From contig OZ076409.1 of NCBI GenBank assembly GCA_964187785.1, forward strand, positions 14,634,001 to 14,698,000: a stretch of DNA of 64,000 bases, in the 5' to 3' direction. Positions 1-64,000 of the stretch are shown here, piece after piece. Positions within the stretch are counted from its first letter, which is position 1. Every line of letters begins with the position of its first letter. Made by a program: the position numbers and the translations under genes. The notes beneath the pieces are model-generated. The model was given only the letters and a program-made list of their open reading frames with translations. It searched no databases and was not told where the DNA came from. This stretch comes from Amphiscolops sp. MND2022. Lineage: Eukaryota.

Positions 1-559
1 GAAAGTGGACCTTTCAGAGTGGAAACCATCATCTTAAAAAACAATATGCAACTGTAAGCGTCGGGCATGTTTTCTCGCGAAAAGCGCCGACAAAAACATG
101 GCGGATCTAGTCAGTACTTCGGTGTTTAAACCTTTGTCATTACTCTTTTACCTAAGCAGAAAGCTAATGAGGTGCATAGTGATAATAGATAGCGAGGACT
201 GAGAGTTTGATAGGTGTTTTTTGGCACTTTCCGAAGCTTTTTGAAAATATTTATTTTCCGTTATTATGTTCCAAATTTATATCCAAGTTGAAGGGTTTCA
301 CCCATAGAATTCAACTGACGTAAAATTAGTATCATGCGATATGCATTTGTAGAGATTGTTATTTTCCGCCCATATTTCATATGGGAAAGGAAAATATTTA
401 AATCAAACGGGTTTTTTTTAAAAAAATTGCCAAGAATTAATTTCACCGAAACTAAGTTTAACTTTAGGGTGTTACCTATAGAATTCAACTCACATAAAGT
501 TCGCTTGGTGCGATATGTATTTGTGGAGAGTTGTCCGGAGTTCGATAACAGCCAATGAC

Positions 560-3500
560 TCCGAATAGTTAAAAAAATCAACGTCTTCGTTTTTATACAA
601 CCGATGTCTACTTTTTAAATTGTTTTGGAATCAGAATGATGGTACACGTTCAGCAAAGATTGAACTCATACTTCTGTCGGCTTTTAAAGAAATGTTTGCA
701 GACTTCGGTTGAAAAAAGGATCAAAGTTGACAGCAAAAAGTTGAAAATGTTAAAATTTTTGTCGATTCCTGGCATTTTCAGTTAATTTTAATTTGAGATT
801 GGAACGTTTTGGTAAAATAAAAGCTTCAAAGAGCTCCAGATGATAAAACTAGATCCACAGCACGTTTTTAAAAGAAAAATTTACGTATTTTATGGCAGAG
901 AGTTTCTTCAGAATGACCGAAAATTGCAAAAGTTGAGAACTTTCAAGTTTTTTAAAATTGTAGTATCCAGTAGGCAATTTTAAAGGTATCATAGCAATTT
1001 TTTGTTGAAATTGGCCTCAGAGCACCCAAAATCCGTTGAACAAAAAGGCACGTTTTTTGACAAATTATTCCCAATTTTTGTTTAAACCACAATTGCTCGT
1101 AGAATAGAGAACTTCCATTGACCCGAGCGTTAAAACAAAAGGGCATTCAAAACGTAAGTTGGAAAAAAAGTTGGCCGAAGTTCGTCGAGTTTACAACAAA
1201 GGTGTCAAAAGTTCTGATTTTCCTCAATTTCCGACTTTATAGTCCCACTTTTGGACACTTTCCGATAATTTATTTCAATCAGAAAACCCATAGGCTCAAC
1301 GTTGAAACGTGTAGCTACAGGTAGTGTTTCGAAAAGATATCAGACAAGTTTATTTGCACAACATGAACTTTAGTTGAAAACGTAAATTTCGACCTTATTT
1401 TTCGAACCTTCAGTATTCAATAAGCTCCAAGCAAAATCACTAGATACCGTGTAAACCTTCCAAAGAAAAACGTTTCGAGCTAGTAGAGTGTATTAGAATG
1501 GTCTAAGCATCCAACAACAACTAAAATCGGTGTCCAGTAGGCTTATTTCTGAAGAGACATGTGTAGATTTATGTGAGAAAAGTTCCTCAAATTGATCTCA
1601 CAGTTTCCGAAAGTATTTCCAATTTTTGACACTTCTGGTGGAACTATGTGCAAAAATACATCGAACTGGGACCGCTCAAGTTTCCTAAACTTGCAAATTA
1701 CCTAGTTTCAAGATTATACCATTTTTTCAGTGCCAAAAATTACCCCAAGAAAAACGTCTGAGACTCGAAGACCATTCTTTCCCCAACAGGAATCTCAAAA
1801 GCTAATTTTTTGATTTCTTTCAGTAAAAACCTTTGATGGCGAAACAAGTTTCAGCTCACAAACGACCTTTCTCATGCTGAAATCAGCTATGAAATCAAGG
1901 AGGTACCCTTCGACCAATTAAAAATTCCGGAAAGACGAACAGAGCCGAAAAAAACTCAAAGGAGGTATTTTCCACAATCAATAGGAAACCTCATCAGTTT
2001 CACATGATCAAAAGTAACAAAGATGTCACCCTCGAAACTCGGGACTCTTATTTCTTTTACAGAAAACCTCAAAAAAAATATTTTTTTACAATTTTCTCTT
2101 CTAAAAGGAAAATTTTCTTTTACTCGATAAGTTTCGTAGTGCCGAAAAAACGAAAACTGGCCAGCTATCGCAGAAGTGATAAAATAGGAGTTTGCTTTAA
2201 AAATGGGCAAAGATGAATCAAAACCTTCTTTTCTTCGAGTTTCGCAGCATTTTTATAGAGCATTGGCTATTCTTGAGCCTCAAATTTATGTAGTTTCAGA
2301 ACAGTTCGAGGCGGAAAAAATCTCGCTGCTCAGCAGGCGTCTTGTTGGTATTTTTTGGTTGGCCCCAAAGACCCCAAAAAGACCCAAAAATGACCCCGAA
2401 AATGATGAACACTGAAAAATTTTCCGATTTCAAACATTTTTATGCAATTTTTGTCAAATTTTCGATGAACTTGGAGGCCTAGAATGTTAAAAACGTTCAG
2501 ACGGTAAAAAATCGTTGTCCAATAGGCTTCGTTGAAGAAATAAAAGCAATTACTATTGAAAAAATGCCTCAAATTCAGACCCAAATTGACAAAAACTCCA
2601 TAAAAAACTCAGTTGTTCAACGTTTTTGTGCAAGTTCTGTCAAAGTTTCGAAAAAAAGCTTTTGTGAATAATTAAATGCAGTTTTCAGTAAAAAAAGGCT
2701 CAAAATGCGACTGAACTTCACAAAAAAGTATGAAAACCTGATGAGTTTAACGTTTTGATGCAGCCCTAGTTAATTTTCCCAGAGATTTTGTGAATAAAAC
2801 ATTGAAAACAATCAATAAAGAATGAATTTGTTGTCCAGTAGGGTTTTTCGGGTAGATAATTGCAGCTTTGTAAGAAAAAATTTGCACAAAGGCACCGAAA
2901 GTGTCGAAAAATCCAATTTTTTTACATGTTTGACTTTTAACACATTTTTCGTAAAATTTTCAAAGTTTTCACGATTCGAACTAAAAACTCGTTCAACAAC
3001 AATTGACTTAAATGTGCAGTAGGCTTTCAAAAGGGATAAATGCCTTTTTTGGATAAGAATAAGCTTTAAATGGACACCAAAAAAATCAAAAAGTCCAAAA
3101 TATTCCAGTTCATGTCGCTTATCATGTTAAATCAGTGTAATTTCTGAGTTTTTTTAAATTAGAAGGTTTAATCAACCAAAGGCGAAACATCTGTATTATT
3201 GTTTTTGATGAGAAAAGTACAGTGTTTTACTTCAGAATCACTTCAAAAAGACACGAGTGGGACGCAAAAATGAAAAAAAGAGAGGATTTCAAACGTGTTT
3301 GTTCAACGTCTAAGAAAATTATGAAACGTTTTGAGAGTAAGAGTAAAACATGGTTCAACAACGATCGCAGTTGACATCTAGTTGATTTTTGATGGCGGCA
3401 TTTGCTAATTTGTGATCGGAAAAAGTCTCAATATATATATGACCCGATAAAAGTCGAAAGTCTCGAAATTTTTTAAATTTTGACATTTTTAGTGATTTTG

Positions 3501-4900
3501 TGTGTCTTTTCGTGACGTTCTGAAAGCTCCTTTGGTGTGACATATACATGTTGGCATACATATAAAAAATCGTCAACCATCCCTACCATTACACTTATGT
3601 TAACAATTGCCATTTGACAGTATAGTATCTGTCTGTCATCTATGTTACGTTATAGCATTAAAGTCTATTCACTTACATCTGATATCGACTTACTGAACAG
3701 AATAGATTCTTAACACGCAAATCATCTTCTTTATTTTTCTCATATTCTACAAATAGAACTTTTTGAAAGATAATTTTTTAGTTCTTTGGGTCCAAATTGT
3801 CTCAGATCAACCCGACGGATTTGCGAAATCAAAAAGTTTCCGAAACTTGAGCTTTGTTGGAGTTTTCGTGAATGTTTCTAGTTAGAAGAATGAAAACAAT
3901 TCAAACAGAAGAGTAGACTTTTTGAACGTCACTTGAAGTTTCATGTTTAAAAAGTGCCTCAAAATTACCCCAAAACAGCCAAATATTTTAATGTCTTTTC
4001 TTTAACGCAATTGCATTCGAAATTTTGAAAGACTTTGTGAATGAGATCTTTGAAACGATTCATCAACATTTGAATATATTGTCCAGTCAGCTTTTTGAGA
4101 AGGTAAATGCAAGTTATCATCTGAATTTTGCCTCAATTTCACACCAAAACGTCAAAAACCCAAATCTTTCTAGTTGGTCGTTTTTCATGGAATTTGTGTA
4201 CCTTTTTGTAGGTTTTCATGGCGGAGAAGAACGTTTCTTATGCCAAATTTCTAAGTTTTTCCTGAGAATTTCCATCGTTTGAATGAAAACGTTCAACGAT
4301 AAACAACAAATGCGTTATCCGGTAGGCTATTCGAAAGTCAATTGCAGTTTCATTTTAGAAAAGTGCCTCAAAATGACTCCGAAAGAGTCGACAAGAAATC
4401 AAATTTGGGTAGGTTTTTGGTAAGTTAGTGATGATCGTAATTGAGAAGTTTTAAAAACCTCTAAAATTTTTATTTGGGCATGGACATTGTTAGAAAAAGA
4501 AATTTAGAGTTTTGTATGTAGAACGTTCGTCAGAACGACTCGAAATAATTTTAAAAAACCAAATTTTTGTGTTTCTGAAAATTGTATAGACCTTTCGAGC
4601 AATTCGGTAATTCAACAACAGCTGAACCCGGTATACAAATGCTTTTGTGAAAAAACATCTACAGTTTCTCAGAAAAGTGCCTCAAATTACCGCAAAATGT
4701 TGAAAAATCAAAATTTTCTTGAAATTTTGATGCGTTTAGTGACTTTTTGTGCAAATTTTCAAAAAATGGTCGATTAGGTTTCTGGTATCCACACAGCCCG
4801 ACAACGAACCAATAGGTGTTTGGTGTGTTTTTGAAGTGTTTCCTTCTGAAATGATATGACATTTATCAAAAAGAGTCAAAAAATTTTTTCATCACATATC
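560..4900. repeat. Old degenerate repeat array
   Basis: Recurring TCCAGTAGGC and AAAGTGCCTCAAA(A)TT motifs (near 966, 1533, 2518, 2835, 3952, 4318, 4360, 4674); unit length not resolved. Confidence 0.5.
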
Positions 4901-7900
4901 CGTTAGTTTTCAAAGTGCAATGACTACTCTTGAGCCTCGAAACTATGTCGTTGCTAGAACAGTTTGGACGTAAAATACCCTCCGGTTGGCGGGCGTCTTG
5001 TTTTTCGCAAAAGGGTTGCGTTTTCTTTCATTTCATTTTGTTTTTGTAAAAAAAAGCTTTCAAGGATTCCATTAAAGTAGTTTTTAGCATCTCTGGAGAA
5101 CGTTGCTCTTTTTGGATCTTAAAGCCATGTTGTTCAATATGAACTGGTCAGTATGTTGGATCGTTGCTGTGTTGTTCAGTATTATTTCAACTTACGGTGA
5201 GGAAAAAAAATGGGCAAGCGTTTTGAAAAAACCAATTCACCAGTTACGTCAACGTCTAATTGAAGTGTTTTTAGTGGGACAACTTACTCAAAGCACTTTC
5301 ACGCCTTCCATGCATTCAATTGCGGTAGAAAGTTTAGCGTGATTTTAACACGAGCGTACTGCGCTTTGTATGAAGGGTGGAAACGGGCTGTAATCAAGAT
5401 AACTTTACTATCGGGAGTGAAAAAACCTCTATTTCGCCAGCATATTTTTGCTGTTGCCGCCGCTTCATGCAACATTGGTTTTTGTTTGGAACATTGGCAA
5501 AAATTTTTCATAAAAATCAATTACAAGTGAGATTTTAGTAAAGCTCAAAAATTTGTTTTGAACTTGCTGCCATTTTTTGAACGTTTAACGTTTCCTAGTC
5601 TACCAGCTTCAAATGTAATGGTTTAGTCATAACAATTTTCCGGTCGAAATCATAAGAGAGTCGTTTCATTCATTACTGTTACACTTTTCCTCAAAACGGA
5701 TGGTTTTTGATTAATTTTTAAAACTACCAAACAAAATTCTTAACCGGCGCTTTTTGAAAAAGTTTTGTACAATGGCTATTCAGTTTTCTTCAGCCTCACA
5801 TCGAAGTAACCACTACTTTTAAGGGTCCCTTTTGATTTTTTAGCTCAGAAACTAGTATAACAAATCTTTAGTAGCATAAAAGTGATTCGCTAGGTAAAAA
5901 GTGAATCGCCGAGCTCCAAAACGCAACAAAAAGTCCTCATTTGGTCATTCTGTTCTACATACTCTACAAAGCAAGGCTAGACCGAAAACCCTTTTTTCGT
6001 AACAGAGAGACTTTTTGTGAACATTAAATAGGTCCATGAAGGTGTTTGTTTTTAGGTCGAAAAAGTTTTGTTAGACTAGAGGATCGACACTTTTTGTGTT
6101 TTCATAGGCCTGTGGGATTCGTCAGAATATGTTTGCTGGGAAAACAACTCGTAAATAGAATCAAAAGATTGCTCTTTTTTGAGTCTTCAGCACGTTTTGT
6201 CAAAAAAATGAAAAATTTGTCCTTTTAGAAAAATTCTAAAATGTCTTGAGAAAATTTTCCTGTGTAGTTTTTCAAAGTTCGTCACGCTGAAATAGGTTGT
6301 GTGCAACTTGTTTCTATGATTATCATCTTGTTTTTCTGATACCGTTTTCGGCTTGTTTTTCCTTCATTTCCGTATATGAATGAGTTGATAATGTTTCCAA
6401 GTGATTCCATATATCAATTATTTTTTAATAAGGATCTGAAGCGGAAAACGAAGCAATAAATACTCTAGAAAAGCCATTAATGTCTCTGAGAAACAGTAAA
6501 AACTACAAAACGCCAATCTGGTTGAAATTGAGAGCCTTTGGTAGCTAGTGCAATCTGTTGTAACTTCATTTGTAGGCGGTTCGTTGCGATCTTTTTCCAC
6601 TGCGCAATTGTCAAAACCTTGATTCCATGCTTTTCTTCTATAAAAACTGTCATGCATTCTCCACATTTGTTATCCTAAAAAAACATATGTTTCACAAAAT
6701 TGGCATCATGGTAATGCCGAAATGTTCCGCTACATTTTGTAACTCTTAGTTGAAACTGCTAGAGGTATTTTGTATTTTCAACTTTTACCAAACTTGAGGT
6801 ATTTTGTATTTTTATAGCGTTTTATATTAGCAAGCGTTTTGGAGAAGCGTAATACAGTCTCTCCAAATGTCTACTTCAAATAGACTATAAATATACCTTT
6901 TGAAAATATTTGAACAAATCTCTGCAAAATGTTATTCTTCAATAATATTTTTGGAACCATAAACTCAGCACTGGGCAAATACATGCAGACGGACAGTCGC
7001 TTGAAAATATTTTCTTTCTTTTGTGGAATTTTTTCTGGAAACGTATGACAATGGTTCATTCCCACTTCAAAAGGAAGTTGGTCTCCCATAGAAAAAAATG
7101 ACCCCTTAGATCGGTTTCATAGGCGAGCATCAGAAGCGTTGAGTAATTATATTCACACATTAAACTTGATGAATTTGATATGGGCAATTTTGACCAATTT
7201 TGAAGACAATGACTGGAGCTATAGAAACTTACATAATTCTCTATTTGTCGTAGTTTTTCGAACAAGCTATTTATTTTATAAAGATAGCATCTATCCTACC
7301 TTCGCGTCTCCGTGGATATTAATTGTGAAGCGAAGCAAAATCTTGACCTTTTGTTTGATTTAAGCAGGACGTTGAATAATTGCGCAAATTTTCAGACATG
7401 AATTCATTTCAAATGATTTTTCTTACATGAGCCATAAGCAAATTGATTCCAAAATTATAGTTTTGATTTTTTTCTAATATATGGATCTAAATAAAGACTA
7501 ACTGATTTAAAATCTATTGAGCAACATTTTTATCCGTAGAAAAATCATTCCTTCTATTTATAAATAAAAATAAATAGATAAAAATAGAAGATCTGAAATT
7601 AATAGTTTTTTTTTCATGATCAAGATTTCGGAATCGTTGTTTTCTCGACCATGTATGGTGCTGTTTAATGACAATTTGGCCAATAATTTGGCCGGTTGAC
7701 TACCGGGCTAATTATTTTAAAACATACTTTTAAACGCAGTCCTGCCGGAAAAACCACAAATTTTTAGCTGATTCTCATTGCGCTAGTTGCATTTACATGG
7801 AACAAACATTGAGTAACGGGCAGATAAAAAACTGGAAAAAATGTTTGGAACTGTCCCCCGTGCTAAAAATTGTGAAAAAACGACAAAATTAGAATAAATC

Positions 7901-8543
7901 AGTAGCTGATTCAATGCAATCATGTGTAGTCAACAAATTAGGAGAATTATTTTTTTAAATTAGAATTCATCAAATGTTGGGTTTTTTCTCTAATACGATA
8001 GATTAATCAAGTACTTTTGTTTTTTGAACAGCTACAAAGATTCAGCATTTTCCAATACTCCTTTAAACCCGCAGCCAGAGCGCGTTTAGCAAAAACATTC
8101 GATACTGTCGTCTCAAAATCTGACAGCGCATTACCCAAAAGTTATGTAATAATCTTCTGTTGAAATCAGGTGCTTGTCATTCGAAATTATATCGGCTTAC
8201 TAGAAGGCACCTGCCGGCAGTTAGCGAAAGACAATCGGAGTACAATTCCCTAAAAACATTAGCTTCTTAGCTGTTGTTTCCTAATGGCATATTTATAGAC
8301 TTTACAGACTTTATTCGGGAATCAGAAGTACAAAATATTGCTCAAATTTCACCGAGAGTTGAACTAGTGGTTTCTGCATTTACATTTTCAAGTGTATATA
8401 ACGGGCAAAGACCATTATACACTTTATTGTACACTATACCATTGAGTGACGGGCAAATGAAAACTGGAAAAAAGGGCTGTTGGGAATTGTTTTTTTCAGC
8501 CACGAATTACCACAAATGAAATTTGAAACTCAAAACTGGGAAA

Positions 8544-8946
8544 AACAAGCCGGGAACGGCTCAAGAAGAGCGAAGTCTTTTGAAAATGCTCAAGAACAAC
8601 TATTGTGGAAATTTTTATCATGCTCACTTTGAGACTCTAAAAGCGCGTATTGATTGAGAAGAAACACAAAAAAACTGGTAGCTATGGAAATTATTTTTCT
8701 CAAAAACAAGTCGCACATTGCCTTTAAAAAAAAGAGCTCTTTATACACACAAAATGTCTTTTCCTCACTAAAAAAAAACTAACAAAATCAAAGTGGGCCA
8801 TTTGTTAAAATGAAGATTTTCTCACTTCAGTCCAAGTTGTGTCAACAAAGTCTGTTCACAAAGTGAACCATTTAGACTAGGTCTGTGGTCTGTACATAAA
8901 ATTTGCCACTGTAATAGTCGGGCACTTTTTATTACAAAAAGCTACT
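8544..8946 (-). mobile_element. HINE-like element, old diverged copy (further fragments near 1-96, 9940-10203, 17277-17600, 18140-18690, 21090-21212, 58480-58672, 58773-58913)
   Basis: AACAAGCCGGGAACGGC start and CACTGTAATAGTCGGGCAC end. Confidence 0.6.
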
Positions 8947-10600
8947 CCCATTTTTTTACTAGCTCTAAAAGTCTTGGAATGTTCGCTTGTTAACTTCTTC
9001 ACTTCTTCCATGCACACTGGAAGACTACAATTCGGCTTATAAATTTAACTACAATTCGGCTTCTAAATTTAACTGGAATATAATTAACAAATTTATTCAA
9101 GTCGACACGTTACAAGCAGCTGGCGAATTCGATAAGGTATTAGTTGTGCTAGATTGGATTTATACAGAATCATTGATAATAGTTTTGCCATAACGATCCG
9201 TTGATGAATTGAAGACTTTAGAGTATGCTAAGCATGCCATGAGCTAAGCATGCCAGGAGCAGTGAAGCCTTTCAGGTCTCTTGCATTGTGTTTTATAGTA
9301 TACATAGAGTATACATATAAATTCGAAACATTAATGTTCAATTTGGGATCAGTTTGATTGACAGTCTGCGAACCGAATAATTCAGAATCGGTATTACACC
9401 GTATAACAGTGCCAAACTGCGCATAGGAGGTTTGAAAAACCATTTAAAAAATGCCTTGAAACCTAAGAAAACCTGTAACAAAATTCAGATTTTCCAGCTG
9501 AGAAAGTTTCGACGAAATGGCAAAGATGTTCCACAATCAATATTCGACTTCTTAGATTTTTCAGACGCTCGATGAAAACCCACTTGCCTGAAAAAATTGC
9601 GAGTTCGCTCAATCTAAAGCAACAAATATCATTGAATTCAAAGATGACTAGACCTCACTGAAATTGCTTTTTGTCATTTGAAGCGCTTACTACGAAACAA
9701 GATGAAACAAATATTTTTTTGAAAAACTGAATAGTTTTGAATGCTTCAATAGTTTGTAAAAACCTCGGTTGCGTGTCTTTACAAGAAAAATCAGGACTCT
9801 TATAGTTTTTTTCGTCAGTTCAACGCGATCGGTCAACTTTTTGTGTATGATGCACTTTTACCATAAGTACTTGGTACTTCATTTTGAACGCATCTAAAGC
9901 CTCTAACCATGAAATACAAAACCATTCCAAAGCAGAAGGGTCCGCCCTTTGACATTTTTCGGCCTTGTGAGATTTTTCAGAATAATTATTTTTCGTCTGA
10001 AATTCTCAATATATAATACCCACAAATAATTTTTTTTCAAAACTATCCGAATTCTTGACGTTATATCCTAACTATATTGCGTTTTAGTATGAAGGAAAGG
10101 GAGGTTCAAAAACAGGAGTTTTTCTTGAAAACATCCCACGCATATTTTAAAAACTGAGCTTTTTGAGCCTTAGATATAGTGTCGACTTTGGACGTTCCCG
10201 TTTTAATTTCCGCCCACATAATGGAGGAGGAATATCATGATCTGTGATGCGTTTCTTTCAAATTCTGCTAAATTTCCTCCCAGTTTCACCTGAGTTACTT
10301 GACTATTTTAGTTACTTGACTATTCTAGTTACGTATTACTGCATACTGGCTGACACGAGGTCGTGGGTTCGAACCCGGGCTGATGCGTTAGAGCCGAAAA
10401 TATCCCGGTGCTTAGCGTGCATTTTGTTTACCTATCAAGAATCATAGAAAATTAGATTTCCGGTTATTGTTATTCAAGTAGTCATAGTAACCAAATGCGC
10501 CCAACTAATACGAACCAGAGGGATCACATCGTTTAGTAAACTGTTTAGAGATTTTACGCCCAAGATCTAAAGCATACCCGGAGAGACCAAAAGGTGGGTG

Positions 10601-11129
10601 TTTTTAGTCGGCGCATTTTAGTAGAAAATGTGCCCGACTATTACAGTGGGTAGTTTTTTTAGACACGAAAGGTCCACTTTTTTGTTCATTTGTTCAACAA
10701 CCTCAAACTTCAACAACTTCAAACCTCAACAACTCCAACCTCGGAAGCGCGTCCAAAACGAAAAGAAAAAACAAAACAGACGTCCACAACCTCGAAAACA
10801 CACCTTAGCCCCACTTTTTTTCAGCACATTTTTTGAAGTTTTTGGATTGCACCAGAGGGCCCCCCCTTCATTTGTTTCGATATTTTGCAACACAATGGAT
10901 GTCAAAAAATCGCAAAGGGCCCCCCTTTTACATTTTTCGGCACTGTGACACTGTTCGAAAATCTCATTAAAAAATTTTTGGGAAATTTTTTCAAGTCCCC
11001 AAAGGGTCCCCCCTTCAATTTTTTTTCAAATTTTTTGCAACAAGCTGGAGTTTCACAAAGCCCGAAGGGTCCCCCTTTTAAATTTTGAGCCTTAGATATG
11101 GCGCCGACTTTGGACGTTCTCGGCTTGTT
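10601..11129 (+). mobile_element. DINE-1/HINE-like non-autonomous Helentron, complete copy
   Basis: 5' TTTTT-AGTCGGCGC...GCCCGACT stem; 3' GCGCCGACT, small hairpin, CTTGTT; no TSD. Confidence 0.75.
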
Positions 11130-11261
11130 CGACCTTCTTTTGAAATTACTAGAGAAAGGCGACCAAAAACGTTCAATTTCAAGTTGCGTGGACAGAAAAG
11201 ATATCTTTTCATAATTTTTCCTTGGAAAAATGGCGCTTGCCTGACAGTAGCCGTAGTCGAG

Positions 11262-11783
11262 ATTGCTTGAACTTTTTACATGCTGCATTGAAACATGTAG
11301 ACTAATTTTTACAAAACATGGAAAATTCCGAGAGCCTGCACGGAAACATTTTGTAGGATTACAATGCAGCCTCAACTATTTGAATTAAAACAATTCCACT
11401 TCTTTACCACCGCGATCACTTTGTTTTCACGCGTAAGTTTCTCAAGTAAGTACATTATGTAATCACCGTTAGTCAAATAGCACGCTGAATATAACGACGC
11501 TACTTTCAAACTTATGATGTGACTGAAGTTTATTTGCATTGAAAGCGCGGTAAAATTGATGAAGGTGTCTGCTGCTTTCAAAATTAGAGAGGCGTCTTAA
11601 GGAAACCTGCAAAACGTTGCGGCTCAGAATTGCCGCTAAATTTAGGATGTATCTTATGGGCAGCATGATAAAATTAAATCGAATCAGTGATGTTTTAATG
11701 CATGGACGTTTCTTTGAGAATCTTATAAAATCATGGAAAATTAGCTTGGTAACCTACAAAAACATGTAAAAAGTTCAAGCAAT
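11262..11783. mobile_element. MITE-like segment bounded by 21-bp perfect inverted repeats
   Basis: ATTGCTTGAACTTTTTACATG at 11262 and its reverse complement at 11763. Confidence 0.6.
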
Positions 11784-12274
11784 TCCAATCAGGGAGGTCT
11801 CCATAGTTCGAAATTGATTGCTCCTCATTGCAACTGATTATGGGATAGAGAATGCTTTAGATATGTTGAAAGGAACATTCCTAACTTTCCTGACTTGAGC
11901 TTGTTAAAAGAATTCTCTGATCCCAATAACGCATTGCAAAAATGTTTGCTACATGTCGATAATCATGAGGAATTCGTTTCTAAAGATTTTTTTTCGAATT
12001 CTCATCATTAAAAAAATTGAAAGGTAATTTCAGAGCTACCGGACGAGTATTCCCAAAATGGCATTAACAGTTTAACAATAAAAATTTCACTGAAACGCCG
12101 CAATGTTGTCAATATTGGTAAAATACGAAGTTTCATTGAGTGTTACACGAGTATTATAAGAAATGGAGGTTTTTATCGATGCCCAAAGCAAAATATCTTG
12201 AAACTCTTGCAAAGATCTTGCATATTTTTACATATTCCCGTTTACTCTTGAAAGCGTTGATAAGATCTTGGGTA

Positions 12275-12705
12275 CTCCTGACTAAGCGTGGTCCCTACAA
12301 AATTTATGTAGCCGACCTGAAAACTCCTGACTAAGTGTGGTCTCTAGCAAATTTAGAACAGCCAACGTAAAGCAAACATTACATGTAGTTCAAAACAGCA
12401 GAGTTCAAATTACTAGCTTTTAGTGCTGTTACAGCCAATATGTATGGATGGAACTTGATTTAAAGAGGTTAGCATATTTGTTGTATGACTCGGTCGCTTC
12501 GCTCTCTTCGCCAAGTAGCAACATTGAGGCATGGCCATATGGCACGTTGCTCCGCTTCCCTTCGCTCCCGCATTTAGGGCACTAGGCGTATGTGAACATA
12601 GCTGACTACGTGATAAAAATTATTCCGACAAAATATGCAGGGACCACACTGATATTACAGGGACCACACAAGGAGAAATCGCTTGGGACCACACTTAGTC
12701 AGGAG
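12275..12705. mobile_element. MITE, Tc1/mariner-type (TA duplication)
   Basis: 21-bp TIRs CTCCTGACTAAGCGTGGTCCC / GGGACCACACTTAGTCAGGAG, TA on both sides, internal TIR repeats; interrupts a CAAGATCTTG-rich repeat. Confidence 0.85.
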
Positions 12706-13589
12706 TACAAGATCTTGTTTATTCTTGCTTCACAAAAACCTCCTGAAATTCTTGATAGGAATTTTGTTAAGAGTCTTATCAAAAGTGTCAAGAAAATAAT
12801 AACTTGTAACATAAACAACAATTTTGTTTACAAGAACTGTGCTATTGTTCGCACTACCAACTACACTATCATTCTTTGAAGTATAGCTATAGGACAACAC
12901 AAAGGTTTGAATCTCAGAACGTGATTGCATGGTTGATAGCGCGAACAGCTGTGGCATAATAGGTACACTGATCAAGCCGAAGTTGGTTCCGGTTTTTGTC
13001 TGTTTTCATTCACGTTTGTCAGTTTTTTTTCTCTTGAATTCTTGACAAGATCTTGCAAGATCTTACATATTCTTGGCGCTCTTGATAAGAATCTTGCCAA
13101 GATTCTTACCAACGGTTTCACGAAAATCCAAGATTCTTATCAAGAATTTCAAAAGTTTTTTCACTGGGTTAGCAAACTTTGAAATTTCTTTTTTCTGTGG
13201 ATTATTTCGAAGCAATTAGCTTTTAATCACTCAGTGACAGAATTTAAATTTCGAATTTAGATTAGCGCCCATGAGGTTCTTCTTTCGTACCGACTGGTGA
13301 AATACTATAAGTTCACATACGTGACGTGGTTAAGCATGTGAAAATATGCAACAAAATGCGTTGTGTGTAAATACATATTTTCCCGGCCCTTATAATAAAA
13401 CTTTCGAATCGTTGCTAAATTCAGGATGCATATGCAGCTTGTAAAGTTCATTTGGCACAGTAAAAATTCAATGCATTGAAAAGTGCAACCTACCAAAAAG
13501 AGTGCGTTTTGTCGTGGTATAACCAATATTTGGAGTGTCGGATATGACATAAGTTGTCGATTTTTAGTTGATATCGAATTCCGTACACA

Positions 13590-14397
13590 CCCATGTTGAG
13601 CTTTCCTTGAGAATCTGTAAAGATCTGTGAGCCAATTTTCCTTGAGAATCTGTAAAGATCGTGCCACTGCTACGTAAGGACAACTGCAGATCTGCAAGGA
13701 TCTTTACAGATGTTCAAAGATTTTCTGTACAGATTTCTCAGGAAAATTTTTTCCGGACCTTCTAGTGAAACTATGCATTTCATTTTTTAGCTTCTTCAGT
13801 AGATATTTTTGCTGACCAAGGCTCAGTCAGTTGAAACTCTCCATCACTCAAAATTCTTGAGCAGGAAATCTTGTCCCCATCACGGTAATTTTGGTGTCTG
13901 GGGAATATTCGGTATTGGTTGTACACTGTAATTTATCCATTTCACTTGAACTTTCCAGAAGTGGTTTTTCAACTTTGAGAGGCTCGTTTGCCATATTGAC
14001 TTCGTTTTGACGGATGAAATTTGACATGTGACAACCTTCTGGGTTGGTAGAGATGTTGATAGAGTGCTGTGGTTGTAATATTTCGAAAACATAATTTGCT
14101 GGAGTAGTTTTAGTAATTGCTGGAAACTCGGAATACGTTATAGTAATTTATTGGTATGGTTAATTTTTAACAAATCCTGGAATATCTGCAAGGATCTGTA
14201 CAGATCTGTACAGATTCGCACAGAAACTTTTTTAAAACTTCAAATATGAGGTGTGTTTTTTTCGTAGAGCACTTTTTAACCAACTAATTTCTTCTTCGAA
14301 AACTGAATTTATGACTATTCAATTTTCGAACAATCCTGGAATATCTGTCAGGATCTGTGCAGATCTGTACAGATTCGCAGGGAGTGCTCAATATGGG
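13590..14397. mobile_element. MITE with CCC...GGG termini
   Basis: CCCATGTTGAGC / GCTCAATATGGG (11/12), internal GATCTGTACAG-type repeats. Confidence 0.6.
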
Positions 14398-15320
14398 CAT
14401 ACATTTTACAATTCAAAGAAACCACATTTTCATTTTTTTGTTAATTCTCCGAACAAGTCTTCCTCTAAGGTCACAAAACTGCCACCAAAGTTGAAACTCA
14501 CAATCACACATTTGAAAGTATTATCTGCAGATTTTTCATTTCAACTCAGATATGTAACTGTATCATTCAGTTATAGATCAAAATCAAAGCCCTTTTGATC
14601 CAAAAATAGCTTTTTTGAAACTTTACAAAAGTCGGCCATTTTCCGTATCAAAACTTCTTACTCTTTACTTGTAGGATTTGTGCAGGTATTTAACACATTA
14701 CTGCAAACCGCAAAACCTGCAACTTCAAAGCAAAGTCTTCCAACCTGAAAGATGGAGTTTCCTTCCAGATTCATCAATATTCCGACTTTGTATCTTACTC
14801 TCAATCTATGATGGAATAACAACAAAGTATCCTAAAAATATCACTTTCAACCCAACCCCCCCCCCCATTGCACCTTAACTGCCCGTTTCTGGGATGCAGC
14901 CTTCTCGCACATTTGGCCTTGAGATTCCCGCATTTTCACCTTTTCCCTGACGTAAGAGTTGGTGGTCACGCGTCATGGATAATTTTTCATGCGTTCTTGA
15001 GACTTCTCCTCGAATTATGCTAACTTTGACTGGCAGAATTTATAGTGCACACAAAATGGTCTAGTCAGCTTGAAACTCTGCCGGTACAGACTGAAAAAAG
15101 AGTCGCTAATTGCACACAATGCAACTATTAGGCACCCAGGAGACTGTGCGTGAATAGAAACTGACACTAAATAATTGAAAAAGTTTCGCTAATTTTTCCG
15201 AGAAAGTGAAGATTGTTTTGCAAAAGACGTGTTTCCACATAGCTCTAGAGTAACACGTGAATATGTTGATGATAAGGAAACAATGTATATAATGTATATA
15301 TAAGGAAACAATATATAATG

Positions 15321-15471
15321 ATAAAGAAACAATAATCAATTTCATGGAAAATGTGAAGGTGGAAAACCTTCAACGGTAAAAAAAAGAGAGAATGATTCAA
15401 CTATATATTTTTTTACCGTTGAAGGTTTTCCACCTTCACGTTTCCCATGAAATTAATTATTGTTTCCTTAT
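15321..15471. repeat. Foldback inverted repeat, 64-bp arms, 23-bp spacer
   Basis: Arms 15321-15384 and 15408-15471 with 4 mismatches. Confidence 0.9.
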
Positions 15472-17603
15472 AAGGTATACTCCAATTGCTATTCAATTTA
15501 AGCTCAATTCGATCTAAGCATCCATAGCCCCCTATTTTTATATCTGTCAAAAGAATGAACCATATTTTTTATATACTTAATTACAATCTTGAAGACTGAT
15601 AGTGTTTTTGGAAGTTTACAAATTGATGATACATTGTTTCAATCTCACCTGTCTTTAAAGGAGTTTAAAAGCATTTTTCCATCTCTTGAAAATTATCAAT
15701 AAATAATTGTGTCAGACTTTAAATCACACCTTTGATGCTAAACCTTGAGACATTTCTATATCGCTGGCATGCCTTTTCGTCAGGTGATTTTATATCCTGA
15801 AACCGTTTTGCCTTTCATAAACATTTTTATGGATGGCAATTGTTTATTAGAGCGACAGTAATCGATACTTTGAGCAAAAAGAACTTGGTTTTGACCTTGA
15901 ATAGAAACAATCTTGTTTGATGAAATGCCTCTTCAACCATTCTGTGGAATCCGCTGATAGTAAACACACCGGGACCTCGATTTTTATTCACTATATCCGG
16001 CTTTCATTATATGTTATCATTGTGAATGAGGCGTGTACAATAAACCCGGTAATTCAATAAAACAATGTTCACCTACAAAGAAACATAATAGAGCAGCATT
16101 CTGGGTTAAAACGGTTCATCGTAGACTTCAGAGTCACGAAAAGAATTTCATATTTTTAGCAAAAAAAGTAAGGTACCAAAATATCGAATATTTTTTCAAG
16201 TTTTGCTGCTAGCCCTTCACAATTAACTACATGTTTGGCTTTGGCAAAAAAGAGAAAAAAAATGAAACAACAGTGATAATGCAACTTTCACACAAAGACC
16301 ACAATCATTGACAGAATTCTGTTAATTTGAAAATGATGTGATTAAGCACGTTACAGTAGAATATCGTCTCAAAATCTCTTTCGGTTTCCATTGAAAACAT
16401 CACCCATAAAGTCATTTGGTGGCTCATGATTTTTCTTTTCAGTGTCAACTTTTTTGCAAACTTGGTAGTTTATTCCAGGGTTTGAAACCGAGGGTATTCA
16501 AAAATATATGCGCAAAAAATTCATGTCCTTGAAACGACAATAGGAATAACTAGAGGCAACAAATTATGTTGAATAATTCTCTTCAGTGAATCCCGCCCGG
16601 ATAGTACTGTTGGGTGTACTATTGTACAGGTAGCAGATGCCATTAATTTGCTTTTTCCAAACGTGCAGGAAAACCTCGAGGCATCAATTGTCTCCACTAA
16701 TACACAATCAAGCTGAAATTTTCAAGATCGGCCCTAGGCGCAATTGTGCTTTTAATTTAATTTCTTTCAAACGTTGTTTTTATGGAAGCAGGTGAAAAAA
16801 TAGATTCTCGCAAGGCAAATTTTATCTAAAAAATAACCAAATTACAAATTGAACTCCACCCTAATTGACCTCGTGCAACAGCTTTGATAGCCATGTCGCA
16901 ACAAACGGCATTTCCCAAAAAGTCGCCCGCTGAGCACCGAGATGTTTTCCGCCCTCAACTATTTTAGCGTCAACGTATTTCAAGGGCTCAATTGTAGCTA
17001 ACACACTACAAAACAAAAAGGTTGGACTATGTCAACATTCCTACCCACGAAAAAACTCGAAAAATGTACTTCAATTGTACTAAATGGTCGAAGATTTTCT
17101 TCAGATATTTCACTCTTCTCGTGACATTTTGAGGTAATTTTTCCGAAAACTCAAAACTCTCAACAAATACACATGCTCCAAACACAATTTTGCTCTTTAG
17201 GAATCTCTGGTACCTATGTCATCTATTATACCCCTGTATTTCGAGTATAATATTGGAACTTGAATAAATTTGGAAAAAACAAGACCAGAATGTCTCAAGT
17301 CCACACCACGCTTAAGGCTCAAAGAGCGCGAAACGATAGGCCAAAAGGCTATTTTTATGAAAATTTTGAAAAATGCAGTGCCAAAAGTAACCTTCAAGCG
17401 AAAGTTTTTCCTTTCTTGAACCAAAGAAAAGAAAAGGACCCTTCAAAAAAGTTAAACTTCAAAAAAAGAGCACCAAAAACTGAAATTAGGACCCTTTGTC
17501 TCATGTATTATCGCAGATTAAGTAAAAATGGAAACTCAAGGGCAAAACCGTTTTGGTACTCTGTAAAATAATTTTAGACCAAAAAAAAATCGACTATTCA
17601 GTA

Positions 17604-18032
17604 AACAAGCCGGGAACGGCATAGGTCGGCGCCATATCTAAGACTCAAAAATAGCAAAAGGGACTTCAAAGTGTCAAGTATTCTTTTACAATACCAGAAA
17701 AACCCAAAAGTTTAACCGAATTGGGGGACCCTAGCGGATTTTTAAACATCCATTGTTGCGAAACATCAAAAATTGAAGGGGAATTTTTTTCGGGAAAAAG
17801 TCTAACAATGCCAAAAAACTGAAAGGGGGGACCCTTTAGTCTCGCCCGGTACTGTATGGTACGCGGAAAAACAGGAAAAACCTTTTTGGCTCAGTTCGCT
17901 AGGCCAAATGGTCCAATTTGAGACAATAAGATTTTCTAGAACTTTTGTAGAACTATTTTGGTCAGTTCGTATGGATCGTAAAAAAGAGTCACTAAAATAG
18001 TCGCGTTTCACTTCATAAAGCGCCGACTAAAA
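17604..18032 (-). mobile_element. HINE-like element, complete copy
   Basis: AACAAGCCGGGAACGGC...GTCGGCGCCATATCTAAG through GCGCCGACTAAAA. Confidence 0.75.
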
Positions 18033-19654
18033 ACTCTCATATGGTAAAAAACTTGCCACTCTAACGGACACTTTTTCCTACCAGACGTGCCGACTTGTAA
18101 TAACTTGCCGCTGTTTCAGTCAGGTACTTTGTTCTAATTACAAGCCAGCGCCAAGTCGGCGCCATATCTAAGGCTCGAAAATAGTAAAATAACTTCAAAG
18201 TATCAGGTATTCTCTTCTACAGTACCCGAAAAACCAGAAAGTTGGACCGAATTGGCGCGCCCTTTTGGATTTTTAAACATCCATTCTGTTGCAAAATATC
18301 AAAAAAAATTGAAGGGGACACTTTGCAAACAATAAAAAATTTTCTAAAGGAAAAAATTCTCAAGAAGCCGAGACAAGCCTCAAAAGTGTACCCGCGCGAC
18401 GCAGTTGCAGTGTCATTCGTTGAATAAAAACTTCAAAAATCCAAAAAAGTCCTATTGTACTGAAAACCTGGCCCTAAAGCTGTACATTGGACGCAAAGTA
18501 TGTGAAAAATTGAAACAAATCGATAACGCTATACGAGAAATTAGAACGTTACATTCGAACTTTGAAACCCATTTTTGTCCGATTTACTGTTAGATGTGTT
18601 GTATGTTCTAAGAAAATTGTCTGCAAGTTGAACAAAATGAACAAAATTGATAGAAATTGATAAAGTTTGTCACTTCATCGGGCTAAAAAAATGTTGAATC
18701 CGGTATACGTTATATCCGGAATTCGTTATATCGAGTTTGCGTTAAACCCGGTATGGGTTGTGTCGTTACATCCGGTATACGTTATATCGGGTATTCGTTA
18801 TGCCCGGTTTGCGGATGTCGCAGGCTGCCGCCTGCGATGGCAACCGATACCAAGTGGCCTCTGACAATGGCTTGAATTTCCCCACACTGCCTGGACTTAT
18901 GCCTCTATAGGCTGGACGGACCACCAGTTTTACACATTACAATCGTTTTTACTATTTAGACTATTTGTATTTATCATTCGGGTTAATGTACCTGTTTGAA
19001 TATTTTAGTTATATTTTCGAAGTTATATAATTTAGTTGTCTTGTAAACTAGCAAACTGTGCAGTGTTCGAAATAAACAAATGTTTTAACAATTATTGTTT
19101 TCCGACCCCACATTTTCAATGGGGGAGGAAAATCATGATCTGTGATGCGTTTTTTTCCAAATTCTGCCATAAATCGACTCTTCACTTCAATCACTCTTCT
19201 CTACCTACACTCTCTCACTCACTTAGCATTAGGGGAATAATATCTAAAGTCAAAAAAGGGAATAAGATCTAAAGGGAGTTAGATGTAATATTTCGGGACG
19301 GGAATAAGATCTAAGGGGAATAAGATATAAAATCACTAAATTTTAGATCTTATCCTTTAAATCCTATTCTCCCTCCCAAAACAGCTATGGCTCAGTTGGT
19401 GAAGGCGAAGAGGGCGGAAAATATCCCTGTGCTTAACGGGCGTCTTGTTGAGATCAACTTGTAATGTTAAAGCAAACGCGTTCAAATAAACTACCGTCCA
19501 CTCAAACAGCCAATCAAATACCAGTACGCACTCAGTCAACCGGATCGCATGGCCACAGCAAGAAATTATGTAATACTGGTGATATATACGGTTTTATTTG
19601 CAAATTACTTACAAAGCTAGACTTGAATGACGAACCGCTTCCCCCCCCAACGTC

Positions 19655-20259
19655 TTTTTAGTCGGCGCTTTATCCTTTTAAGGAAAAATGCCCGACTATA
19701 GCAGTGACCTTTTTTTTTCTTCAGACTACAATCCTCACACTGAAAGGTCCACTTTTCTTACAATTCTTACAATCTTAAAAACTTACAATTCTTACTTAGC
19801 AAATTTAAAATACTGGCGCAAAAGCTTGCGAAGTAGTATTTTCACATCATCTAAGAAACTCAAAGGGACCAAAGGGTACTGCCTGAGAGTATTTCCGCCG
19901 CTGTGAGACTTTTATCGAAAAAAAATTTCCCCAAAGTGTCCCCCTCCAATTTTTTTTGGAGTTTTCCGACAGAACGGATGTTGAAAAATCCCAAAGGGTC
20001 CCCCCTTTCAGTTTTTTTTCGGCATTGTGAGACTTTTTTTCAAAAAAAATATTTTCACCAAAAGTGCTCGCTCCTTCAATTTTTTTTGATTTGCGACAGA
20101 ATGGATGAAAAATCTCAAAGTGTCCCCTCTGGTGCGCCAATTCGGTTCAACTTTTGGGTTTTTCTGGTACCGTAGAAGAGAATACTTTGACACTTTGAAG
20201 TCCTTTTGCTGTTTTTGAGCCTTAGATATGGCGCCGATTTGGGCCGTTCCCGGTTTATT
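19655..20259 (+). mobile_element. HINE-like element, complete copy
   Basis: Same termini as 10601-11129. Confidence 0.75.
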
Positions 20260-20296
20260 GAAAAATGTGAAGATTCTTTTTTTATCTTTTTTTCAT

Positions 20297-21087
20297 TGTG
20301 ACGTCAGGGTCAGGTTTCTATTTTTATATAATGACTCCATAAATTTGAGTGTTATGGTGCGGTCCTCATAAATACGGTAGCCCAGAAGTCCAAGGAACAC
20401 ACTTCAGATATCTGAGACAGCTGCAACTTGATAAGAACCACAATTACAATGTATTTCGTTTCTTCAGCGTTGCTCCCTCTCTTCAATTTCAACAAGTAGA
20501 TATCATCCAAGTTACTTAATTCGAAAGAAGCAAAAGGCCAGACATAATCGTTCTAGGCAACCGGACGTCATGTCTGATATAGAGAACATGGACGTGATTC
20601 TAGGTGAATATTCACGAAATGAATTAGAGAGTAATCCTGAAGATAGAAATGATGAAGTGGACCTTGGGCCCAACAGACATAGACAGGAGATCTAACACAG
20701 CGATTATAGATCACTATTGAATACCATCAGCAGAATAAATAGTGATGTCACTATTGAGACCGCTCGATTAATAAACTCTGAAATCACAAATCAAATTCTA
20801 GGAGGGTGAATCAGCTAAATACTCAGAGATTAGGTTCAATAAACTTAGCAATAAGTGAGAAGGGACTTCCTGCAATCCGAAATACCATTGGCAGTCAAAT
20901 GACAGGGTTCGCGGGAAATGTGGACCACAGGTCCAGTAGACTAAACAGGACCGCCGAAGTTATGTTAGAAATCCCAAGAGAACATGGGGGAAATCGCAAT
21001 TTAGAACAAATCTAAATTCATGTGATCAACGCACTTTAACTAGAGAAAACTCAATAGATTCCCAACTTAGCGAAAATGATTACGACA
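20297..21087 (+). mobile_element. Probable decayed solo LTR carrying the 5' part of gag
   Basis: TGTGAC...TACGACA; interrupted ORF (MSDIENMDVILG...SENDYD) ends in phase GAC-A like the 58914 element; no matching target duplication. Confidence 0.55.
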
Positions 21088-22059
21088 GCGGTAAAACCGG
21101 TTTGCGTCAAAAAATCGAAAAACCGGTTTGCGTTTGGTGTATCGAAAAAAAACAGTGACGAGAAGCCATGACTATAGTCGACCCTTTTCTTGAGAAAGGC
21201 GCCTACTAAAAATACGACGACTAGAACCGCTTCTGACAGAATAATTTTTGAAACAGAACTGCACGGAATATAACAAACGCCAATATGGTAAAATTCCGCA
21301 GTGGCGTTTTTTTAAGAATTTTTGATAGCTTCTGAAAGAAACAACTGCAGATCACAAGTGTTTGTGTTTAATATACAGTCCGTACTATACCGTATTGTGT
21401 GTACTTATAGTCTGCACGATACACCTTGGAATAATAAAGGATATAAACGGTTGAGTTAGTGAACCCATACGAAACTACACGTTTAAAACATCGGTGCAGA
21501 CTAAACGCTTTTTTGTGCAAAACCGTGAGAAGTATAATTGATCGAAAAATTCAAAAAAACTCAAGCTGATAAGAATCAAATTGTGAGTCGGATTTTTGGA
21601 TCCAAAGTCTCGAGATGATTTCAAAGCAAGCTTTAATTTGATTACTTTAAAAAGTCATTGTATCTTGAACAATCCATGCTGATTCTGTAAAGAATATGCC
21701 CTTTCTAACCCCCGAGCGTAAGCATGGTGTAGCTGGAAAAACTGACGCTACTTGGAGAATGGATTTGCGGATAAAAAGCTATTGTTTTTGTAAAAACACT
21801 AGGATGGAGACGCTTTGTTCCGGTGAGTCTTTTCGCGCGAGGTAGTAATCTTTCCTGAATAATAATATTACCATTCAATAAGCAATTCGAGAATGAATTC
21901 TGAAAACTAGTATTTCGCGTCAAATACCACTTGCCACAAAATAATGTGATCTCTTTTAAACTTGCATCTTCGTCATAGACTATAGATCGTTTCAAAAAGT
22001 TCGCGAGACTAGGTACCAGTCTTTTAATTAGCGATGCTATTATATCAATTTCTGCAACC

Positions 22060-22483
22060 ATGCGAGGCAAACGCACATCTGACGAAATCGATATACCGTT
22101 TTAAAGTTGCAAACCCGGATTATGCAAACTCAGCAATTACTCGGATTTTCTCGATTTCCGAGTCAACACTTAGAGGAATCCTGAAGAGACGTATTGGGCA
22201 GAAAAAAGTCAAATTGGGTCGAAAATCTGTACTCACAAGAAGAATCAAGCGTCAGCTTCTAGGCCGCGTTAATTGAAACTCAAAACTCCGGCTTTCTGAC
22301 CTTCTGCTTACAGCCGGACGACTTGTCTCCAATGCCACGTCACACCGTTTTTTGAAAAATTGCGACATTCGAAATCGTGTTGCTGTACAAGACGTTCTTA
22401 CGAATGCTCAAAAAGATAGGAGAGGTAACTGGTGCCGTCGACATTTATTTTTTGACTTCACAAAAGGTATTTTCAGCGACGAA
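22060..22483 (+). pseudogene. Tc1-like transposase relic (DNA-binding region to the first catalytic D)
   Basis: MRGKRTS, frameshift, HTH SISESTLRGILKR, GRKSVLT linker, one stop, second HTH, RRGNWC...IFSDE, then truncated. Confidence 0.82.
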
Positions 22484-23230
22484 TAATTAGTTCTAGTCTC
22501 GCGAACTTTTTGAAACGATCTGTATGATGAACTATCAGAAGCTTACAGGATGCAAAACTCCAAGTTAGAAAAGTTCGCGACCCAAAATTATAAAAACCAC
22601 TACTTTGAGATACCCTACCTGTATGCAGTTTCTAAGTTGCAAAAGCGTCGCTTCTAGATTAACAGTCATTTTGCCATTCTTCTCAACAATATCGAACTGA
22701 TTTCATAACCTAGTAGACTAGGGTTTTCTAAAATCACGATGTTGTTCCAAATTTAGAAAAATTAGAACTGGAAAAAATAATGACGAGTATTCCCAAAAAT
22801 TGAATCAATCTGATTGATCTTTGCTTCAGATATCAGTAGCAATTGCCTTTGCTACGGCCAAGATGCGTATTATCTGATATCATACGAAACTGGAAACATT
22901 AAAGCTTACCATCTCGATTCACAAGCATAGAGTTGTTTTGATATTCGCATTGCCCCGCTTCGAAACTCCAGTATTTGAAAAACCGCCACCTTTTGTAACG
23001 TTACATATTTTGGAAACAAGACGGGAACGTCTCAAGTCGGCGCTATATCTAAGGCTCAAAAAGCGCAAAACATTTTTTTGGAAAAAAACTTGAAATTTTC
23101 GAAAAAAAAATTTCTTTCAGAAAATGTCGCACAGTGCCGAAAAATGTAAAAGGGGGGACCCTTTTTGATTTATAAACATGCATTCTGTAGCAAAATAACA
23201 AAAAACTCAAAGGAGGGACCCTTTGGGGAC

Positions 23231-23435
23231 TGTTAAGATATATTGATTTACTATAAAACAATGTTGGTGGCAAAGAGTTTTCATTCAACTATTTCGTATC
23301 AAAGTAACAAATGTAGTGAGATCTATGTAATGTAATGCAATAACATAAATAGGACAGTAATTAGAGTTTGTTATCAAATATGTTTAAACAACTCTCTGTC
23401 TAAAGTAGTTCAGTCTATGACCTCTACATTCCACA
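23231..23435 (-). repeat. 3' LTR of Mag-like element
   Basis: Copy of 28957-29161; PPT GGAGGAGGGGGAA (minus strand, 23436-23448) abuts it. Confidence 0.96.
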
Positions 23436-26400
23436 TTCCCCCTCCTCCGGGTGGATTCGGTTTCGGGTGGAGGTAACTGCTGGTGGTTCCGAATTGATCG
23501 GTTGAAGTTTTGGTATTCTGCTATTTTCCGTATTTCACGGTTGCTTCTTTCTTCAGTTTGTTGTTGACTCGGTTGGCTCGCTTGGTTTTCCTGTAACATA
23601 TAATTATTTATTTTTCTTTTATTATTATTTGTAGAATATGGGATACCGCCTAGTTTTTCGGTTTGTCTTGCATTGGGTATTCTTTTCGATTTTCTCACCG
23701 TTAGTTGTGGTTCGCTTATTAGTGGATTCGTTTTTATACCTGTTTCTGGGGTTAGGTTAGTTTCTTTGGGTAGTAGTTGTAGTTCGTCGTCTATGTTGGC
23801 ATGGACAGGCTTTCCTTCGCTAGTATTGTAGCATTGGAATTCGTCGTCGGATACTATGCTCAGGTCTAGATCCATCGGTTTTCCCGCCGACTTGTCTGGG
23901 CTCGTGAACTGGCCTCTTTCGTTGCGCGGTTGTTCTTTCCTTTTCAGCCAATCTGCGCTGTTTTCTGTATTCTCCGGTTTCGGTGCTTCTTTTCTACGGT
24001 ATAGACAAGTATTTTCCATCGTCTTTGAGCATGTTGGTTTTTTAGCCGTTGTTGTCAATCTGGTATTGATCCTTTTTGTCGGAGTTGTTGTAGCCTGAAA
24101 GGGTATCGGGTTAGATATTAGCTTCCTATGAAGGATTTTGTTCTTGTCCGTGGTTACCGTATGTTTGGTCCCCGAGACTGCAGTTAATGGTTTGTTTTTG
24201 AATTTGCTTCCAAGTGAGCATTTTGTATGTGTTTTTTCAAAAAAGGTGAACGGGTAATTCGTATTTTTCTCTCTACTTACCGTATTTGACGGTTTTTGTT
24301 TTTGGGTGAAGGTCATCCCCCTCCGGTATTTCGGGTCATTTGTCTTCTTCTTTGACATCACCAAGTGGTCGGTAATCTCGCCGGCTGAGTTGCGGGTGAT
24401 GTAGACTGATAAGTCCTTGGAATTGACTGAAATAGAATTTTTTAGATTAGATAGTTTTGTTCCAGGTTCTCGCCCGAGGTGTAGTTCGAACGGGGTTTTC
24501 TTTATTTCAGAATGTGTGGTGAAACGGAGGACGTAGAGGGTTTTATTTAGGCTTTCGCGTAAATTTTTTGTTTCTTCTAAATTTGTTTTTGTTAGATTCT
24601 TCAGTGATTGGATAGTTCTTTCCACCAATCCCGTGCCAGTATGTAGGTTTGGTGTTCCGTATTTGCGGATTATATTATATTCTTTGCAAAAGCTTTTGTA
24701 TTCTTTTGAGATAAAAGCGCTGCCGTTGTCCGATTTAGTTGTCTTCGGTACTCCGTATACATTTACATATTCCCGTAGGAATGTTATTACTGTATCGTGG
24801 TTGGTATTTTTGCAAATTTTCGCTACCGGCCAACGGCTATTTTTGTCTACGGCTACTAAGATGAAAGGAGAGGAATCTAAATGTTTGCTATTTAAGTTTC
24901 CCGTAAAATCAATTTGGATTTCTTCTCCTGGGTATTTTCGCGGATCAAGTTTAGATTTTTCGGTACTGGGTAGTTGGGTTTTTAAATTCTTACCGGCATT
25001 CAGGCAAGCGGAGCAGGTTTTGGCCTTCTTCTCGATGTCTGCTCTCATGTTTGGCCACCAAAAGATAACTGCGTCGTTGCACATTTTATTTATTCCTGGG
25101 TGGCCGAAGTGAAGTGCATTGAGTGCGGCGTAGCGTAAGCTTTTGGGGATAATGATACGGTCGTCCACCATTGTTATTCCCCAGCGGTGGGTCAGTTTCT
25201 TTGCTACTTGTTTGTAATCGTCTGGGATGGCTTGTGTGTTGTTGTCTTCGATGCAGCATTGAACTTCGATTAGGTCTGGGTCTGCTGCCGTTTCCTTGAT
25301 TAGTGTTTCCAGGTCAAGCATAAAATCGAGTTCTGCGGCTCTGATGTTATCTTCTTGTTGTCGGTTTCTAGGGGCTTTCGTCGCGATGACCTTGTTGATG
25401 CGTACGTAATGTACGGCTATCTCTTCTATTGGGCCTTCGCGGTATTCTTGAACGGGGATCGCTGGGTAAGACCCTGGTTCTTCCGTTATTACCGGTTCTT
25501 CTGGTGTTGAAGAGACCGTGGATTCGGTGTCCGGTGTGTGCTTCTGTGTTTTTGTAGTTTCCGTGTTGATTTCCGATGATGTGCCGGATGCTTGTGGAAT
25601 TTCATCTCCAAAGTTTTTAAAGTAGCCGCCCCCGATGTGTGTAACTCGGTTTTCTTCTTTCCTTCTCAAACGGATGTCAATGCGTTTGATTTCTTTTCTA
25701 TCTACGTCATCCGGTCTTCTTGGAAGAAGTATTTCTCTCTCGAGTTTCTTGTGCCAGTGGTATCGCATATGGCCCGGTCGTGTTAATTCGATTCTTCTTT
25801 CTACTAGTTCTTGTGTCTCCGGTGAATTGTCTCTTCTGTTAATAATCTTCATGATTTCGTCATCGGCTCCCCAGTGGTATTTAAGTTTATCGTTTAAAGC
25901 AAATCGGTCCGGGATTTGACGGTTATTGTTATTGTTGTCCATTTTTGGTTCGCTGTAGGATTTGCAATTATCGTGAATGGCGTTGTTAATCTGATTAGCG
26001 GTCAAATTGGAATGGTTTGTGTTTGTTTTGCTGTAGCGCGTACCAGTCCAGCTGTAGCGCGTACCATGCATGTTTGCCGTTTCGCTGTTTTCTGATTGGT
26101 CAAAAATCCGTCCAATTCTGCCATTTACCGTGGCTAGTTGCGCGATGGCGTTGATGACGAATTCTTCTTCGTAATTTTCTTCCGGTTCAGCGGTTTCCGT
26201 AGGGTTACGGCTAATGAAATCGGTGAATTTGATTTCTTTTCCGGCAGTGTGTTTTAATGATATGTCAAAATGGTTTAGTCTGTCTAACCACCGTGTTAAT
26301 CGGGCGCTATATTGTTTGTTGGTTTTGTTTCTCTTTAATAGTGGTTCCAAAGCCTGGTGGTCGGAGAATAATTGAACCTGTTTTCCGTATAGGTGAAATC

Positions 26401-28879
26401 TGAACCGTTCAAGGCCCCAGACTACTGCTAGTAGTTCTAGTTCACCGACGGAATATTTCTTCTCTGCATCATTGAGATAGCGACTGGCATATGCAATAGC
26501 TTTCAATTCGCCGTTGTGTTGGCGTTGCCATAGCGCTATGCCTAAACCGGTGTTGCATGCGTCGGTTGTAACAATGCTTTCTTTGTTACCGTTGTAGTGT
26601 GCTAAACACGGTTGTGTTGTCAATTCTTTTTTCAGGTTGTTGAAGTCTGTGTTTCGTTCTTCTGTCCACTCCCATTTTATTCCTTTTTTCAGTAGTTGTC
26701 TCATATTGTCCGTCTTTTCGGATAGATTTGGTATAAATTTTGCAAAATATTGTATTGCTCCCAAAAATGATTTTAGGGTTTTTGTAATTGTCGGTGGGTT
26801 CAATTTGTTGATTGCGTCCGTTTTTTCTTTGTTCGGTCGGATTCCATCTTGTGATATGGTTTGTCCAAGCCATACCGATTCTTTTTGATAAAATTTTGAC
26901 TTCTTTTTGCTGGCCTTATAGCCTTCGTTTTCCAGTTTTGTTAGGACTGATTCTAATTTTTGTGTATGTTGTTCCTTCGTTCCGCGTGTCATGATTATTA
27001 TATCGTCCAGCCATACTGGTATTTGGTGGCCGAGGGTTCGGTCTATTTTCTCCTGGAAGATGGTGGGTATGTCGGCTGGTCCGTAAAAACCCTTTAGGAA
27101 TCGGTAATATCCGTTGATTTTCTCTCCTGTAATGGCAAAGTTACAGTGTTTGCTTGTTTCCGGTGATAGTTTCATTTGTCCGTAAGCATAGTCCAAATCT
27201 ATGATTGATATCCAGATTGGGTCTAATTCGTTTTTTGATAATTCGGAAGAGATTTGGTTTAGTAGTTCATCCATGTTTGGCATGTGTGGTCTTTTCTTTA
27301 TACAGCTGTCGTTTAGTTTCCGCGCGTCAAGTGCAATTTTGACCGTTTTGTCCTTTTTTACCGTAATTACAACGGGGGATACGAAGCAATCTTCTTCGAT
27401 TGTTTCTAGTCTTTGTAAATGTCCGGATTTTATTAATCGGTCTAGTTCGTTTTTGACGTCATCTTGTAGGTGGTACGGTATTGGTCGTGCTTTTTGTTGT
27501 ATTGGGTAACAGCCCGGTTTTATCTGTATTTTCACCTCCGCGTTCTTGATAGTGTGGTTTGTTTCAAATAGTTTCTTGAATTTCGCATGTATCTTTGTTG
27601 TTTCTGATTGGTCGGTGTTGTTGTCCAATGAAATTTTGTTGATGGTAATTGGCAGTTGTTTTAGCCAATTTACTCCCAGTAGGGGTGTGATGTCGGTTCT
27701 CTTTGTGATTAGTGATGGTAATTTAATGTATTTGCCGTTATACTCGGTGTCTACCCATACTTTTCCCAGGAATGTGATTTCGTTTTTGTTTACATCTTGA
27801 TATCTCTCTTTTAACGGTTGGATATTTTCTGGGTTGTATAGTGTGGGGTTGTTCGGCATGATGGTGACCGGAGAGCCGGTATCGATAATAAACTTTTGGT
27901 TTTTTCCGTTTATTTTTATTTGGACACCATAGTGGTCGTTGTTGTCCGGTGTTATTTTGTTGATTCGTGTGATTTGGAGTATTTCCTCGGGTTCACTGTT
28001 TTCGTCTTCTTCTTCGGAGGTCATATCTTCCAAGTATTTGATTCTTTTTGTTTTGTTTGGTTTCGTGCGGCATACCCGGGCGAAGTGTCCCGTTCTCTGG
28101 CAGTTGTTGCATTTTACCGTTTTCGCCGGGCAGTTATGTTGGGGTGTCCAATTTTGTTGTCCGCAGAATCCGCAGTTGTTTTTCTTTTGTTTTGGTTGTT
28201 CTCGATATTGTTTTGTTTGGATTTTTTGGATCGGTTCTTGTTTTATTTCTTTGTCTTTCGCCAATGCGGGTGGTATGGTTGATTGTTTGTGTCGGCGGTC
28301 GTAGCTGTCTTGTGTGATAAGTTCTATGGTGGTTTTCAAGTTGAGAGTTTTTTCACGGATCAGTTTTTCCCGAAGTTTTTTGTCGGTTATGCTTGTGATA
28401 AATTTCGATATGAGTAAGTCTTCTTGTTTGATATCTTTGAAGTCACATGTTTTTTCTAACGTTATCAGCTTTTTCCAATGTTCCTCGGGTGTTTCGTTTT
28501 CCTCTTGCTTGGCCCAGAAGAAATCTCCACGGCTGTGGTATGTATTTCTTTTGGGCATATAGTATTCCCGGAACAGTTGGATTAGCTTGTCGGTTTTTAT
28601 TGTGTCTGGGTCCGTGTTGAATTCTCCTTTCGTGATGATTTCAATTGCCGACGGTCCGGCGCCCCAAATGAAATCTTGTCTGATTTCCGGTTCTTTTGTG
28701 TCCCATGGGTCACCGGTAGGAACCGTATCGTCGGTTAATATCGGTTTGATATCTATGTTGTGGATTCTTTTTATATAATGTCGAAATCTCTCTGTCCATT
28801 CTTTTGGTGTGTATATTTTCTTCCCGTCAAGTCCGGTGTCTTCTAGGTAAGGTAGTTGTATCTTGGTTGCCACGGCCAT
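23384..28879 (-). CDS. gag-pol: Gag-Pol polyprotein in one frame, 1831 aa
   Basis: Knuckles CGFCG...HNC and CNNCQRTGHFARVC; protease IIDTGS; RT IDLDYAYGQ and WLDD; RNase H TDAC, ELELLA, SDH; integrase HFGH...CSAC, IDF, SDNG, VER; stop lies inside the 3' LTR. Confidence 0.96.
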   Translation of the reverse strand: MAVATKIQLPYLEDTGLDGKKIYTPKEWTERFRHYIKRIHNIDIKPILTDDTVPTGDPWDTKEPEIRQDFIWGAGPSAIEIITKGEFNTDPDTIKTDKLIQLFREYYMPKRNTYHSRGDFFWAKQEENETPEEHWKKLITLEKTCDFKDIKQEDLLISKFITSITDKKLREKLIREKTLNLKTTIELITQDSYDRRHKQSTIPPALAKDKEIKQEPIQKIQTKQYREQPKQKKNNCGFCGQQNWTPQHNCPAKTVKCNNCQRTGHFARVCRTKPNKTKRIKYLEDMTSEEEDENSEPEEILQITRINKITPDNNDHYGVQIKINGKNQKFIIDTGSPVTIMPNNPTLYNPENIQPLKERYQDVNKNEITFLGKVWVDTEYNGKYIKLPSLITKRTDITPLLGVNWLKQLPITINKISLDNNTDQSETTKIHAKFKKLFETNHTIKNAEVKIQIKPGCYPIQQKARPIPYHLQDDVKNELDRLIKSGHLQRLETIEEDCFVSPVVITVKKDKTVKIALDARKLNDSCIKKRPHMPNMDELLNQISSELSKNELDPIWISIIDLDYAYGQMKLSPETSKHCNFAITGEKINGYYRFLKGFYGPADIPTIFQEKIDRTLGHQIPVWLDDIIIMTRGTKEQHTQKLESVLTKLENEGYKASKKKSKFYQKESVWLGQTISQDGIRPNKEKTDAINKLNPPTITKTLKSFLGAIQYFAKFIPNLSEKTDNMRQLLKKGIKWEWTEERNTDFNNLKKELTTQPCLAHYNGNKESIVTTDACNTGLGIALWQRQHNGELKAIAYASRYLNDAEKKYSVGELELLAVVWGLERFRFHLYGKQVQLFSDHQALEPLLKRNKTNKQYSARLTRWLDRLNHFDISLKHTAGKEIKFTDFISRNPTETAEPEENYEEEFVINAIAQLATVNGRIGRIFDQSENSETANMHGTRYSWTGTRYSKTNTNHSNLTANQINNAIHDNCKSYSEPKMDNNNNNRQIPDRFALNDKLKYHWGADDEIMKIINRRDNSPETQELVERRIELTRPGHMRYHWHKKLEREILLPRRPDDVDRKEIKRIDIRLRRKEENRVTHIGGGYFKNFGDEIPQASGTSSEINTETTKTQKHTPDTESTVSSTPEEPVITEEPGSYPAIPVQEYREGPIEEIAVHYVRINKVIATKAPRNRQQEDNIRAAELDFMLDLETLIKETAADPDLIEVQCCIEDNNTQAIPDDYKQVAKKLTHRWGITMVDDRIIIPKSLRYAALNALHFGHPGINKMCNDAVIFWWPNMRADIEKKAKTCSACLNAGKNLKTQLPSTEKSKLDPRKYPGEEIQIDFTGNLNSKHLDSSPFILVAVDKNSRWPVAKICKNTNHDTVITFLREYVNVYGVPKTTKSDNGSAFISKEYKSFCKEYNIIRKYGTPNLHTGTGLVERTIQSLKNLTKTNLEETKNLRESLNKTLYVLRFTTHSEIKKTPFELHLGREPGTKLSNLKNSISVNSKDLSVYITRNSAGEITDHLVMSKKKTNDPKYRRGMTFTQKQKPSNTVSREKNTNYPFTFFEKTHTKCSLGSKFKNKPLTAVSGTKHTVTTDKNKILHRKLISNPIPFQATTTPTKRINTRLTTTAKKPTCSKTMENTCLYRRKEAPKPENTENSADWLKRKEQPRNERGQFTSPDKSAGKPMDLDLSIVSDDEFQCYNTSEGKPVHANIDDELQLLPKETNLTPETGIKTNPLISEPQLTVRKSKRIPNARQTEKLGGIPYSTNNNKRKINNYMLQENQASQPSQQQTEERSNREIRKIAEYQNFNRSIRNHQQLPPPETESTRRRGNVECRGHRLNYFRQRVV

Positions 28880-28938
28880 TATTGATATTCGTTGGTTGAT
28901 AAAAATGTTTCGTGTTTTAAGAAGGTTTGGTAGAATAA

Positions 28939-28956
28939 AATCTTGCTACTGCGCCA
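28939..28956 (-). promoter_or_regulatory. Primer binding site, probably tRNA-Ser (imperfect)
   Basis: TGGCGCAGTAGCAAGATT immediately after the LTR; close to the complement of tRNA-Ser 3' ends (...ATCCTGCTGACTGCGCCA). Confidence 0.65.
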
Positions 28957-29161
28957 TGTTAAGATCTATTGATTTACTATAAAACAATGTTGGTGGCAAA
29001 GAGTTTTCATTCAACTATTTCGTGTCAAAGTAACAAATGTAGTGAGATCTATGTAATGCAATGCAATAACATAAATAGGACAGTAATTAGAGTTTGTTAT
29101 CAAATATGTTTAAACAACTCTCTGTCTACAGTAGTTCAGTCTATGACCTCTACATTCCACA
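28957..29161 (-). repeat. 5' LTR of Mag-like element
   Basis: TGTTAAG...TTCCACA; 4 substitutions versus 23231-23435. Confidence 0.96.
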
Positions 29162-31694
29162 GGGACATTAAAAAAATTTCGAAAAAAAAGTCTCACAGTG
29201 CCGAAAAAAATCGAAAGCGGGGACCCTTTAGTCCCGTCCGGGCTTGTAGGTAACGTTTAAAAGTAAATGAATGCGGTCCCCGTTTGCCTTTACCGGTCCA
29301 GTAGTTTAGTACTGTATTTAGTAGTTGAACGTTAATTTTAACGTTCGTCGCTTCGAGTCTGTCTTAAATAAAAAAAACGAGTGACTGTAATAGTCGGGCT
29401 CTTTTCTTAAGAAAAGCGCCGACTAAAAAATAGAACACTTGAAAAAGTTTTCTTGACGGTTCTAGACCAAACAAATTTCATAAACATCAGGTTATGAAAC
29501 AGATGGAAACCCAGATAGGACTTATTGAGGTAAAAAAAATCACAGAACAAATTTCCTAAATTGTTACATAGGACGTGTTTCAGTTTTAAAACAGCAGTTA
29601 TAAACGCTCTTCACAAAACTTTAGGCGTACGCCTAAACCACGAGCTTTTGCTGTTTAATAGCATTTTCAGCGTGTTTCAAAAATCAGTTGAACTTTCAGT
29701 ACATCATTTCAATATCTCAACAAAAAAATGAACAGCATTCCAAATACTATCTTTTCAGTTTTATATTATATCTTAATTTTTTCATAAGTTGGGACCTCAA
29801 AAAGTTCGAGGTTAAGCTGCCCCTGGAAACTGAGGAGGGGGGTTGTTCGACGGCATGTTTTACCTCATCATGGCAAAATTTTTTACCTCCCGTACGTCAT
29901 GAAAAAAAACCAACAACCTAAACCATGCTAATCTCATTTAGTATTCTCTTTTATCTTCACATATAAGAAAACGTTTAGTTTTGTCGTGAAACAATACGCC
30001 CAGTTAGTGTTACTAGGTGTACTAAAAACACTCGGACGCCTGTATTCCACAGTTAGATTGAGTGATATTGGGTCTTTTACCCAGGAGTAGAAAAACGTAG
30101 GTCAGAAGTAAAGACCGAATGATGTAATTTCGTTGTGAAATCATTTTCGCGCGAACAATAGTGACACTCAAACGGATGGGCCAACAGCTGATTTAATATT
30201 CTGACGTGACATTGACATATTATCCAAGTTTTTCCGTTTAAATATTCATTTCCTTTTGACCTAAAATGAACATTAAGAGGTCACTTGATGTTTAAATACA
30301 ATACCTCACTCAGTTGGTTTATTTCAATTTCAATTAGCCTAACCATCGTTTTGGGATTTGCAATTCAGGGAAATCAATTACACAGTTTGTTTTTGATGAC
30401 CTCTTGTGAAAAACAGTGTTTTTTGATGATCTCTTTCAAAGCTATTTTTATTTTCATTGTTTTTAGCTTCATAAGAAAGCACAGCGTGATAGTTGTATAG
30501 ATTTTTTAGAATTGAATGTTTGATTAGAAAGTTCGGGGTATTACTGCATCACATAAAAGCAGCCTTAGGGAAGAACGTTCAAGAAATTTTCGATGCTTGT
30601 AAAAGGCGTGATCTGATGTAATGAAACTGGATAGCTTTTGAACTATTGTAACCTATCACGTCTCATTGAATGTATTATTGTTAGTGGGAATCAAATTACG
30701 CAGAAGTTGATCAGAAAAATCGCGCTATTTCTCCTCCTATGTCGAATCAATAAGGCAAAGTTGGTAAGAATGTCGTAATTAAGCGGTTAACGCAGTTCAT
30801 ATTTCGGAAGTGGAATTTTGGCTGTGTCGCAATCGGTTAGCCATTGCACGGATGTGTTGTTGCGCAATTGGAAGTGTCAGACAATAGATCAAGTTCTAGA
30901 TTGCTTTCCACAAATTTCTGCGCCATAACTTTTCCTCCCTTTGGGGCTGGTCGAAACTTGCGATTTCAATTTTAACCTTTAATTGGATGGGGGATTGTCT
31001 TTGTTTTTGCTCAGGTAAATCCACTCGAGTAAATGCCTGGAGAAACCACGCTGATTAATACTTTATAATTTGAGCATTCTCCTCCCATAAATAAAGCGAA
31101 CGCGGTCTAGTCTGTTTGATCAAATTTCCATTCGGAAGTATTGAAATGAATTTTTGCGAGGCAACTCTGTAAAACAAGAGTTTATACTATATAGCATAGC
31201 ATGCCTTGTTTTCAAACTTGCCTCACATTGCGATTGTGATCAAAGCAAAACCCGCCTCGAGTTATCAGCTATGATTAGATTTCATATACCGTTGTCTACT
31301 GGGGGGAGGGGGGTTGGGGGGCTACTTGAAAATAAATACAAGAATGAAACCTACACTGTCCCCCGAACAGTATTACAATTGAACATTAGATATCTATCTC
31401 TCTTATTATATTAAAAGGGCTATTGATTTTCAATTTCCATTATTTTCTCTTTCTTACACAATTCCATGAAGGAAAGAAAGATTGATCGCTCAGCCACGTT
31501 TTTTTGCTAAATGTTGCCATGTTCCCATTTGATACTCAAAATACGGAAGCTTTTCCGCAGTTTTCAATGACGATAATATTAACATATATATTTAAGAAGT
31601 CATTTCAACATTTTGGAAAAGCAATCCTCATTTGAGAAGCGTCTCAAACTATTCAATCTGACCTCCCTGTGTACAATCAGTAGCCAGTAATATT

Positions 31695-31902
31695 GGGGTA
31701 CGGAATACTCAACACAAAAACAATCAATGCAGGAAAATTCAACACAGCAAAATCGAGACATTGTTTGATACAAATACGAGTTTTGATACAAACGTTGTGA
31801 ATTTTCTGTGTTGCATTTTCTTGTGTTGGGTTTTCGTGTGTTGAGCTTTCTGTATTGATCTGTCTTGTGTTGAAGAATTTGGTGTTGAGTTTTCTGGTAA
31901 TC
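31695..31902. repeat. Foldback MITE-like repeat built of AACTCAACAC / GTGTTGAG motifs
   Basis: Motifs point inward from both halves; another left half near 32137. Confidence 0.5.
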
Positions 31903-33202
31903 GTAAATTTCAAAACCAGAGAACATATGTTTCCATGAATCACGTTTATACCCAAGTAAAAATCCATGGAACTTTTGATTCTTACCAAGGAACCCAAGAA
32001 TTTGCAAGATCTCGCAAGATCGTGCGAAGAAATTCAAGAAATCCCAAGATCGTCATTAAGAGTTTCAAGACAAACCAAAAAAAAATAAGCAAGAAAAAGC
32101 AAGAAGCCTAACGATTGCTGTTTAGAGCCTCAGTCATGGGGATATGGAAAACTCAACACATGGAAACTTAACACAAGAAAACTCAACAAAAAAGCTCTAC
32201 AGTCAATTTTAGTTAACACCGCAATTGAGTTTAATTTTCTAACAATTCCTAACTACATGTGATTGTTGAATCCGTATACTTTCCGTTTACCCTAGTCATA
32301 AATGCAACTCATTTCAAACACACATAAAGTTCATTATTTCACATTATATAACACGCTTAAGAATATGTTTATTTTAGTTTTTCATGGATATAATTGCAGT
32401 TTCTAAAAGCCAACGCAAATTACTATCAGACTTGGTTACATTTATAATTTGCACCGAGCCTCAAAAGAAAAGCAAGATTGGCGATGTATATAATATACAT
32501 GAATTCAGTAGCCTAAAATGTGTTGAGTTTTATTGTTTTTATTATTCCAATTATTATGGAATTAGGATCTACAAATTACAAATTTCAAAAAATTGATCAT
32601 ATAAGTATGAAACGTTGCAGATTTGATAATTACAGACGATTGCTCATGGAAATTGGCCGTGAAATTGCTGATAAAAACGCAATTTTATTAATTTTTTCCA
32701 TAACATATCCCAAAAGTACCTGAAACAGGCCTCAATTCAACAGTTTTTGAAACCGCCAGTAAATTTTCAATTGCTCTAAATGTTCACCTCCCGGATTTCT
32801 TCGAGGTTCTTGGCAAAAATTCTTTCGGCAAGGTTCTTGTTAAGGATTTCAGTATAATATTACGAAAGAAGTAAGACTTTCCAAGATGAAGCCGGGTTTT
32901 GTAGGAAACTCCAAGAACCTTGCAAGAAATCCAAGAGATTTTATACCAGATATGGTTTTCACGTCACCTATCATTTTTATGTGTTCCACGGTTTCGAAGG
33001 GTATCACATATAATGTTTTACAATTTGAATGATTTGTGTATCGATGCGGAAACTCAATATTTATTCCAGTCCAACTGTGCATTTGACTCGTGATTTTGAG
33101 AAAAAACTATCCTTTTGGTCACAATCTTTTTTGATGCGACAAATGTTCTACCTTTCTGGATTGAAAAATTGAGAAGAGCAGACCACTAAATGCGGCCTCT
33201 GG

Positions 33203-33493
33203 TTTTAGTCGGCGCTTCATGAAGTGAAACGCGACTATTATAGTGACTCTTTAGTTTTCAATCCACACGAACTAACCAAAATAGTTCTACAAAGTTCTAC
33301 AAAATTTTATGGTGTCAAAGTGAACCATTTGGCCTAGCGAACAGAATCAAAAAGGTTCGGTCGTTTGGGTTTTCGAAAGTGTTTCGGAACTCTTTTTGTG
33401 AGATTGATACTTTGAGTTTTTCGACACTTTCATGCCCTTTTGCTATTTTTGAGCCTTGGAGATGGCCCCGACTTATGCCGTTCCCGGCTTGTT
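33203..33493 (+). mobile_element. HINE-like element, short complete copy
   Basis: TTTTAGTCGGCGC...GCCGTTCCCGGCTTGTT. Confidence 0.75.
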
Positions 33494-33909
33494 GATAATA
33501 CCTTTTGCTTTCTTCTAATTAAAAAACCGTGTCTAGTTCGCGTTTTGCGTCATTCAAAATTCCCGGATGCAATTTCCGGATACTCTGAATACACTCCCAT
33601 CCATCAGCGTCATACCTGAGCAACTGCTCCCGGGCCTGTTAACGTCAAGGTGGGGTGACCGGTCAATTTGGGGCGCTAGATACTGCGAAAAATTAATATG
33701 TTAAAATGCAAGTACATTTGAATGAAATGAAGTGCAGTTTTACAAAATGACCCAAAAGCACCGTTGCAAAAGTAGATAGATAACGTATCACAGGAGTGTC
33801 ATAAATGTATTTATTGAGCCATAGTTTCAACATAACGCGAAGTCCTAGCCATAGGGCACATATACTTTGCAATGATGGTAGCGTAATGTCTTGATTAGAA
33901 CTTGATGAA

Positions 33910-34920
33910 CATAGATGCTAGTATTTTGACAAAAATGAATGATCTGATTGTTTTTCTCGCAATTTTTATGCTTTAAAGTTTAATGGACAAACCAGTAATG
34001 TGGAATTGAACTTTTTTGCTGGTGTTTTGACAAAAATGTATGAGCTAATTGTTCTTTTCTTCCCAATTTTTTTACCTTGAAGTTTAACCCTAATCAACGC
34101 AGCGTTACCATATGGCAACATACCTTTTTTTTCAATTTCTAATCCGTTTTGCCAGTAGCTCATATTCTCTAGCACAGTTTTTTCTCAAAAATTTCTTGGT
34201 ACCTAGATTGGTTTGAATGGCACAAGACTTAAGAAAAATGAATATGTCTCCAAAACTGAGAAAAATGACTTTTTTTGCACAAAAATGGTCCTTTTTCTCC
34301 TAAATTTTCGTTTTCAACGAAATCCAGATTTCTCAAAATACTTTGAACCATAACAAAAACCAACCCCATACACTTGCACAACCACTACCTTCGCAAATGA
34401 TCCCAATAATATTCTGTTGTTACTACAACCTCCCGAAGTGTTACTACGAAGTGCGGAACGGCTGCGAAGCGGCGGTACCGGAAAAAGAAACTAAAATTCT
34501 GAAGGAGAGGGCGCGCGGCGACAGGGGCTCACCTGAGCAAAATGAAAGCCCAATACCAGATCTTTCAAACGCGCTATAGCTCATTTCTCTGGTAAGCGTA
34601 GTTGTGGAGATATTGATGATTTAAATTTTTTATAGAATTTTTTGAAAGTTTGCAAAAAAACTTGGGTCAAAGAGGGTTAATAGACAGAACAGTAATGTGA
34701 TAATGTATTTTTGTGCTAGTGTTTTGACAAAAACGAATTAATTGATTGTTTCTTTTTCATAATTTTGTATGCCTTAAAGTTTAATAGACAGAAAACTAAC
34801 GTGAAAGTGAAATTTTGTGCTAGTATTTTGACGAAAACGAATGATTTGATTGTTTTTTCTCACAATTTTCCAAGTCCTAAAGCTTATAAGACAGAACAGT
34901 GATGTTGAAATTAACTTTCG
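33910..34920. repeat. Degenerate tandem repeat, about 105-bp unit, 4-5 units
   Basis: TGCTAGTATTTTGACAAAAA...AAAGTTTAATAGACAG recurs; interrupted by 34088-34676. Confidence 0.75.
34088..34676. mobile_element. piggyBac-type non-autonomous element
   Basis: TTAA-CCCT...AGGG-TTAA; removing it restores a unit of the surrounding tandem repeat. Confidence 0.72.
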
Positions 34921-35047
34921 AGATTCTTTTCGGTCAGAATCACACAGTATATAACGAACTTGTTATAACTAATCTTTGTTTCTCATGCCCTTTTTCATTT
35001 TGAAATGATTCTATATTGATCCGTACTCCGCTAAATTATATAGACCC

Positions 35048-37002
35048 TGTAGAAATTTTTGCTAGAGGGTTGGAGAGAGATCCCAATGGCTCGATTCTAA
35101 CAGAAAGGTTTAGTTTTTAGTGAGTAAGTTTCGTCCACGTATCGCGTATTCTTTTCACAAGGTCTCTCCAGTGCTCAAGTTTCGACTCCAAAAAAACACT
35201 ATGGAAAAGTTGCTTGCAATTAATACTCTAATTCAGGAATTACCTGGATAATACAAGTCGAAGATTTCCACAGTACGTAACTACTCAATCAAGCAATAAC
35301 AATAGCACAGTAGGTGAATGAATTATATACAATAACTCAACAGAACTGTGCCCAAAATCACGATTCACTCAAAGATTTCCAAGTCCCGGACTTGTAACTT
35401 ATTCGCTGCTCTCACAAAGCAGTAAGTCAAAATCGATCTCGAGTAGGTTTCTTGCCCGCACGGCTCAACTTACTCTTAACTTCGTAATCGTTCTTCTTTC
35501 TCAATTCGGTTCTCCTTTTTCCTCCCTAAGATGTTTATTCGTCAGCCGCATTTTTGTTGTACCGATGTCGCTCTTTTATTTGCATGCTTTTTACTTCATG
35601 TAGTTCCATTCCTTTTATGGCATGGCAGCTCTCTAGTTATGTTTCGGCCAGACATTCTTCGCCGCCAACGACAAATACTTCAACAAAGATTGTACAAAGT
35701 TCACATTTCGATAATAATTCAAGTCCACCAAGATATTTCCAATATCGAGACAATCGTTCAATGACCTTCAATTACATGGTTTACATGCTCTATATGCGTA
35801 AGGGGTACTTTTCTGTCATTCTGAGTGCAATACATCGCGAATCGTTCCGCCTGACTGAAATGCATAAATTATCGCTTAAAGACACTGATTTACATGTTTT
35901 ATTGTATGTTTTCCTATATGTTCCGGGGTTGCATCTAAGATGACCTTGAGGTCCATCTGTGACCTTGAAGTTATTTGTCATCATCTAATGTCACTACATG
36001 CCAAGTTATATCGTCCTAGGGTCAATGGTCTTCGAGTTACATGATATGCGTATCTTTTGTTTACTTAAGGCGGCTACCCCCGCATGGGTTACAAATACGG
36101 TTTCGTTCACGTTGGTAATCAACTACATTCATCGTTCCGGTTCGTTTGATATATTACAAGCCAAGGTCAATTGTCATTTATCGGTCCGGCCCGTGCGTCC
36201 GGTCCCGCGTGCCTTAAACAAACATTACTCCGCGCGTGGTGAACTGATTAATGTATCTTTCATGTATATTACTTAGGGTTACTAGGCGAACATATTGGGT
36301 AAGTTTCATGATCGTCGGGTCATCCGGTGGCTATTTACATAACATTCGGGGTTTATTTACTTAGGGTCCGTGCTCCTCCTACGCGCGTCATAGGGTTCCG
36401 AAAACATGCGCAAAGGGCTTAGTATCGGGTGGGCTATCAATTCTATATATAATACGACTTATTCCGTGCTTGGCCGATGAGTTCATAGGGGGGTCGACCT
36501 AGGTCACTTCCGGTGCTAATAGCCCGGGACTGGGGGGTCTCGGCTCGGTTCCGTTTTTATGGGCGTGTGGCATAACAGCTCAATTATCCGTGTGCCAAAT
36601 TTCAAGTCTCTACGATAAGTAGTCTTTGAGAAAAACCTGACTGGGGGGGTTTTTCGATTTTGTGACGATTGATTTTTTCATGGTGTATCTTAGAATATTT
36701 TCCCTCGAAAGTGGGACTTAGTAAAATTCGCTCTAAGTGATCAATTTTGACTCAGCCGATTCAAAATCTTCCATCGTTGACGTCACTTGCTAACTTATTA
36801 ATTTTTGCCTAAGAAGTTTCGTTTACAAAGTAAATACCTAGTTTGCCAAATAAGCTATATCGAAGCATGCTATTGTCAGCCTCTTCAGGTGTTTTCACTA
36901 TTCTGGCGGTCTAAAAACATGATTAACATAGTTCCGTCTATCATATGTACTTCGCGCAAAAGCAATGGGTTTTCGTGGACGCCAAAAACTAAAAATTCCA
37001 CA
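35048..37002 (-). repeat. 3' LTR of env-bearing element
   Basis: Copy of 45756-47710; by eye one substitution (36261 C vs 46969 A) and two homopolymer length differences; PPT adjacent. Confidence 0.97.
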
Positions 37003-37014
37003 CTCTTCCCTTCT
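37003..37014 (-). promoter_or_regulatory. Polypurine tract
   Basis: Minus strand AGAAGGGAAGAG directly abutting the 3' LTR. Confidence 0.9.
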
Positions 37015-37759
37015 GGACTTTTATTCTCCTGAATAAACTTAGCGGTATTGTCGTTGGCTCTGGTTTTCGAAAGTTAGGTTATGAATAAGTTTAAGACGAT
37101 TCTGAACGCGTTCTAATTATTGCTTCTTTTGTTATTTCGAGAGTGAAGTTAACAAATCCGTGTCTATTTGTACTATTCGACCTTGACGCCCAAGGAATTT
37201 ATTTACCGACGAAGACCTACTCTCCTAATAAGGCACAGCTTTATCGAGTTACCGAGTTCTTAGACTAATATTAGCACATAAATTAGTGGAGGCATCTCGG
37301 TAAATCAATCATCCATAATCGTAACGAGATTCTCGGGTACATCAAAGAGCATCAACAAATGAACAATTGGGATAATAAATACGTCAGGTTAATACAACAT
37401 GATAATGACCTTTCGTTTAGGGCCAAAATGGCTGAATGCCTCCTTAAAATAAATTGAAAGCATAAGAATCACAATCTTCCGCTAAAAGATCCAGAGATTT
37501 TCCTATTCAGAAAAATTGACGACCTTCATGAAGGCAGGATAACTTGACACTTACCACATATATTTGAAACCTGTTTATAGTCGTCAAATTTTCTTCGTAG
37601 GTACTCAGAATTGGGTATAACTAAAGGTTAGTGTAGCAAATTGGGGGGGGGTAATTAAGGAGTTAGGAGGGGGGTCGTTCTAGGTTAATAAATTGGCATC
37701 TACCCAGTTATCGTTATAATTAGAGGTTAATACTTTTTCTTTATATAATTACTCCTTTC

Positions 37760-39997
37760 TCAGTTTACTCCGGAAGTCTTCACGATACTGTCTGCTTTCT
37801 GGGAATTGGTTGGTGCACCGATGTTCCCACTGGAAGTATCCTCTTTCCTTTCCGGTCGACTGCCGTCCGACCCTGTACCGGTCATCTCTTTCATCTCGGT
37901 ATTGTTGGTTTCCTCCACAGTGCTATCGCCTGTCCGGCCTACAATCACCTTCCCTTTTTCCTGGGCACGCTTGCATGGGCAAAGGGTAAGCATCATCTCG
38001 AAAAACTGTCGGGGCCCCAGGTAGATCATCACTCCGACAACCGCTAAGAGGAAAAGTGCCAACAGCGTCAACAGGACAGTGCCGACCACCGGGTGTGCCA
38101 CTTCTTTCCAATGGAACGGTGCATGTCTTTTCAGGATGGCTTCCGCAAAGGGACGGGAAATCTTCTTTATTTCCTCATCGTCAATTTCGTCTTCCGGTAG
38201 CTCGATTAAGTTCATTTTCAGGCCTTTTAACAGGTCTTCATGAGCCACCGCTCTATATTCCTTTTTAAACTTCCAATCCGGATTCTGCTCTTGAATTTCC
38301 TCGAAGAGTGTAAACATTGAGGCCAACACGGTATTCTGTTTAATCGTTATATGCAGGCCTGCTTCATGATGACACTTCCTGGGGTCTGGGTTGAGCACTA
38401 GGCTTCCATCCGGGGTCTCAATGCGCCCATTGCAGGCTGGCCGAAGGAGGCAACTCTTACATCCGCGGATCCTTTCCCCTTCAACGGCTCGTCCTCCCGT
38501 GTAGTTATATAGTTGGTAGGCAGTACTTCGAGATGTCAACAAATAGGTGGAATCACCCAGGTATTCAGCTACTGGCTCTTCCGGTAGCGCCACCACTTCT
38601 TGAGGGCATAACTTCAGTGCAGTATTCTGGAGGTTAAAAAACAGGCTCGCCAGGCAGGAGGACTTACTGCTCCGTGACATTGCTACTGGTCTTAAGCATA
38701 ATCTGAGTCTCGATGTTCCCTGGCAGTGGGTGGTCAGTTGTTGTTCCGTAGCCTCCGCGAAACTATCTCTCCTATTCGATTGCAGGAACTGGTTTTGTTT
38801 GAAAATGTATCTAGTGGCTGTGTTACCATCATCGATCGGCTGGGGGATCGCCACAGCTTTGTACACTCGATATGCGCCGCTCGCAAAATGCATCGGAATA
38901 TTTAATAGTACGTTTATAGACTCGTCTGTCAGGACCACGTTTTCCACCAGTTCGAATCCGTAATACGCCGATAATTCAGTTCGGGGAATCGCCTCTTGCA
39001 TTCCGTCTACTTGAATGTTGTTCAGTACCTTCAGGAGTGCCTTGGGAGGAATAAGGGCTGCTGGGATGAATCCCTTCGCTAGCGCAGCCAAAGCATCGTC
39101 CAGAACATATCCGAAGTTGTGAAGACCCACTTGATAATCCAAAATTTCTGCCAATAGCGTATCAAAGTATTGCGTGTGATTCATCATGGAAAGCGTCCAC
39201 TGTGCAGCCTCGACAAATTCCCTCTCGCGCTTCCCGCAGATGTCGGCGATCTTGTCCCAGGAGGTTCCGTCTGACAGTCGATTAAATACTGCCCTCAAGT
39301 TTCGAAAGTTTTCGTTAGCGTCTTTTGCCAACACTCGGACTCTTCCTTGAGTTCGGTTCAAAGAGTGACCCAACAGGTGTATTCTCTCTCCAGTTTCCAA
39401 AGTGACCGTTCGGGCGAGATCATCCACTTCTGATAGTCGTTTGGCCAATTCGTCATATTTACCCGAGTCCCCACACATGAAGGTGAAAGGACAAAAATCG
39501 TCCAAAAAGCGAGGTAGTAGAGTGATTGCGGCTGCCGTGGCAGCCACTCCGGCCAACAGTACCGTCAAAGCTCCTCGTCTGTCCCTGTCCGGATGAATGT
39601 CCCTATGCCTTATGAAGGTCTGTGCCCGCTCGCGCATCTCTGCCAAATCGTCCATTACCTCCAGGTATGCCTTCTCGACGTTTTTCAGGCCCAGAAAAGT
39701 CACATTAAATGTGGCATCCGTGATCTCTTCATTTGCGCAAATATTCCCTCCCCAGGGCTTCCACGATTTACGGGATTTATACTGGAACTCTTGGAAAACT
39801 ATATCCAGGTGGGTGACATTGAGGGCTGCCGGCGAAGGGAAAGGTATAGTTATCCACGCTGCCTCCAGTGAACTGGCTATGATCACAGGCGGTTCTGGGG
39901 TGAATACTACTCCAGCAGTATTGTTATATGTTAAAGTGTTTGCCGTTGGGAAGCCCCAACAAACGAGCAAAAGAAGCGAAAGAAGTTTTAGTATCAT
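37760..39997 (-). CDS. env: Envelope glycoprotein, class I F-type fusion protein, 745 aa
   Basis: Signal peptide, RDRR furin-type site (aa 138-141), hydrophobic fusion peptide, heptad-like helix, Cys-rich ectodomain, N-glycosylation sequons, TM near aa 637-661, cytoplasmic tail; third ORF before the 3' LTR. Confidence 0.92.
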   Translation of the reverse strand: MILKLLSLLLLVCWGFPTANTLTYNNTAGVVFTPEPPVIIASSLEAAWITIPFPSPAALNVTHLDIVFQEFQYKSRKSWKPWGGNICANEEITDATFNVTFLGLKNVEKAYLEVMDDLAEMRERAQTFIRHRDIHPDRDRRGALTVLLAGVAATAAAITLLPRFLDDFCPFTFMCGDSGKYDELAKRLSEVDDLARTVTLETGERIHLLGHSLNRTQGRVRVLAKDANENFRNLRAVFNRLSDGTSWDKIADICGKREREFVEAAQWTLSMMNHTQYFDTLLAEILDYQVGLHNFGYVLDDALAALAKGFIPAALIPPKALLKVLNNIQVDGMQEAIPRTELSAYYGFELVENVVLTDESINVLLNIPMHFASGAYRVYKAVAIPQPIDDGNTATRYIFKQNQFLQSNRRDSFAEATEQQLTTHCQGTSRLRLCLRPVAMSRSSKSSCLASLFFNLQNTALKLCPQEVVALPEEPVAEYLGDSTYLLTSRSTAYQLYNYTGGRAVEGERIRGCKSCLLRPACNGRIETPDGSLVLNPDPRKCHHEAGLHITIKQNTVLASMFTLFEEIQEQNPDWKFKKEYRAVAHEDLLKGLKMNLIELPEDEIDDEEIKKISRPFAEAILKRHAPFHWKEVAHPVVGTVLLTLLALFLLAVVGVMIYLGPRQFFEMMLTLCPCKRAQEKGKVIVGRTGDSTVEETNNTEMKEMTGTGSDGSRPERKEDTSSGNIGAPTNSQKADSIVKTSGVN

Positions 39998-40458
39998 ACC
40001 GTTTTCGAATTAAATAATTTAATAAGTGATGCCAACTTAGGAACCTTAAGAACGGCACTGTTTATTCCTGAGGTCCCGCCCAAACAAGACGGTCATCATT
40101 CCTTCATTCAAAGGTGAGACGGCTTTTAAGTCTAGACGACTAAGGTACGTTTACTTTCAATGTTGACCATTGCATCATTCAGTGTATCCTGCGTATTTAC
40201 CGGACGTGCTCACCTTTGAAGTCAGTAAATAGGTTATTTATCCTGTGGTATTAGTAAAGCAAACACCCAGGATACGTGGGTAATCAAGATCATGGGGTGG
40301 AATAAAAAAAACAATTTGCTGGGGTTTTAAGAACGCAAAAAAAAAATAATAATAAAAAAAATTAATAGCGCACCTCAATCGTTCAACGGGGGGGGTCTTC
40401 CTTTTTAACATGGGGTTGTTTGAGGAGTTAGTTTTTAGTTTGTGAATATCTTACTGGT

Positions 40459-43400
40459 TCATTCATCTATTCCGAACCTTTGCGTGGGTTTTCGACTGCG
40501 CTGCGGGTAACGCTGCTGGTCTCCGGGTTGCTCCACTTGGGTGTCATCTAAGGGTTCGGGGTTTGTAACATCAGCAACAGCATCGTCCACAGGGTTGCCG
40601 GGGGTATGGGTCGCTTCATCGACTTGCTGGGTTGATTTGTCTGCTCGCGTGGGGGTCGGGTAGCTGCACCCCGTAACTCTGGTTGATTCATCTAATGTTT
40701 CCTTTCGCCCAGTTTCGCTCTCTTCTTCGAACATCGGCCCCAAATGGAAGTCCTGGTCGAGCCAGAGGTCACGTTTCAACCTATCGTACTTCCGGACCGT
40801 CTGCCCAGCTATACGGCGGGTCTCAGCCTCTGTCTTTGCGGCAATGCCTGCCGACTTCGAAGGATCTTCGTGGTCTGGTTCGTCCAATAAATCTTCCTCA
40901 TCCACATCGTCGAAGAAATTCTTAGATCGATACGGGTTCGGTCTGCTGGGTCGCTCGTCAACTGGTTCGCTCACAAAGGCTTTCAGCATGTTGAAATGGA
41001 CAATCTTCCATTTGTCCTCTTTTCCTTTCTTCGCGATCTTGTAGTTAACTTCTGACGTTTGTTCCAAGATCTCCCAAGGTCCGTCCCACGGTAGGTAGAA
41101 TTTTCTCGATTTGGCCTTGTGGGGGGACATCAGCCAGACTTTCTCCCCTTCTGCATAATTCCGGCCATAAACCTTCTTATGGTACCGGTCTTTCTGACGT
41201 TCTTGATTAACTCCCAGGTGACTTCTGGCGGCGCTATGGGCCTCGTGGAACTTACGGTCGAGGTCGTCCACGAAGTCGGTGCGGTCCATCAGTTCGTCAT
41301 GAGGGCGGGGGTAAAACAGGTCGATCGGGTACTGACACTCTTGTCCATAGACCAGCGCGAAGGGGGTAGCCCTTGTCGTCCTGTGCACAGTTGTGTTGTA
41401 AACGAAGTTCAAGTAGGGGAGAACCTCATCCCACACTTGCGGGTTATCGCTGCAGTACTTCGACACCATGTCCGCAATTACCCGATTGTGACGCTCCACT
41501 TGACCGTTCCCCTGTGGATGGTAGGGAGAAGTCCTCGTTTTGTCTATCTTCAGTAGCTGGCACATTTCTTGTATGACTCGACTCCCGAAGTTCGTTCCCT
41601 GGTCTGTGTGAAGACAGTCGGGCACTCCAAAGCGCAGTATCCAGCCCGTAACTATTGCCTCCGCGACGTCTTGTGCTTCAGTCTTTACCAAGGGTACCGT
41701 AACTACGAACTTCGTGAAACAATCTGTCATTGCCAGGATGTATTTGGCTCCAGTTTTCGTTGCTTTGGTCACCGGACCCAAGATGTCCGCGGCAACCGTG
41801 TGGAAGCGAATTCCCACCTTTCGGGGTTGTAACTCGGCGATATTTTTCTTCCCGGCCACTGAACGCGCAGCACAAGGTACACACCATGAGATTCGTTTTT
41901 CAACATCTCGTCTCATGGATGGCCACCAAAATCTCTGACGGATTCGCAGGAGAGTCTTTTCCAGCGCGAAGTGCCCTCCGCTCATCTGCGAAGAGTGCAA
42001 CTGCTCCAGTATCTCTTTACGAGCTTCGAATGGGACTATTAATTGGACTTGATCCTGTCCACTCTCTGCACTGGCCCAATGACGATACAACAGCCCGTTC
42101 TTTACAAAAAGCTGACGCCAGAGATTCCAGTACGCCAAGGCTTCCTCTCCCAAGGACACTACTTCTTTCTGTGTTGCCACTCTAGTGCCCAGTTCTGTTT
42201 GGTGTGGTTTATTCTTCACGTCCGCCCATTCCAGGACTGCTCTGATGGCGGGGTCTGCCCATTGAGCCTTCGATATGTCGTCGGGCGAGGATTTCCACGT
42301 GATCTGGGCTTCTTCCGGACTGGTGACTTCCGTCACGGTCGCAACTCGGTCGGATGCACCCAGTTCTTTCAGTGCCTGCTCCATCGTCAGGGGCTCGGGG
42401 CAAGAGCCCATCAGCTCTTCCTTTTCTCCGGGGAGCCATTCTGGTTCATCAGAGCTCATGCGGGACAGTCCGTCCGCGTTGCCATGTTTGTCTCCGCTCC
42501 GATGGACTACTTTAAAATTATACTCCTGCAGTGTTTGTAGCATCCGAAATGTCTGGCCGTCTGCGTTCTGCCGAAACAGCCATCGTAAACTGGCGTGATC
42601 CGTGCGAACAACGAATTCGGTGCCCCATATGTATGGTCGAAACCACTTCAGGGCCTGCACTACCGCTAGGGCTTCTCGCTTTGTTGTCGAATACATGCTT
42701 TCGGTCTTCGACAGCACTCTGCTCGCGAACACAAGTGGCCTTTCATCTCCATCTATTACATTGGATAACACCGCACCCAAACTCACATTACTCGCGTCCG
42801 TATCGACCACAAACGGGCTTTTATAATCTGGATACTGCAGCATTGGTGCGGTCGTGAGTTCTAGTTTCAGTCTTTCAAATGCCACTTGGCAATCTTCGTT
42901 CCACTCGAAGCGGGCATTCTTCTTCGTGACTGCGTGTAAGGGTCGGGCTATTTCCGCAAAATTCCGAATAAATCTGCGATAGTAGCTGCAGAACCCCACA
43001 AACGACCTCACGTCTGTCACATTCTTCGGCACTGGCCACTCCTTTACTGCTTTTACCTTGCCCGGGTCAGGGGATGTGCCATCAGCTTGGATAGTGTGTC
43101 CCAAGTAGTCGACCTGCTTTTGGAAAAACTTGCACTTCTTGGGTTTCAGCCGAAGGTTCGCTTCCCTCAGGGTCTCGAAGGTAATTCTCAAGTTCTGCAT
43201 GTGCTGCTCCACGTCTCCACTGTACAAGAGGACGTCATCTAGGAAGATCAGGACTCCTTTGTAGATGTACTGGGCGAACAAGTTATTCATTAATCGTTGG
43301 AATGTGCCAGGAGCGTTGGTCAACCCGAAAGGCATCCGTACATACTCGTAGAGTCCACCATCTGGAGTAACAAAAGCCGTTTTGTGTCTATCTTCGGGCG

Positions 43401-44670
43401 CAACTGGAACTTGCCAGTATCCACTTGCCAAATCCAGGGTGGAGAAAAGCTTTGCGCCGTTCAACGCGTCAAAGGTCTGCTCAATCTTTGGGATAGGGAA
43501 CGCGTCTTTGACGGTGACTTCATTAAGCCTTCGGTAATCTACACAGAATCTCCAACTGCCGTCCTTCTTTCTGGCTAATACAATCGGGGCACTGTACGGG
43601 CTGTTGGAATGTTGTATGACACCTCGTTTTAGCATGTCTTCCACCTCCTGTTGCACAATCGGGAGTTTTGCCGGGGCTATTCGGTGTGGGGGTATTTTGA
43701 TGGGGTCGCTGTCCCCTGTCTCGATGTGGTGTTCCGCCACGTCCGTACAACCCAACTCGTCATCATTGAGCGCAAAAACGTCTCTGTATTCAGTCACTAA
43801 GGCTGCTAAGACCTCCCGTTCCCGACCTGTGACGTTTTCGGCGGAGAGTGCTAAGATTTTCTCCACGTCTTGCTCCAGTGTGGGGAAGCACGTCGTGGGA
43901 GTCGTCTCAACGCGGGGTTCTTGAACTACCCTAACACGATCGGCTTCCTGGTTTTCAGTGTCATCTGACTGCTGGTGCGGGATCTCCTCGTGTCCAATTG
44001 AAACTTCAGGTTTCTGCTCCTCCACACCGTCTCCACTGATTTGGTCTGCGTTCGAGTTTTTTGATGGCTCCTCTGGTTCCGTTTCTCTGAGTCCTCGGAT
44101 GCGTCGAATCTGCTCGACTCGGAAACCCACGATAGAGCCTTCTCCTGGTCCGGTCCAGAACTGTTTGGTATTGAAATCCAAGTTTGATTTGTGATTGTTC
44201 ATAAATGCGAGCCCAAGGATAATGGTCGGGTTAACGTCGTGCATTACTAAAAAGTTTACTTCTTCGTCGATTGCCCCCACAACTATTCTAACTCGGGCAC
44301 GTCCGACGACGGCCATTTGTCTCCCGTCTGCTGTCTCCAGGCGTCCGTCATACCTCTCTAATTCCGGGAAACGATCCAGTTCGTAGAGTGCATTTAAGTT
44401 TATTAGGTTTACTGAAGCTCCCGTGTCCAGCAGGGCGTCTACTTCTTTCCCAGCCACCTTGACTCTGGTGATGGCGCTGAGTGTCCCACCCTCTGGTGTC
44501 AAACTTGGGTCTTCCGGGTCTGGATCGTTTGAGTTTAAGGGACGTGCTTTGTCTGCCATCGCTTCAGCCTTCGCCTTCACGAGGGATGGGATGATTTTGA
44601 AATTTGCAGTTTTAAATTCGGCCGGGACAAAACCTTCTTTCACTGGCTTCCCGGCCCTTCGGAGTTTAAA
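40459..44670 (-). CDS. pol: Pol polyprotein PR-RT-RNaseH-IN, probably made as Gag-Pol by -1 frameshift
   Basis: Protease LLDTGA; RT LDLASGYWQ, MPFGL, FLDD; RNase H TDAS, REALA, TDH; integrase H-x6-H...CVPC, TDQG, VER; GPY/F-like WDGPW; no internal stops. The ORF-track start at 44721 lies upstream of the slippery site. Confidence 0.96.
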   Translation of the reverse strand, partial: FKLRRAGKPVKEGFVPAEFKTANFKIIPSLVKAKAEAMADKARPLNSNDPDPEDPSLTPEGGTLSAITRVKVAGKEVDALLDTGASVNLINLNALYELDRFPELERYDGRLETADGRQMAVVGRARVRIVVGAIDEEVNFLVMHDVNPTIILGLAFMNNHKSNLDFNTKQFWTGPGEGSIVGFRVEQIRRIRGLRETEPEEPSKNSNADQISGDGVEEQKPEVSIGHEEIPHQQSDDTENQEADRVRVVQEPRVETTPTTCFPTLEQDVEKILALSAENVTGREREVLAALVTEYRDVFALNDDELGCTDVAEHHIETGDSDPIKIPPHRIAPAKLPIVQQEVEDMLKRGVIQHSNSPYSAPIVLARKKDGSWRFCVDYRRLNEVTVKDAFPIPKIEQTFDALNGAKLFSTLDLASGYWQVPVAPEDRHKTAFVTPDGGLYEYVRMPFGLTNAPGTFQRLMNNLFAQYIYKGVLIFLDDVLLYSGDVEQHMQNLRITFETLREANLRLKPKKCKFFQKQVDYLGHTIQADGTSPDPGKVKAVKEWPVPKNVTDVRSFVGFCSYYRRFIRNFAEIARPLHAVTKKNARFEWNEDCQVAFERLKLELTTAPMLQYPDYKSPFVVDTDASNVSLGAVLSNVIDGDERPLVFASRVLSKTESMYSTTKREALAVVQALKWFRPYIWGTEFVVRTDHASLRWLFRQNADGQTFRMLQTLQEYNFKVVHRSGDKHGNADGLSRMSSDEPEWLPGEKEELMGSCPEPLTMEQALKELGASDRVATVTEVTSPEEAQITWKSSPDDISKAQWADPAIRAVLEWADVKNKPHQTELGTRVATQKEVVSLGEEALAYWNLWRQLFVKNGLLYRHWASAESGQDQVQLIVPFEARKEILEQLHSSQMSGGHFALEKTLLRIRQRFWWPSMRRDVEKRISWCVPCAARSVAGKKNIAELQPRKVGIRFHTVAADILGPVTKATKTGAKYILAMTDCFTKFVVTVPLVKTEAQDVAEAIVTGWILRFGVPDCLHTDQGTNFGSRVIQEMCQLLKIDKTRTSPYHPQGNGQVERHNRVIADMVSKYCSDNPQVWDEVLPYLNFVYNTTVHRTTRATPFALVYGQECQYPIDLFYPRPHDELMDRTDFVDDLDRKFHEAHSAARSHLGVNQERQKDRYHKKVYGRNYAEGEKVWLMSPHKAKSRKFYLPWDGPWEILEQTSEVNYKIAKKGKEDKWKIVHFNMLKAFVSEPVDERPSRPNPYRSKNFFDDVDEEDLLDEPDHEDPSKSAGIAAKTEAETRRIAGQTVRKYDRLKRDLWLDQDFHLGPMFEEESETGRKETLDESTRVTGCSYPTPTRADKSTQQVDEATHTPGNPVDDAVADVTNPEPLDDTQVEQPGDQQRYPQRSRKPTQRFGIDE
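44620..44670 (-). promoter_or_regulatory. -1 programmed ribosomal frameshift signal
   Basis: T_TTA_AAC in the gag frame (44664-44670), 7-nt spacer, 8-bp stem GGCCGGGA/TCCCGGCC; pol is in the -1 frame. Confidence 0.88.
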
Positions 44671-45662
44671 GCCTCCGACTTCTTTGGGCATGCTCGTGCA
44701 AAGTGGCCCTCTTCGCCACATTCATAACAAGCAAGTGTCTGGCGCGATGAGTGGGGCTTGTTACCACTTCCACCCTGGTTGTTGAAATTGTTCCCGTAGC
44801 GATTGGTGCCTTCATTCGGGTTGAAGAGCTTCTTTTCCTGAGCGGGGGTTGTTGCAGCTTGTGGGTACGGCATCGGAAGTACGGACGACATGAATCTCGA
44901 CATCATGTTGGTCAGGTTATTCATGGCTTGACTGACTTCGTTCATCTGTTGCCTCATCTCGGTCATCTCGGGGTTGCTGCTACCTGTCGTCGCCTCCTGA
45001 GTCACCCTGAGCGCTGCCACTCGTTTCGTGGACCTGTTTCGTATGGACCTGGTGATTGTCTCCAGATCGACAGCTCTGTTTATAGTGTCCGTGAATGACC
45101 TGGAGTCCTCCCTCAGCAAGACCTCAAGCAGCTCTGGGTCGAACAGCCCCTCTATGAACCTTTCGCGGAAGTGCTCATCCCGCTGCTCTGCGTTCAAATT
45201 GGCAAACACTTGCGTCCCCACACTCCGAACTCTGCGCGCAAAGTCCCTCAGGCTTTCGCCTTCTTTTTGCACCAAAGCTTTGAATTCACTTCTTCCCATT
45301 CTGTCGTTCCTCAGTACCCCTAAGGCCCGGTCCAAGTGCTCGAACAAATTTTGGAGAGTCGGGGCCGGCTCACCTTCTGCGGGTTCTTTCAACGCCGCTG
45401 GTGCTGCATGGAACTCATCCAATGCGTGGCCGTTTAGACAAACTGGCAAAGCGTTGATGGCTTGAATCTGGGTCCATCTGTTCGCCGCTGCCACCGCTGT
45501 AAAGTGTGACTTCCACTGAACCCAATTTGGATACGCGTTCGAGGGGAATCTGTCGGGTCTGAGGGCACCATTATGGAAGATACGGTTCTGCTGATCGTTC
45601 AACACTTGCCCGACCGCCTGCATGGCCACCTCCAACAAATCTCGTTTCTCTTCTTGATTCAT
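44640..45662 (-). CDS. gag: Gag (capsid-like region plus one CCHC zinc knuckle), 340 aa
   Basis: First ORF after the PBS; Q-x-x-G-E-S-L major-homology-like segment (QKEGESLRDF); knuckle CYECGEEGHFARAC. Confidence 0.93.
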   Translation of the reverse strand: MNQEEKRDLLEVAMQAVGQVLNDQQNRIFHNGALRPDRFPSNAYPNWVQWKSHFTAVAAANRWTQIQAINALPVCLNGHALDEFHAAPAALKEPAEGEPAPTLQNLFEHLDRALGVLRNDRMGRSEFKALVQKEGESLRDFARRVRSVGTQVFANLNAEQRDEHFRERFIEGLFDPELLEVLLREDSRSFTDTINRAVDLETITRSIRNRSTKRVAALRVTQEATTGSSNPEMTEMRQQMNEVSQAMNNLTNMMSRFMSSVLPMPYPQAATTPAQEKKLFNPNEGTNRYGNNFNNQGGSGNKPHSSRQTLACYECGEEGHFARACPKKSEALNSEGPGSQ

Positions 45663-45736
45663 CGTGTTGTCGGGGGATAACAGCTAATCCCAGTAAAACA
45701 ATTCCAAAATAACAGCGATACAGAACTACGAAAATT

Positions 45737-45754
45737 GCCCACCCAGGAGCGCCA
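45737..45754 (-). promoter_or_regulatory. Primer binding site, tRNA-Asn type
   Basis: Minus strand TGGCGCTCCTGGGTGGGC, 1 nt from the LTR; complement GCCCACCCAGGAGCGCCA resembles the 3' end of animal tRNA-Asn(GTT). Confidence 0.85.
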
Positions 45755-45755
45755 C

Positions 45756-47710
45756 TGTAGAAATTTTTGCTAGAGGGTTGGAGAGAGATCCCAATGGCTC
45801 GATTCTAACAGAAAGGTTTAGTTTTTAGTGAGTAAGTTTCGTCCACGTATCGCGTATTCTTTTCACAAGGTCTCTCCAGTGCTCAAGTTTCGACTCCAAA
45901 AAAACACTATGGAAAAGTTGCTTGCAATTAATACTCTAATTCAGGAATTACCTGGATAATACAAGTCGAAGATTTCCACAGTACGTAACTACTCAATCAA
46001 GCAATAACAATAGCACAGTAGGTGAATGAATTATATACAATAACTCAACAGAACTGTGCCCAAAATCACGATTCACTCAAAGATTTCCAAGTCCCGGACT
46101 TGTAACTTATTCGCTGCTCTCACAAAGCAGTAAGTCAAAATCGATCTCGAGTAGGTTTCTTGCCCGCACGGCTCAACTTACTCTTAACTTCGTAATCGTT
46201 CTTCTTTCTCAATTCGGTTCTCCTTTTTCCTCCCTAAGATGTTTATTCGTCAGCCGCATTTTTGTTGTACCGATGTCGCTCTTTTATTTGCATGCTTTTT
46301 ACTTCATGTAGTTCCATTCCTTTTATGGCATGGCAGCTCTCTAGTTATGTTTCGGCCAGACATTCTTCGCCGCCAACGACAAATACTTCAACAAAGATTG
46401 TACAAAGTTCACATTTCGATAATAATTCAAGTCCACCAAGATATTTCCAATATCGAGACAATCGTTCAATGACCTTCAATTACATGGTTTACATGCTCTA
46501 TATGCGTAAGGGGTACTTTTCTGTCATTCTGAGTGCAATACATCGCGAATCGTTCCGCCTGACTGAAATGCATAAATTATCGCTTAAAGACACTGATTTA
46601 CATGTTTTATTGTATGTTTTCCTATATGTTCCGGGGTTGCATCTAAGATGACCTTGAGGTCCATCTGTGACCTTGAAGTTATTTGTCATCATCTAATGTC
46701 ACTACATGCCAAGTTATATCGTCCTAGGGTCAATGGTCTTCGAGTTACATGATATGCGTATCTTTTGTTTACTTAAGGCGGCTACCCCCGCATGGGTTAC
46801 AAATACGGTTTCGTTCACGTTGGTAATCAACTACATTCATCGTTCCGGTTCGTTTGATATATTACAAGCCAAGGTCAATTGTCATTTATCGGTCCGGCCC
46901 GTGCGTCCGGTCCCGCGTGCCTTAAACAAACATTACTCCGCGCGTGGTGAACTGATTAATGTATCTTTAATGTATATTACTTAGGGTTACTAGGCGAACA
47001 TATTGGGTAAGTTTCATGATCGTCGGGTCATCCGGTGGCTATTTACATAACATTCGGGGTTTATTTACTTAGGGTCCGTGCTCCTCCTACGCGCGTCATA
47101 GGGTTCCGAAAACATGCGCAAAGGGCTTAGTATCGGGTGGGCTATCAATTCTATATATAATACGACTTATTCCGTGCTTGGCCGATGAGTTCATAGGGGG
47201 GTCGACCTAGGTCACTTCCGGTGCTAATAGCCCGGGACTGGGGGGTCTCGGCTCGGTTCCGTTTTTATGGGCGTGTGGCATAACAGCTCAATTATCCGTG
47301 TGCCAAATTTCAAGTCTCTACGATAAGTAGTCTTTGAGAAAAACCTGACTGGGGGGGGTTTTTCGATTTTGTGACGATTGATTTTTCATGGTGTATCTTA
47401 GAATATTTTCCCTCGAAAGTGGGACTTAGTAAAATTCGCTCTAAGTGATCAATTTTGACTCAGCCGATTCAAAATCTTCCATCGTTGACGTCACTTGCTA
47501 ACTTATTAATTTTTGCCTAAGAAGTTTCGTTTACAAAGTAAATACCTAGTTTGCCAAATAAGCTATATCGAAGCATGCTATTGTCAGCCTCTTCAGGTGT
47601 TTTCACTATTCTGGCGGTCTAAAAACATGATTAACATAGTTCCGTCTATCATATGTACTTCGCGCAAAAGCAATGGGTTTTCGTGGACGCCAAAAACTAA
47701 AAATTCCACA
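45756..47710 (-). repeat. 5' LTR of env-bearing element
   Basis: Plus strand TGTAGAAAT...ATTCCACA; copy of 35048-37002 at offset 10708; PBS adjacent. Confidence 0.97.
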
Positions 47711-48838
47711 GACCCTAGGTTACAAGAATCACAAATCTTGCAAAATTCTTCCGAGCATCTTGCCAACTTTGCATTTTTTACAAAAATCTTACAAGTTTGT
47801 ACAAGAATCGCAAATTTTGCAAATTTGTTACAATGTCGAACATTTCTTACAAGATTCTGATAACATTTCTGCAAAAATTGCATTTTTCCGTAAAAAATTC
47901 TTACAAAAAATGCGATGTGTAATTTCGACTAAAAATTCGTTCAAGACGGTAACATTCGTTCAATTTTCTGTCTTTTCTTATTAACATCTGCCCATTATTA
48001 TGGCCCGGGTAGCATTAAGGACGCTTTTCGGCACCGCATTTCCAGAAGTTCAGTTCTATCAACTAGTTCTTTTAATTGGCACTGCGAGTCATGTGGTCTT
48101 CAATTGGAATTATAAAATTTAAAATTAACCCATATATGGTCTTATCCCATAATTGATGTACCCCTGGTTGAAAATAAGTACAATTCTTGCCTCAAAGATT
48201 TTCGCCTCCCCTTTGACCAATTTTTTGCTCTGGGTAAATTATCATCTTTTCAAACGCAATTGTGTGGGGTTTGATTAACTCCGTGTGAATACACAGAATG
48301 CATAATTAGAGCCTTTTTTGATTATAGTTTATCTAGGCATTCGCAATTTATACGAAATATGCGAATTGCCATAATTTTGTGTAAATATCCGTTCTTAATT
48401 GCTTCGCTCAAAAGTTTGGAGCGATTGTGACGTAGTGAAATTTTGGATTCCATAGAAGTTATTGTCGACAAATTACAGAGAAGCATAATGCTAGTAATTT
48501 TGTTCAATTACGAATAATTTGAGAGTCAGCTATTTAGATAAACTCGTTCTTGGTCAAAGTCATTCAGGTCAAAGTTATTCATGTCTCAATGAATCAGGAA
48601 AATGAATGAGGGCCTTCCGATTCCCAAAAACGAAGGATCCCATAAAGTTTGAAATTATCCATTCTCTGACCCGGAAAGCTCTCGAGAAGTTGAAAATCTC
48701 CCAAAAATTCAGTCTCTGATATTTAAATTACGGATCAAGTTTATAACCCCAGTTTCTAACATCTGAAATTTTCTGCTTTGTTGTGTACTAGATAATAATT
48801 CATCATATCATAAACCATTGTGCATTGAAGTGTTCCAA

Positions 48839-49290
48839 TTTTTAGTCGGCGCATTTCAAACAAAAGAACAGACTATAGCAGTGGCTCCTATTGAGATCGG
48901 CGAACTGGCAGATTTCAAAAGCTTTCTAAAAGTTTCTATACTCTCCTATATCCTCTTGCCATACTCGCTGTATCCGAACTTTTGACGTTATGTCCGAAGT
49001 AAATTGCATTTTACTAGGGATGAGGCGGAACCTCGAATCTTATCTGTTTCGATGTTTCGTTTCCCTCCAAAATCGAAAGAAAGCACACTATGTCTGAGTT
49101 TTTGACCTTATATCCGAAGTAATTGATATTTCTGGCGAGAATAAAAAGCAAAAAAGCCCTTTTTGGCTCAAAAGGCGGACCCCTTTGGGGTTTTCGGAAC
49201 TGTAAAATTGAGAAAATATTCAAACGGGAATCTTTGACGCTTCGAAGTACTTTTGCTGTTTTTGAGCCTTAAGAGGGGCGCCGACTTTTT
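48839..49290 (+). mobile_element. HINE-like element lacking the terminal hairpin
   Basis: 5' subTIR and 3' GAGCCTTAAG...GCGCCGACT. Confidence 0.65.
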
Positions 49291-51255
49291 CACCAAGATA
49301 TGGGGTCTCGAATTTATCAGGCGAGGGGGCAGCGTACCATCAGCGATCAATTTATTTTTTCCATTTTTGCTCATTTCTGGGAAATAATGACGTCATCGCA
49401 ATGAGATGACCTTGGATGGTGGGTGGGTGATGGTGCTTGGTCTGTTAACAGAGCAGGAGATGGATTTGATTTTGAGTTGATGGTAGGTAGGTCTGTTGTT
49501 TTTTCGCAGTCTTGTCATGCGGTCCAGAGGAGAGCTAAGTGGACGGTGGATACATATATCTCTCATAGCTTGATAGTTCCAGGACAACGGCGCGTCCGCG
49601 GAGGTTGCAAATATTTTGACGGTAGCTGCACCTCTTTATAGTAGCCTCCCTCCACACACTAGATGCGGTGATGCTTTTGGCAATCCGGAGAATTGAAGGC
49701 AATAGGTACATGCCGAGCATAGCACAGAGCATGGAGCTTATAGACGATTCGACCACCTCTTTGTAATGTATCAAGTTTCCGCTTGGTCTATTGTTTTGAG
49801 AGCAGTAAGCCATGTGGCAAATTCCCTCTCTTGGCTCAAGTAATCTGTGGAAACAAATTTTGAGATGCCATGAATACAGTTATGACACATTAACGACCAC
49901 AAATTGATTTTCATCAGTCGATAGGGCAAGTTATTCTGATGGTGAGTAGCGCGATCATCGATTGAAGAACAGTTCAATTGCGAAATGATAAGGCGTTGGC
50001 AAAAGGCGGCGGGAGATGCAACTGCAAGATGGCATTATCTCCCGGCCTCCAACTTCCTTTCTTTCAAGCGCGCCGTGGCGGGAAAGTGGCCGTCGAGATA
50101 GGAGAAAGATATGCTTCTCCACTGCAAACTACTTTTCCATAATTATTCTCCGGGGTGTCTCTAGAATGTGTCTCTTCAAAAATGGAAATTTATTCAAATA
50201 TTGATGCCTTTTTCAAAGTCTTGTGCGCACGTAAAAGCCACATAAAGCTACATTAAGGCTATAACAAAGTTTATAATTTCAGGACCCGATCACTGGGGAA
50301 TAGCCAACCCAGATTGGAGAATATGCAGAGATGGAAAATTCCAATCGCCCATCGACATCCCATCAACCAGCGTCAGATTCGATCCTCAACTTAGTCAATC
50401 TCTACTCTACGTTTCAGGATCTAGAAGTGTTAGTACTATCTCAACCCGATCCCTTCCGTGAACTTTTAACCCATAGCCTTTTTCCTTTTATGGAATCATT
50501 CCTTTCCACCACGACATCAAAAAGCGACACTTCACGCATACATCGTCATGATACTTTTCTCTACTTCATGGAAGCAAAAATATCTGCATAAATACCCGGG
50601 ATTCATTTGATACAAAAATAAAAAGCCCCTTCTTATCAATTTTTGTTTGCCCTGATCAAACTCAATCTCTGAGGAGGAGAGTTGTGATTGAAGAGCCTAT
50701 CGGGCTTCTTGATTCCTCTGGGATTCAGTCCACAAATGACGCTACGAATTCGATTGTTGTGAAGAATAATAGAACGCGAACAAGCGTTGGTTCAGCCTAA
50801 ATTGGATCAAAATAACACAGCTGAAATAAAGAACACCTTTTGGGGAAAATGAAATTTGTTTTCATGGATTTTAACTAAGCAGTAGCAAGTGACGAGAAAA
50901 GACAAGAATTACCACTAATAAAATACATTTAAGTAGGATTTTTGAAACTGCATTAGGTGACTTAGGTTTTTAATTCAAACTTTTGTATCCTTAATCATCG
51001 ATTCCTTCATTGGACTGTTTTACTTTTTCCATTTTCTCACATGGAAGTTTTAATTTGCCAGCCTTAAAACTTCCCAAAAAAACCTTGGATGGAGCTTTTT
51101 AAAACCATCGGCCAGCCGAAGTGAGCCTTGGCAAATTGGTAAAAAAATCCGCTAATCATTTTCCATCTATAGAAAAAACCTTCACACTCCCAATCAAGTT
51201 TCAGAATTAAAACTCGAAAATTGGGACCCGTATAACCATGACGTAAAACAACTTA

Positions 51256-51842
51256 TTTTTAGTCGGCGCTTGATGAAATAAAATGCGCTTATTACAGTGA
51301 CTTTTTGCCGTGTTTTTCTTCAATCCGCTCGAAGTGATCATTTCGTGCCGTTTTCATGAATGTCAAACTCCAAAAATTCACAATAGTTCAACAAATTAGC
51401 AAACAAGGGTCTTCGCATATTTATTTGCATTTAAAAGGAATTCAATTTTTTTTCGGAACTGTACAAATTTTTTCTTCAGAAATTGAATTTTCCAAAAGGC
51501 TCTCAATTTTGGTTTTTGATATTTTTGGATTAGAAAAAGCGTTTTAAGTTCAATGGGTCCTCTTTGTATTTTTTTGGACACTGTACGACTTTGCTACAGG
51601 ATAATTTAATTTCACAAAAGGTTCTCGCTTTGGTTCTTTGATAATTCTGGTGAAACTTTGTTTTTCTGTATTTTGGTAATGGAAAAATCAAAAAGCCCTT
51701 TTAGTCCAAAAAATCTCACCTTTGAGTTTTTTCGGAACTATGAGATTTACAATTTTTCGAAAAGAAATTCGAAGTATTTTTGTTTTTTTTTTAAAAAAAA
51801 AAAGCTCAAGCGAGCGCCGTTTTATGCCGTCCCTGGCTTGTT
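51256..51842 (+). mobile_element. HINE-like element, diverged
   Basis: TTTTTAGTCGGCGC...GCGCCG...GCCGTCCCTGGCTTGTT. Confidence 0.65.
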
Positions 51843-53007
51843 CAACAAGTTTATGTAAATGCTTTGAAGCCCAAAAAATTGAAAGCTTTCAATTTTTCGT
51901 ATCGAATTCATTGGATGATTAATAAGCAATAAAGCAGTCACGAAGACCGCAAATCTAGTTTCCCTTTCGAAATAAATGCAGATTTTTTGAAGGAAATACC
52001 AACAAAGTTATATTTTCATGGCTTGCCTTTTCCTCAGTTTACGATGACTCCTCGCTTGAAGTTTCTTTTGCAAAACCGAGCCGGCAGCTGGCAAAATCGA
52101 TTCGAGAGTTTATACGTTTCGTCTTGGCTTCTGCTACGTTCCTCTACACTGACAAAAGCTTCTCCAATTCATAAACAAACTATGCCATCCCTGAGTGTTT
52201 ATGGTCAGCATTTTTTGTTCTTGAGTAAAAAAATGAACCACAAAAACTTGCTGAATAAAAATTTAGTAGCATCAACGAAATCGCTTCAACCTGAAAACAT
52301 TCTACAGTACAGCGGTTTAATTCTCCGCTTCACACAATAGATCAAGTTTGAATGCGTAATCGTTTGAACAATAGTATAGTCTTTACCGATTATTCGAACG
52401 TTTCCTCGCGTCAAAATTTTGAAAGAAAGTAAAATACGTCATACTTTTACATTCAACAAACAAGTAACAGTGACCGAAACGTTTTTGCAGCTGGAAAAGA
52501 TCCCATAATAAGGAAAAATTCATAAGATTGTTTCACATATTTCCGTGAAAAAAATCTGTTTTGAAAATCACACAAACCTCTTGTATGTTTTTTCTCTTTA
52601 CAACTGAAGGGATCAAAATTTTTAACAGGTCGGTTTGAATTCTCCGGTTTCAGCTCATGTTTGTGTACTCGTGGTCCGCGAGGGACCATCATTACGATAC
52701 ATATGCCGCAAAAGTGGATTTTGCCATCTTTTGTAATTTATATTTTGTGTAAAACGAGAGCCAGCCGCATTCTAGTGAATCAGTGCAATGTGTTCATCGT
52801 GAATTTTGATGCACAGTGTGATCATAATTTGCGGATTGTGATCATTGAGCGTAAGTAGAGAAAAGTGGAAACCAGTCAAGAATGTTCAACCTAAATTTCA
52901 CTCAATTCCGTCATGATTATAACAAACCGCGATTGACTATTGCATCAAAACTTTTTTGTCCAATGGACGTGGCTTGAGCTGAACGTCAAATCTTCATGAC
53001 ATCATTG

Positions 53008-53474
53008 AACAAGCTGGGAACGGCCCAAGTCGGCGCCATATCTAAGGCTCAAAAATAGCAAAAGGACTCCAAAGTGTCAAAGTATTCTCTTCTACAGTAT
53101 CCGAAAAACCCAAAAGTTGGACCGAATTGGCGCGCCAGGGGGACCCTTTGAGATTTTTCATCCATTCTGTCGCAAATCATCAAAACAATTGAAGGGGTGA
53201 ACCCTTTGGTGAAAAAAACTTTCGAATAAAAATCTCAATGCCGAAAAAAATTGAAAGGGGACCCTTTAGTCTCGTACAGTTTTGTATGTTATGCTAAAAA
53301 GGAAACAATTCTCATAGTCCAGTTCCCTGGGCCAAAAGGGGCAATTTGGCGCTTTAAAATTTTGTAGAACTTTTGGTGGAACTATTTTGGTCACTTCAGG
53401 TGTATCGAAAAAAACACTGACGAAAAGCCATGACTATAGTCGACTCTTTTCTTAAGAAAAGCGCCGACTAAAAA
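53008..53474 (-). mobile_element. HINE-like element, complete copy
   Basis: Both termini; interior similar to 17604-18032 and to the reverse complement of 19655-20259. Confidence 0.75.
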
Positions 53475-56400
53475 TACAACTAACACAACATTTGGTAATA
53501 TTCGATTTTAAAGTAATTTGCAAAAAGAGCCAACCAAAGCATCTATGAAACAAAAAACTCACGGTGATGTATCTCCCAACGCTTGAATACGCAGGTTTAA
53601 AGATCATGACATTCTATCCATGATTCATGGGGTTCGCCATTCCGAGAATTATTTCATGATAATCAAAATATATCCAGGATTCAAGGACGAAAAACCATGA
53701 TAGCATGGATAATCAAGGATAAAAAACCATGATAACAAGAAATGGAACTAAGGAAAACTGACTAACTTAACTTTGCATTATCAAGAAAATTGAATTAAAC
53801 CAGAGATGGCAAAAAGCCCCAATTTCTTAATATTTTGTCACTACCGATGCTGTTAAACAACACTAGAATGTAAAATTATCTGGAATTGGCGAGATGAAAC
53901 TAGCATATGAGAGTAGGGAAGTGAAAATCAATTCCAGTTGAACGGTTTAAACGTTTTTATTATATATATTTTTAGATATTTTTCTTTATACGTTATTCCC
54001 GACGCTTGCCGCTTTAGACGTTATTCCCGTTTTGCATTTAGATATTATTCCTTAGTCGTTATTCCCGGTCCCCATGGTATTCCCGGCTTTCACACATTCA
54101 TAGACAGGCCTTCCAACTAGGGACACGGTCAATAACTGAAAATGGCTTAATCGAATTTTTGACATGATATCCTTGGTAAGAATCATGACAAACCATGGTT
54201 ATCTTGCCAAGATCTTGCCATGATCTTGCCATGATCATGGCAAGCGTTCCATGGCTTCGAACACTGGGTTGAGATCTGTGCGTATCTAAGGTTTCGGCTG
54301 CGCAATGAAAGATGAGGAAGAAAATTTCGAATTGAAAAAATAACGCTGCTTTAAGCGAGACGAAAATGAATTTCATGAAAATTTTATCGCTTTAGCGTAA
54401 TTACCTGAATGAACACCCATGATTCGATGTATAATATATTCCATACTTTGGACTTTTGCCCATTTTTCATAACAGTTTTCGCTAGAAATGCTCATAAGTA
54501 TAGAAGCTATCAACAGAATGTAAATACATTCTTGAATGTTTTACTGAGCTTTTCATGTTGCTTTTTTCACCTTGTTTTTCCCGGAGGAGACGAAAAACAT
54601 TGCTGTGATATTGCATCTTTTGTCCCGCCTGTGGCCTTGGCAAGTAGCTGTTTTGAAGAGAACTTCAATTGAAGTACCTAGCTGAGAGATCTGAAGTTAT
54701 GGGCTAGACTTGTCGCACACAATGAACTTGAAAATGAACTTGAAAATCATGAATTTTTCACTTGTTCATTTCGAAATTCTTTGATTAAGCAGTTCCCACG
54801 CTGTGTTTACAAATTAGTCGATTACGTCACATCTTACATGCACAAGGTCAAATAAAATGTACCCCACGCAAGCACCTCGCTTTTTGTATTATGCAATTTG
54901 GCTTTAAAACTGATTACCTACACATTGGCAAGGTACTGCAAATTAACACTTCTGTTTTTATTCGCCTTTCATCAAGTAGGCGACGAAAGAAGTGTGAATG
55001 ATTAATCATCATGGGCTCACCCAGAGATAAGAAAAATGTACCCGAAATGTCTTGGTTTATTAAAATGTACCCGGTCATGCAGGGTGAGTCAATAGGTACT
55101 CAGAGGATACATGGAGAGCTTTTATGGATTTGGACACCTCTGTAAATTCTTCCATCTTTAATGGAATTAAAAACATCAATTTAGCACCGAAAACTTTGCA
55201 CCCCATTAACCTCTCGGCCGAGCTTGTAACCACCGTGGTGCCTTAATGGGTTATTCCTTGTTTCCTTGCTTGTTTCCACTTACATTTGATTGAATAGAAA
55301 TGAAGATTTTCTCTGGAAATGGAGAAAAAACAGGCGCAGATTTGACAAAAAACGGGTGGCTTTAATTTCTTGTTTCTTCATTTCGCATCTTGTGAATTAC
55401 TGTGCCGACGGGGTCGAGAGATGAGAAAGGTGAAATAGAAGAAAAGGTTGACGTAGATTGAAAGGGACCTGAGGCTAATTTTGTGCTCAAATCAGCGGAG
55501 ATACAATGTGCATGATATAGGCAGAGACATTAGTATTTGAGACGCAATATATTCTATTATGAAAAAGTGACAGTAGTTTGATAGACGCCAGTCCACACAT
55601 CCAATTGAATTTAATCCTCCCAAATTTCCCTCGCATATCGACTAAATAAAAAAATCTTCCGCAGTGTCGTCTTTTTCAGCCTGCGTCTATTTACTTTATG
55701 GTCGCAAATCTCTCCCATGCCTGTTGCGTAACTTGTTACGTAACTCTGCCGGCACAGGCGGTGGAGATTGAACGTGGGGCTCAAATTGAATCCAGCGTGC
55801 ACTGGTCGCAACCCAGCAGCAGATTTGGGCCCGGGGAAAAATTCGATTCTATCAAGTTTGACAGCTAAATGTCAATCATTTGGCTCTCTGTTGCGAAATA
55901 ATTTAATCTTGCTCGCAAGTGCGAGTGTCCTCGCACCAAATAATTGAACCGCCGCAAATCGGCTTCGAACTTTCCCCGGTACTTATTCTGTCTAAATCTC
56001 TCTAAACCGTCGTACCAATGTCAGACTAGAATTAGAAACACTCCAGCTAGACAACGCAGCATCTAAAATTATCAATGTGCATTCATGATTCTTGAACCTC
56101 AGCTACCCCTTCTTTATTGCTTGGCTTTTTTTCGAAAATTTTGAGAGCAGGATTTAGAATTTCGTTATCCAGTTATTCAAAAATACTTGTCAAAAATGGC
56201 CCACCCGCGAATTCTATTTTTTGGTTTTAAAAAAGTTATCTAATATAAAAGAAAAAAAGTTTGTCAAGCTATGTAGAAACAGCACATTTCCGAAATTTGA
56301 GAAAAAATCTCTGGCCTTCTGAAGTTCCGACATCAAGCAGATGAGTGTAAAAAATTAAGCATTTTCCAGGTGAATTTGATAATATAATCAGTATGGAGTT

Positions 56401-57037
56401 AAAACTGGACTGAAATGATTGAAAAATCAGGACGGAGAAATTTCAAAAGTTTGTTCCAGCAGCTGCAACTTTCCATTGTTATCAAAAATGATTGGCAAGA
56501 ACCTCACTTGGGATTTTGATTCATTATTGATTTCACACAAATTGTCTTCAATTCGCCAATTTCATCGCATACCCGTCACAGTTGCATTGCAAATTCAAGC
56601 ATTCTTATCACTAGAAGTAGTCTCCAAATTCTGCGGTGCAATCAAAGCTCAAACGTCTGCAAATGATAGACATTTAAATGAATGGAACAAAGTCCATAGG
56701 TTTGAAAAGTGTTTGCAAAAAACTGGGCAGCAGGTTTTTGAAGCATTTGTCATTTTCAATTGAGTTTCATGAATGGGAAAAGAAACTACTCCAATCAAAT
56801 CGCGTGCTTTTCTTTCAAATTGCTGCTGACAACTGCAATTTTGTTCAATTTCTAGTTTAGTGAACAGATCTTACAAGTTATAGGTCGGGTGTTCGAATCT
56901 TGCATTGGTCCTATGGAAATGTAGCAAAACTTTCGTGGCCCAGATTGTTGAGCTCACCTTGGCCTCTGTGTGCGCTTTTGTTTGTGTGTAAAATCGTTAC
57001 AAGCACACTGACCTACAAAGGCGACACAAGAAGATAC

Positions 57038-57535
57038 AACAAGACGGGAACAACGACGGCGCTATATCTAAGGCTCAAAAAGCGCAGTTTTTAAAATATG
57101 CGTTGGACGTTTTCATGAAAAACTCCTGTTATCGAACCTCCGTCTGCTCCTGAATAAAATGCGATATTGTTCGGAAATAACGTCAAAAGTTCGGATATAG
57201 TGCTTCAGTTCGAATATTACGAGGGGAGACTTCAATAAAATCGAAGGGGGACACTTTGGAGACAAAAAATTTCAAACAAACGTCTCAAGGCCCCGAAAAA
57301 ATTGAAAGAGGAACCCTTTAGTCTCATACGGTTTTGTAGGTAACATTAAAAAAGCAAACAATTGAAGGGGGGACACTTTGCACTAAGTTTCCGCCGGCTG
57401 GACTTGGCCTCTGTAGTTTTAGTAGTATCTGTAAAAAGTGGACCGATCAGTGTGAGGTCTGTGGTCTGGAAAAAAAAAGGGTCACTGTAAGAGTCGGGCA
57501 TTTTTCTTTTAAAGGAAAATGCGCCGACTAAAAAA
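57038..57535 (-). mobile_element. HINE-like element, complete copy
   Basis: AACAAGACGGGAAC...GCGCCGACTAAAAAA. Confidence 0.72.
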
Positions 57536-58913
57536 GAACTTATATGGAGTTTTTGGCACTGCTAGACTGTTTTCATACCTTGAATAGTGATTTCAAAGGG
57601 TCCTTGATCTGGGTATATGATATTTTGGAATCATATTAACGTTGAAAAAGCCCGGTTTTAATATTCCCCGGAAAGACTCTCAGTTGATCTCCAGATGCGA
57701 CTTATGGGTTTCCTGACTTTTGATGTTTAAAAATGTTGAGAACTGCAATTTATATTTTCGCCCTAACCCACAAGATGTTATAGTGACTGACTTGACCAGT
57801 GATTAGAGACATCTTCAATATATAGGTGAAACAAGCAATTAAACAAAGTGTGAAACTCAAATATCAAAATTACAATAATGGAAAGTTCCATGTCCGTGAG
57901 TTCATCCAAAGGTCAAATACACAACACTACCTCCTTTGGAAAACTTCCCGTGACTGAAAGAACAGCTCTAAGTTTCCATCATAGTTAATCCCATAAGCCC
58001 TTTGGTGGCTCACTTGTCCATTAGTACGGTCAATTATTTCAAGGATTCACAAATTCCTGGAAAAGTTCATTCAGCAAATGATAGGCGGGGCTGAGGAATT
58101 CATTGCTCCGAATTCGTCCGATAAATTTTTTCGCCAACCAAGTTTTGCTCCAAGACGTCCGAATAGATTCCTTGCTGTCCAACTCAACGCGTTAGGTATT
58201 GTAAGCCGTCGTCGGAGAGAGTTTCAACAATGATGAGGAGCCAATTGCCAGGGTTGTCTTGTCACCTTGTAACACTCCTCGAAAAGTCTATCAGCTGATC
58301 TTCAGATGCGACGCATGGGTTGCCTGACTCCTTTCGATATTGAAAAGACGTTGAGAACTGCAATTAAAATTTTGGTCGTAATCCACAAGATGGTACAGTG
58401 ACATGACCAGAAAAATGTTGAAGCCAACTGATTTATGTTGATGGTGCCCGGGGTCAAGTTATTAGAGAAATATTCAATAACCCTGGCGCACCAATTCGGT
58501 CCAACTTTTTGCTTTTTGGGGTACTGCAGATTAAAACAGGGCTACCTGTTTTGAACGTCCATGGCTCAAGTTGTTGTTGTTGAACAAATGAACAAAAAAT
58601 TGGACCTTACGCGTCTAAAAACTATCCACTGTAAGCATCGGGCACTTTTCTTCATAAGCGCCGACTAAAAAAGAATGCATTTAGCTCTCCAATGTCAGTT
58701 TTTGATGCTTAAAAATAGTCAATAGATTTCACTAGAAATTAAATTTTGAGCCTTGGATTGACCCATTCTCAATTTTTAGTCGGCGCTTTTTCGTAGAAAA
58801 ACGCAGACTATAGTAGTGACTTTTCTTTTTTAAAGACCAACGAAGTGACAGATTTTATAAGCTTTATAAGCTGACTTGAACTAACACTTTATGCCACACT
58901 ATTTTTCTACTGG

Positions 58914-60037
58914 TGTCATGCCCGCCAAGCATGAAGGAATTAAACGAACTCTAAAACATTAATTTATACATCAAACTCCCTAAAATACAGATCATCATGA
59001 AAATACATTGCAGTAATTTATCCCCCGAACAACACAGTTGAAAGGATAACAACTGGAAGTAACAGTCATCAATACTAAATTCATTCATGTTATTGTGCAT
59101 CGTTTAGAAACCAAGACTGAAATATTCAGTCACAACAAGTGATTCCCATAAATACGACTGAAACAATCAGTCATCAGCTATCGTGATAGTTTGTCATTTA
59201 ATCATTATTCATCCATTTTTTATATTACATGTAAAGTATTACCAGAATATTCAATCATTCATAACAACAACATTTCGTTCATTCATATTAGCAATTTGTA
59301 CAATGCCTTTTAGTAATTATCCTCCAAACGATATTTGAATCAGTCACCATGATGATAAGGATACACGGTAGTAAAGCCTCAGTTTAAGAGGTAATTGAGA
59401 CAATTGCGTGCTAAAATGACTGATGCTTGCGGTCATACTAGATCAAACATGAATACTTAAACGCCGATTATCACCCGTCACGACTGTAGCCACCAGTCGT
59501 CAAGTGCAATTAAATAGCAATTAGTAAATCGAATGTCATTGGCTAAAAGGAAAGGTGCTAACACACCTTTATAGTTACACAATCGGGTAAAACCGAACTC
59601 ACTCACGAGTTGTAACCATTGATATAACCAGTTGCCTACTACCTTGCTTACGAGTTATCAATCCTTATTTTAACATTAAAACATTTCAATTCAACTTAAA
59701 ACTTCCAGACTTTTCATGGTAATTACCAGATCTCAAAGTAGTCAAAATAGACAAGTAAAAACTGAAAATATGGATAGATCAAGCGATAACGAAAGTGAAG
59801 CCAGTTTCCCTGAACTTTTATCCAGAGGCCAAATGGTAGACCTTGACTCTGACGACGTTTTAACTAGACGTCAAAATGGTAACAGTTATAACATTGACCA
59901 ACGATTTAATGAGATAAATAGACAAATCGGAGACCTTACCAATATCGTCCTTACACTGACCAATCAGTTTGCCTCCGTTAATGGAGAAGGGAACAGACTG
60001 AATCCAGCAACTACAAGTACTGACGGTCGTTCCGACA
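58914..60037 (+). repeat. Putative 5' LTR (about 1124 bp)
   Basis: Starts TGTCATG where a HINE copy breaks off; ends TCCGACA directly before TGGTGACAGGAGT; 4-bp terminal inverted repeat. Confidence 0.65.
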
Positions 60038-61251
60038 TGGTGACAGGAGTCTCGAACCCACGACCATCAGGATCTCGAACAAAACCACCCAACGGGACAC
60101 CAAGGAGTGACGAAAGTATTCCGCAGATAGCAGATGTGATGACGGAAATCCACCATCTCCGCAGTACAATGGGGGAAACCTTGACCCATCCAAAAATCCT
60201 GCAGACCCAAGTACCTCTATTCAAGGGAAATCGAGACAAATACAATGAATTCGAGCATTTATTGCTCAACCACTTACGACCACATGCCCACAAACTAACC
60301 GAAGAACAAAAACTCAACTACTTTCAGAGTCTTCTCAGAGATGACGCAATTGAGTTTTGGCAAACCCTAACAATCACGACAGAAACGACACTGAGAGATA
60401 TACTGACGGCATTCAAAAAAGAATACGCAAAGGAAGAACTCTCAGAAGTCTCGAAGTTCAAATTCGACCAGCTATGATACGACCCGGCCACTGAGTCATT
60501 CAGTACCTTCCTCGCCAATTACAGAAAGATTGCCAAACAAGCCTACGGCGAAAAGGCACAGGAAATTGTCCAGACCTTCCTATTTGCCAAATTACCGATC
60601 CAGCTCCAAAACGAACTGGCAATTGCAGGAAAACACAATGCCAGCATTGAAGACATCAAAACATTCGTCCAGAGAAGATGTCAATATGCCCAGTTACTAC
60701 CAAACCAACAACTCCTCCAACCGTTCAACCAAGCTATCCAGACACAAGAAGTCCCAAACAAGCCAGTTGTTCAGAAGAGGAACGAAAACGAACGACCAAC
60801 AATCAAAAAGAAATTCGATGGCAACTGCAGATACTGCGCAATTTACGGACACAAATGGGCTGAGTGCCGAAAACGACTGCGTGACGAAGCAGCGGGCAAC
60901 AACAACTCACAACCTCAGAAAAAACCCGAACAGCAAAATAACAACTCAGAAACACAACCAAAATACAATGCCAAACTGGTCTGCCAAATTTGCGGATATA
61001 CAGTTCACTCCGCAAAAGACTGCCGTTAGAGAATACCCCAAACCTCCGCCTACGGAAGCGTGCCATACAATAGGCAAACCACAAATGAAAACAGGGACTT
61101 CCGACGCGACTTCCGAAGAGCACACAACTACCCTTACCCAGCAAATGAAATGAACGAACTTGCACCAGGGGACCAACAACAGCAAACCAGTGACGACTAC
61201 TACCAACAGGAATTCACCGAAGGATCATCCAGCCAGCCAAAAAACTTCTGA
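59716..61251 (+). pseudogene. gag: gag with two in-frame stops
   Basis: One frame read past TGA 60475-60477 and TAG 61027-61029 gives a capsid-like region and knuckles CRYCAIYGHKWAEC and CQICGYTVHSAKDC. Confidence 0.88.
60038..60050 (+). promoter_or_regulatory. Primer binding site, tRNA-Leu-like
   Basis: TGGTGACAGGAGT after ...CA; one mismatch from the familiar tRNA-Leu PBS TGGTGTCAGGAGT. Confidence 0.65.
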
Positions 61252-64000
61252 AGCCACGTCATCCGACTGACTATTACAATAACAAAGTGCGCAACATGAA
61301 CAACTACTACTATACGAAGAACTACAAAAACTGGGCAACTGATCTTCGGCAGGATCAGAAACCTAAGACTACAACTACCCACGAAACAACCAATGACAAA
61401 GTGAACCGTCCCTCCGAACCAACGGACGTGAACTTACAAACGACAGAAGACAAACAGCACTCTAACTCGACTACAACGACTGACTGTACAAGGAAAACAA
61501 TGAACCGAAAGAAAGACGTGGCGATCCAGGTGTTAACAGCAACACTCCAATTAAACAAAAAGGACAAGATGTTGCACGTCCTATTGCAATTCCGAGAATA
61601 CGAGAACCACGGACTCCTCGACACAGGAGCAATAAGAAGTGCAATGTCAGAAGACGAACTCAGACGAATCCTGTCTGCACACCCAGCCGCACTTCTCGAA
61701 GAGTACCCAGCACCGGACTTCAAAGTCCAAATCGCAAACGGAAGCATCGTCCCGGTCCGGAAACAGGTACTACTTCGCTTCTTCATCGGAGGTAAAGTAT
61801 TCGAGGAAACCTTCATGATTCTTCCAACCATGGGTAACATCTTGATCGGAATGTCATTTTTCAAAAAGTATTCAGTGACACTTGACATTGCCAACAACGT
61901 AGTCAAGTTCCCGGACATTACCCTGCAACTGAAACCAGAACGAGGACGATACAAAATCCAGATGATCGAATTACGAACGACACAGAAAACAGTCATACAA
62001 CCGGACCACCAAATCATTGTCCCCGTCCTAGCAGAAAGGGACCTCGGGACAATCCAGGGCACAGTGGAAACCTTTCCTGCCTTTGAAAGGAAGACACAAT
62101 TACTGGTGTCCCCCGCCCTAACGCAAATCACTGAGAAGAAAAGCCATGTCCAGATCACCAACCTCACCTGCCATACAATTACCCTCAACCCGAACACGAC
62201 AGTGGCCACCTTCAAAATAATGACTCCCAATCAAGCAAAAAACCTACAACCAATGTCAAACGAACAATTGACACTAATAACCAAATACCCGGACGAAGCC
62301 AACAACGTACTGAACCAGCTGTTCCAGGAACCCGGCACTGAAACCAACCGCAGATGGTACCCAACCCCGGAGACATGTGACGACCCGTCCAAGCTGAACC
62401 GCATTGAAAGGCGGATATATGACGAAATCACTCAACTCCGTGAAAAGAGAAACTGGACCCAACAGCAGACGACCAACAGCGCAAGGAGTTCCTTGCTAAC
62501 TTCAAATGGGAAAACTCAATCCTGAATGAACACGAACAACAACAAATTGAGAACCTCCTTGTGAAGTACAACAATGTATTCGCCAGACACCGCCTCGACA
62601 TAGGCATCAATACTGACTTCAAAATCAAACTCACTCCGAAGCATGATGAACCAGTCTACGCGCAGAGCTTACCTACACCCACCAACCTCAAAGATGACTT
62701 GCTCGTCGAACTAGCGTTGATGCAAGAGTACGGGATCATCACGACGTTACCGTACAGCAAGTATTCCTCACCAATATTTGCTCAGCGCAAACCCAATGGG
62801 AAACTTCGCATTCTTGTAGACCTGCGCAGAATCAACCACCTCTTGAAAAATGATTACAACCAACATAATCATTTAGTCACCACCATCGCCGACGCCGCCC
62901 AGCACATGGCAGGGAAGAAGTACTTCTGCAAGCTGGACTGCTCGCAGGCGTACCACTGTTTGCAGATGGCGGATGAACAATCCATACAACTCTTGGCATT
63001 TAATTTTGGAAGTCGAACCTTTGCTTATCTACGACTGGCACAAGGACTCAACCGATCCCTATCAGCATTCAACAGCACGGTGCGAGAATACGTTGATGCA
63101 CTGGTGAAAGCGGATAAATGTGCCCAATATGTCGACGACATTGGGATTGCTGCCCACACTGTAGATGAGCTACTGTCAAACATTGAAGCTGTGTTCCAAC
63201 AAATCCAAAAAGCAGGACTGAAATTGTCGATGTCAAAATGTGCGTTTGGCCACCCACAGATCAATTTCCTCGGGAGAAACATCACATCAAAGGGTGTCGC
63301 CCCACTTGAAGACAAGATCGACGACTTCCTCAAGAAGATCAAATTGCCCACAACAATCAAATCCCTCCAAAGGTACATCGGGTTTGTCCAGTTCTACAGG
63401 CAGTACATACCACGCCTAGCAGAACAACTCACCCCACTGTACAAACTACTCCAAAAAGACGCCAAATTCCAGTTGACCCAGCAGCACAAGGACTTCATCT
63501 TCGAGATCAACGAAAATCTTGCCAAAGCTGCGAAACTTTCGCTGCGTCTGCCGTTACCCGATAAACAGCTTGTTATAATGTGCGACGCCAGCGAGCATGC
63601 GGCAGGATATGTCCTCCTGATAGAGGACTATACCGAAACAAACGATGGACCACTGAAGACGTACGCCCCAGTATCATTTGGATCCCAACGATTCACGGAG
63701 GGCCAAATGTCCCTAACAATGTACGCAAAGGAATTCCTGGCGATGCATTTCGCATTCGACGAATTCGCACACATACTCTGGGGTGTCAAGAAACCAACAA
63801 TAGTAATGACGGACAATAAAGCACTGACCCGATTTTTTCAGTCTAAACGAATTCCCCCGAAGCTATGGAATTACTGCGATCAGACGCTCCAATTCGAATT
63901 CGTACTTGCCCACGTTCCGGGAACTGAGAACCCTGCTGCAGACTACCTGTCTCGTCTTGACATACGACCAGAAGAAAGAATACACCTCAAACTCAACGAC
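61239..64000 (+). pseudogene. pol: pol (PR-RT-RNaseH, partial) with a 1-bp frameshift near 62445
   Basis: A_AAA_AAC slippery site at 61239-61245 into the -1 frame; LLDTGA; after the shift LDCSQAY, RLAQGL, YVDD (63128-63139), CDAS, TDN, ADYLSR. The RT frame is missing from the ORF track because it runs off the end. Confidence 0.92.

Follow-up and report, generated by a model that had tools for sequence, protein, structure and literature searches.

A Ty3/gypsy element of 12,663 bp lies on the minus strand of the window (the whole stretch of 64,000 nucleotides analysed, from an acoel), between positions 35048 and 47710. It is very probably an intact, recently inserted element with an F-type env, likely copied in the manner of the errantiviruses, with an Env predicted to fuse particles into cells, and likely a derived recombinant. 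The element is of a known kind, in a phylum not previously surveyed, and its family has an unusual architecture. What is new is the host, an acoel, from a phylum missing among the names in the text and supplements of the principal survey published on elements of this kind. New are also the companions of the element in the same genome: sister copies carry an additional gene (ORF4) and an antisense gene borne by the LTRs (ORF5), and gag-only satellites share the PBS, the PPT and the frameshift signal.

Anatomy, copies and age of the element

The LTRs are bounded by TG...CA and accompanied by a TSD, a PBS and a PPT, as in other Ty3/gypsy elements (Table 1). The first-pass annotation had described all cis-acting and coding parts (TSD, LTRs, PBS, PPT, gag, frameshift signal, pol and env) as present and unbroken, and each of them was recovered in that state. 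The roughly 3 differences in 1,955 positions that it had counted between the LTRs are 1 substitution and 2 single-base indels, the latter in homopolymer runs. The TSD measures 5 bp in 21 of the 24 related elements tested, the script leaving the other three without a call. A pattern derived from the PBS has 386 matches across the genome, and ARAGORN identified a tRNA-Asn(GTT) at the match in five of the six loci taken.

Table 1. Position of the features of the element within the window.
Feature	Coordinates	Strand	Basis
Left TSD, GACCC	35043..35047	.	sequence
3' LTR, 1,955 bp, short 'W' type	35048..37002	-	LTR comparison
PPT-flanking segment and first ~206 bp of U3	36797..37059	-	sequence comparison
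PPT, 12 nt, adjoining 3' LTR	37014-37003	-	sequence
env, 745 aa, F-type class I fusion protein, stop-free	39997-37760	-	profile and predicted fold
pol frame, 1,420 aa stop to stop, -1 relative to gag, stop-free	44721-40459	-	ORF and domain search
-1 frameshift signal: UUUAAAC (44670-44664) and hairpin (~44656-44619)	44619..44670	-	sequence, folding against shuffles
gag, 340 aa, one CCHC zinc knuckle, stop-free	45662-44640	-	ORF and domain search
PBS, 18/18 nt complementary to host tRNA-Asn(GTT) 3' end with CCA	45754-45737	-	tRNA gene comparison
5' LTR, 1,955 bp	45756..47710	-	LTR comparison
Right TSD, GACCC	47711..47715	.	sequence

The pol frame encodes, in this order, a protease, RT, RNase H, an H2C2 domain, the integrase core (rve) and the integrase C-terminal domain, which is the PR-RT-RH-IN order of the Ty3 type. 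RVT_1, RT_RNaseH, Integrase_H2C2, rve and Integrase_p58_C all score above cut-off, and the bridge region comprises about 160 aa. The heptamer UUUAAAC is placed in the Gag frame 28 nt upstream of the gag stop, and the hairpin starts 7 nt further on (z -2.0; 5 of 200 shuffles equally stable). The in-frame heptamer with a downstream stem recurs in 27/27 loci of the short-LTR (W), long-LTR (L), sister-B and satellite (S) groups, one family among them having a stem of different sequence. Measured against divergent subfamilies, both genes are under purifying selection, with dN/dS of 0.04-0.06 in gag and 0.02-0.07 in pol.

A count of copies, one of the checks proposed at first pass, returned at least 28 matches to env in the genome. 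Sixteen of these 28 are at least 97% identical to the window env, and all 16 were examined and stand at separate sites. The gag, pol and env frames are all open in nine (one of them without an env start codon), and the remaining seven carry stops, frameshifts, deletions or rearrangements. By LTR type, eight of the 16 are W, seven are L (2.72-2.76 kb) and one is satellite-type. The W pairs differ by 0-2 substitutions (7/7 pairs), those of L copies and divergent subfamilies by 2-16 (7 scored of 9) and those of satellites by 0-7 (7 scored of 8). The initial description of a young, intact, env-bearing Ty3/Gypsy element is borne out by the anatomy, the F-type Env, the near-identical LTRs and the 16 close copies.

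Near-identical LTRs and open frames could also be an artefact of assembly or of gene conversion, or the contig could be of non-acoel origin. Each of six other W-type copies has a distinct TSD and an LTR pair of its own, which argues against an assembly artefact. Furthermore, the copies are distributed over several chromosomes of 58-104 Mb, the PBS fits the tRNA-Asn genes of the same genome and the window contains zero N. An artefactual or foreign origin is, on this evidence, extremely improbable.

The assignment of the host is based on the mitochondrial COX1 of the assembly, which translates with the invertebrate mitochondrial code. Among named sequences two acoels match it best (75% and 73%), and names from outside the acoels attain no more than 67%. 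In a tree of 26 rows, a branch with 100/99 support sets 11 non-acoel rows apart from a group made up of the host, three named acoels and unnamed rows. A nematode host had also been considered; searches for Col_cuticle_N and SL1 returned nothing that bears on it either way, and COX1 favoured the acoels. The order of the mitochondrial genes agreed with none of the published acoel orders compared.

Env, satellites and the proposed copying cycle

The Env contains a signal peptide, a furin-type RDRR site (residues 138-141), a hydrophobic peptide (142-161), heptad helices, a Cys-rich beta region and a TM segment (~636-660). Searched as a single sequence, the window Env matched zero Pfam families and zero PDB sequences. 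Relatives are found among cluster representatives (408 at E<=0.001), and a profile was constructed from 67 aligned sequences, 10 from an earlier search and 57 of the 150 relatives listed. This profile matches the PDB entries 9w4d/9w4c, named 'fusion protein', with E 1.5e-11, and F0 glycoproteins more weakly. Pfam Baculo_F is found in 12 of the 67 relatives. An AF2 model from the 10-row alignment was discarded (pLDDT 51), and the model used has a pLDDT of 79 and a pTM of 0.69. Foldseek gave 221 matches to it at E<=0.001 (best E 7e-9), and the top ones listed are all pneumo-/paramyxovirus F proteins (RSV, hMPV, Nipah and related). Low TM-scores (TMq of 0.18-0.29, with an rmsd of 13-19 A) limit the support from the fold to the domain level.

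Given the profile, Baculo_F and Foldseek matches, the Env is classed as F-type. Between the F and gB types, its signal peptide, furin site, fusion peptide, TM segment and homology place it in the former; by profile and predicted fold it is an F-type class I fusogen, with a predicted fusion activity. The presence of intact gag, pol and env together makes the element an env-carrying Ty3/gypsy, or 'errantivirus' in the broad sense given in the text of PMC13524379. Like gag and pol, env is under purifying selection, staying 70-72% identical across subfamilies at saturated dS. The conservation of Env shows that it was used at some time and says nothing of present cell-to-cell spread. The potential infectivity suggested at first pass is an inference.

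In the proposed cycle, tRNA-Asn would prime reverse transcription and the -1 frameshift would yield Gag-Pol. Env would be produced from a subgenomic RNA, then cleaved at RDRR and trimerised, and the integrase would leave the 5-bp TSDs. No clear env splice acceptor was found in the window copy, and several ATGs are located upstream of env.

The full elements are accompanied by gag-only satellites. The S satellites (~8.1 kb, with paired LTRs ~6.1 kb apart) have a divergent gag (57-63%, tblastn), no pol and no env, and their PBS and PPT are common to the full elements. They keep the frameshift site, which leads into an acidic ORF in the place of Pol (409-459 aa in 6/9 loci). In the S2 satellites Gag and protease form a single 834-aa frame, and the UUUAAAC heptamer was absent in 3/3 loci. 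Exact LTR-end/PBS junctions number 187 in the genome, and PPT junctions of the W/S type 259. On chromosomes C1-C4, 45 of the 79 PBS junctions pair with a W/S-type PPT, the distance being 2.8-5.5 kb in 41 pairs, 7.9 kb in one and that of a full element in three. Pol-less and env-less satellites thus outnumber the full elements on these four chromosomes (41/45 paired junctions).

This majority of satellites would also fit an element that moves within cells only, such as those of the acoel germline or its stem cells, Env being then a recently useful relic or an aid to rare animal-to-animal transfer. The germ cells of acoels derive from adult stem cells, and several copies that are otherwise young have a disrupted env, both of which point the same way. 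On the other hand, the satellites are able to borrow Env in trans, and across the subfamilies Env is both open and under constraint. It is open too (797 aa) in 3/3 examined copies of a distant sister family. Purely intracellular movement is considered possible, though unlikely, and errantivirus-like copying is preferred.

Accessory genes and the origin of the short-LTR copy

The L-type sisters have LTRs of ~2.75 kb, a sense ORF4 of ~175 aa upstream of the PPT and an antisense ORF5 of ~285 aa in the U3 of both LTRs. The two genes occur together in L and three further, more divergent subfamilies, and also in the distant env-bearing sister family. In the three copies of the latter that were examined, identity to the window family is 54-64% in Pol, 32-33% in Env and 28% in Gag. 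They share its Asn PBS; env is followed by a sense ORF of 215 aa, and the LTRs contain ORF5 as an antisense frame of 292 codons. The genome search for ORF5 returned 139 matches, with 136 of the 222 candidates scored. Purifying selection acts on ORF5 (at 90% identity its dN/dS is 0.16), which keeps its full length even at 67% and 37% identity; the constraint on ORF4 is weak (dN/dS 0.28-0.77).

The N-half of ORF5 matches Integrase_H2C2 weakly in 6 of 11 members (best E 7e-4). A direct match to PF02338 (OTU) was found in none of the 11, the ORF5 profiles gave nothing credible against the PDB, and the ESM Atlas gave no usable match for two ORF5 sequences. An OTU search of the genome yielded nine matches, four of which are copies of one ORF above the PF02338 cut-off. 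In the three loci taken with flanks, this ORF is carried by an LTR element with repeats of ~307 bp, in antisense orientation and at its 3' end; by its Pol motifs the element is probably BEL/Pao. When the ORF5 profile is compared with 4,682 sequences, the ORFs borne by these BEL/Pao-like elements are the best matches outside the family (E 2e-6, N-half), and true integrases reach E>=0.09 only. In hhalign, ORF5 and four BEL/Pao-like-borne rows are collinear through the OTU Cys motif with a score of 38.3, a value reached by 0 of 60 shuffles. Alignment to a mixed OTU set is weak (P 0.004, probability 9%). Among the aligned ORF5 rows the Cys of the catalytic motif is present in 10/11 and the C-terminal His in 7/11, and the GDG motif is not kept. 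By these profile comparisons ORF5 is homologous to the H2C2 zinc-finger and OTU protein of a BEL/Pao-like element of the same genome; its C-half is a candidate active protease, offered as a lead.

The window copy has neither gene, and tblastn detected no remnants of ORF4 or ORF5 in it. The segment that comprises the PPT flank and the start of U3 (Table 1) stands where the sisters hold ORF4 and ORF5; it is common to the gag-only satellites and absent from the long-LTR sisters. The start of U3 matches S satellites only and R-U5 matches L only, the mid-LTR is a fine mosaic, and the internal genes are 99.0-99.6% identical to those of five L copies. Two other copies are chimeras, in which a satellite gag or LTR is joined to helper pol/env. 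The window copy, representing the short-LTR form, is thus likely a derived recombinant as judged from these sequence matches. Its internal genes and R-U5 would come from the long-LTR lineage. Its PPT and the beginning of its U3 would have been acquired from a gag-only satellite, probably when reverse transcription switched templates between RNAs packaged together. The swap of U3 would account for the loss of ORF4 and of the LTR-borne antisense ORF5, and both genes are likely dispensable for intragenomic copying, since this copy lacks them.

The direction of the swap, from satellite to W, is likely on parsimony. The reverse order would have the short-LTR form as ancestral and the long-LTR forms gaining ORF4 and ORF5 later. 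ORF5 alleles of 37% to 100% identity are shuffled among the subfamilies, so that the U3 cassette moves by recombination, as a later gain would require. However, an antisense ORF5 in the LTR and a sense ORF before it also occur in the distant family, and the W pairs are the youngest (0-2 against 2-16 substitutions). An ancestral short form is very improbable, and the loss of the accessory genes in a derived recombinant is the reading retained.

Relation to known elements

The survey of Chary & Hayashi (eLife 2026, PMC13524379) describes, in its text, 1,512 env-carrying gypsy elements from most animal phyla, 1,386 of them multicopy. Consequently, both the kind of element and its youth are ordinary. 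The initial remark that such elements are best characterised in insects understates the reach of this survey. A new lineage had also been suggested on account of the Asn primer and the very long LTRs. Both are weak grounds, given that Asn primers are reported for 3 of the 1,512 elements (two rotifer F-type and one nematode gB-type) and that 1,955 bp is the short form of the family, the sisters having 2.72-2.76 kb. A term search with positive control found no acoel or xenacoelomorph name in the text or the 7 supplements of the survey, and neither 'OTU' nor 'antisense' occurs in its main text. The literature searched showed no report of acoel env elements, and an earlier annotation, for instance in Repbase or Dfam, is possible. 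Text extracts of one acoel genome paper give 28% Gypsy and leave env unmentioned.

An acoel element closes a sampling gap at a node of the animal tree that is contested. The hypothesis of a pre-Cambrian origin of env-carrying gypsy elements predicts that acoel elements are placed on long, host-specific branches. The usual description of invertebrate errantiviruses gives them three genes, and here a conserved antisense gene borne by the LTR is copied twice per insertion. ORF5 is a candidate transposon-encoded counter-defence enzyme. An accessory gene in the LTR recalls the complex vertebrate retroviruses, such as MMTV with sag and HTLV-1 with hbz. A broader interpretation, which is put forward tentatively and may well be wrong, envisages an old and still-active acoel lineage of 'complex' retroviruses. 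In it, an LTR antisense zinc-finger/OTU-type ubiquitin/SUMO protease would counter silencing and would have been traded between gypsy and BEL/Pao, gag satellites would be co-packaged and recombine, and the youngest wave would have shed the accessory genes. Forms with and without accessory genes coexist with satellites in one genome, and their roles can be compared through expression and small-RNA data alone.

The Drosophila errantiviruses (gypsy, ZAM, Idefix) share with the acoel element the three ORFs and an Env homologous to baculovirus F. They have 4-bp TSDs and LTRs of ~0.5 kb, against 5 bp and 2-2.8 kb in the acoel family. Insect errantiviruses in the narrow sense have an insect host and mostly Ser/Lys/Leu primers, and the present element differs in both its acoel host and its Asn primer. 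The ancient errantiviruses, as presented in the text of PMC13524379, resemble the acoel element in being young and multicopy and in having a Ty3/gypsy pol, the gag-pol-env order, an F-type Env provided with a furin site and a fusion peptide and, in some, an Asn PBS. The difference is the acoel host, absent from that survey.

The bdelloid TelKA/TelKA2n (Rodriguez et al. 2017), as described in the text of PMC5408684, are likewise non-insect LTR elements with a paramyxovirus-F-like env, extra enzymatic ORFs common to unrelated retroelement types and a non-autonomous derivative. Their extra ORFs are ORF3s placed downstream of pol (GDSL, DEDDy, TM), whereas the acoel extra gene is antisense, LTR-internal and H2C2/OTU-like. 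For an OTU or an antisense accessory ORF in LTR elements, the literature search found two precedents only, Ginger1 and the plant Retand. The Ginger1 transposases (Bao et al. 2010), by the account in PMC2836005, combine a YPYY motif, an H2C2 finger and an OTU domain in one protein; ORF5 and its BEL/Pao-like homologue are without the DDE core and reside in LTR retroelements, not in DNA transposons. The plant Retand/Tat elements (Vicient 2025), according to the text of PMC11963269, are gypsy elements whose 3' end likewise bears a conserved antisense ORF, but that ORF encodes a TRP28 domain and is located between pol and the 3' LTR, not inside both LTRs.

Neighbouring LTR elements and the antisense LTR frame

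The second gypsy element of the window, apparently unrelated to the main env-bearing element, is bounded by 205-bp LTRs of 98% identity and encodes Gag-Pol in a single open frame of 1,853 aa, in which a spacer of ~370 aa separates RNase H from H2C2. DUF1759, protease, RT and RNase H are present in the third LTR-element region, with the coding sequence spread across several frames. Both LTRs of the main element carry an antisense frame of 137 codons, and in several sister LTRs this frame is likewise open, over 98-171 codons. It matched no family and may be a chance opening.

Locations of the features in the window and elsewhere in the assembly (G000)
Feature	Location	Strand
Second gypsy element	window 23231-29161	-
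Antisense LTR frame	window 35530-35943, 46238-46651	+
Third LTR-element region	window 59680-64000	+
Elements with H2C2+OTU gene (L126, L128, L129)	C1:86.42M, C3:92.75M, C6:50.33M	
OTU-containing frame (L119)	C13:25.89M	
Tandem copies	C1:40.65-40.68M, C6:26.10-26.13M	
tRNA array (L016)	C7:47.64-47.69M	
Mitochondrial contig (L078, L079)	C1929	

Related families and OTU-bearing loci

Two L-type (long-LTR) elements form one of the tandem sets with common LTRs; the other is an array in which satellite LTRs number four or more. The non-autonomous S2 elements (L108-L110) encode Gag-protease in one 834-aa frame with a weak Macro-domain match, below the cut-off (E 0.014), and their LTR carries a truncated ORF5, the antisense gene of L-type LTRs. 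In the sister env family (L100-L105; LTR spacing ~14.6-14.7 kb), RNase H and integrase are separated by an insertion that found no match in Pfam and that, by its motif, looks macro-domain-like.

A further LTR element, present at three of the listed loci and presumably BEL/Pao-like from its Pol motifs, contains an antisense H2C2+OTU gene that starts at the 3' LTR and retains intact catalytic motifs. An OTU domain also lies within an open frame of 2,244 codons at L119, possibly a Helitron-type element, the type being a guess.

Mitochondrial contig and tRNA array

In the mitochondrial contig (14.7 kb), the opposite strand encodes cox2 and atp6, and the contig's gene order is unlike the published acoel orders compared, as far as the accessible portions of those sources give them. 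Many of the 386 genome-wide matches to the tRNA-Asn pattern, built on the main element's PBS, are located in a large tandem array of Asn, Lys and Ile tRNA genes.

Follow-up and report, generated by a model that had tools for sequence, protein, structure and literature searches.

The open reading frame at positions 37760..39997 on the minus strand of the window (the whole 64,000-bp stretch of DNA analysed here) is very probably the env gene of a Ty3/gypsy element that is intact and was inserted recently, and it encodes a predicted F-type class I fusogen of 745 aa that likely lets particles enter neighbouring cells. The element spans 12,663 bp (35048..47710) in the order LTR-gag-pol-env-LTR; all of its features given below lie on the minus strand, apart from the target-site duplication, which has no strand. 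The element has a 5' LTR of 1955 bp with TG...CA ends (45756..47710) and a 3' LTR of the same length (35048..37002), and is flanked by the 5-bp target-site duplication GACCC (35043..35047 and 47711-47715). It is young: the LTR pair is 99.85% identical, with one mismatch and two single-base gaps. The primer-binding site (45737..45754) complements the 3' end of the host tRNA-Asn(GTT) plus CCA, and a polypurine tract (37003..37016) adjoins the 3' LTR. The tRNA-Asn pattern had 380 matches in the genome, and two of the three loci examined were called as tRNA-Asn. Most of the tRNA-pattern matches listed reside in a dense tandem tRNA-Asn-like array on G000:C7, starting at ~47.64 Mb. The gag gene (44640..45662) encodes 340 aa with a CCHC zinc knuckle, and the heptamer TTTAAAC (44664..44670), where gag and pol overlap, is a candidate -1 frameshift site. 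The pol gene (40459..44721; 1420 aa from the first ATG) encodes protease, RT, RNase H, and integrase in the order PR-RT-RH-IN, all with gypsy-type domains according to Pfam, and is separated from env by a 461 bp spacer (39998..40458) that can be aligned with that of a sister subfamily. By the features tested, namely gene order, open frames, target-site duplication, primer-binding site, polypurine tract, gypsy-type Pol, and F-type Env, the element is an env-bearing Ty3/gypsy errantivirus.

Related elements were seen both in the window and elsewhere in the genome. A second Ty3/gypsy element (23231-29161, minus strand) has 205-bp LTRs that are 98% identical and a single 1831-aa gag-pol frame without env, and a third gypsy-like gag-pol, which is frameshifted, occupies positions 59680-64000 on the plus strand and continues beyond the window edge. 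At two other loci (L046, G000:C13:38206600-38215300, and L047, G000:C7:2946300-2955000), LTRs lie ~6 kb apart and enclose gag and a downstream frame of 426-466 aa, with no match to pol or env; they match the window element at ~89% identity along 1.44 kb of LTR and at 70% identity in gag. Judging from these sequence comparisons, the two loci are likely non-autonomous partners of the window element.

Searching the genome with env gave 114 scored matches, including 12 full-length matches at 99-100% identity, the window copy among them and one carrying a stop, while a second env query returned at least 120 matches to more distant families. In nine of nine other close copies examined, the env frame was open and both the cleavage site and the peptide behind it were unchanged; these copies differed from the window copy at 2-79 nt. 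The dN/dS of env against the most diverged close copy was 0.12-0.18 by three methods, and dS was saturated in the comparison with the sister subfamily. Purifying selection therefore acts on env. The near-identical copies, the open frames, the low dN/dS, and the conserved cleavage arginines and cysteines described below together indicate that the env frame is not a chance product. Selection on env is silent on what is being selected, and the F fold could have been kept for a main role other than particle entry, such as host cell-cell fusion or receptor interference. We consider this improbable: env is found in many families and in numerous young copies that are dispersed and have intact gag-pol, and dispersed copies fit a gene that serves the element rather than a single domesticated locus.

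Protein database searches returned 10, 13, or 298 relatives, depending on the query, all of them unnamed. The 66-sequence alignment used below is a chosen subset consisting of 51 database proteins, 14 in-genome ORFs, and the window Env. No related locus was confirmed among 40 candidates in metagenome contigs, 97 candidates in viral contigs, or in phages. A search of sequencing runs listed no RNA run that contains the sequence, a result that speaks neither for nor against its expression. In one related env-bearing family (L029:2326-7263, plus strand), Pol has a weak Macro domain match (E 0.0044, under the cut-off) that sits between RNase H and integrase. A full-length, highly divergent 18S rRNA gene, putatively acoel-like, was also recorded in the genome (L021, G000:C12:8707397-8709220; 1387.5 bits), and the host is presumably an animal.

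The first-pass annotation had described a signal peptide, an RDRR site, a hydrophobic peptide, GFIPAAL, a transmembrane segment, and an 84-aa tail with CPC, and this layout proved accurate, each part being located in the 745-aa frame. Hydrophobic stretches occur at ~aa 1-20, 142-165, and 632-666. Hydropathy by itself predicts a signal peptide at ~aa 1-21 (39935..39997), and the transmembrane segment lies at ~aa 637-660 (38018..38089). RDRR (aa 138-141; 39575..39586) is the sole R-x-K/R-R site in the protein and is a predicted furin-type cleavage site; in the 66-sequence alignment its arginines are kept in 59/61 rows at P4 and 60/61 at P1. The segment that begins directly after it at aa 142, GALTVLLAGVAATAAAITLL, opens the predicted fusion peptide (aa 142-161; 39515..39574), whose Ala/Gly/aliphatic character, not its exact sequence, is common to the relatives. 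A conserved cysteine pair, C169/C175 (39473..39493; 59/62 and 63/63 rows), directly follows the fusion peptide. Across the family, this pair lies ~28-34 aa past the cleavage site and is, as we presume, reminiscent of the disulfide loop behind the coronavirus S2' peptide. The ectodomain model places a heptad-rich, putatively HRA-like region behind the peptide at ~aa 176-240 (39278..39472), and a long helix and a beta-rich head form the core at aa 255-560 (38318..39235), where GFIPAAL is found at aa 309. The signal peptide, basic cleavage site, hydrophobic peptide, heptad helix, and transmembrane segment together make up the layout of a class I F-type protein.

The description of the long subunit as Cys-rich has to be qualified, as it has 11 cysteines in ~495 aa; C87 is the single cysteine of the short subunit. 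Each of the 12 ectodomain cysteines is conserved in at least 95% of the rows of the 66-sequence alignment that have a residue at the position. There are six ectodomain sequons, with N498 retained in 56/65 rows. The cytoplasmic tail (84 aa after aa 661; 37763..38014) is poorly conserved, and its CPC motif at aa 673 is present in the window Env and not family-wide. By analogy with known fusogens, Env would enter the secretory path as a glycosylated precursor and form a trimer, and a furin-type protease would cut after RDRR to yield two subunits, one short and one long, probably linked through a disulfide in which C87 would be the partner from the short subunit. Cleavage would release the hydrophobic peptide at aa 142-161, the heptad helix would then refold to a hairpin and bring the membranes to merge, and fusion would carry particles into other cells, probably of the germline.

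The ectodomain and the core were modeled with AlphaFold. The ectodomain model had a pLDDT of 76.1, which dropped below 50 at aa 134-182, covering the cleavage site and peptide. Against PDB folds it gave 221 matches at E<=0.001 (best 4.4e-9, TMq 0.2-0.35), and those listed were all pneumo-/paramyxovirus F. This ranking reflects the content of the library, since Jingchuvirales and baculovirus F are absent from the PDB fold lists. In a viral library, the best match was the abalone herpesvirus protein A0A145VUZ2 (E 1.6e-16), followed by Hubei myriapoda virus 8, other chu-related viruses, and baculovirus F (4.3e-15), and paramyxovirus F came at rank 28 (E 1.6e-8); across the PDB and viral searches, TM-scores over the whole ectodomain were low (0.2-0.47). 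The core model (aa 255-560) had a pLDDT of 90.2, and its first four matches, Culverton virus, Hubei myriapoda virus 8, megalopteran chu-related virus 119, and Shayang fly virus 1, were all Jingchuvirales (E 5e-13 to 3e-10, TMq 0.56-0.60). The abalone herpesvirus stood at rank 6, granulovirus F at rank 10 (E 7e-9, TMq 0.57), and a fragment of paramyxovirus F at rank 27 (E 1.3e-3, TMq 0.32). In the VIA comparison of the core model, postfusion hMPV F gave Z 8.4 (263 aligned, rmsd 6.4), a modest value that barely exceeds the level the tool calls common, and foamy virus Env gave Z 7.1. Both AlphaFold models find their matches among class I F-type fusogens, and the fold predictions thus support the assignment of the window Env to this type, in agreement with the first-pass annotation.

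The fold rankings raise the possibility that the env family is akin to the class I glycoproteins found in aquatic herpesviruses and non-chuvirid Jingchuvirales (Viro3D clade IV), as a compact form without long N-terminal extensions, and not to the branch of baculoviruses and insect errantiviruses. The Jingchuvirales at the head of the core search, the abalone herpesvirus at rank 1 for the whole ectodomain and 6 for the core, and weak matches of relatives to Spike_torovirin (best E 2.9e-4) are in its favor. Baculovirus F is nevertheless near in both searches (4.3e-15 vs 1.6e-16; TMq 0.57 vs 0.60), the Spike_torovirin matches are under the cut-off and fall in the coiled-coil region, and Baculo_F is the sole family matched over its curated cut-off. 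No invertebrate retrotransposon Env is among the matches listed, so the nearest kin may be missing from the library; moreover, conformational state depresses TM-scores, library models vary, and a rank by E-value is not a phylogeny. The alliance with clade IV is accordingly regarded as tentative, with the odds against it. Within the F superfamily, we lean toward clade IV or baculovirus F for the branch to which this Env belongs.

The window Env alone had no relevant sequence match in Pfam or the PDB, and the family signal came from its relatives. Fusion_gly (PF00523) had no matches in the window Env or in any set of relatives scanned (20/20, 10/10, and 20/20 without), which places the window Env outside the paramyxovirus F family as far as sequence profiles can tell. 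Weak Baculo_F matches were found in 6/20 relatives and in one of ten env proteins of another set. Two relatives, P0121 and P0132, whose matches to the window Env have E 5e-44 and 3e-31, exceeded the Baculo_F (PF12259) cut-off of 24.1 with 29 and 33 bits, respectively; these are two of the 20 scanned and were chosen because they had been flagged beforehand (two among the 120 relatives listed). Comparison with Pfam thus speaks against Fusion_gly and directs the family signal to Baculo_F, with no match in the window Env itself. When the 66-sequence profile was compared with the PDB, the best match, at E 2.8e-4, was 9w4d, a 'fusion protein', while the leading paramyxovirus F0 reached E 0.35. We take 9w4d to be a baculovirus fusion protein; one segment of L030 matches both Baculo_F and 9w4d, which is consistent with this identity, and a literature search on 9W4D found nothing relevant. 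ESM features pointed to clusters bearing Baculo_F (0.95, with the family on 12-23% of members) and to a Fusion_gly cluster (0.94), at a recognition value for Env of 1497, below the 2300 mark of the tool. Coiled-coil matches to noelin, keratin, HA2, and spike HR1 were treated as compositional.

A VATAAQIT-type peptide is a marker of the paramyxovirus F family. The first-pass annotation had judged the window peptide closer to this pattern than to insect Env and had seen in it a hint of independent capture or of a deep branch of the fusogen family. The best match to VATAAQIT in the window reaches 6/8, with the Q missing, and shuffles of equal composition reach 6/8 in 0.33% of 200,000, a figure that covers one motif chosen post hoc. 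The 6/8 motif was found in 3/24 rows of a smaller alignment and in 3/56 full-N-terminus rows of the 66-sequence alignment, with none higher, and in a quick tree of 32 of the 66 rows the three bearers form a tip clade among relatives without the motif. The region spanning the peptide and heptad repeat (Env aa 130-200) had no match to PDB sequences at E<=10. Since the motif is limited to one nested tip clade and the Ala/Gly/aliphatic character is kept family-wide, the resemblance appears to be derived and compositional, and the paramyxovirus-like peptide is likely an Ala-rich coincidence. The scarcity of the motif, the lack of Fusion_gly matches, and the position of paramyxovirus F at ranks 27-28 all run counter to the closeness first perceived.

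Were env independently captured from a paramyxovirus-like virus, the peptide would be its relic. The motif match and its rarity under shuffling (~0.3%) would fit such an origin, as would the pneumo-/paramyxovirus F proteins that make up all PDB fold matches listed for the ectodomain and the ESM cluster of Fusion_gly (0.94), and the lokiretroviruses described in PMC7947760 would offer a precedent. Apart from the distribution of the motif and the missing Fusion_gly matches, the profile prefers 9w4d to any paramyxovirus F0, paramyxovirus F matches the core poorly, and Env tracks Pol across RTs that are only 27-45% identical. The Env tree of 15 elements of this genome contained three starred groups, and integrase and RT trees built by a quick method, each from 14 env-bearing elements and one env-less element, recovered the same three groups; the Env and Pol trees carry long-branch warnings. 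RT identity between the three groups is 27-45%, and L025, within the group of the window, is placed differently in the Env and IN trees. This agreement between the Env groups and the RT and integrase groups indicates that env has long been associated with pol and is old cargo rather than a recent capture. Capture from a paramyxovirus-like virus is therefore largely refuted and hardly credible, and the sequences give no sign that the window element captured its env. The proposal of a deep branch fared better, as the Env, which has no Pfam match of its own, appears to be unlike insect Env in sequence. In L031-L037 and L042, which form the most distant env group, RT identity of Pol is just 27-31%, the fusion peptides are rich in Gly, and integrase and env stand farther apart.

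Gypsy elements that carry an F-type env have already been published from a wide range of animals: PMC13524379 (Chary & Hayashi, eLife 2026) counts 1512 intact Ty3/gypsy elements with env across animals, its errantiviruses including a non-insect 'ancient' group, and describes an F-type Env that resembles paramyxovirus F, is congruent with pol, and conserves both the furin site and the fusion peptide. Like these, the window element has gag-pol-env, LTRs, a tRNA primer-binding site, and multiple copies, and its Env shares the signal peptide, furin site, fusion peptide, F fold, and congruence with pol. It differs in that its family has no link to any element named in the available part of that paper and has its own LTRs of 1955 bp, and it adds a new family to those described there. 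The 11-nt tRNA-Asn/PBS word of the window is in no row of Supplementary file 1 of PMC13524379, and acoel terms are absent from its text and seven supplements, although the sequence files of its authors may hold relatives. Neither an env-bearing gypsy element in acoels nor a link between a gypsy Env and class I glycoproteins of the Aliusviridae type was found in print, in a search that left most subscription papers outside. The available text of PMC10084718 reports no clear gypsy capture.

Among viral fusogens, PMC12583693 distinguishes class I proteins of baculoviruses, Metaviridae, Mononegavirales, and clade IV, the last comprising Aliusviridae, aquatic herpesviruses, and coronaviruses in Viro3D. 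The window Env resembles baculovirus F in fold (E 4e-15, TMq 0.57) and through the two relatives over the Baculo_F cut-off, whereas it lacks a family match of its own, has 11-14% structural identity, and carries the conserved cysteine pair after an Ala/Gly-rich peptide. The best fold matches of both models are glycoproteins of Jingchuvirales (Aliusviridae, Myriaviridae, and Crepuscuviridae) and of abalone herpesvirus; most of these exceed 1000 aa, in contrast to the 745 aa of the window Env, which is moreover located on a retrotransposon, and at 13-17% identity the likeness is one of predicted fold only. With paramyxovirus and pneumovirus F and with lokiretrovirus Env, which PMC7947760 describes as paramyxovirus-like, it shares the overall layout and the class I F fold. 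It departs from paramyxovirus and pneumovirus F in having no Fusion_gly match, an unconserved motif, and a cysteine loop between peptide and heptad helix; its Pol is Ty3/gypsy-like by domain matches, a probable difference from lokiretroviruses.

To the gypsy elements already known to carry F-type env, these results add a sequence-orphan family that is both large and young (298 database proteins in one profile search, and three deep groups in one genome); they also provide a clean case of env remaining with pol, and they show that Ala-rich look-alikes of fusion peptides are poor guides to ancestry. On a more speculative reading, which we hold to be unlikely, the element would belong to a large and still-active gypsy radiation in an unsurveyed animal group, possibly acoels, and the compact F-type Env of this radiation would have its closest viral relatives in the glycoproteins of Jingchuvirales and aquatic herpesviruses. 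If this is true, the retrotransposon Env would be neither a baculovirus-type nor a paramyxovirus-type gene, and would instead be a relative, so far unsampled and free of extensions, of the clade of fusogens to which the coronavirus S2 core belongs. Should a proper tree uphold the fold affinity, these Envs would close a gap in the history of class I fusogens that PMC12583693 ascribes to unsampled taxa.
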